Below, piece by piece: positions 1-64,000 of a stretch of DNA of 64,000 bases (position 1 is the first letter of the stretch; the number at the start of each line of letters is the position of its first letter). Source of the stretch: Microbotryum violaceum (Eukaryota); NCBI GenBank assembly GCA_001244265.2, contig CDLV01000006.1, positions 62,001-126,000 of the forward strand. Direction: 5' to 3'. A program made the position numbers and the translations under genes. The notes below the pieces were generated by a model. That model did no database searches. It saw nothing but the letters and a program-made list of their open reading frames with translations, and was not told where the DNA came from.

Positions 1-45
1 GACGCGTAACGAGGCGGTTCAATTTCATGCGCTGGCGGCTCCTAT

Positions 46-1207
46 CTAGTACTCGACTTCTTCCTCGCCGCGCTCCACCGACCCAACCCTGGGCCGTAGC
101 GCGTCAACTACCGGCGACCGGTCCCTGCTGACGTCATTGACTTGCACCTCGTTGTCGCCACTGCCGATGAGCTCTTGTCCAGCCGAGATTTGATCTTGAG
201 AGGTTTGCTCAGCTTGGTCTTTAACCTCTTCAACGTTCTCTTGTAGCCGTAACGCCTTTTTCTTCATCTCGTCAATGTTGCCCTTTTCCATGCGGCTGTG
301 TGCGAGCCATTCTGACTCTGCTTTCTTGATGCGGCGCGCGACATCCGCGACTTGATCATCCAGCTCGTTCTCTTGGCACTTCAGGAGGCGGAATGGCAGG
401 TAGAAGATGGGTCGTTGTCTGTCTTGAGATACTATATGCTGTGATGAAAGAAGCTGGGCCGTATTGGGGAAAGACACCATATCGGAAGGTCCTGGCCGAT
501 TGGACTTCGAGGGCGCGGCGTATAAAAACTCGGCTAGGTCGAGCTCGATTTCGTGTTGGGTTTGCATCTGGAAAATTCGAGACAAGACGTGAGGACCGTC
601 ACCACCAGGGGCCATCCGGTACGAAGAGCGTTGTCGAAAGGAAAGGACTGACCGTTGCCTCCCACCTGGCTAGCTCCTCCTCCTTCAGCGAAATCGCGAG
701 TACCAGGTCTCTCGCCTCTTTCGATCGATCTCGCTGGTCCATCATATGCTTCCTTTCGTCATGCAACTTTCTGTAAAGCTTATCCTCAAGTTGTTGTCTC
801 TTCTTGGCCGCTTCGGATGTTTTGCTCGTGCCAGCTTGCTTCAGGGTATTCTGCAAGAGACCAAAAAATCGACGTCCTCGCTTCTGACTCTCGTCCGCGA
901 CAATGCCAGATGCCTTTCGTTTTCTTGAAGCGAGTTCGTCTTGAGATTCTGTCAGCGCACGACCATTCTTGGCCCCGTCTTCTGAATGGATGTGGTGTGG
1001 GAGAGGGTTTGTCGCGGTTTCCGTCGCTGGCAAGTCGACTCCGCTGGCAGAGGCAACGGCTACAGAAAGTGCCCCGGGAGAGAGGGTGTTGGTGGAGGCC
1101 TGTTCTATAATGGTGCCTCCCGGAGATCCCGCTTCGTCCATGCTGTCATAAAGTGATCCTTGGCTGGGGCAGTCGACCGTGGCTTCCTTCAGGTCTGTTG
1201 TCGTCAT
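46..1207 (-). CDS. Pinin/SDK/memA-domain splicing-associated protein, two exons (1207-653 and 567-46)
   Basis: Motifs RGRRFFGLLQNTLKQ and PIFYLPFRLL with coiled-coil segments resemble fungal pinin-domain proteins. An 85-nt GT..AG intron (652-568, GTCAGT...TTCCAG) joins ORFs 599..1294 and 46..615 in frame. ATG at 1207. Confidence 0.8.
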
Positions 1208-1689
1208 CGGCGATCGAAAATCTGGTGTGTATGGGTGCACAGCGTTAAGCTGACAAGGGTGTTCGAGAGCTACTGTGTCGCGCTGTGATAACAATGAAAG
1301 CGCAGTCGGACGTGCGATAATGCGACTTGAAGCGATAGATGAAGCCCCAAGCGCAAGATGGGCGCCATCTACGGGCCCTGCGAGGACTGGCGACGACGGG
1401 CGAAGACCAGCGACAAGGACAAATTAAATACGGCCCAAATACGGCCATTATAGGACCCCAGAAAGCCCAGCCAGAGGCGCATGTGGAAAAACGCACTTTT
1501 TTGGCCTTTTTGTCAATGTTTTTTACACTATTTTGGCCCTAAAATGTCAAAATTTCACATGCACCTCGAAAGTATTATCAAAATCCCTGAAGCTCTTAAG
1601 AGCTGAAGGTTTGTTCCACAAAAATTCGGCGGCGCGAGCTTGGGAAATTGACGACGATCTAAACGCCGGGGCCCTACGGGAAATTCACG

Positions 1690-1790
1690 CAACCGCAGTT
1701 GACCGCGGTTGGACGATTGCGCCGAAGTTAACCGCAGTTCAACCGCGGGCATCGCGCCGACCGCGATGCCCGCGGTTACGCGGATTACCA
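1690..1790. repeat. Short subterminal AACCGC(A/G)GTT-type repeats of the TIR element
   Basis: Several copies of aaccgcagtt / gaccgcggtt / aaccgcgg within about 100 bp. Confidence 0.55.
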
Positions 1791-2471
1791 ACTGCACGAG
1801 GTCGCCAACTTGGGAATGCTCCGTTACGCCCTGCAATTCTCAGTTGGCTCGTAGACTAAGGAGAACAGCCTGACTTTGAGACCTTATCTAGTGCAGTAGA
1901 CAACTCGTGATATAGTCTCGAGTGGTGCTCTAATTAAATACATCAACCTAAGAATGTGTAACATCTCCAGATTCAGATGTGGTGGTCTTGGAACTGGACA
2001 AGGTTTCCAAAGGATTGAAGCTAATGAGCAATTGGAGAAACCGGGCCCCTGTATCTTCAACCGGACGACCGAATGGAGACCGCTCTGCCTCGTGTCAGTG
2101 CCAGGCGTCGTCCTGGCGCAGAGGGGTCGCATGTGGAGACACAGATATCGCATATGTGTTGGGGGCTGTTACAGCTGGCCCTGCGCCTTGCGCAAGCTCG
2201 GCCGCGGTGGGAGGCAACCGCAGCGTATTTGGGATGCTGGACACGAGTTGGCGGAGACGCTTGACACCGATCAGGCTGAGGGTGCGAGGACCATCCACAT
2301 TGAATCTCTTGTACAACCCCCGGATGTCCATGGCAACTGGAAGACATCGACCAACGAAAGCAATCGCTTCTCCTTCAGCACTGTTATACCTAGCTCAACA
2401 AAACACTCAACTTCGCCAGCGCGCTGTGAATTGTCGGCCTCCATTGACATCTGTGGATCCCAGATTTGCGG

Positions 2472-5400
2472 TCAAGAATCTCTCCGCTGACATAAGAAAT
2501 GATGAGTTGTTTTGGTGGTACTCACTTGCACAAGTTTAGCCGTCTTGCAGTTGATAGTGCCTTGCGTATTTTGCATCTTGTTACCAGATCCGAGCAACGT
2601 GACTGCTGATGCACCTGCACCCTCAAGGTGCCGCCATCCTTTGTCAAGCAAGCTGCCAAAACATGGATGGTTCTTGGTGTAGTTGTTTGCGTTCAACCCC
2701 AGAGAGTTATCGACATGACACAATAGATGAATATGACGGTGCACCCGAGTCATACTGGTGGTGGTTCTACCACACATTGGGAGCCATGGCGGGCGGACTG
2801 GTGCATGGTCACATTGACTTCTACTGACACTGCCTCCATGGGAGACTGCAACCTCTTTGGTCAAGTTGATGAAATTTTGCAAAGGGTGTTGCGCCATTTT
2901 CTTGAGCATGTGCAGCTTGTAGCCCAGCTGCTGGGCATGCAAGGCATGATCCCTTGGCAAAGTGTCCCGGAGATTGACCATTGTAGGTATGTTGTACTTG
3001 AGTCGGAGGATCATCATCATGTTCCGCATCTCCGCCGAATTCATGCCAGACTCGACGGGTTTTGACTTGCTTCTCATCCCCCCTTTGATGTAACCCATCA
3101 TTGTCTCCGTTCCGCAAGCCGAGTACTCGCAAAGCGGCCCCATTCTTTTCATAACATCGGGAACATGCATAAGACAATGATTCATGGCGGGGAACAGATG
3201 AAGGAACTTGGGATCTCGATCATAGAGAAACTTCTTGGGCAGTAGCAGTGTCTGTTTGATGAGAACATAGAGGTATGTGTACGTGATGGGAACCACGCCC
3301 TTTTCATTGAGCTCGTACAGACGAAGTTGTTCGAGCCGGAACCCAGCTGCTGGGCATGCAAGGCATGATCCCTTGGCAAAGTGTCCCGGAGATTGACCAT
3401 TGTAGGTATGTTGTACTTGAGTCGGAGGATCATCATCATGTTCCGCATCTCCGCCGAATTCATGCCAGACTCGCCGGGTTTTGACTTGCTTCTCATCCCC
3501 CCTTTGATGTAACCCATCATTGTCTCCGTTCCGCAAGCCAAGTACTCGCGAAGCGGCCCGATACTTTTCATAACATCGGGAACGTGCATAAGACGATGAT
3601 TTGTGGCGGGGAACAGATGAAGGAACTCGGGATCTCGATCATAGAGAAGCTTCTCGCGCAGTAGCAGCGTCTGTTCAATGAGAACATAGAGGTAGGTGTA
3701 CGTGATGGGAACCTCGCCCTTTTCATCGAGCTCGTACAGACGAAGTTGTTCGAGCCGGTCGACGTCCGGTAGGCGATCGAAAAAGTCAACGGAGTCGTCG
3801 ATGAAGAAATCGTTCTTCATCGCCGCAAACATTCGGATGGTGAGCGCCGTCTGTCTCGAACTCGGGTTCCTTGAATTGCTGGTACAAAAGCGGTCCCAGG
3901 TCACGCAAGATGAACAGTTCCCCCCTCCACTCTCGCAAGGTACGGCCGAGACAACAGCTGAGCACGAGTCATGCGAGCGATCGCGTCGGAGGACAACGTC
4001 ATGGAGTGCCTGCATGCCTTTGAATCCAAATTGCCAACGAGGATATTGATGAAAGTACTGCCACTGTTGATACCAATCAGATGCATATAATCCAATGGTA
4101 GGAACGTGGAGTAAGCATCCTTGAACAGGTCAACCGCCTCAATCGGAGCTTCGCCTGAGATCCCCGTACGACGCTGCAGCGATTCGAGCTTGGTCGGCTG
4201 TCGTTTCATTGCTTCAACCACCCGACGGTAGTGCTTGTAGTTGCGCTCGTTATCCAGTCGAACGCCCCGTCCACCAGGGGTTTGGAATGTCGTGGCGGTG
4301 TCAACAAGCCCAGCCCACTCGGGATGGTCGAGCACTGATACGATCACTCCCTCGTCGTTTTCGACGCTTTTGCATGAGGAACAGCATGAGGAACACAGAA
4401 CGGCAGATAGCCTTTGGTGTTTCTAGGTGCGTAATGAGGTATGCTGATGGTCGAGCAGATCAAGCACAAAGCGAGGCCTCTCGCTCCCACAAGGTTTCCA
4501 AGGGCTGCTTGCTCCAGCGTGCCGGCTATGCAAGCCACGATCCTGTCTCTGCAAAGCACGTGTCTGTCCCGAGCGGCTGAAAAGGATGTACGCTCCCTTC
4601 GAAGGTGTGAAGCTGTTGACAGAATGTTTCGAGGAATGACTGCTCGTCTTTGGGTTTCTGAGGGCCGTTCACGGAGATGACAAAGTGCGATGATAGCTTC
4701 CAACGAACTTCGGGGGGCCGGGGGGCAGGGTCATGGGTATCACCCCAGAGATGTGGGTGTTGACCTTGCGATTGGCGTTGGAGTGCGCGAGCACTTCGGT
4801 TCCATCGGAGAAGGTTGCAAGAGGGATGTCATCCGGCTTGAGATTGCCGTTTGCGTAAAGCGGCCGTGCGTGTAAGCCATCAACCCATCGCCTCACGACC
4901 GGGTAAGAGCCCGAGCCACCTGACGCCTTGTGCAAGTCGACGACCTTGTCGCTCGGCTTGGCATTGGCAAGGGCAGGGCCGATTACTGGGTGTGCACGAA
5001 GCGCTTCAACAAAAGGGGCGGGGTCATAAAAGCGCTGCGCTGACCGTTCAATCTTCTCGCCATTCTTCCCCAGCGTGAAACATTTCTCGCGGCACCGGGC
5101 GTTGGACACTCCTCAAGATCTTCGAGCCGTTTGGCGCCATAGGACACGCAACCTTTGGGGCACTTCCCGACCTCCACCGTTCCTGAAGCCGGTGAGATGT
5201 CGTATCGTTCGGACCATTTTGTACTCGGACATGTCGCTGAGGTCGGCGTTGTGGAAGGTGTAGGTGCGCAGCAATGTGAGGAGGTCAGTCTAAGCGTCCC
5301 TCGAAAGCGAATGGTCCCGCTTGAACATGTAGGGTTGTAGCTTGGCAAGGTCATGGGGTGGAAGCGTTCGACCTTGAAGGTCTGTATGAGGTATTTACTG

Positions 5401-5605
5401 CATCAGCCCTCGTGTTCGTGTCAAATATGACCGCTTGAAGCACAGCAAGACTTTGAATCACCTTCGGCACCAAGTTCGGCGAGATGAGCCTCAAGCGCGG
5501 CAATCTCATCTTCAATGGGCTCGAGCTCTTCTCCCTCCCCTTGGACATCCTCTTCCTCTCTCGCGCCTCTCAGAACGTTCTCACCGCTTTGCGCTCCACC
5601 CGCAT
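2472..5605 (-). pseudogene. Degenerate, divergent CACTA/EnSpm (Tnp2/Transposase_21-like) transposase
   Basis: Ordered motifs CPKGCVSY..LEECP, PLATFSDG, LPP, GNLVGARGLALCLIC, LDYMH and CGTETMMG parallel CVKTCVAF..LTRCP, LFTDG, NLPP, GFKGPTAKWPCRVC, SDFMH and FAMERLNQ of the CACTA transposase at 21655-25876. Many frameshifts and stops; 3' boundary approximate. Confidence 0.7.
2923..3758. repeat. Tandem duplication of 417 bp (2923-3339 and 3342-3758) inside the transposase relic
   Basis: Both copies run from cccagctgctgggcatgc to gttgttcgagccgg. The peptide block CGTETMMGYIK...HAQQLG appears twice in the ORF track. Confidence 0.95.
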
Positions 5606-5714
5606 GGGATTCCGTATCTGTCGTATGAGTGATGCAGGCGGAAGCTAGGCGCGCGGGTGCTTAGGCTGGAGCGTGGGCGCACAGCTGAGGGTTGGCTGAG
5701 GCCAGGTGGATGGC

Positions 5715-8700
5715 TGGATTAGGAAGGAGGTTCGCTTAGCGACAGAGGCCTTTCTTAGTTGCATCTTGAGGCTACTCTCTTATTCTTTTTATCGTCACTT
5801 GATCTTACAACTTTGTGGTCCTGACTTTGGCATGCTATCACAACGCATCTCTGCGCCGCTTAGGAGCGCGAGACTCAAATTCACAACAGGTTATGAGCCT
5901 GACGGGTTCCGCCACCCGCTCTCATAAGTCGGACAACATGTTCTCAGAGACCACGAACATGTTCGCTGTGTCCGACAAATCGTCGTCTGAGGTACTACGA
6001 CGTACCAACTACGACACCTGGGCACAAGAGATGATCTTGCTCTTGCGCTCCCACGATCTTTGGAAAATCACCAAGATCGGAATGGATCCGTCGATCATCG
6101 AGATTCCAGAGATCGTTGATCCCGATCTCGATCTCTACGTCGATTCGGTCCCGCTCGCCGACCACATACTCGGCGACTCGTTGTCGCCCGAAGAATCTAG
6201 GGAATTGCATCTTGATGCTCGTGCATCTTACCTCATCATTCCATCTCTCGATCCTGCCAACAAGTCGTTGGTCAGCAACTGCTCCACGGCGAACCAGCGC
6301 TGGGATGCTCTGCGCACCTATCACCTAGGCGAGCGCAACTCGCAAATCGCCTTGATCTCGGCGCAACTTTCAAGGATGCTCTATACGGGTAAATCTTCGA
6401 TCTCCTTGGAAGATCATATGATCAAAATTCGCGACCTCAACCTCAAGGCGAAGCAACTTGGCTACCTAAGGTCAAACACCGAAATCGCGTTTCAAATGCT
6501 GAACTCGGTAACGGATCCCAAGTGGGCGAACACGATTGAGGCCTTATCCCTCACCAGCGACCCTACACCGACCAAGATAATAGCACGTATAAAGGAGCGT
6601 GAAGTCACTTTCGCGCTCACAAACCGCATTCAAGGCGGAATGTCTCTTCTTCTTCCCAACGACCCCGCAACCGTTCAGACTGTTGCGGCCAACTCTGCTT
6701 CGGGTCCCAAGGGATCGTGCAAGACGGGGAAGAAATATCGGAGCAGGCGCAAACCTACCGACAGTTGCACTCGATGCAATGGAAAAGGTCATTGGGCCTG
6801 CAACAAGGAATGCCCCGGCAAACGCCCTGAATCTGTCGCATTGGTCAATGAAGGACATAATTCCAAGTCTGGTCCTCCTGCCCGCTTTGTAGTTGGCGCT
6901 CACATTGCACATGAAATTCCAACTGCCTCTTCGTCTCGTTATTCTACGGCTCTTGCCACTGCGAGAGATCCCACTTCAAAGCTTGAGTGGGTTGGCGACT
7001 CTGGAGCCATTCGCTATCTGATCGGCGATCGCTCCCTCCTTCGAACTTCACTCGAGATCCCATTGCCATTCAAGTTGCGGATGGTTCGATCCAAGAAGTC
7101 GAAGGCTATGGTGAACTTTCCGCTACTACCAAAGAAGGCAACATTATCGACTTCAAGAACGTCTACTGTTTGCCTGGAGCAAATTTGGCCCTCATCTCGT
7201 TCTTTTCACTCTGTGATAACGGATTCGAACTTCGTATGACGGATGGCAAAAAGACTATTAGTGTCTACTTGGACAACAAGTTCGTCTGCGCTACCGAGCG
7301 CGACACCGCCTACTACTTTGATTCCACCATCTACAACGAACCCGTGGCTGTTGTCACGCGCGCTTCGGCTGGTGCTCCGCTTATGTGGTGGCATCGTGTC
7401 TTTGGTCATCTTTCACCTCACACCATTCTCAACATGGTATCTACCAAGATGACCGTTGACATCAAGATCTCGGATGAAACGATTCACGGCTGCGAAACCT
7501 GCATCGTTGCGAACTCTCGCGCTGCACTGTTTCAACATGTCAGTCGTGAGCCGACCGAGGTTCTCTACCGCGTCTTCATCGACCTCGGTTTCGTCGATGT
7601 TCCAGATCACAAAGGACGTTTCGTCTATCTTGTCATCGTTGATCAACTTTCCTCGATGAAATGGACTTATCCCTTGACTTCCAAGTCCGCTGCCGAAGTT
7701 CTCCAGGTGTTCTGTCGCTTTCAAGCTCAAGCGGAACGCGTCACCGGCAAGACTATCAAGTTCGTTCGTTCGGACAACGGCGGGGAATTCCTCAACCGGT
7801 CTTTTGAAGCGGAGTTTACTCGACTTGGTATCACCCACGAGTTCACTGCTCGCTACACCCCCGAACAAAATGGCAAGGCTGAACGTGCAAACGGCTCGCT
7901 CTTTGCTATGGTGCGGGCGATGCTCAAGGATGCTGGACTTCCAGGCTCTTACTGGACCTATGCTCTAGATATGGCAACTTTCATCGCCAATCGCATGCAG
8001 CATCCTCGCTTCAAGAAGAAAATCATCTTCGAGATCATCTACGGCAAGAAACCGAGCGTCGGCCATCTCCGACCCTTCGGTGCTATCGCCTTCGTGCTCT
8101 TGCCTCGTCAGCTGCGTCGCAAGCTTGATGATCATGCCAAGAAGGGCATCTTTGTAGGATATTCCGGCGAGTAAAACTACATGGTTCTCGTCGACTACAC
8201 TACCTCTCCCAAGGTCCTCATATCTCGTGACGTCACTTTCACCGACGGACTCGCTTTCTGAGGTTCCTTCCGCTCCGGCCGACATCGATCGTGATCCGGA
8301 ACACTTTGCAGGAGGAGATCTTCGAATACGACCTCATCCCTCAACTTCGTGACATTCGACTTGATCCTGCGCATCTTCCAGTGCAGGACGGTCCTCTCGC
8401 GCCGGCTCCCAGGCGCGCTCCCGATGATCCGGCTCAGCCTCAGGCTCCCTCTGACGCTGCGGAATTGGTCCAAGACAACGTTGAAAATGATGATGTGATC
8501 ATTATCGATGAGCCCGTACGTGCAGAATCTCCTCCGCCTGAAGACGAACTCGAGGATCTTGTCCCTCAAGTTCCGAATGATGGCTACGAGTATCGTGCGT
8601 ACAACATTGGTCGCAATCCTGGTCGATTTGAGGATGTAAATGAAGAAAACATCCTTTCTCCTGGCTCTCGACGCGTTGCAGCTCGTTTGCGGTGGGGTCC

Positions 8701-9637
8701 GGAGAGGCTTTCTCCAATCCACCCGAACTCATCGCATCTGTCTCTCCTAATCACGCTCCACTCCCTCGATCTTACTCCGAGGCTATGGCTTCTGTCCATG
8801 CTAAATAGTGGCAAGCGGCTACCAATAAGGGGATCGCAAGTTCATTTATATTGGTGTTCTTGAGGCGGCAGCTCTCCCTCCTGGTGCTCGTGCGCTTGGA
8901 ACCAAGTGGGTCTACACGTACAAGGAGGATGTATCTGACGTGATCATTGGCTGGAAAGCTAGACTTGTCGTTCAAGGCTTTGGTCAACGCAAGGACATCG
9001 ATTACTTTGACATCTTTGCTCCTGTCTCGTCGATCTCGACGATCTTATTTATGGTTGCTGTCTCTTCGGCTCTCGGATTGCATCTCGAGCAATTCGACTA
9101 CGAGTTGGCTTTCCTCAACGGCATCATGACTGAGGATGTTTACATCAAGACTCCTCAAGGTTGGCCTACTACCAGTTTCTTCTGGCGCTCTCAAGCTCTT
9201 GAAGTCGATGTACGGAACCAAGCAGGCACCTTGACAGTGGAACGAAGCGCTGAATTTGCTGATGAACTCGCGCGGCTTTACTCGCTCCAAGGTTGATGCT
9301 TGCCTCTATTTCAAGTTCTGTGGCAAGTCTTTCATCTTCATCTCTATCTATGTGGAGGATGGACTCGCTGCGTCGAACCATCAAAACTTCCTCAACTCGG
9401 AGATTGATGCGTTCCATGCGGTCTACAAGCTCAAGCGTCTTGGCCCTGCCAAGATGATGTTCCTCGGTCTGGAGATAGCTCGTTCAGAGCACTACATCTT
9501 CGTTCACCAGTCGAAGTATATTCGCGGGCTTCTTGAGACGTACGTGTTCACAACTACGTCCAAACGCGGTGTACAGACGCCTATGGAGGACAAAGACCAG
9601 AAGACTTCTTCACTCCCATTTGACGATATTACTCTCT
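5715..9637 (+). mobile_element. Ty1/copia LTR retrotransposon A, 3'-truncated within RT
   Basis: LTR end ...CAACA at 5888 (LTR start approximate), PBS GGTTATGAGCC at 5889-5899, gag with CTRCNGKGHWAC knuckle, protease DSGA, integrase (WHRVFGH, RSDNGGEF, EQNGKAER), RT (KARLVVQGF, AFLNG, YVED). Stops and frameshifts present; no RNase H or 3' LTR. Confidence 0.92.
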
Positions 9638-9649
9638 AGGAAAATGGGC

Positions 9650-12600
9650 TAATGCCGCGAGCAAATGGTGCAATTACCAATTACGCGCGCGCGTTTACCC
9701 CCGAAGCTTGACCCATCTACCCAGGTAGTAAGGTGCAAAGTTCACTTACAAATGGTGCATTCTTCGTGCAAGTTTGGTGCGTTTGCCCCGGAAGAAAGGT
9801 GCATTTACCAATTAAGGATGGTGCATCTACCACGTAGCGGGGCAATCCGCTGTATCTCGTGTAGTATGCCATGTATCACCTTGAGACTTGACGAGCTCTT
9901 TTACACGATCACCAAGTACGTCCACCTTCAGTAAGGAGCACTCTCATCAGGATCCCATGTAGTTGGAAATCGTGCGTGCACCCGGGCCGGCTCTCGTCCA
10001 CGCCCCGGGGGAGTCGTCCGGACCCCGGACCGAGTAGCCCCCCCCCCCACCCTAGGCTGCAATACAATGACTAAGACGATCATTCATCTCGGAGCTGCGG
10101 GATGTGTCCATATGGAGTGGGACACCTTGTATAGCATTCCTCGCCGTATTTCCTGCCTCAGCTTGAACTTGGACAAGGAAGGTCATTGACTGCCTTTCCA
10201 AACCATCCGTGAACATGTTCTAACAAAGCTAGTAGCACATCACCAAGTGTTCTCGCAAAAGTCACTAGCCGCGATCATTATCTCATTATATGTATGTATA
10301 TACATCCTTCCGTTCTACTCATAATGGCACGGCTTAGGATCGACGACCTCACTCCTCTTCTTGCAGCTGCTCAAAATAAACCATGACCAATGTGAGTGTT
10401 CTGATGACAAGGAGGGTCCGATGTAGTTCGGGAGAGCCCATACCTTGAGCAAATGACTCCAACATCAGATTTGTATTGCGAGCCAGGCATTGAGTGCAAG
10501 GCTTCAGCGAAGCCGCGCAGCTTTGAAAAAAGATTCTTCCCTCTTGCGCTTCGATCGGCGAGGGCTTGAGGCGCTTTTGGATATAGCGTGGTCGAACGGC
10601 CAATGTACGTGTTTGATACCTTGGCAAGCAAGCAACGACCTCGAGTGCCTCAGACACCGGCAGAGGGGGAGTAGGTCGGGAGTCTCATTGGCGGTGCATC
10701 TGGCATGGAACCAATCGTTGCAATTGACGGTGCCGGGTTGGGCCGCGGGCTTCGTGAAATCAACGGAGAAGTACATTGAGCGTCGGGATTGGGCTCAGAG
10801 GTGTACATCGTGCCGACCGAAGGGTCAATCAGAATGGGGGTAGGCGCGCAAAATCCAATGCCGGGCGATCCCGATCCCAAGGGCTTCTCTTCGAGCTCCG
10901 GCGAACTCTCCTTGAGCGCGAGTGGGACAGATTCTGCATACACAAGAGTGTCAGCCTCAATATCAAGCAAGCTTGAACTATCACTAAGATCAAATCGTTG
11001 AGATCAACAGTAGGATGACTGACCGGGAACCGGCGGAGGAGCTCCACTCCCCTCTCGCAAATCGAGGGGAGGGGGGTCACAATTTGCTTCCAACTCCGGG
11101 TCACACCGCAAGCGACCATGTTTAACCACGTCTAACATGTATGCGCGTTGGTTAGCATAGAAGTTGTCCTGTAGTGGCTTGAGTGGGCTCCAGCTCCAGT
11201 CTAATTCAGATTGAAACGCAACCGCCGCGACCAACGTTTCCATCGTTCGACAAACGAAGACGCCGCAAGCGTTGCCATCGGGCTGTCGCGTAAACTCTGT
11301 CCTAGGCGTCAAGTCCCCCTTCTTCGGTATTCGCGGTTTCACGATCACTCCCTCCCACTCTGCGTACGGGATTGTGGGCCGGTCACTGCCTCCGGTGACA
11401 CGAGGGATGGGGCCTTCTGCCCGAGCCGTGAGGAAAGGAACGATGTTCTGCGATCATGAGCTCGGCGGATTATAGTCAGCCTATCAGGTAAGCGGGATCC
11501 ACACAAGTCGCTTCTCCCTCTCACCTTCAAACAATTGGCAAAGTTCTGTTCCGGCGATGGAATGTTCGGGTTGTCTACGCTTTCTTTAGATCGCCGCAGC
11601 GAGTCATGGAAGCGGAAGGTGTGGTCGGACAGACGGGCCTCAACAAGCACCCAATGACCGGGCACAATGTCAGGTGATCCGCCGGATGCTGATGGAAAGA
11701 GATCGATGAAGCACCGTGAGATGTTTCTATTACGGCGAGGCAACGTTCGTATTTGCAGGCTATCCGTTTGTGCTCCTGTTCCGGTTGGTTTCGCCAACGA
11801 AGGATAGGAAGAGGATCGGTGAGGAAGGATTTTGTCAGTTTTGTTTCCTAATCAGCAACTTCAAATAGCCATCAATGACTGCTTATGCTTGGAACCAGTA
11901 TCGACCTACTTCGGTGGCCATGTACAAAGGAAGCTTGAGAATTGGTATGGTGTCCTTGAGCATCCATTCATCTGCTTTCCTTCGGTTACCAAGAATCAGC
12001 GGCCATTGCCCGTAGTCGGCTTTCTCTTCTGCCGACCAGAGGAGGTTCGACGACATGATCGCTTGACATTTGGCTTGCATTGTGTCATACTCCAGCTGTA
12101 GATGATTGGGTGCACAATTTTCGAGGAGGTTGACGACTTGGCGCAGTCGATCCATGGCTTTTTCGCCGCCATCGGAGGAGCTGGCTTCGGAGTCGTCGAC
12201 GGCGGGGTCTGAGTCGGCGTTCGAGTCCACATCGTCGGAGCAGCCCTCAGGAGTCATTGAGATTTGATTGGAGTGCGTCACTGAGGGAGATTGGTCAATG
12301 ATATCGGGTTCCCGCTGGCGCAAGTCTTTCTTCTGGGTAGACGTAGTCGAGGACATCTGGGAGGTGCCATGTGCAGGTGGGCGGGTCATGTCGATTGGTC
12401 GGGTCCCAATGCGGGGTCGGCCACCCTTGTTCTGGCGTTGCGATCATCTGCTGACTGGACATGACGTATGCGACACGGGTTTTGGAACCAAGGCGAGTAT
12501 CGGTCGATGGCAACGGATGGCAGGAACTGGCGTGGCGCGGTGAACATGAGTCGAAAGTAGAAGTAGGCATTTGGCGCGACGCGACGCGTCAAGCAGGCTA

Positions 12601-13116
12601 CGTGCACCCAGACAAGATTGAGCAAGTTCGCTGGCGGCGATGCGCGGCTCTGCAGTGGATGCAGGGCCTACTTTGCTCGGGCAGTGACACGCATGATCGG
12701 ATCACTTGACCCGTTGTAGTACCCAGTAAAAGAAAGAGTGAATATTTCGATGCCTGGGGGCCTTCGTCGAGCCCGTGGGGGGAGTACGGGCACAATTTTC
12801 AACTACATGAGATCCGGGTGAGAGTGCGTCTTACCAAGGGTGGACGTACTTGGTGGTCATGTAAAAGGGCTCGTCAAGTTTCAAGGTGATACATGGCATA
12901 CTACACGAGATACAGCGGATTGCCCCGCTACGTGGTAGATGCACCATCCTTAATTGGTAAACGCACCTTTTCTTCCGGGGCAAACGCACCAAACTTGCGC
13001 GAAGAATGCACCATTTGTAAGTGAACTTTGCACCTTACTTCCTGGGTAGATGGGTCAAGCTTCGGGGGTAAACGCGCGCGCGTAATTGGTAATTGCACCA
13101 TTTACTCGCGGCATTA
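9650..13116. mobile_element. Non-autonomous element bounded by ~320-bp inverted repeats (9650-~9973 and ~12791-13116), possible TA TSD
   Basis: TAATGCCGCGAG(C/T)AAATGGTGCAATTACC... is matched in reverse complement for about 320 bp. No transposase seen inside. Confidence 0.82.
10349..12389 (-). pseudogene. Ulp1/C48-like SUMO-protease gene with a C-terminal PHD-like zinc finger (spliced and/or degenerate)
   Basis: EWMLKDTI, GHWVLVEA..FHDSL and RQPDGNACGVFVC match the Ulp1 His-Asp-Gln/Cys pattern. Downstream CNDWFHARC..LCRC resembles a PHD finger. Split over ORFs 11883..12389, 11345..11797, 11004..11348, 10504..10776 and 10349..10657. Confidence 0.7.
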
Positions 13117-13601
13117 TGTCTGGATGCAAAAAAAAATGCGCCTCCGGCTGGGCTTTCTGGGGTCCTGCCATTATCTGAGGACGAAGCAATTTCGCTTCTC
13201 TGAAAACCTTCTTGTCCACAGATGCAAAGACACGCGCAACTTGCTGTATTTCTAGCCACTTGTTAGATCGAAGGTTGGGATGTAGAACGAAAAGCCGGGA
13301 GTAGAAGGGTATCTTTGCAAGCATGAAGGGTTTCTCGGTGCAACCGGTGACGAACGCAGATTCAGGCTACACCTATGTTGCGCTACCGGTTGGTCGTAGA
13401 GACCTTGTTGTACCATTGTGCAATGAAGGGCACGGGCGAAGAAGAAAAGTGTTTTTTGCTCAGCAACACAATCTACTGGTAGCGCAGATCATTCACGCCA
13501 TCGGCATTTCAGGAAGCGTGCCGGGGAGTTAGAGCAGTCTTGTCCGTGGCCCTACCAAGCCAAAACAAGTTCAAGTGCAGGTCCTGCACAAGTCACAGCA
13601 A

Positions 13602-14345
13602 TCACAATTCCAAGTCGTGTTGCAAGGCTGCCAGTGAAAAAGGCTCTGGCTCCTCCGGATCTAACTCTATTCCGGCTGCACACCCCATTGCGCTTGACGG
13701 GAGAGCGGGCAGGTGCGCCGAAAACAGTTGGCCGTGGTCGTGGGCCTGCGTTGCCTGACCCAGTCCGCCATGCCTGGTTGATTCAGCAGAGGTACTGAAA
13801 AAATGACCGGGCAGCGGTGCCGACACACTCCTGCTTGGCGCATCGAAACCAGGCAAGGAGTCGGGTGAAAATGCTTCATCCCATTGTTTCCTATCGGCAG
13901 ATGCGAACGCGGCGGGATGCAAATGAGTCTGTTTTTGAGGAAGCCAGATGAAATCCCTCCAGTGATCATGAGTAGGCGACTCGATGTGATGAAGCTCCGT
14001 GACGAATTGAGGAGCTTCTTCTTCAGAGTAGCGAGATCTTGTACTGAAGTCGTTGTGCTCGTGCATACGTGGCAGCGCAGAAACATCAATCCACGGAGTG
14101 GTCCGTCGAAAAAGTTGTGTATGCTGCAGCATTGGGGGGAGACGATGAAAAGGCGTGACTTTGGTTAAGAGAATAGGAACTGTCGGTTCGCGGCACAGGA
14201 GATCGCCGAGACACCGAGGGTTGACTGCGTTTGCTAGGGTGGCTCGACGAGCGCCAATTTGGCCGTCCAGACCGGGCCTCTGCCGTGAATGCAACGGGCG
14301 ATGAATCCGATTCAGCTCTCTATCCATCGCTTTTTCACGTGTCAA
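13602..14345 (-). CDS. Hypothetical protein fragment, possibly an exon of a degenerate gene spanning ~13300-15000
   Basis: 247-aa open frame plus neighbouring minus-strand ORFs; no recognisable domain. Confidence 0.25.
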   Translation of the reverse strand: MTREKAMDRELNRIHRPLHSRQRPGLDGQIGARRATLANAVNPRCLGDLLCREPTVPILLTKVTPFHRLPPMLQHTQLFRRTTPWIDVSALPRMHEHNDFSTRSRYSEEEAPQFVTELHHIESPTHDHWRDFIWLPQKQTHLHPAAFASADRKQWDEAFSPDSLPGFDAPSRSVSAPLPGHFFSTSAESTRHGGLGQATQAHDHGQLFSAHLPALPSSAMGCAAGIELDPEEPEPFSLAALQHDLEL

Positions 14346-15232
14346 TCCCCACTAGGCAGGGCGGACTCTGTCAGCTCGACAAGTAATCTGACGTCCGACC
14401 TGGGGATCCAGCGACGGCGCTTACCCTCTTGCGCGATGTCGCGAGCCCATGCTCGCTCGAGCCGTCGTGCAGGAGGGTCGAGGGGGCCTGAATAGACCTC
14501 TTGTTTCGATCCGGAACTTGTGAGCCGTACCAATCCTCGCCAGACCCTGGGGACATGGCCCGACCGGAATGATCCAGGACCTTCAAGTTGGATTGGATGG
14601 TGGGCAGGAAGTTGGGAAAATCACAATCAGGCATAGGCACTGGAGGTGGTCGCCCGACCTCATGCTGGGATATGACTCACATCTAGCCTTTGCAAGGTAT
14701 CCCTCGCCTCGAGATTGGTGGACGACTCTGCACAACGCCCTGCCGTACGAGCTCCGAAGTTCAGCCGTGGCGCGCTGTTGCCGTTTCCCCAGTATGTACT
14801 TGAACCCTCCGTCTCCGAGCAGGACAAAGACAAGGCCATGCACGCCGACTCGTCGAGCCCACCTGACAAAGCGCCACCGATCTTTCACGTAGTGCGACCA
14901 AATGTCGGAAGAAAGCGCGATCCGCCAGCGAGCACTGAGTAGCGTATCCTGACAGCGACTCGAGATCCGAAACACCGGCCAGGGATCAGGAAGTGACGTC
15001 TCCTGACACCAAAATCTGCTGACTCGGTCTCGCAGAGGGTCAAAGAATTATCTGCTTGACTTCCGCCAGCTTGAGCGAAACCAAGCTGGGGCCGTGGAAC
15101 CAGTGCGAGCGATCGTTTCGAGCCAGCCTACGATCACGCGTGAGTCAAGCACAGAGTTCCATCGGTGCACCTACACGCGCAACCCTCAATCGTGCGGAAT
15201 TCTTATGTCCACAATCTGTACATCAGCAAAAT

Positions 15233-16826
15233 GGCCAAACGCGCGTAAGCGCGCGAAACCTCGTAAAGCTAAGCGGCCTAAAGCTGCTTTTAAGCGCCCT
15301 TAACCACTCGTTAAGCCGCGCGCGCGTTAAGTGTCGCTTAAGTGTACCCTAGATAAGGGACTCTTACGGCGCACTTACGGCGCGCTTAAGACTCCTCGCG
15401 CGCTTTGTTTGCATACGCAAAGCGATCCGTAAGCGCTCTTATGTATGGGCCGCCGTTTGGGCAACAAATGGATTTGCGCGCCCGGGGCTACTTGCGCGTT
15501 ACAATTCGTTTGTACGCGCACCGAAAATCGTGCAATTGCGCGCCAAAGGGCCTTCATACGCGCGTCATTCACTCTTGGACGCACTTTTGGTCTCTAACGC
15601 GCTCTGGAACCTGCGGAGTTGCGCGCTTTCTAGGAAAAACATCCGTTTCTGGCCCCTATTGGCGGTCTGCGCGCTTTTCACTCACTGTTAGACTCGCTCG
15701 CCCCGCCGTATATCCGCGCACGGACGGGGCATTACACGCGCTACAGCGCGCTTATGCGCGCGCAACCTACTCAATCTACGCGCTTTTTGCGATTTGTCCA
15801 AAAATAAAATAATAATTCCGAAGAATAATTTTGATTTTTTAAATTTTCATAGCAAAATTCCGAACCCCGCACTCCCGCTTTTTACGATTTGTGCGCCTCG
15901 GAAGCTGCTTACACGCGCTCCCAAAACAGTTCTCACGCTCGCAGAATCGCAGATGCGCGCGACCGGAAACGCTCACACGCTCGCGGCTTTTTCTACTTGC
16001 ACGGGAACCGACACCACTCGGAGGAGGTTTGCCTTTTTACTCCGCGGTATGGAACTCATTTTCATGGCAGGAGGACGTTTGCTCCGAATGCTAAGCTTTA
16101 TGTATTTTCAAATAGTGTCATTGCTATGGTGTATTGGGTTGGTGGTGTGGCTGTTGAAAGCGTTCGAGCTTTCGAGGCTCAGGGCTGGGCACTCCGAGAG
16201 TCGGGCTCCATTGAGTTTCAGAGAACTAGTAGTGCTCGTTCCAGATGATTATTTGTTGGGGTGGGCCGACAAATCCTGCGCCGGTGCTCCCGGCCAAGAG
16301 TCTTGGTGTGCAGCAGCAGAATCGTATATCGAACATCGGCACTGGAAGAATCTCTGCATCTGCTCCAGCCTGCATTAGGAGGGCTCAAAGAGCTCCCAGC
16401 TTGCAACGTACTTGCACCCTTGGCGGCCAACTCCCTCTCCCAAGTCGCAATGATACCATCTACTTTTCTCATGATAGCAGTTGAAGGCTGTTGAGTGAAA
16501 CAGAGTCGTTATGAAAGCGGGGAATAACTGGACAAGGTTGACGTGGGGTCGGTGTGTGTGTGGAAGAAGGCGGCCGCGCGTGAGCTCGCGTGTGTCGCGC
16601 ATGAACGAGGCTAGACGAGTCGCGGGCGCGCAGAAGCGTTCGGCGGGGCGCGCATATCCATATTTCTGGGCGCGCGGAGGCCCCAGGCGCGCAAATCCAT
16701 TTGTTGCCCAAACGGCGGCCCATACTTATGCGCGTATGCGTCCTTATGCGCATCTTATGCACCGATAAGCGCTGTTAAGCGCGCGTAATCTCAGGCGAAT
16801 CCTTAAGCGGGTTCGCGCGCGTGGCC
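15233..16826. mobile_element. 1.6-kb MITE-like element with GGCCA termini and CGCGCG-rich subterminal arrays (PIF/Harbinger/ISL2EU-like ends)
   Basis: GGCCA...TGGCC ends flanked by AT on both sides. A 45-bp inverted match lies at 15443-15487 vs 16681-16725, and both arms carry dense GCGCGC/TAAGCG repeats. Confidence 0.6.
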
Positions 16827-17093
16827 ATTCAATTCCAGGCGCGCGGCTGGAAATACCAGGGGCTTGGGTAATACCCTCGTGAGGTGGTAATACCCGACCC
16901 ACTGGTATTTCCAGCCGCGCGGGTATTACCACTTCACGAGGGGTATTACCCAAGCCGCTGGTATTTCTGTCGGTTGGGTATTAACCTTCTCAGCTGGTAT
17001 TGCCACCCGAAAAGTCTCAATAGGGGCTCTTGTGCGGAGCACGACCGAGCGCAATTAGCATTAGGTTTTGTGTAATGGGTGTCACCTTTGTAG

Positions 17094-17225
17094 TACTAAT
17101 GCTCATATTCGAATTTACTGATGCTCATATTCGAATTTACTAATGCTTACACTCGAATTTACTGATACTTGTATTTGAACATACTAATGCTCATATTCGA
17201 ATTTACTAATGCTCATATCCGAATT
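17094..17225. repeat. 22-bp tandem repeat, 6 copies (TACTAATGCTCATATTCGAATT)
   Basis: Direct reading; related decayed units occur at ~19750-19870 in the inner element. Confidence 0.92.
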
Positions 17226-17329
17226 GTAGTTTTTCAATGCAGGTTTTCTACTATATTATGATATAGGTGCACTACAAAGCAGCAAACTGAGTGTCCACGT
17301 CCGTCACAGGCTCCTCCCATTTGTCTGGA

Positions 17330-18456
17330 TTGTCAGATTGATCAAGATCTAAACCGCCCGAAGCTCCGGCTGCCGCTCCTCTTGCCCGTTTCTTATACCC
17401 TTTAGTCGGCTCTAATTATTCTTCCTCCTCTTCCTCTACCCGAGACTGCTCTTCCTCGCTTTCTTCTCTGCGGCGGACCCGCCTGGTGATGGTGTTCTGG
17501 CTAATGCGAGAAGATTGTTTAGCGTTTGCCTCCTTCGTCGATTTCAACTGACCCGGGCCTCTTGTTCAATCGAGGGTAGTGACTAACCTTTAGAGCAGAT
17601 CCTACGCCTAGCTCGTTGCGCAATCTTGTGATGTCCGCCCTGGAAAGCCGTCCCATGATCCCCGCCAACCGACAGGCCTCACGGTCGTACTGCAGTCTAT
17701 ACGCGGCTCAGGACAGTCGCCAACACATCAATAACAAGTTCTTCATAGAGCCAGTCGCCCGATGTGACCCTTAAGAAAGCCATGCGCTCACGAATCTGAA
17801 AGAGGATGACGAGTGCCCGAGCAAGCGCACGTTCCGTACAAGACTGGCAGGTTCCGCGTAACTCACATATCTGACGATATCTCGTTGTTTTGCACGTCCA
17901 AGACGTCCCCACACAGTAGTGCTGCTTTGCGTTTTGGCTTGAATGAGCCTGAACGCGTCCTTGAGGTTGAACTCCTTATGCGTGTGGTAGTCTGGAGTCC
18001 ACATGCCGATCATAAAGGTTGATGGGGTCAGGTGTGGTGATTACTGCCTTTACTAGTGCATCCCGTACAACCGACCGGTCGAAGGACATCACACAGATGG
18101 TGAGCACTGAGGAGTCAGATCGACGAAATGGCGTCGCGCCCCAATCGTTGAGCCGCCGGTACTCACGCAAACTCAAGTATAGTATACTCGCGCAGGCTCA
18201 TAGAACCCTTGTCTTTTCAACGTATTTTCTGGCCGGAAGAAACAAGAAGACAGGTAGCCGCAGTGGGCCGATGGTGAAGGACGGCGGCGCGGTTGAAAAA
18301 GAACACGTCAGCAAATTCCCTCAACTGTGGCGGTGCAGACGCAGACCGCGAAGATTTCAGCTCTCTGTACACACGTGGACGTCATTCATGCGGTGGTTCG
18401 TTGGACTTGTCCATCCTTGTTGTACGTCTTGCCGTGGTCGACGATGTTTGTGTCAT
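17330..18456 (-). pseudogene. CACTA accessory (second) gene relic of the outer element
   Basis: LKDAFRLIQAKTQS and QIRERMAFLRVTSGDWLYEELVIDVL match the inner-element gene at 19935-21462; frameshifts present; boundaries approximate. Confidence 0.7.
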
Positions 18457-18707
18457 GGTAGGAAGACGTAGGCGGGGAGGGTTGAGCTTCGACGTGGGCA
18501 CAAGTGGATCGAAGGCGAAAGAAGGAAGGAAAGAAGTGCGCGGACGCATGGCGCCCTTTCTCAGCGCACATAATCAAATCTGCCTAATCGCTACTCGTAT
18601 TGCGCATTACTGTAGCCCTAATGTCCCGGATGGCCTGCCGGACTTAGCGTCGTTCGTTGCTCTTGAGTCTCACGTCTCACCGTAATAAACCATTCGATTG
18701 CGCCACC

Positions 18708-19556
18708 ATGACACGCAACCAATGTTCTCGCCTATGCCATTGTTCGTTGTGCAACGATGCAATAGTATCAAGAGCGACACTAGTTCTACCGCCACAAACG
18801 CCTACAATCTGTTGACTCTTCCAGAGCCGACGCAACTGCTATCCTCGAGTTCTCGCGGCAGCCATCGGAACCTCCAACATTGCTTGCTCCTGAGGCCCAA
18901 TCGTTCCAGCCCCCTTTACCAACTCCTGGTTGGTTTGCAAGTCGCTCGCCACCACAATTAGCCACAAATGAAGCGCAATATGGAGTGCCCACCAGTCCCA
19001 AGGGTCCCTACTCTCCTCAAGGAGATCACGGGTCCGAGCGAGCTTCTTCGGTCGGGGATCAATGGGGTCAAGTGAGGACCAAGCGCTAGGATTGGACGAA
19101 GAAGATTTTCGCGAGACACAACAGTTTGACGCGGCATTTGATTGGGGAATGGTATCTCCTGACCTGGAATACGAGGACCGCTCCAGCTCCAGCTCGCTCC
19201 CATTTGACGACGACGACGACGATGACGACTCACGTACAAACACTAGTTTGTGCCTCTCACTCCACAGACTTTCCTGGTAGGGAAACTCAGGTCTCTTAAT
19301 CTAAGTCAATTGGAAGCCGTCGACGCTATCGAGCGGACTCCGGTGGCCAAGCCAGCGCAAAGGCGGCAAAAAAGAAAGGCTGCTTTTGTTGTCAGTGCGC
19401 AGAGGCACCAAAACTTGTTTTTCACTTGAGGTCGAGGAACTCTGGGAGCGATCGAGATTATAGATCTGCGCTGCATCTTAGGCTCAGCTGGTCGCATCTA
19501 TCGGAGGGTGGGTCGAGACTCGAGAGGAGCCTCGCGAGTATATTTTTGACCGATTG
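18708..19556 (+). pseudogene. Internally deleted CACTA transposase of the outer element (C-terminal codons continue at 26308-26343)
   Basis: N-terminal CHCSLC motif and SSSSLPFDDDD are joined directly to the last exon (LRCILGSAGRI...EYIFDRL|EDEARPNFLNL*); the catalytic core is missing. Confidence 0.8.
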
Positions 19557-19934
19557 CACTGAGCGACGTTTTTGGCGGGGAATACCCATCTGAATGGGTA
19601 TTGACTGGGCTGCGGTATTACCCATCAGAATAGGTATTACCCAAGCAGACGGTATTCCCTTCGGTTCGGGTATTTCCAATTTTATTGGGTAATACCATCC
19701 AAAAAGTCTCAATAGGGGCTCTTTTCGGGAGCGTGATCGAGCTTAATTCATATTAGCTTACTCATTAGGTTCTGTATCATTAAATGCTAGTGCGAGCTCA
19801 ATTGGCACTAGCTTACTCATTAGGGTCTGTATCATAAATTACTAATGCTCGCGTTCATATTACTAATGTTAATGCAGCCATTTTATATTGCATGCCAGAT
19901 GTTGTAGTATTTATCTAGCAAGTGTCTGCCTCCG

Positions 19935-21462
19935 TTACCATCTTTGACCCGTAGCCGGATAGTTTGGATCGTTGGCATCCAGATCATCCGCAGCTGCCGC
20001 GCGTGCTCCGCTTCCTCAAGTCCTTGGAGACCGTTCCACTTCCTTCGACTTCTTCTTCATCCTGTCCCTGATCCTCGTCTTCTTCTTCTTCAGCTCGACC
20101 GTTGCTAAGGTCTCTCTTTGGGTTGGTCTGTTGGCTTCTGTTAGGATTGTGTTTCGGTCTTCTTCTTCTTGTTTCTTGGCGGGCCCGGGCCTCTGACACC
20201 GCTGGCTGCAGGAGTCGAACGTTGGCCGCTTGAACCCACGTGGGGGCTTGTTTGTTGAGTCTCCTGCGACAATTGCGGCGATCCTGCTCCTTGGCGCGCT
20301 CCTCGCTTCTTGGGCACTAGGGTCCTGTTCCTAGTTGCCAGCACTTCTTCCTCTTCGAGGTCGCTTGTGCCTGTATCTGAAGCCAAATAGGCCCCGTCTT
20401 GGCTCTGAAGGAGTCATCACGGTCTCATCAGTGCATACCATCCAGTCCGATCTGGTTGAGAAGAAGGGGCTAACTTTCCGACTGGGACCTTCACCATGCC
20501 TGCTGCGGAGTGTCGCTATGTCTGCTTTGGAGAGCTGACCTTTGATTCCCGCAAGCCGGCACACTTCGCGATCGTACGCTAATTTCCAGGCGGACCGAAT
20601 ATTTGCCAAGACATCGATGACGAGTTCTTCATAGAGCCAGTCGCCAGATGTGACCGCAAGGAAACCAGCCCGTTCGCGAATCTGACCAAGTGCCAATGGA
20701 GGAGTAATTGGTCAGCACGCAAGCGAGCGCACAACAAGGTGACGACCGGGGGGGGGGGCTTCGTGTTACTTACATACTTGACGATTTCTCGTTGCTTCAA
20801 AGGGGAGAGATTCCCCCACAAGACTGTGTTTGTGCTAGTTTTGGCAGAGATGAGTCTGAAGGCGTCCTTGAGATCGTAGTTTTCGGGCAGGTCGTGGTTG
20901 GGGGACCACTCCTGGTTGATCTCCGCAAGCGGCCCATACAGCTGGACCGGGGTAGGTGTCCTGATCCCTGCCACTACTAGTGCGTCCCGCACCACCGACT
21001 GGGTCGAGGAAGGTTACGAGTGGCACAGGGATGTCAGAGCTAGTCGGTAGTGGGGCTCTGCTCGCTGGACTTGCCGGCACTTACGCGAACCCAATTGTAA
21101 TAGATTTTGTCAATTTGCCCGCGCTTGCAAGTATAATCACGCAAGCCCATATTGCCCTTGTCTTTTCGTGCGTACATGCCGTCGGCATCAATGTATTTTC
21201 TGGCTGCAGTGGACCGATGCGGCACACGTCAGCGAAAATGTGGCTGACTTAGCCCGAACGAGACTCGGCCCAAGCTTGAGGCCTCCTGAGGCCTGAGCGC
21301 TTGAGCCCGAACCAGCTGAGCCCAAACCTGAGCCCGAACCTGAGCCCGAACCTGGCGAAGCAAATCCTTGAATCAGAACAAGTACTGCATGCTGAGCTCA
21401 CCAGTGCCCTTCCCATTCCGTCTTTGGTTCTCTTTGTCCTTCTCTGATGCAGATCCTGCCAT
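19935..21462 (-). CDS. CACTA accessory protein (TnpA-analogue candidate), multi-exon, possibly damaged
   Basis: ORFs 20579..20995 and 20331..20696 conserved with the outer-element paralogue; low-complexity acidic/basic C-terminus; 12-bp GAGCCCGAACCT repeats at ~21303-21353. Exon model approximate. Confidence 0.55.
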
Positions 21463-21654
21463 TGCGGCGCTCCCGTGTGGCAGTGGATGAATGGTGGGTG
21501 GGAGAAGGACTGAACACGTGGGCGGAAGGAGGGAAAGAGAGAAACGAAGACGCGCGCGCAAACTGCACGACTGCGCCGACTGCGCCACAATTTTTGCAAA
21601 GTCTTCTTCCGGACCCTCAACGGTGGTAAACGTGCACCGCTCGTTCGCTCCGCC

Positions 21655-24600
21655 ATGGCGGGCAACACAACCTCTCGCCCATGCCCTTGTTCCTGGTGCA
21701 AAGGGGCTTCAGTGTCAAAAGCGACCTTCTACCGCCATCACGCTCGACAACCTAATGAACCCCGCGCTACCGGAGAGGCTGCCATTCTCGAGGTATCGCG
21801 GCAGCCATCGATGCTTCTAGCACCGCCTGGTCACCAGTCTCAATTATTCCAGCCCCCACGACCTACACCCAGTTGGTTTGCAACCCGCTCGCCACAAAAA
21901 TATACCCAATCCGCAGAGCGAATCGTGTCGCGAAAGGCGTTCGTCGGTTCTTCGATGGGCGCTCAGCTCAATGACTCGGCGCTTTCAAACGACACACAAG
22001 CCTATGGCAGCGTCTCGAGTAATATTTCGCACACCGATGCATCAAACTCACCATCGCTGCCCTACGAGAGCGAAGAATTCAGTATGAACATCAGCCCCGA
22101 GCTTCCCCAGATCCCTGAAGGCGATTACGATTTCGAGCGAGCTTCTTGGACGGGGGGTCAATGAACAGTTTCGAAGGCCATGCACTGGAGTCGGACCAAG
22201 ACGTACTTCGCCAGACACAACTGTTTGAAATGACTTCCGCTTTGGAGACGACATCCCCCGCCCTGCAGCCCCTCGACAATTACAGTTCGAGCTCGCTCCC
22301 ATTCGACGACGACGATCCACTTGTCGTCGAGGAACTTTGGGGAGCGGATCAACGGTTGGATGCCAATGGTGTCTACAACACACCCACCACATCCCGATTG
22401 TCCAGCTCCCAGGAGCGCGCAGTGGCAGAGGAGGAAGTTCGCCAAGAGATCGAGTTGGGTGAGATTCATATCATAAATTGAATGTTGCTAGTGAGTAGGC
22501 GAGTGCTGCGTCCCTGATGTGAACCTCTGCTCCACTGCCTTCAGCCAAGGCTCTCCCGTACTACGACGTGGACACACTGTACGACTTTTCTTTTCGACAT
22601 ATGTACAACATGACGCGCCAGGCGAGCAAAATCTGGGAGGTACTTGGGAGTCGGCCTAGTTTGCAGAAAGTACGTGCTCGAGTGTTTGCATTAACAGGTA
22701 AGTAGTCGGGCTGCATTCCATTCTTGATCTTGAAAGCGCAGTGTTCGCTGACAGTTCGTCGATTTAGGCTTGGAGCCTGTTCGGATACCCTGCTGCGTCA
22801 AGACCTGTGTTGCTTTCACTGGGCCGAGAGAAGCATTGACACGTTGTCCAGTATGCAATTCGCCGAAACTGGATCAAAATGGCCATCCTCAAAATACATT
22901 TCTGTACCTGTCGCCCGACGTGTACTTAAACATCTACCTGCGCGATCGAGTGTACGCCTCCTTGATGCCTTATCGATCTGACTTTGAGCGCAATCGAGAT
23001 CCTCAAGAGGTCGTGGACTTATTTGACGGTGATCGTTATCGCGAGAAGCTGGATCAGAACATATCATGGACGAACCCACCTATCGCAGGTGCATCCCAAC
23101 CGACCGTCTCTACAATCAACGTCAAGTATTATGAGAACGATGTCGACGTCGCGTTCGGGCTGTTTACCGATGGTATTCAACTATTCAACAAGAATCAGAG
23201 CGAATGCTGGCCAATCATGATGATCAATTACAACCTACCGCCAGAGATACGTTACAAGAAGAAGCATCTCATGACCGTCGGCATCATACCCGGCCCCAAG
23301 GGCCCCAAAGACACTGATTCATTTCTTCATCCCCTATACGAAGATGCTCGAGCATCGGCTAGAAACGGACACATGGTCTTTGACGGTGTTACCGAGGTGT
23401 GTAATAGCGTCGCCGAGTTAAGTCCTGCATATCCTCCGCCCCGTGGAGACTGATGCACATTGCCGCATTGACAGACCATGGTGCGACAGCGATGGTTCAT
23501 ACACGTGATTGGAGGCGACGGACCTGCTCTCTCAAAGATGCTTGGTTTCAAGGGTCCAACCGCCAAATGGCCTTGCCGAGTCTGCCTCATTCAAGGAGTT
23601 CCATGCGCTGCTGCCCACAATCACAACTACTACCCCCTCAAGATGCCTCTCGACTCATCGCATGCGAACCGATCTGATCTGACCGCTTTGGATCTTCCCA
23701 TGCGTTCGGAAGCAACGATCCGCGAAGCGGCATCGGAAAAAAATCCTACATTCGGCCTCAGCAAGCTGAGCTCGGCGGCGCATCTTCCTGGATTTTCGCT
23801 TCATCAAGACGGACCTTCGGACTTCATGCACGCTGTCTTCGAAAACGTCGCTCGAAAGTTCTTCAATATGTGGCATGGTGACTTGGCGGCTCAGAAATCA
23901 AAGGGTTACAAGACCCAGGCGCTACAAGCTCAGAGAGGCAGATCCGCGCAAGGAAAGGTGACATCGGCGGCTAGTGCAGAAGCAACGACGTCCGCGGCCG
24001 CAGTAGACGAAGCGCTTGGGAACGACTTACCTGACTGGGTGATACCAAACAAAATATGGGAGGTCATTGGCCAGGAAATCACCAACGGCGTAAAGACAAT
24101 ACCCAGCCTATTCGCTCCAAAGATGCCCAACATCCACCTACAGACTGGAGCAATGACTGCAGAGGATTGGTCGAACTGGATTCTCTATGTTGGCCCCTGT
24201 GTTCTTCATGATCGACTGCCCGCCAAATATTTCGCCCACTTCCTGGCGCTTCGGAGGTGGGTTAAAGATTGCATGGCTATGACAATCAACAAGGAGGATG
24301 TAGCCAAGGATGGCGCTCTTCGACGTGACATAGCCTCCTGGTGTACCGAGTTTGGATCGTAAGCCCTCACGGTGCCACTCTTCCCTGAAGGACCTCAGTC
24401 ATCTGACCCTAATCTGCCTTGTTTACCTCGGCTTCAGATTATATTACTCAGGGAAATCAGCTCACTTGATCAATCTGCCGCACTCGGTTCATGCGGTCTT
24501 ACACATAGCCGATTTCATCGAATGGCATGGGCCACCTGCCATGACTTGGTGCTTTGCCATGGAGCGGCTCAACCAAACGGTCAAGCGTGTCGCAAGCAAG

Positions 24601-25876
24601 GCTCATCGTCTACCATATGAAGCAGTGAATCGTTGTCAGTAATGCTCTGCCCAAGGAATACGAGTTGATTGCGATGTAAAATCTCTGACCACTTCTCTGT
24701 AACCCATGCAGATGTGTGTGCGGATGCTGCCTTGCAAATGGCGTGTTCGCGCTTTCCTCGCTTCTCTTATCCCATCACTGTACCGGCACTGATGAAGCAT
24801 CAGCAGGACAAGCAGATGGAGCTCGAGCAGATGCAACAGTCACGGGGGATGTTCATGAACGCAACGGGAGATCAAATGCGCGGTTCGTCCGCGGCCGCAT
24901 CACGACAAGCTTCGAGTGAAAATGGGGACTCGGGGCCGAAGCTTTGGGTCTTTACGGACGGCGCAGTGACAAGCTGAAGCAGGGACCGGGTATCAACGAT
25001 GTAATGCGAGTTGCGCAATTCATTGCACGCGAATTGTTTGGTCAGCTGGCCCCTGTGGTCTTCAAGCGAAAGGTGCGTATTCACATTTGGTTCAGATCCA
25101 TCCGGCATTTCGAATTGCTAATCTGCGGCTCACTGCCGCATAGGTTGACGCAATCAGGACATCAATTTTGAGCTTGTCGATCAATTCTTTTGAAGGCTAC
25201 CGCATGGACTCTGGACGGGACCGGATTGCGGCGGCGGAGCGACTGTCAAAGCATGCAAGAGTTTCTGCAGACACACGGGATGCTTCATGGATCTCAGTAA
25301 GTTATAGTACCAGGTTACGATTACAGTTACGCTGAGGAAGCATTTTCAGTACGATCTATTGATAGACAGTAGTCGACGTCGTGCAAAAGACAACTCTCAG
25401 GCGTTCCCTCGTGAAGGCGAAGGAGCCGATCGTGTCAAACATTTTGGTCAACTTTTGGCGATTTATGAGTTCCGATATGGGGAGCAGGTGCGCGCATTCG
25501 CACTTGGTTGTGCCAGACGGCCTTACGACCCTGACACATTCCTCTCGCTTCATAGAACTTCCTGCTTGGGAAGGTACGGTCGCTTGGTTTGAGCCACTTG
25601 CAACCTGTCGACACGGTCGAACGGGCCCCGATTGCCAAGCCGACGCCAAAGAGGCAAAAGAGGAAGGCTTTGTCTGTTGTAGGAGGGCACAAGCATCAGA
25701 ATTTGTTCTTCACTCAAGGTAAACGTGCTTCAGGAGCGGTCGAGATTGTGGATCTGCGGTGCATCCTGGGCTCAGCTGGTCGCATACATCGGAGGGTTGG
25801 TCGAGAGGAGTCCCGGGAGTACATCTTTGACCGGATGGATGACGAAGCTCGGCCCAATTTTCTGAATCTGGAATAA
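21655..25876 (+). CDS. CACTA/EnSpm Tnp2-family DDE transposase, multi-exon, with two unresolved frame switches (~22160, ~24940)
   Basis: CPCSWC..FYRHH, CCVKTCVAF..CPVC, GLFTDG, NYNLPPEIR, GIIPGP, GGDGPA..CRVC, DFMH and WCFAMER. GT-AG introns restore the frame at the other junctions. Confidence 0.85.
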
Positions 25877-28800
25877 TACACTGGCTTCCTTCACTCGTCT
25901 GTTTCATCCACTGCCAGAGGCAAGAGTGTTACAGAGAAGTTCTAGACATCCGAGTGGTGGTATTGCGGTGGTAACAACCCAGACCCGGTAGTAACTACGC
26001 TGCACGTACAGAAGAAACCCGGAGGCCGGGGGAATAACCATCCAGGCAGATATTACCCATGTCAAAGCTAATACCCGGCTGGGGGGTATTACCGCGCGCC
26101 CGGGTATTCCCCGTCGGCTGGGTATTACCCGCGGAGATGGGTAATACCCGTCAGAGAGTTAATGCCCGACATGGGGTTAATACCGCGCGCCTGGGTATTA
26201 CCCGTCAGCTGGGCATTACCCAGGCGCGCTCGGGACAATACCCAGGTGAGACCTGGGTAATACCCTTCAGAATGGGTATTACCGGAATTAACCGACCCTC
26301 AGTGTTGGAGGACGAAGCTCGGCCCAATTTCTTGAACTTGTAATCCATTCCCAGCTGTTTTCCATCTGCTAGGCTAGAAGTCATTTGGCTCATGCTGAGA
26401 CAGCTGAGAGTAGCGGTATGACTAGGATCTAGATCCAATATATAAGTGGACAATACCATACCTGGCTGGGAAAACCACCGGGCGAGGGTAATAATGGTGC
26501 CGGCTGGTATTACCACGCGCCTGGGCAGAATCTCATTCGGCCGGGGCGATATCACCTTGCGACCTGGCAATACCCAGGCGTCTGGGTAATACTCGACGGC
26601 CTGGTATTTCCAAGTGACGGCTGGAATTACCACGCGCTTGGGTAAAATCAGCGCGCGCGTGGAAATAACACCCTGCGCCCTGGAAATACCCAGGCGCGTG
26701 GTAAAACCAGGACCGTGGTAAAACCAGGCACCCTGGAAATACCAGGCTGTCGGGTATTACCCAAGCGCGCTTTTGTAAATACCAGATGAGACCTCGGGTA
26801 TTCCCCTCCGAGGGTGGAATTCCCCGCTCTCTACGGCCCTCAGTGATTTTGCTGATGCTGGCGCCGAGTGACTTCAGTTCAAGACTTGACTCGGAGGCGC
26901 CTGATTTTGCTCTTACCCAAAACAAGTTTAAATCTTGCCCTCGGATAAGGTCCCATTGCAACGTTCGGATGCATGATCCAGCGCCACCGTGAACCTAAAC
27001 CCAGTAATGAACAGAGAATACTTTCTATGCTGTGCTTGGTATTGTGTGGGTTTACCTCTGCTGAAACCATGCATAGTGCTCAATATTCCTGCAATTTTAC
27101 ATCACATTATGCCGTTGGTTCACGGTTACCTACTGGTAGCAACTCGTGAGCAGAGGGGTGTTGCCAATTGGACATCAGGCAGCACCCTGCAATGACCATC
27201 GCGAGCAACAACACACCGTTGCGGCCGGCGGTGCACGGATGTGCAAGAAGAGCCCGGATTCTGCTCGCTGGCACAAAATTTAGCTATTTTCAGTTACGGA
27301 TCCATTCGCCGTTGGTCCAGTCTCAGATCAAATGTCATGCCTCGCCACTGACCACCAGCCTGAACTCGAACTACTAAGAGTCCACGACCGATGAAACTGG
27401 AGCTCGACCTCAAGGACACGTCTATCAGCAATCCTGCTTGCGCCAGCGATGTCCCAAGACAGCTCGGGATCACGATCACCGACATCAGGATCGAATATCG
27501 TGTGGGAGCGAACGCCGCCCGCCGACCATTGGACCCGATCAAACAAGAAGATTGAAGCTGAAGATGTATGGGGAGGTAACTTGTTGACGCATGGCCGCAT
27601 TGAATTTGCATGCTTTTCCATGAGACCTTGTGGCTGACCGGTACATGGGTACGATTTTGACTAAACCCAGCATGCATAAAGCAGGCGGCAGTTCAACTTG
27701 AAGCTGTCTTGCGTCTGTCGAAGCTGAGGAAGCCAGGAACGTGCTTTCTTGTGCGCCACCGACAGCCGGAGGCCACAACCAACTGCAATCGTAGCATGAC
27801 TGGTGTCGGTAACCTTGCTCTGATCCCCGCGTCTGTAGCTTCCGACGTTCAACGCTGCGCGCCTTCCCAGCTGCCTCTCAGTCCAACCTCGATCGAGGCA
27901 TCAGCTTCGATGCCATCCACGGCGGCTTCGGGGCCGAATTTGCGCATCGTTTGTACAACCATTTGAATGTCGCTGAGACAATGATCGAGGGCCACCCGAG
28001 CTTGCCGGACCGAGTGAGCAATGAACTCACTGGCTTGGCGAAGCAGCGATGTCGAAGCCAGTCAGCGAGCGGCAAGTTTACTACTGAGCATAGCATGGTC
28101 CGGCTCGGCGACGACACGGACTCACATGTGCAACGAAGCCGCCTCAACACACACTCTGCGTGAAAGCTCAGACGGTCGCAATAGCTGGTCGACCGACACG
28201 ACGCGTTGTAGCAGAGTTGAGTCTGCCGCGGTTGGAAATGGAACTGTCATGGATCTGGAGTGGCTCGCCGATGGGACCGAGGTTGGTGTGAGCACAGGGC
28301 GTGAGCGACGGAAGAAACCTCATCAACGAAGAATGACTCAACATGGTGTGCCATTGATCGCGCGAGTTCGACATTTCCACGGTCGCGATAGATGCGAGCG
28401 GGCAGGAATCAAGCTCCCGGGCAACAGCGCTGACACTGCTGAGCCTTGCTGCGAGACCCAAAGGCTCGGGCCCTGCTAGCCCTGCTACTGCCCTGGCGCT
28501 TGGTCGCTCGTCGAGCGTCTCGTTTCGGCCAAGTTGGGGCCGTAATACGACAAACAGTCTCCGACTGCACGACGTTCGTGCCGATCTCTATGAATATAAA
28601 TAATATATAATAAATGGCTTTGGTTCGGGCTTGGGGGCGAATTCCCTCACGACACGGCCCCGCGAAGAAACCGGCGGGGCAGCGCAAGCAAGGCGAGGCA
28701 AACCGGGGAGGCGGGCGGGAACCCATCATCTGAAGTTTCGAGCGAGCTTGAACCGGCGATGTTGCGAGCCTGAATAGTTGCAATTGGTTCTAGCAAGAGG

Positions 28801-29111
28801 GAGTGATTCACACCGCTGATCACGTAGGTCTCGAATCTGAAATCCGTGGTGCATGCTTATCTCGATACGTACACTCAAAAACTACAAAACACGAAAAAGG
28901 TTTACGAGGGAGGCTCAATGTAGGAGTTGGGTCTGCAGTGGCTAGGCTAAACAAGGATAAGTCGCCTGCCACTTAGCACCGCCAGCGTATGGTCTTTTCG
29001 GCTTTTGCTGCAAGGATTTGACGCGCCGATGCAAGCTCGCGCGCACGGACCCTTTCTCCCCGTGGATGCTATAGCTGTGTTTCCGACACACACGGGCTCA
29101 CGGGTGGTATT

Positions 29112-29773
29112 CAAGGATTCTCATAGGATCAGATCACCGGAGGATCGGCTCAGATCCGATCCTTCTTTTTTCCCAATCCGCGTTGATCTATCCTTTCTTG
29201 ATCCTATCCAGAAGGATCAATTTGATTTGAGACATTTAACCGCCTTATATGGCAACAGATGACTATATCTCATTGTTTGTTGCTATCGGTGTTGAGCGCA
29301 TCATTTTCACTACTACCACCACTATTGTGCCCATCATAACTATGTTCCTCATCCTTGTCGGCACCATTATCACCATCATCATCCGAACTGATCACCTCAC
29401 TGATTCGCCTTTTTTTATGAGCTCCGATTGCGCGCGTTGCCCTCGCCGGTGTAGGTGGGTTTCGCATGACATCTACAAAATGCGAACATAGTTCTATAGT
29501 CAGTTTAGACTTGTGTAACAAGTGTCATGTTGGATAGTGGTACATACCCTGTAGCGCGCTCTTGTGAACGGCAGGTATCAGTTAAAGGGCTATCTACCGA
29601 GTAACGACGCTACATTGCCTCCCCCCCCCCCGATTTTTTCTTAAATATTTTTTCATTTTTTCCTCCGAGGCTTGATCTATCTTATCTTGATCCTGCCCAG
29701 CTAGGATCAGATCAACCTGATCCTAAAATATCCTGCCCAGCCAGGATCGATCCTGATCCTATGAGAACCCTTG
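29112..29773. mobile_element. 662-bp hAT-like MITE
   Basis: 21-bp TIR CAAGG(A/G)TTCTCATAGGATCAG; GGATC/GATCC subterminal repeats; decayed 8-bp TSD GTGGTATT / GCGGTAGT. Confidence 0.78.
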
Positions 29774-29939
29774 GCGGTAGTCGCAATGCACGTTCCCTTT
29801 TTGGGCCTTCACTGCGTTGTCGACGTTTCCTTACCAGCTTCTGCGGCTGCGTCCACCACCTGTAGGGACAGGTGCATTCCTCACTCCCAAGACTACCTCC
29901 CAGCTGATGAGGTCGCTGATCGAGAGTTACATCTTGCCG

Positions 29940-32900
29940 GACGTTCCCGATTGTCCGGTTGTTAACTTTTTGTGGAACCCAAGCTCGATCTTCGTTGTTC
30001 CATCTAAATTGGGTTGGCACGTCAACGTAAAGCAATTCTTTTGCGTTGTGATCGGGCGGCGTCTTGGCGCACAATTTGATGAAGGCGGTTAACGTTGTTT
30101 CCGGTGGCGCTGATAAGCCGGTGTTCCGTGATCTGGGTCGAACCAAACTTGTTGCTCATTCGGGAGGTGCAGCGCAAGTCTGGCCACTGCGGGATCCCGA
30201 TGGTGCATCCCGAATCGAAATATCCGGTGAATGGCTTCGGGGGCGCAAACATATCGAGCGTCAAGGAACTTGTTGATTTCGTCTTGACCTCTGGGTTCGT
30301 CGATCGTGAATGAAGTACGGTCATGGCCCTTGTAAACGTACTTGTACAGGTACTTGATCGCAGCAACGCCGCTCGCAATTTCCACATTGACATGACAGTT
30401 GTACTTGGACACAAGGAACGGATTTGTTGGAACAACGTTTGCATCCGTATAAACTTCTTCTTGCGCTATGCCCGGGAATTTGACATACTGGGGTATGCCG
30501 CAACGCGGGTAGTGTGGATAGCCGCCGTCTTTGCTGGTCGTGCGCGGTTGGAGTCGTTTGGGAAACCATTTGGTACATTTTCCATGGTCGTCATGGCAGG
30601 TATGCTTGCCGGGACGATCACATCGCTGGTGTAGCATGGAGTTTGTGATGGTCTCAAACAACGCAGGGAATTTGTCGCGGTCCGGTATTTCTGCAGGCAC
30701 TATCTTGTCGTAGTCGTCATTTGTTTTTGGTTTGTCTTCTGGATCCATGATCAAAAGGATATGGGCATGAGGCAGCCCGCGCTTTTGAAATTCGACAACA
30801 TAGACATATGCAATGACCTGCGGAAATAATTGAGACTCATGAGCATCCTATCCATTTTATGTTGACCGCACCGATTGACATACCTTTCCAAAGACTCCGG
30901 CTGCACAGCCAACGCCTAATACATCTACAAGAAGTGCTTTCAATTTTCCGTGAAAGACCCGTGTTACTATGTCGGGACCGTCGGATGTGGTTTGGCCCGG
31001 AAGCAACGCGTTGACAATTTCCGACCAGGCAGGGTTGCATGTCATCGTGATGAATATATCCGGAGCACCAAAAACACGAACGATGGCCATAGCATCTTGG
31101 TAAAGTTGGACCATTTGGCGTGGTGATCCGGTGTGTGAGGACAGTAGATTGACTCTTTTGCCAATCTGCGCGGGATCGAGTCCTTTATTAGAACCTAAAG
31201 CCAAGGCACGAGATACGTTTAGTACGAGAGTCGAGGATGATAGTAAAGACAGTTGGAGAAGAAGAGAAGCGCAGAGTAGGAGCGCGCGAGGCAAGCAATA
31301 GCCGCGCGAGGCGACTAATATGAACAACTAGTAACTAATCGTGATCGGTAATAGAAGTGGGATGAAACAGCAATATACACTCTGACATCCTTCAGCCAGG
31401 CTTGCTTGAAGGGACAAATACTCTTTGGCTCTGAGCTTTTTCTGATTCACTCTCATCCAATATAGCCGTTCTTGTTCAGTTAATGCCCAGGCATCCGCGA
31501 CAAATTTCTGGAACAACCGCCCCCCAAGGAACAACGTTGGGTAACTGATATCTTGAGGACAAATATGGAAGTAAAACGCGTTGAATTGGCTCTGCGTCAC
31601 ATGTTTGGATCCGGCGCTTCCGGTTTGTGGGATGGCATTGGCATTATCCGTTGTGCGTTGCAATACGCCGTCTTCTTCGCGCACGTGCCAAGCTGCCTCC
31701 GTTGCAATAGCGTTTTGGCTGAGCAGAATTCTGTCGTGGTACAAGTCTTCGCCATACGGTAACAATAGCGGGTACGTGAGTGCCATGAGTGCAGGGTGAC
31801 CATCGTGAATAATTTGAATTCCGCGGCCCTCATTGTTTGGCGGGTGACCTAACCAAACAATGATCTGTCTTCTTGAAGATCGGTACTCGGTCTCGTCTCC
31901 AGGTAGTACGACGGCCACCTCCTCTTGCGTTGGCAGGTTGTACGTTCTCGGGTCTCAATTGCGCGGTGCAAGTAAGCGGAGCTGGTACATGTGAGACACT
32001 TTGCTGTTCATGAACTCTTGTGCCGTCAAGAACAGTTTGACGTGACTGTTGTGGAGTTGCAGCATGTTGTCAAGTACAGGAACAATTTGCTGATAAGCTG
32101 AGTCCAGACGTCAAACTTCTTCCGGCGGTCCGTTGAATCTTTGTCGGGCTTCAACACGTTCGGTCGGCGCCAGGAATAGAATTTGAGCAAAGACGGGGTC
32201 GTCTGCTGGGCCTGGGGCTAGCGTGCGGATACGGTGAAATACTGTTCCACTAAAGTAGAAGGATGGTGGTCCGGAGCCGCTGATTATGCCATGGCCCTTG
32301 CTTGTGCTGAATGATGCCATAGCAAAGCTTTTGTTGAATGCAAGAATGCGGTCCCAAAAGATCTTCTCAACTGTTTCACGGATAGTCAGCGAGGCCGTTA
32401 GTCAGCTGTACTAATTCTAGCAAGTTGAACAAATCGACGTGTACTAACCTGGGCCATCGCCAGTCAGGAGCTCGAGCAGCTCGGGCGGGGGCCTTTTGAT
32501 CCCGGGCAATCGAACTTTGCCGCCCGCGCAACAGAATTTGAACGGTGTGGCACCGCCTGGGGTCGATGACTTTTCGAACTCCCAGTGTAGAGCCAAACAG
32601 ATCGGACATTGCAACGTCATTGATCCAAGATTGTGCCGGGGAAAAGGCCCTTCTGGCAACGGTAGCAGCGCAGTTGGGACGGTCTGGCTCAATTGCTCTC
32701 TTGCGTGTTGTTGTTGTTGATGCTGCCCCGCGGATCGTTGATCGACGACAGTATTGGCTGAAGTCGCAGTTGCTTCTGTACTTGAACTGGCGACGCGAGA
32801 AAGGCTTGGAACGGCTTCCAAGCGTGGACGAACGAATCTCAAGCCCGGAGGTGAAGGACTGCGGGCCCGTTGTACTTGCCGGGCAACATTGGGACTGCCG

Positions 32901-33610
32901 ACTGCCTGTGCAGAGCAACTCGACAATCCATTTTGTGCGATGTCAAGTTGATGGATTGGTGGCGGCGTCTGTGCAATTAGAGCGGGAGTCGGGTTGTGCG
33001 GAGGGGCGCCTGCAGCCTGCAGCCTCGCGGGCCGCGCGCTCAGCTTGCTCACATTGCCGATGTCTCTGCTGCCCCAGTGCTCTCCGTGAAGGTTGTTGTT
33101 GAGGAGACGGGACGTGAGAGTTAGCTGACATTTTGGCAGTTGTAGAGGTTGTTGGCGGGGGCGTCTGTGGGTCGGGTTGGGCGGAGGAGCAGGAAGGCAG
33201 GGGGTCCACACATTCACGTTTTTTACTGTCGTCACGCGCGAGTTCTGGACTGATGCTTTGCGCAAGGCAGCCTCATTGGCGGCGTGCTCAGCCTCGCGGA
33301 CAGCGCGTCGGCGATCCCTCGGCTGCCCATCGGGGCTCTGCTGTCCGTGGAAATGTTATACAGCAGACGGGACGTAAAAGCTTGCAGATGAATTTTCGGC
33401 AGTTGCAGGAACTGATGATTGAAGTGCTACGCTACAATGTGGTAGACAGCTGTGATGGGAAATGGAACCTTGGCGAAGGTAGACAAAGCGGTCTCGCCAA
33501 TGCTGAAACAGTGCTAGCTAACTGGAACGCGCCAGACCAAGAGCTGCTGATGACGTCACGCCACGTGGTTTGTCTTTCGTTCTTTGACATTCTTTGTCTG
33601 AGGCAATAGA
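29940..33610 (-). mobile_element. Helitron 1, 3'-truncated (Rep portion only)
   Basis: Zn-finger CPICLALHW..CCAGGKV, FITMTCNPAW, HUH motif EFQKRGLPHAHIL and KYLYKYVYKG. Candidate 5' end A|TCTATT at 33610. Confidence 0.88.
31186..31387 (-). repeat. Solo LTR of the copia D family inside Helitron 1, TSD TCCTT
   Basis: Reverse complement of the LTR at 54927-55129; TCCTT at 31181-31185 and 31388-31392. Confidence 0.95.
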
Positions 33611-34430
33611 TTCATTTAGTAGTTTAGTACTATGTTTAGTATAAGTTTTAAGGATAGTAGATTTGGCCCCTAGATAAGATGCCATCTATATCTTAGCGAG
33701 ATGTGTGAAAGGCACGAGATTGCTCTCGAGCCTCACTGGTTCCGAGTCCAAACTGAAAGGATCAAACAGTGTAATTCGCAGGCAAAGAAAGACTACTGAA
33801 AGGACTAAGGTCAAGAGACGCGGCACCTTACAATGTGCTAAGATAGATATCTAGACATCTAAAGGGGAACCCTGACGTCCGGGCCAGAGCCTGCAGCTCG
33901 GGCAGCAGGTGGTGTTTGGTGGACGTCCAAGCTGCTGGTGGATCATTGAGCGTCTGGAGGAGGGCTTCGTTGTAAAGGGTGCAGACAATGGAGGCGAGGT
34001 ACTCGCAGGTCGCGTTGCCCTCGATCACGTGCAAACCCAGCTTGAATTTGCCCGGACCAATGTCGATTGCGCACGGCACTGGGAACCGTGCCACAACCAT
34101 TAAGTGCATCAATTTGAGGACAGGAGCCCAAATTTTGTGATCATGGAAGCGGTCGACCCAATCAGGCGAGACATAAATGCAGTCAAGGCGACGGCACGTG
34201 CCGGGCGCTGAGTGATTCGTCGTGGCTCATCCTTTGGGATGGTGGAGCCAATAGGTGTCAAAAAGATTGTTGGCCGTGGCAAGGTCGCGCATCTCCTGAC
34301 CCCCATAATTCGTTCCGTTAGGGGCTGGGACTCAACACAATTCCAGTCTCCCCCGACTAGGAGCGCAGGCGGCAAGGGTTCGTCACGTACCCTCCCAGAG
34401 GGAGGGCTTAGTTGAGCTTAGAAGTAGTTA
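33611..34430 (-). mobile_element. Internally deleted non-LTR (LINE) fragment: APE endonuclease end plus 3' tail
   Basis: LLVGGDWNC, RRLDCIY, DHKI and GPGKFKL motifs; A-rich ACTAAA-type tail at ~33611-33660. Confidence 0.65.
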
Positions 34431-34654
34431 CCTGTTAGGCTGTTACCATAGGATTAGGGTACATGCTACTCACTGATGTTAAGGGCACCGTGAAATTCCT
34501 TTGATCCGATCAGTAAGATCGGTCCACTTGGTGAAGAAAAGATAATTTTTTTACACCAGTGGGAACCCGTTAAATTAACGGGAGTATGAAAATTAAATAG
34601 CAGAATCGTGATCTCAGTTGAGGTAAAACACACAATACAAAGGACAGTTCAAAA

Positions 34655-37600
34655 CTATTCCCCATTCATTGCTCTGAGAACAGAGCGGAATACTGGGTTT
34701 GGGGTCGCGGTGGCTGCGGCTGCCGCTCGATCAACGGCTTGTAGGTCGTCGTCATCATTGGCGGGGTCGCGAGAGGGCAGTAGCACCTTGATTTGATCAA
34801 CACTCATGGCTCAAGACAATGCCACATACAGCTGCCCATAAGTGAAGACGGGATGTAGGGAGAGATCGACGCCAACACAATCGAGTGATTGACCTTGGGC
34901 TTTGTTGATCGTCATGGCCAAGGCAACGCGAAGCGGGAATTGGAGCCGGCGCATAGTGAAACCAAGTTGGCGACTGCCAGTCGCGTTTGTCTCAAGTCGC
35001 ACGCAAGGGATGAAGACCGTGGTGCCCGCTCAATCTCTGGTCAAGATGATGGCTTGAATGACTCTCAATCTTGCATGCGACACGATCAGGCGGGTACCAT
35101 TGCAGAGGCCCGCGTCTGGGTTCAAATTGCGAAGAAGAACGACGGGGATCCCTTCCTTGAGATGCAAGTGATGCGCGGGGAAGTTGGATGGGTTGAATGA
35201 ATGTAGATACTCTGGCGAAATCAGTTCCGGCGCCATTCCACCCCCAGTTTCGCCTGCCTCAACAACCTCGTCTGCGCTGCGATACTCGATGTAGTCGCCA
35301 TTGAACTCTTCCAGCAGCTTGGCATTGATGCGATCGACCATTGCATTATGCGGAGCTAGAATTGCCTGATGTGAGAACAGCTGAATCAGGTCTTCGACGG
35401 GCTCCTTGTTCACGGTCCTTAAACCGGGGTAGACAAAGTTGATCAACCCTTTGGCCGTTCTTTGACCGCCCGGAAGCAGCAGGTAATCAGGCAGCTGCGA
35501 AACGGATAGAAGGGGTCTTAGTGTCGGTTGGTTGGGTAAAAGAGGGGAGCCAAACGTACTGCAATCTTGTCGTATGGGTGCATGTTGGCAGTTCCATCTC
35601 CCACGGTGAGTAGCCATTCCGCAAAGTTGCGCGTTCGAGCCAATTGAGCCTCGTCCATCGCATCAGTGTTCAAGCTGAGACGCATGTTCTCGGTAAGTTG
35701 CAAGACACAAATGTCGCGCCAGAAGTCTGCCTTGATGAGGGATGCATCGACAATTTGACCGGGAGTTCCTTTGGGAACAACAGGAAGGCACTGGTGAAAG
35801 TCCCCTACAAATTGGAAACCTCGTTAGCATGCCGCTGTTCAGAGCGGAGGCGGAAGAGCCCAACTGACCCGCAAAGATCATTGTCACCCCGCCGAAGTGC
35901 TCCTCGGTCTCTCGGAGATCACGCAGTAAACGGTTGACAGCTTCCACTGCGAATCGATGCGCCATTGGGGATCCATCCCAAATGATGAGCTTGGTGGTAC
36001 GCAGCATCAGCGCAAGATCACTCTCCCTGTCGACTGGACACGTCGAGGTTGGCAAGGTGTTGAGTGGGATTCAAAAAGTTGAATGCGCCGTGTGTCCTCC
36101 CTTGAGAAGCAACGCCGCTACTCCGGACAACGCCACCGCAATCGCTTGGTTGCCGCGAGCTCGCACAGTATCAAGAAGGGCATTTTCCACAAAAGTCTTG
36201 CCAGTACCCCCAGGTGCTAGCAGGAAAAATACATGCTGCGGCCCAAGGTTGTTGTCGCGCATCTGATCGACAACATCGAGCTTGACCGCGCAAAAACACT
36301 CGTCAAATGCAATTCGTTGGTCGTGGTTCAGACAGGCATGCGCCGCTTCGGCATCTTGCGCGCATTGCTGGCGATCAAACGGGGAAGCCATTCCTCGAGA
36401 CGATCAAACAGCCGCACTTCATCCTCGGTCAGCTCGGGAAGATCAAAGAAGGCCAAAGTTCGATCATTTGCTGCAAGGAGGAGACGAATCTTGTTGAGGG
36501 TCCACAGGCGGATGGTTTGATTGTTGACGGGCACGTCTTCATAGCGTTTGATGTGATAACGGGCATCGTCACTAAGAGAAGCAAAGTGACGATCCAGCAA
36601 AGCTGGTGGGTTGGCAACCGTCGCATGGATGAGCATGAACACGAATAATCGGCGTAGTTGGTCACCGGTTTCAATCTGTGCAGCTTCCCTGAGACAGATG
36701 TGATGCTTGCCATCGTCGGCGAGAAGTCCGCGAGCGGCGCGATAGGAAGGATACACGACGTCTTCGAACATGAGCAGGTCCGCAAACAATGTCGGGCCCA
36801 TGACGACCTCGAGGAGCAGTCTGAGGTAAAAGCGCTCCCCACTACGCAGTGGGACGGTGTAGATTCGTCCAATGACATTGCGATCATGGACTCGGCGTTT
36901 CCAGCGCAACTTCTCCTTATTCCAGGAGTAGTAGCGTGGCACATTCGTGTAGAGCAACGTGGTAGTGAGCTCGCCGTTGGGAGCTGCAGCGCACAGGTCG
37001 AAGAAGCCGGTCAGTTTGGAGCGAGTGGGCAGAGTGTCGAGGGGCAGCGGTTCATTGGGATTGATCTGCACAGATTGTTGATTCTCCAGATGGACCGGTA
37101 GTCGATTGACGGGTGGCCACACTCTACCGACCGAGAATCCGAATAGGCGGTGGACCGCTTCTGGAGCACTGATGTAGCAACCTTCGACGAACTCGTTGAT
37201 CTCATCTCGAACCGGTTCGTCCTCGCGAGCCCCTTCACCGTTCGCTGCACGCTCAACACGCGCCACAGCTCGATCCGGACCTTTGTACACATACTTGAAG
37301 AGGTACTTGATCGCGCCGATCGTTGCCACAGCCTCCACATTGATATGCGCATTGTACTTGGCGCAGAGATAAGGCGAGTACGGCACGCAGTCACCATCGT
37401 TGTAGATAACACCCCCCTTGACAACGGCGTGGCGAAAGCGTCGGCGATACAACGGGTAGCCTTCAGGGTGCATGCGGGTGTGGGGGTTCTGTTCGCGAGG
37501 AAAATGGCGCTTGCACCTCGGATGCCCGTACTTGTCCTTCTCCATGCAGGGCTGAGTCGAGTTTCCGCCACACTTGCCATGCAGCATGTGCTTTGTGACG

Positions 37601-39825
37601 GTCTCGTGGAGATCAGGATAGCGCGAAGGATCGGGTATCTCGGCCGAGATCATCTTGTCGATCGCTTCCGTCGACAAAGGATGATCGTCCGGCGCGAGGG
37701 TGATGAGGATATGGGCATGTGGCAGGCCCCGCTTCTGATACTCAATCACATGTGTATGCGTCAGAACCACACCAAAACAGCCTGCACGTTGCTTGTTGCC
37801 AAAAATGTCGTCGCAGAGTCGGTTCAGCTTGGCTTCAAACACTCGTGCAATGAGATCCGGACGGTTGCATGCTTTGTCGTTCGGCCCCAGTGCAGCCTTA
37901 ATTTCCGGCCATTCGGGGTTGCACGTCACCGCGATGAACAGCGAAGGCTTTCCATATTTGACGACGCAAGCCATCGCATCTTGGTAGCGCTGCGTGATCT
38001 CGCGCGGGCTATTCTTGAACGTCGAGCCCAAAATCACCGAACGTCCAATTTGATCCGGGGTCAGGCCGTTGGCAACAGCGTCGGTGATGCCTTGGGCCGT
38101 GGTGAGGCGCAGACTTTCTTGATGCAACCGGATGTAGTTGAGTCGATCGGTCTCGACTTGGGAGTATCCGTCAATCACGAACTCGAGGAAGAGACGCTGG
38201 ATGGCATGCGGAATGGAGAAGTAGTCGTCGCGTTCGTGCAAGTGATATGCAAAGTATTGGGAACGCGAAACTCGGGTTGATCCACCTCAACCCCTCTGGT
38301 TTGATCTTCGTCCTAGATTTTCGAACAATTTATGTCAGTCTGAGGGTGCGTCTCAACAGAGAGGTATATGAGAATGAGCCGAAGACGCTTAGCTTACGTT
38401 CACCATCACCATTCTCTTCGTCCTCCTCGTCGCCTTCATCCTCTTCGTCCTCCTCTTCGTCTTCTTCATCTGGACCAAGGCCGTCAAGTAGCTCGCGCAA
38501 TTGGACACCATTGTCGATCTGCTCTCGGTTTCTGGCGATGGGCGGCCCAGCTTGGTTGAAACCGCAAAGAGGAATGTTGGGGTGGAAGCCATCTTCCCCC
38601 GCGGGGAAGAGTAGTGGGTACCGGAGAGGCATCGCAGACGGATGGAGCGAGCTAACGATTTGGTACTTGGGCCGACCATCGGGACATCGATCACCGTGCA
38701 CCTGGAGAATAAGGTCTTGCGGTCCACGATCTCCCGTGTTGGTGTCGGAATCGCAGATAAGCATCGCCATTTCCGTGCTTGACGTAGGAAGGTTGTGGGT
38801 GCGTCGGTCTCGGCCTGGTGGTAGGCAGAGGCGCAGGACCCACTCTTTGGCCGTATCCAAACCCGCACGGCCTTTAGCCGAAGCGAACTCCCTCACAAAA
38901 CAATTGCCGGTGCGCAACATGGACTCGAGCTTGGTCAGCGTTGATCTTTGTATGCGAGTCTCTGCGCTGTCGGGTCCTTGAAGTCGTGTGTTGGCGGCCT
39001 CGGCCGGGTCGATCAGCGATGTCTGGGCAAAGGCTGGGCGTTGATTCACGGCAAGGATCAGGGCACCGAGTCGATGATAGAGGCGACCGAACACGCGAAA
39101 CACGGGAGGTCCTAGAGTGTCCACTTGAGTTTGGTCCCAGCAGTGGGCAGCGAGCGAAGTAAAGGACAGTGCGTTATTGTAAGACCGGGCATTCTCGCGA
39201 AATGCTTTAGCGTCTGTGTAGGTGCATCACACAGTTCAGCATGTGGGCCATACTGCAGAGAGATGTTGTTGGACGGAGCAACTGACCGCTATCCGAGCCT
39301 TCAAGAAGCTGCCGATACTCGAGATTGGGCTGGGGAGGGGGAGGTAGCCGCACCTTGCCCTGCGAGCAGCACGCGCCGAAGTGTCTGGTCGACTTGGACC
39401 TTTCGCACTCCCAGTGCCGAGCCTTGCAGTGGGTGCACACGGCCGTCTGCGGGCCGAGGTCGTCGCGGATCGAAACGTGGGGCTTGAGGGGTTTGAGCGC
39501 GATTCGAGCCCGGCGCACTCGCCTTTGCGGAGGAGGTGGTGGTGGGGCGAGCCCAGCGTCGAGTTGGCCATCGCGCTGACCACGCTGTCCGTTCTGCACA
39601 GCTGCACGGCGGGCTCGTATACGTGTCGCAATGCCAAGATCGGTTGAATTGTTGTCATGACGCGCGGGGGCTGATTCTGTTGATCGGCGCGGGACGAAGA
39701 GGAGGGTCGAGCCGCGGGCGCCCAGCAGCGGGCGCTCGAGCAGGCCCATGATACGGCGCTACCCTCGCGCCCAAGACTTGGCGAGGTTGCGATGGCCCTC
39801 CCTGGCGACCTTGAGACCGGAGCAT
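34655..39825 (-). pseudogene. Helitron Rep/PIF1-helicase (RepHel) gene with introns, stops and frameshifts
   Basis: CTHCKARHW..CCSQGKV, EYQKRGLPHAHIL, KYLFKYVYKG, APGGTGKTF, GLCNGTRLIV and [28 protein letters not shown]. Confidence 0.93.
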
Positions 39826-39935
39826 AGTAGCGAGGGTTTGTTCTTGAATGAGTGTCACTAAAATTGGATGAGAGTAGGAGGGAGAAAGCAAAGGGTCGAG
39901 GGAGTGGCGCAGGATTATTTACGTGGTTTGTTTTG

Positions 39936-40059
39936 TTGTTCAGCCCCTAATGCCGCTGGTCGAATGCCATACGGGCAAATTGGTTGTTCAGCCCCTAATG
40001 CCGCTGGTCGAATGCCATACGGGCAAATTGGTTGTTCAGCCCCTAATGCCGCTGGTCGA
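39936..40059. repeat. 48-bp tandem repeat, about 2.6 copies, upstream of RepHel
   Basis: TTGTTCAGCCCCTAATGCCGCTGGTCGAATGCCATACGGGCAAATTGG at 39936, 39984 and partially at 40032. Confidence 0.95.
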
Positions 40060-42232
40060 CTGCCGAAATGACACTCCACCGCCGGCGCACCGCATCACGT
40101 GACAGACGCCAGCCCTCGCCTCGCACGTCAGGCAGAGCTCTGCTGTAGAAGCAATATCATGTTAAAGCCACGCGCTTGCGGTTCATTAAATGCAATATGA
40201 GTGGAAGCATTGTTTTATGTGAGCGAAAAAAAGAAGGAAAATACTGGGAGCGCTGTAGCTTCGTTGGAACGGCGCGGAAAATACAAAAGTCACCACAGCG
40301 CTTGTACATGACTTCTGATCGGAACATGGACACCACAGGCAGGTGCGGCAGACACAACAGTATGCTGGTGCATCCACCACAGGCGGCCCGGAGGGCCGCA
40401 ACCTAGTTAAAAACAGCGATTTTAGGTACATTCCTTAACTCACACTTTTTTTCTACTAGTTAGGGTAATAATGTACGCCGGACCATTGTTCATCAGATTA
40501 TTGGCGGATTCTTGCTGCCTATTTTAGATCGTTGACGCTCAACCTCCCCACTGCGGTCTTCCGAAAGGAGGCCGCTGCCTTGATCAGACTAATATTGAGC
40601 GCAAAAATAACGAATATGGAGTACAGGCTATTTTACGATACAGTTTGAAATATTGTGATGCATCTTCTCACACTACTCTGAGCTCGAACGACCTTTTCTT
40701 GAACCTGCCCCCGTTTGCTTTTCGGCTGGGAGCGATGGGCAGCGCGGCCTTCTCAACCACCGTTGATTCTGCCTGCACCCTGCACCTTGTGCCTTGCGCC
40801 TTGCACCTACGCACCTCATACCTCCTCCGATGACGGTCAAAACACGGCTACGACTGCCTCGGTGACGCTTTAGAGGTCGTTCCAGACGCCCTTCTCTCTC
40901 GGGAGACGAGCCTGAGCAGCGCGCTGGTTTCCCTCGTCGGCAAGATCGATGGCAAGTCGCTTCCTCCTTCGCAGCCCACAACTGCTCCGGGACGATTTGC
41001 CGAGCAAACCCTACCTGACCACCCTCTACGCCGTCCCTCACTGTGCTGCACTCAGTCGCCATCATCGACGGCGCTACCGTGCTCGCACGTCAGCGCAAAG
41101 CTGCAAAGGACCGCGTGCAACACAATATGGGACTGACGAGCGTGTAATCCAACCGTGGAGAGAAGACAACGGTTGGTGCGCATCGATCGCATCGCCAGGC
41201 TTCACTAAACAAACGCGCACTTCTAATCAAATAACCGATAGCCGCCTTCCTGCTAATCCTCATTCACAACACACCAACTAGTCAGAGTAAGAGAGTAAAG
41301 AGTAATGCACCGCTCTCCACACTGTGCGAGAACATAGTCTCAAATCCTATGGTTTAGTTTCGCATTTTTGGGCACGGAATCTTTCCCTGGCGTGTAGGGG
41401 GTCGAGGCTTGTTCCCGTGGAGAGGTATAAGGGTATCCGGCACTTTACCGCCCGGTTGGCAAATCAAAATACCGGTGAGCTTCAGAGCTTGGCCATCTGC
41501 GGAGCTCTTACAGTTTGAAATACTCTTCGCCCCGAGAGCCAAAGTTGAAGTGCCGAACACCTTGGTTAGTAAGCAGTAGTAGATCTTTCAGCTTCTAGCG
41601 CAGGTTTTGTACAACCACGTTTGGAGGACGGTGATGGGCTTCTTTTCCGTTTTTCCCAAGCGCTAGCACCCACCGTTTTTGTTCAAAAATTTCACTGGTT
41701 CGAATTGGTTCTTCAGTTTTGGTGAACTGAGTTAGATAAGCATGTCGAAGATTGGCAACAGAGACCGGTCCCTAGGTAGGCACGATGCACGGCAACTAGC
41801 CATCCCGACCCGGCGAGCTCAGTGAGCTAGGCCAGCTTGCGCGGAACATACGGGAGGACGGTCGTAGCGGGAGGTATAAGCGGGCGCCATCGGGCTGGGC
41901 GCCCGACTCCCTCCGGCTTCCTCAGCTTCCGCCCGCGCTTGCTGCTTCTCGCTTCCTCACAGTGGTCTCGGTCAACCGCAACCGATTTCTTGCGTACGGA
42001 CAACCGGACAACAAAAATACCAATCAGCCCGACCAAGTGCGTGTACCACACTGAAGATGCTCGTTCCGGTTGTTGCAGACGCAAAGGACCCTGCTCACAC
42101 TGACACTTGACACGCGACATTTCCCCCACTCGCAGACATCTCAAGACATCCCGAGCCCGCGATCGGACCACTTCGTTTTCACCGCCTGTTTCTTCCTGCC
42201 ACTGCTTGCAAACGTATTGAACTTCGAGCATC

Positions 42233-44118
42233 ATGTCATCGACCATTTCATCTCCCCAGCCTGTCGTGGCCAAGAGGAAGACGTCCCTGGGAGTGCATTT
42301 GTTAGCCGGAGGTGGAGCCGGTCTCTCCGAGGCTTTGGCGTGTCGTGAGTCCTTGGCCTGCGCTCACGTGCCCGCCTGCCGCCTGCTCGGATCTGGAACA
42401 CTGAGAGGGCGACATCAACGTTCTATCTCGCATTCGACAACGCTCAGACTGGCTTGATACCATCAAGTATGTTTGTGTGTTTCTCTAGGCGCGGTCCCGG
42501 ACAGCGCATGCGCCCCGGCGGTCCGGCCCCCAAAGAATGACGCTGACCGTTGAAATACGATGTATCAGGGTGCGGATGCAACTATCGCGGAGTTCAAGGG
42601 GAAAAGGTGTAGGTTTTTTGCTTCCTCTTTCTGCTGTACTGTTCCTTGACTCGGGCTCTGCGAGTTGCAAGATCCGATGTCGGTGACAGCGGAACACTGG
42701 TCGTGCCATGCTTGTGCCGGCCTGATGTGACTGAATGCTGACCTACTTGGCGAGGCGCTCATGATGCAGGTCAAGGCCAGGGGTTTCATCGCAACAGGAA
42801 TGCACATCGTCAAAAAAGAATCTCCGCTTGGGCTCTACAAAGGACTCGGCGCTGTGGTGACTGGTATCGTACCAAAAATGGCCATCCGTTTCGCCTCCTT
42901 CGAGATGTACAAGGATTTATTGAAGAACAAAGAAACTGGGAAAGTCAGTAGCCCCGCCATCTTCATGGGTGAGTGGGCCGCACCGGTAATCGGATTGGCA
43001 CGCCACCATACATGAGAAAGCGGGCTGACAAAGGGACGTGGTCTCTGACGTCGCGCGCAGCCGGTCTTGGCGCGGGTGTAACAGAGGCGGTCATGGTCGT
43101 CTGCCCGATGGAAGTAGTGAAGATTCGCCTGCAGGCGCAGGTGCACTCGATGACGGACCCCCTCGATGTCCCCAAATACCGCAACGCAGCGCATGCGCTC
43201 TTCGTCATCCTGCGAGAAGAAGGCCCGAAGACCCTATACCGGGGCGTGGCGCTCACCGCTCTTCGCCAATCCACGAACCAGGTTCGTGTAACGGGCAAAC
43301 TTATGCTCACTTGAGATTGTTCATGTGATTCATGCGGTCCATCGTTTCTATGCAGGCGGCCAACTTCACTGCTTATACGGAGCTCAAAAAGGCGCTGCAG
43401 GCGTACCAGCCTCAGTATCCGGACGGTGGTCTGCCGGCGTGGCAGACCTCGATTATTGGACTCATCTCGGGAGCCATGGGCCCATTCACCAATGCTCCGA
43501 TTGATACGATCAAGTGAGTAAAAGACAAAGAGAGATGGATGGGCCGCTCGTTGCTCCAGTCAATCTGACAGTTGTGCTTTAGGACCCGTATCCAACGCGC
43601 AACCGCACTGGCCGGTGAGAATGGTTGGACCCGTTTTACCAAAGTGGCTGGCCAAATGTTCAAAGAAGAAGGTAGGGTCCATGACGAGGCGCGACCACTT
43701 GGCTGAAGCTTGGCAATGAACACATTTCCTTTTGCCCGTCCCAGGTCCATCTGCCTTCTATAAGGTGAGTCACAGGGCGAGCACACCTGACTGTGCCTCG
43801 GCGCTGACATCTTGTGCATTGCCTTGTGAAGGGAATCACCCCGCGTGTGGCACGTGTGGCTCCGGGCCAAGCCGTCGTTTTCACTGTCTACGAAAAGGTG
43901 GGTCACAGAACGAGTTCTTCCCCCTGCATCAGAGCTAACTCTTTTATTCCCCCATTGCGCGTTTATTGCAGATCAAAAGAATGGCAAGTTGTTTGCTCAA
44001 TCACGATGGCGGGTAATGACGAGTCAGCCACTCACCCTCTGCTCTACTCCACGTTGCGGCAATCTTGCCTACACAGATCGAGAAGCCTTCCGAAGAGAAT
44101 GCGGCTTATTCCGAATGA
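42233..44118 (+). CDS. SFC1: Mitochondrial succinate/fumarate carrier (SLC25 family), 11 predicted exons including 19-, 20- and 12-nt microexons
   Basis: HLLAGGGAGLSEALAC, LDTIKVRMQLS, GLYKGLGAVVTGIVPKMAIRF, CPMEVVKIRLQAQ, PKYRNAAHA, NAPIDTIKTR and GITPRVARVAPGQAVVFTVYE. Consistent splice sites; TGA at 44116-44118. Confidence 0.92.
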
Positions 44119-44148
44119 GCTCCGTCCAGGGCCTGTATTTTATTCATA

Positions 44149-45587
44149 CCAGTGGGAACCCGTTAAATTAACGGGAGGATGAAATTCAAAAAATAGCAGG
44201 ATAATCGAATAGTCTACATGATATCAGCGCAGAGGTTAAGGAAACACCATACGAAGTGCAGCAAAGAAACAAAATCCATTCATCTTACATTCATCGCCGA
44301 AACAGCATGTCGCTTGTCGCCGGACTTGGCTTCAAATACTCGTGCAATGAGATCCGGACGGTGCATGCTTTATCGGCCCCAGTGCAGCCTTGATTTCCGG
44401 TGAGTCGGGGTCGTACGTCATCGCGATGAGCAGCGGAGGCTTTCCATGTTTGACAACGCACGCCATCGCATCCTGGTATCGCTGCGTGATGTCGCGATTT
44501 GGTTCGGGGTCAAGCCGTTGATGCCTTGGGTCGTGGTGAGGCGTAGGTTCTCTTGATGCAACCGGATGTGTTGAGTCAATCGGCTCTGACTTGGGAGTAC
44601 ATTCGTAAATCACAAACTCCAGGAAGGGACGTTGGTTGCAATGCGGGATTGAGAAGCACTCGTCGTCTTAGTGCGCAAAGAATTGTGAACGCGAGACTCG
44701 CCACCTCGACCCCTTTACTTGACCTTCGTCCTAGGTGTTCAAAAGTTCAATGTCAGTCTGTGCTTGCGCCTTAGACAGAATGGAACCTCAGAGAAAGAGC
44801 CGAAGACGCGTACGTTCGCCATCACCATCCTCTTCGTCCCCTTCCTCGCCGTCTTCATCCTCATTGTCGCGGTCTTCGTCCTCCTGTTCGTCTTCGTCAT
44901 CCAGATTGAGACCGGCAAGTACCTCGCGCAATTTGACACCATTGTCGATCTGCTCTCGGTTTCTGGCGATTGGCGGCCCGGCTTGGTGGAACCCGCAAAG
45001 AGGAATGTCGGGGTGGAAGCCATCTTCCCCTGCAAGGAAAAGTAGTGGGTAACGGAGAGGCATCGCGGACGGATGGAGCGAGCTAACGACTTGGTACTTA
45101 AGCCGACCATCGGGACATCTGTCAAGGATAGCTGATTTCACCGTCCTCATCCGATTACAACATCTAAGTTGGTTCTTGGGATTAAGCCCAACGTGCCTCC
45201 ATTTGGCCCGTTGGTATCTCAATCTCCCAGCTCTAATTGTCTCCTTAGTTCCTCTATTATTGCAGCGCTTTACTAGTTAGCCTTCCGCGAGTCTGTCCCA
45301 TAGTCTCTGGCCACTCTGTTCTCGTCCCTGTTCATTGGACTGAGTCGTGGTCATCATCAGGTCAGCTCCTTTGGAATCCTACACTCTGTTCTCGTCCCTG
45401 TTCGTTGGACTGTCGTGGTCATCATCAGATTTCACTAGAGAACAAACCATGAAAACATCGATCACCGTGCACCTGGAGAATAAGGTCTTGCGGTCCACGA
45501 TCTCCCGTGTTGGTGTCGGAATCGCAGATAAGCATCGCCATTTCCGTGCTTGACGTAGAAAGGTTGTGGGTGCGTCGGTCTCGGCCG
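44149..45587 (-). mobile_element. Helitron 3: deleted derivative of the Helitron 2 family
   Basis: Same 3' hairpin and CTGG|T end at 44149; internal sequence matches ~37820-38815. Interrupted by a solo LTR and cut off by gypsy A. Confidence 0.88.
45120..45454. repeat. 335-bp solo-LTR-like insertion in Helitron 3, TSD ACATC
   Basis: The empty site gggacatcgatcacc is seen in Helitron 2 (~38681). The insert runs TGTCAAGG...CCATGAAA and contains a ~48-bp internal direct repeat. Confidence 0.8.
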
Positions 45588-48151
<2,564 letters not shown>

Positions 48152-48227
48152 ACTATTAGTATTCTTGCTGTTGTTCATCTGTAGCTATGGCAGTGAAGAC
48201 TCACATTTTGTGTCCTAACTAACGACC

Positions 48228-48597
<370 letters not shown>

Positions 48598-48612
48598 TCA
48601 CCCCCGGGTTTA

Positions 48613-54621
<6,009 letters not shown>

Positions 54622-54634
54622 TCAAAGGTTTTTA

Positions 54635-63593
<8,959 letters not shown>

Positions 63594-63867
63594 TCAACCG
63601 AACAAAGTCAATCCTTCCGCTGTGTCACTGACGTCCAATGTCTTCTTTTCGTATCAGTTTGTCCGTCATATCTAAGACTGCACAGCCATGTCAAGGGATA
63701 ACTCACGCATGCAATGTCACCAGCCGATGGTGAAGAAAAACGACTCGAGGTTGACATTCAAAGAAGACGTGTTGAAGGGAACGTCTCCCGTTCTCTGACG
63801 TTCTTTGACGTCGACGTGGTGGACAAGCGAAACAGTCTCCTTCGGAACAGAGAGTCACGTGCTATTG

Positions 63868-64000
63868 AATGGAACCTCGGCGAAGGTAGACGAAGCGGTG
63901 TCGCCGATGCGGAATCAGCGCTAGCTAGTTCTGGGGACGCGCTAGACCGAGAGCTGTCTATGATGTCATGCCACGTGGTTTGTCTCTTGTTCCTTAGTCA
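63868..64000 (-). repeat. Segment homologous to the 5' terminal region of Helitron 1 (runs off the window)
   Basis: aatggaacct..gcgaaggtagac..ccacgtggtttgtct matches 33461-33590. Confidence 0.7.

Follow-up and report, generated by a model that had tools for sequence, protein, structure and literature searches.

Plant Kaonashi MULEs are Mutator-like elements which bear a Ulp1 protease, in the plant KI-MULEs Ulp1 is a separate gene, and some Zisupton transposases include both SWIM and Ulp1 domains. The target site duplications (TSDs) of MULEs are 8-11 bp long and their terminal inverted repeats (TIRs) often extend over hundreds of bp (PMC6446971, excerpted text). In PMC12730594 (section 3.1) the CMCT clade is described with CA..TG ends and 2-5 bp TSDs, and in divergent EnSpm families of the Pucciniomycotina the ends are CAC..GTG and the TSD measures 3 bp; by the excerpted text of the same paper, a TSD of 8 bp fits hAT and Zisupton as well. 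In this work we have analyzed a window (the whole stretch of DNA under study, 64,000 nucleotides) from the anther-smut fungus Microbotryum, in which an 11.7-kb unit encloses a decayed CACTA-type transposase gene within ends that are not of the CACTA type. With a probability of roughly 0.6, this unit is a composite non-autonomous Mutator-like element in which the Tnp2 relic and a piece of a copia retrotransposon are passengers. The element is most likely old and defective and derives from a multi-copy Mutator-like family of Microbotryum.

The element is bounded by TIRs of 31 nt at positions 1452-1482 (plus strand, AGGACCCCAGAAAGCCCAGCCAGAGGCGCAT) and 13136-13166 (minus strand), which pair at 30 of 31 positions, and its ends read AGGACCCC...GGGGTCCT. 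Directly outside lie two copies of the 8-bp sequence GCCATTAT, at 1444..1451 and 13167..13174, identical at all eight positions; an extension of the match to 9 bp fails, and the TSD length is that of one copy, the element in the window. When the window was searched with the first 21 nt of the TIR, allowing up to three mismatches, the two TIRs were the only sites, and none of 100 shuffled sequences gave a match. Logan contigs from four public runs (X1, X7, X11, and X13), which break at the 31-nt repeat, identify the TIRs as the exact termini of a multi-copy family: at least 8-9 contigs per run in X1, X7, and X11 stop directly before 1452 with differing flanks, and differing sequence follows directly behind 13166 in at least nine contigs of X11 and at least six of X13 (all counts of loose ends being those among the rows listed, with 347 rows unlisted, and hence lower bounds). 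One X1 contig has 13166 fused to position 8686 of the copia piece. The terminal repeats and the perfect duplication which an earlier note had placed at 1444..13174 are thereby confirmed, and the loose ends favor AGG...CCT termini with an 8-bp TSD over the TAGG/CAGG termini with a 6-bp TSD that the note had offered as an alternative parse. The insertion site lies 20 nt past the end, at 1423, of an open frame on the minus strand belonging to a pinin-like host gene.

Near the right end, at 10374..12332 on the minus strand, the element carries the relic of a MULE-type transposase gene with an internal deletion. The relic has kept its N-terminal part, the His box (~11700) and Cys box (~11250) of a Ulp1 (C48) protease, and the C-terminal tail; the DDE and SWIM part is gone, the junction lying at ~11650-11694, and the N-terminal part and Ulp1 are read in different frames. 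Ulp1 had been recognized before, together with a PHD module, which is not confirmed: we find just a CNDWFHARC stretch (Pfam E 0.1 over 13 residues). Ulp1-bearing MULEs were already among the possibilities named in the earlier note; absent from it were the internal deletion of the Ulp1 gene, the Ty1/copia piece, the 327-nt inverted repeat, and the tandem duplication in the Tnp2-like gene.

The Ulp1 open reading frame has 13 Microbotryum relatives, and the longer ones P0102 (1190 aa) and P0103 (1462 aa), each an incomplete gene model, possess a central part of up to ~930 residues (219-1147 in P0103) that is absent from the window copy. Their central domain conserves G[IL]DSSW, MIDK, CQFH 25 residues further on, TNNxTE, and CxCx11CxH, the first four of these being kept in six to eight of eight relatives. 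As in MULEs, the relatives have a putative DDE domain with CxxH after the second Asp, followed by a SWIM-type finger; the window copy is without that domain. In L001, a metagenome relative with 41% identity, Pfam SWIM reaches 22.8 bits (E 6.4e-5; cut-off 19.6), and in P0102 its E value is 0.056. A difference from described MULEs is that the Pfam MULE model stays below its 27.6-bit cut-off in the relatives scanned, the best scores (E 0.17 in P0116 and E 0.15 in an ORF of L005) both covering the CxxH end of the model. The C48/Ulp1 protease travels with the element as in other Ulp1-bearing MULEs, but in the Microbotryum family, unlike in the plant KI-MULEs, protease and transposase form a fusion with a single reading frame. 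All members found are Microbotryomycetes proteins or belong to five metagenome loci.

Two members of this family, only 28% alike, were placed by the ESM atlas among MULE/SWIM clusters (0.94 with 176 and 0.94 with 179 shared features), and for both queries the ten best family-bearing matches all agreed on MULE/SWIM. A model of the domain alone (mean pLDDT 62.6) aligned best with the transposase of ISCth4, a member of the IS256 family, which we take to be bacterial kin of MULEs. This match, with Z 8.9 and an rmsd of 4.6 over 217 aligned residues, was the sole one at Z ≥8 among 48,161 chains, the next chain scoring 6.8, and is to be read against the fact that best Z scores of 7-8 are common for models without a clear match. 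Foldseek returned nothing at E ≤0.001; the hAT transposase Hermes gave E 0.011-0.031 by Foldseek and was not among the 50 rows listed in the wide structure search.

The MULE-type relic is bracketed by a 327-nt inverted repeat whose arms, at 9650-9975 (inner, plus strand) and 12790-13116 (outer, minus strand), are 94% alike. Both arms carry ATGGTGCA motifs (“B type”), located at 9665, 9752, and 9818 in the inner arm, and the outer arm shows TGCACCAT at 12940, 13007, and 13094. A spacer of 19 nt (13117..13135), consisting of ATGTCTGGATGC and an A run, separates the outer arm from the right TIR. Other subfamilies part from the window inside 13128, since loose ends lie before this position in at least seven X1, seven X11, and four X13 contigs. 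No loose-end cluster occurs at 13116 or 9650 among the rows listed, single-read rows included, which suggests that the outer arm continues into the TIR in other copies too. Long inverted arms and many non-autonomous copies with common ends and differing interiors are features shared with MULEs, as is a TSD within the range of 8-11 bp given in the excerpted text of PMC6446971. Compared with the long TIRs of MULEs, only 31 nt of the ends match each other here, and the partner of the 327-nt arm found 19 nt inside the right end is internal to the element.

The left end is of another kind. Its subterminal unit (“A type”, 1483..1685, plus strand) has CACT[TA]TTTTGGCC at 1494 and 1526, a very high summed contig depth (bin 1069-1602), and a stretch, 1581-1671, that varies or occurs as tandem repeats among other copies (joints that go back at 1626-1671). 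In the region that follows (1686..2094, minus strand), 3' of the stop codon of the Tnp2-like gene, contig depth drops to the level of that gene; this region starts with CACG, contains AACCGCRGTT / CCGCGGTT repeats at 1691-1777, and may be one end of a Tnp2-like unit, for which a partner end was not found. The left and right ends carry differing subterminal motifs and have only the 31-nt TIR in common, and at least three different sequences adjoin this TIR in different copies. Because of these differing motifs, and because the outer 50 nt of the right arm are missing from the inner one, we regard the element as chimeric and infer its history. Both duplicated pairs, the inverted arms and the tandem duplication described below, are 94-95% alike, and the structure is therefore old.

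As reported in the earlier note, the element contains a Tnp2-like gene, which runs on the minus strand from ~5470 to 2095 and is decayed, with frame changes at ~4383/4371, 3950/3913, and 3856/3855. A private tandem duplication of 417 nt at 2923..3758 (2923-3339 / 3342-3758, 95.4% alike, period 419) doubles the H(3)H...E region, which is present as a single copy in the relatives P0001-P0003. The gene aligns with EnSpm/CACTA Tnp2 proteins (PF02992) at D, D, C(2)C, H(3)H, and E, and in its relatives SDG, IADTLEQ, CLIC, HRLMH, and GTE align with the D, D, C(2)C, H(3-4)H, and E of these proteins. The earlier statement that the second catalytic Asp is missing, based on the reading AGTLEQAA, is correct for the window copy, where it is replaced by Gly (ACIAGTLEQAA, ORF 4344-4730), but does not describe the family: relatives keep the aspartate, in IADTLEQ and DTVEQ, aligned with the D of GDxPA in Tnp2 proteins, and among the relatives compared the Gly is found in the window copy alone. 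PF02992 was present in 23 of 40 scanned remote matches of the Tnp2-like protein (20 of them above cut-off); P0001-P0003 had no PF02992 match, and the Tnp2 model misses the Microbotryum proteins and their closest relatives (27-31% identity). The gene falls in a divergent branch of the EnSpm/Tnp2 family that is set apart from described EnSpm/CACTA enzymes by DT[LV]EQ in place of GDxPA and is so far known from Pucciniomycotina only (Microbotryum, Rhodotorula, Phenoliferia, and a Cyphobasidiales MAG). A truncated Ty1/copia element follows at 5803..9639 (plus strand, coordinates approximate), with gag, integrase, and reverse transcriptase (Retrotran_gag_2 2.3e-9, rve 2e-11, SH3_retrovirus 1.3e-15, RVT_2 5.5e-23 and 6.5e-13); it ends with RVT_2 and is without RNase H and a 3' LTR.

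In the history that we propose, the transposase of the family would be a large fusion of an N-terminal region, an RNase-H-fold DDE domain with CxxH, a SWIM finger, Ulp1/C48, and a C-terminal tail. Since the gene in the window has lost DDE and SWIM by internal deletion, the element could be mobile only with enzyme from another copy. By analogy with MULEs, such an enzyme would bind the common 31-nt ends, excise the element, and paste it into an 8-bp staggered cut, leaving GCCATTAT on both sides. The right end, together with the 327-nt arms on either side of the gene, would be the native MULE part and the left end another subterminal type which shares just the TIR. The Tnp2/EnSpm-like gene and the truncated copia may have been trapped when two TIR-bearing ends were joined, or may have inserted later and been partially deleted, and would play no part in end or target chemistry. 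A MULE-type enzyme is thus the presumed user of these ends, and the order of events is likewise presumptive. If the element is Mutator-like and the CACTA-type gene a passenger, the odd ends and the 8-bp duplication are ordinary for the element's own family.

Three other explanations were weighed. A variant of the same reading, which we consider unlikely, differs in the order of events: a plain deleted MULE would have inserted, a Tnp2-like element and the copia would have nested later in its left long TIR, and one deletion would then have taken the 3' half of the copia, along with 19 nt of the arm and the distal end of the Tnp2 element. This order would suit the end of the copia at the close of the reverse transcriptase, 10 nt before the start of the inner arm, the shortening of that arm by exactly the outer 50 nt, and the old structure to which the 94-95% likeness of the duplicated pairs points. 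Against it, no TSD of a nested insertion was seen, and loose ends cluster at 1452 with no such cluster at 1483 among the rows listed; in further copies the left subterminal unit also seems attached to the TIR, as in an X11 contig with a joint 1477->1581, and would therefore be a native end and not nested material. It is slightly less probable still that the enzyme for the 31-nt ends is encoded elsewhere, for example by a hAT, a KDZ/Zisupton, or the 41%-identical paralogous MULE-Ulp1 family, and that the interior is all cargo or nested debris. The chimeric structure would allow for this, and with at least three sequences following the common TIR most family members are therefore non-autonomous. 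The 8-bp TSD is shared with hAT, together with the short TIRs, and with Zisupton/KDZ (PMC12730594, excerpted text). However, the arms bracketing the relic gene lead into the TIR, and a Pfam scan of the element's 21 ORFs (E ≤0.01) gave neither a hAT or KDZ domain nor that of another transposase. Neither hAT nor KDZ appeared among the atlas matches or in the eight scanned MULE-Ulp1 relatives at E up to 1 or 10, and for KDZ families none was listed in P0102, P0103, and P0112-P0117 in these scans, in which HMMER filters drop most weak matches. Unlike what would be expected of Zisupton/KDZ, the atlas neighbors of the relatives are MULE/SWIM only and the best structural match is an IS256-family transposase.

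The explanation closest to the new CMC-related lineage envisaged in the earlier note is that the Tnp2-like family is itself the enzyme for these ends, as a Pucciniomycotina EnSpm/CMC branch shifted to AGG...CCT ends and 8-bp duplications, with the MULE-Ulp1 gene and the copia as passengers. The left TIR continues without a break into the subterminal unit of high contig depth, which is followed by the 3' end of the Tnp2-like gene, the X11 contig ties the TIR to 1581 onward in another copy, termini and a TSD of a separate Tnp2 element were looked for and not found, and the enzyme belongs to a distinct DT[LV]EQ clade missed by the Pfam Tnp2 model. We nevertheless hold this explanation to be improbable. 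The enclosing element terminates at 1452 and 13166 without CA..TG ends, and its 8-bp TSD stands against the 2-5 bp TSDs, with mostly CA..TG ends, of every CMCT lineage described, including the divergent Pucciniomycotina EnSpm (PMC12730594, section 3.1). The canonical EnSpm of the window itself, which the earlier note had correctly placed at 19557-26304, terminates in CACTG/CAGTG and is flanked by a TTG TSD. The 11.7-kb element has no subterminal motifs common to its two ends, many copies would have to carry as cargo a near-complete gene family of MULE type whose 327-nt arms adjoin the 31-nt TIR, and by locus tags the Tnp2-like and MULE-Ulp1 gene models are never neighbors in the two annotated genomes, M. 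silenes-dioicae and M. saponariae. The claim of a new lineage is disfavored by the DDE, SWIM, and Ulp1 family of the Mutator-like relic near the right end, by a TSD that fits MULEs (PMC6446971, excerpted text), and by the loss of the Asp not being family-wide. The other suggestion in the note, a cargo-carrying element with a dead Tnp2 gene, comes close to our reading, a decayed Tnp2 relic inside a probable Mutator-like shell. There is a slim chance that the DT[LV]EQ branch uses the AGGACCCC ends, with the MULE-Ulp1 gene as cargo; if true, the CMC clade would thereby have its first lineage whose termini are not CA and whose target duplications measure 8 bp.

If the composite Mutator-like reading is right, the apparent clash between enzyme and ends is a product of nesting and calls for no new transposition chemistry. 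Microbotryomycetes would then hold a Mutator-like transposase family fused to a Ulp1 protease which the Pfam MULE model misses, and because this model fails on the family, automatic classification of transposable elements will miss or mislabel it. They also hold the separate Tnp2-like DT[LV]EQ branch. Finally, the locus illustrates that a TIR-bounded shell can keep the dead genes of other superfamilies in a potentially movable form, which is relevant to superfamily-wise counts of transposable elements on the mating-type chromosomes of Microbotryum.

The 11.7-kb element at 1452-13166 is bounded by terminal inverted repeats (TIRs): AGGACCCCAGAAAGCCCAGCCAGAGGCGCAT, at 1452-1482, recurs in inverted orientation at 13136-13166, the two pairing at 30 of their 31 positions, and the 8-bp target site duplication (TSD) GCCATTAT abuts both TIRs externally, at 1444-1451 and 13167-13174. 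The first 21 nt of the TIR have no third site in the 64 kb at up to three mismatches, and matched in 0 of 100 shuffles. Comparison of positions 1-14000 with the whole window by blastn returned three repeat pairs only: the TIRs, a tandem duplication (2923-3339 and 3342-3758; 95.4%) and an inverted repeat with arms at 9650-9975 and 12790-13116 (327 nt, 94.2%). The 31-bp TIRs and 8-bp TSD proposed in the earlier note are thus borne out by the sequence, and the termini are confirmed by loose ends of contigs from public sequencing runs. The alternative parse offered there, with TAGG/CAGG ends and a 6-bp TSD, requires two chance identities and was rejected, as the contig loose ends begin at 1452 and 13166 instead. 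Beyond the left TSD a host ORF (602-1423, minus strand) carries a pinin/SDK/memA domain (E 7.6e-8); the element begins 20 nt past the 1423 end of this open frame, on the 5' side of the gene.

Gene models of Microbotryum silenes-dioicae and M. saponariae are the best protein matches (73-96% identity), and the window therefore comes from an anther-smut fungus. Positions 200-2200 of the window are present in 20 of the 24 public runs listed (best share 0.77), and positions 1-16000 were compared with the Logan contigs of four of these runs (X1, X7, X11, and X13) from three coded organisms. In all four, contigs cross the left junction between flank and TIR, covering 1 (1003 in X7) to 1481 or 1522, and in X1, X11, and X13 they also cross the right one, from the TIR (13061-13140) to about 15200, while in X7 the right junction was crossed by no piece among those listed; the insertion is therefore common to these runs. 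The X1 contigs show no differences over 1481 and 2063 nt, those of X13 show 24 over 1522 nt. The empty GCCATTAT site sought by the earlier note, a joint from 1451 to 13175, was absent among the joints listed for these four of the 24 runs. Sequence unlike the window begins immediately left of 1452 in 8-9 contigs per run (X1, X7, X11) and immediately right of 13166 in nine contigs of X11 and six of X13, and in one X1 contig 13166 is followed directly by a copia copy at position 8686; the termini therefore lie exactly there and the family is multi-copy. At the right end 4-7 contigs per run (X1, X11, X13) are alike over the outer 39 nt only and then diverge, so that several subfamilies must share the same TIR. 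Summed contig depth, which is not copy number, is far above the flanks at both ends and lower over the genes. In two more distant species, TIR elements are lacking altogether (M. intermedium) or nearly so (M. scabiosae), according to PMC10502011.

The Ulp1 gene lies at the right end of the element (12332 to 10374, minus strand). Relaxed Pfam thresholds gave matches to DUF4218 (E 0.022) and Peptidase_C48 (E 0.28), and the PHD finger claimed for this module in the earlier note stays unconfirmed at E 0.1; members of the paralogous MULE-Ulp1 family carry a fungal Zn2Cys6 cluster in its place at that end. The ORF has 13 relatives in Microbotryum. A central part missing from the window is present in P0102 (BZ3500_MvSof-1268-A1-R1_Chr9g10750; 1190 aa), P0103 (Chr3-3g06569; 1462), P0105 (990), and P0107 (987), the window copy skipping from about residue 218 to about residue 1148 of P0103 with the junction at 11650-11694. 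This central part has six further relatives in Microbotryum and Phenoliferia (28-42% identity), of which four carry Peptidase_C48 above the Pfam cut-off and a fifth weakly (E 0.14), with no Pfam match to it in the Phenoliferia protein P0116; Zn_clus is above cut-off in two of the six and weak in two more. The blocks G[IL]DSSW, MIDK, CQFH (25 residues after MIDK), TNNxTE, and CxCx11CxH are conserved, and we take this series to be the MULE pattern with a SWIM finger behind it. The Pfam MULE model reached E 0.17 and 0.15 at best in the relatives; SWIM was above cut-off in a metagenome relative and at E 0.056 in P0102.

In the ESM atlas, P0103 240-830 and P0116 380-980 fall among MULE/SWIM clusters (0.94 each; 176 and 179 shared features, respectively), and the ten best family-bearing matches agree in both. 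The whole-protein model of P0102 was poor (mean pLDDT 34.4) and its searches weak. A domain-only model (mean pLDDT 62.6) compared with 48,161 chains gave a single match with Z of at least 8, the IS256-family ISCth4 transposase (Z 8.9, rmsd 4.6, 217 residues aligned), followed by a chain at Z 6.8, with the P element transposase at 5.0. Foldseek returned no matches at E <=0.001 with either model, and the MULE-Ulp1 family profile found SENP5 alone (E 1.3) among PDB sequences. Metagenome relatives of the MULE domain came from five loci out of 111 candidate stretches, short and intron-rich, and no terminal repeats were found in three of them (L002-L004). Among the gene models compared none is complete: P0102 is without its N-terminus, and P0103 is missing the His box of Ulp1 as well as the first cysteines of the SWIM finger. 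We read Ulp1 here as the tail of a transposase, and regard the central domain as Mutator-like with good, though not full, confidence. Separately, contigs of X1, X7, and X11 jump over 1253 nt at 10094-11348, and these genomes therefore hold a version of the MULE-Ulp1 gene that deletion has shortened even further.

The left part of the element holds the Tnp2-like gene recognized in the earlier note, on the minus strand (about 5470 to 2095). None of the three Microbotryum models that match it (P0001-P0003: BQ5605_C036g11529, C002g01306, and Chr3-1g05932) has a Pfam family. With P0002 as query, phmmer found 94 matches at E <=0.001 among 1.84 billion representatives, 40 of which were scanned by Pfam, Microbotryum fragments and most shorter matches being left out. 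PF02992 (Tnp2) was found in 23 of these 40 (20 above cut-off), no Pfam family at all in the other 17, the nearest (27-31% identity) among them, and a KDZ or Plavaka family in none. The nearest clade comprises proteins of Rhodotorula, Phenoliferia, M. intermedium, and a Cyphobasidiales MAG. In an alignment that took in the canonical Tnp2 copy of the same window, SDG, IADTLEQ, CLIC, HRLMH, and GTE of the family fall on the positions that D, D, C(2)C, H(3)H, and E occupy in Tnp2 proteins, C(2)C with H(3-4)H being the signature of the CMCT clade (PMC12730594, section 3.1). The second Asp reported missing is indeed absent from the window copy (IAGTLEQ), but all relatives keep it (IADTLEQ, DTVEQ) and the change is private to this copy. 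Also private is the tandem duplication, of 419-bp period, and the reading frame shifts at the contiguous positions 4383/4371, 3913/3950, and 3855/3856. The window copy is a pseudogene. The possibility raised earlier that this relic has its own ends as a nested insertion found nothing in its favor in scans around the gene: 1483-2100 showed no inverted similarity above chance level to 5300-5950 or to 9560-9650, no YAGTG occurs in 5300-5950, and for the CACG...AACCGC start at 1686 the window offers no inverted counterpart.

Pfam matches were obtained in four of the 21 element ORFs scanned, all of them Ty1/copia on the plus strand (5803-9639: gag, integrase, and two RVT_2 pieces), a copia element that had been overlooked at first reading. 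The fragment stops at the end of RVT_2, 10 nt short of the inner arm at 9650, and lacks RNase H and the 3' LTR; two further copia copies of the window share 27-54% protein identity with it. The 10-mer CCTGACTTTG occurs in the window only at 1869-1878 and 5820-5829, both on the plus strand and flanking the Tnp2-like gene, and has no inverted ends inside; two matches were reached in 2 of 100 shuffles, and the pair may be accidental or a remnant of some insertion. A copia LTR (1483-1878 plus 5830 onward) split by a Tnp2 unit, as this pair suggested, was rejected, the loose ends lying at 1452 and not 1483. In M. silenes-dioicae the gene model P0004 joins the C-terminal portion of a Tnp2-like gene to the integrase and RT of a different copia family; copia elements therefore adjoin Tnp2-like copies elsewhere too.

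Inward from the right end, the 31-nt TIR is followed by T8-GCATCCAGACAT and then by the 327-nt arm, whose inverted partner sits just past the 3' end of the MULE-Ulp1 relic. Each arm contains three ATGGTGCA motifs; the inner one (9650-9975) lacks the outer 50 nt and adjoins the truncated copia. Inward from the left end, the TIR gives way to GTGGAAAAACG, to CACT[TA]TTTTGGCC repeats, and to a stretch (1581-1671) which contigs show as tandem repeats or replaced in other copies; from 1686 come CACG + AACCGCRGTT repeats and then the Tnp2-like stop codon at 2095. No subterminal motifs are common to the two ends, and the element is therefore chimeric, a right end of B type with its gene and both arms being combined with a left end of A type. 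In other copies too the A unit and the TIR seem to be contiguous, since the loose ends lie at 1452, not 1483, and an X11 contig connects 1452-1477 to 1581 onward. No loose-end cluster was seen at 13116 or 9650 among the rows listed, single-read rows included, which weakly suggests that the arm continues into the TIR in other copies.

Transitions make up most of the changes in both old duplicate pairs (13 of 19 differences between the tandem copies, 2923-3758; 15 of 18 substitutions between the arms, 9650-9975 and 12790-13116), and several differences are TCG/CGA versus TTG/CAA, the hypermutation pattern reported in Microbotryum repeats (PMC12730594). The unique contigs of the right flank end at about 15200 in the four runs, at the start of another high-depth repeat (15202-16800), which is rich in GCGCGC/TTAAGC, has a 55-nt inverted repeat (15434-15488 and 16680-16734; 93%) and is joined to 5900 and 1583 by contigs elsewhere. 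The canonical EnSpm/CACTA element described at 19557-26304 was recovered with its CACTG...CAGTG ends and TTG TSD; it has subterminal arrays of GGGTATTACCC, a Tnp2 ORF at 22752-23450 (PF02992, 3.1e-14), and a second CAGTG end (26816-26845) at 26845. The left part of this element recurs upstream in a partial copy (16835-19556), with about 2.7-2.9 kb between corresponding positions. The TE-rich remainder (30092-38286, 45916-49488, 49959-53811, and 55131-59583) contains two Helitron Rep/helicase stretches, a Ty3/gypsy piece with a chromodomain, and two copia copies.

The ends of the element differ from those of the EnSpm copy in the same window. The 8-bp TSD lies inside the 8-11 bp range of MULEs, whose TIRs are often hundreds of bp long (PMC6446971), and outside the 2-5 bp of the CMCT clade. 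That the Tnp2-like branch, whose gene is enclosed here, itself uses the AGGACCCC ends with 8-bp TSDs appears improbable, the ends of that clade being moreover mostly CA..TG (PMC12730594, section 3.1). By locus tags, a Tnp2-like gene model never lies next to a MULE-Ulp1 model in two annotated genomes. An earlier screen (PMC5751038) looked for fungal DNA transposons that bear a C48 protease as an accessory domain, and no account of this family was found in the literature searched on Microbotryum TIR elements and on MULE/Ulp1/Zisupton. The simplest account, to which as a whole we give a probability of about 0.6, assigns the ends and the TSD to a Mutator-like family whose deleted gene occupies the right end. 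The enzyme of another copy would have moved the element, in which the relic Tnp2 gene and the truncated copia would be passengers.
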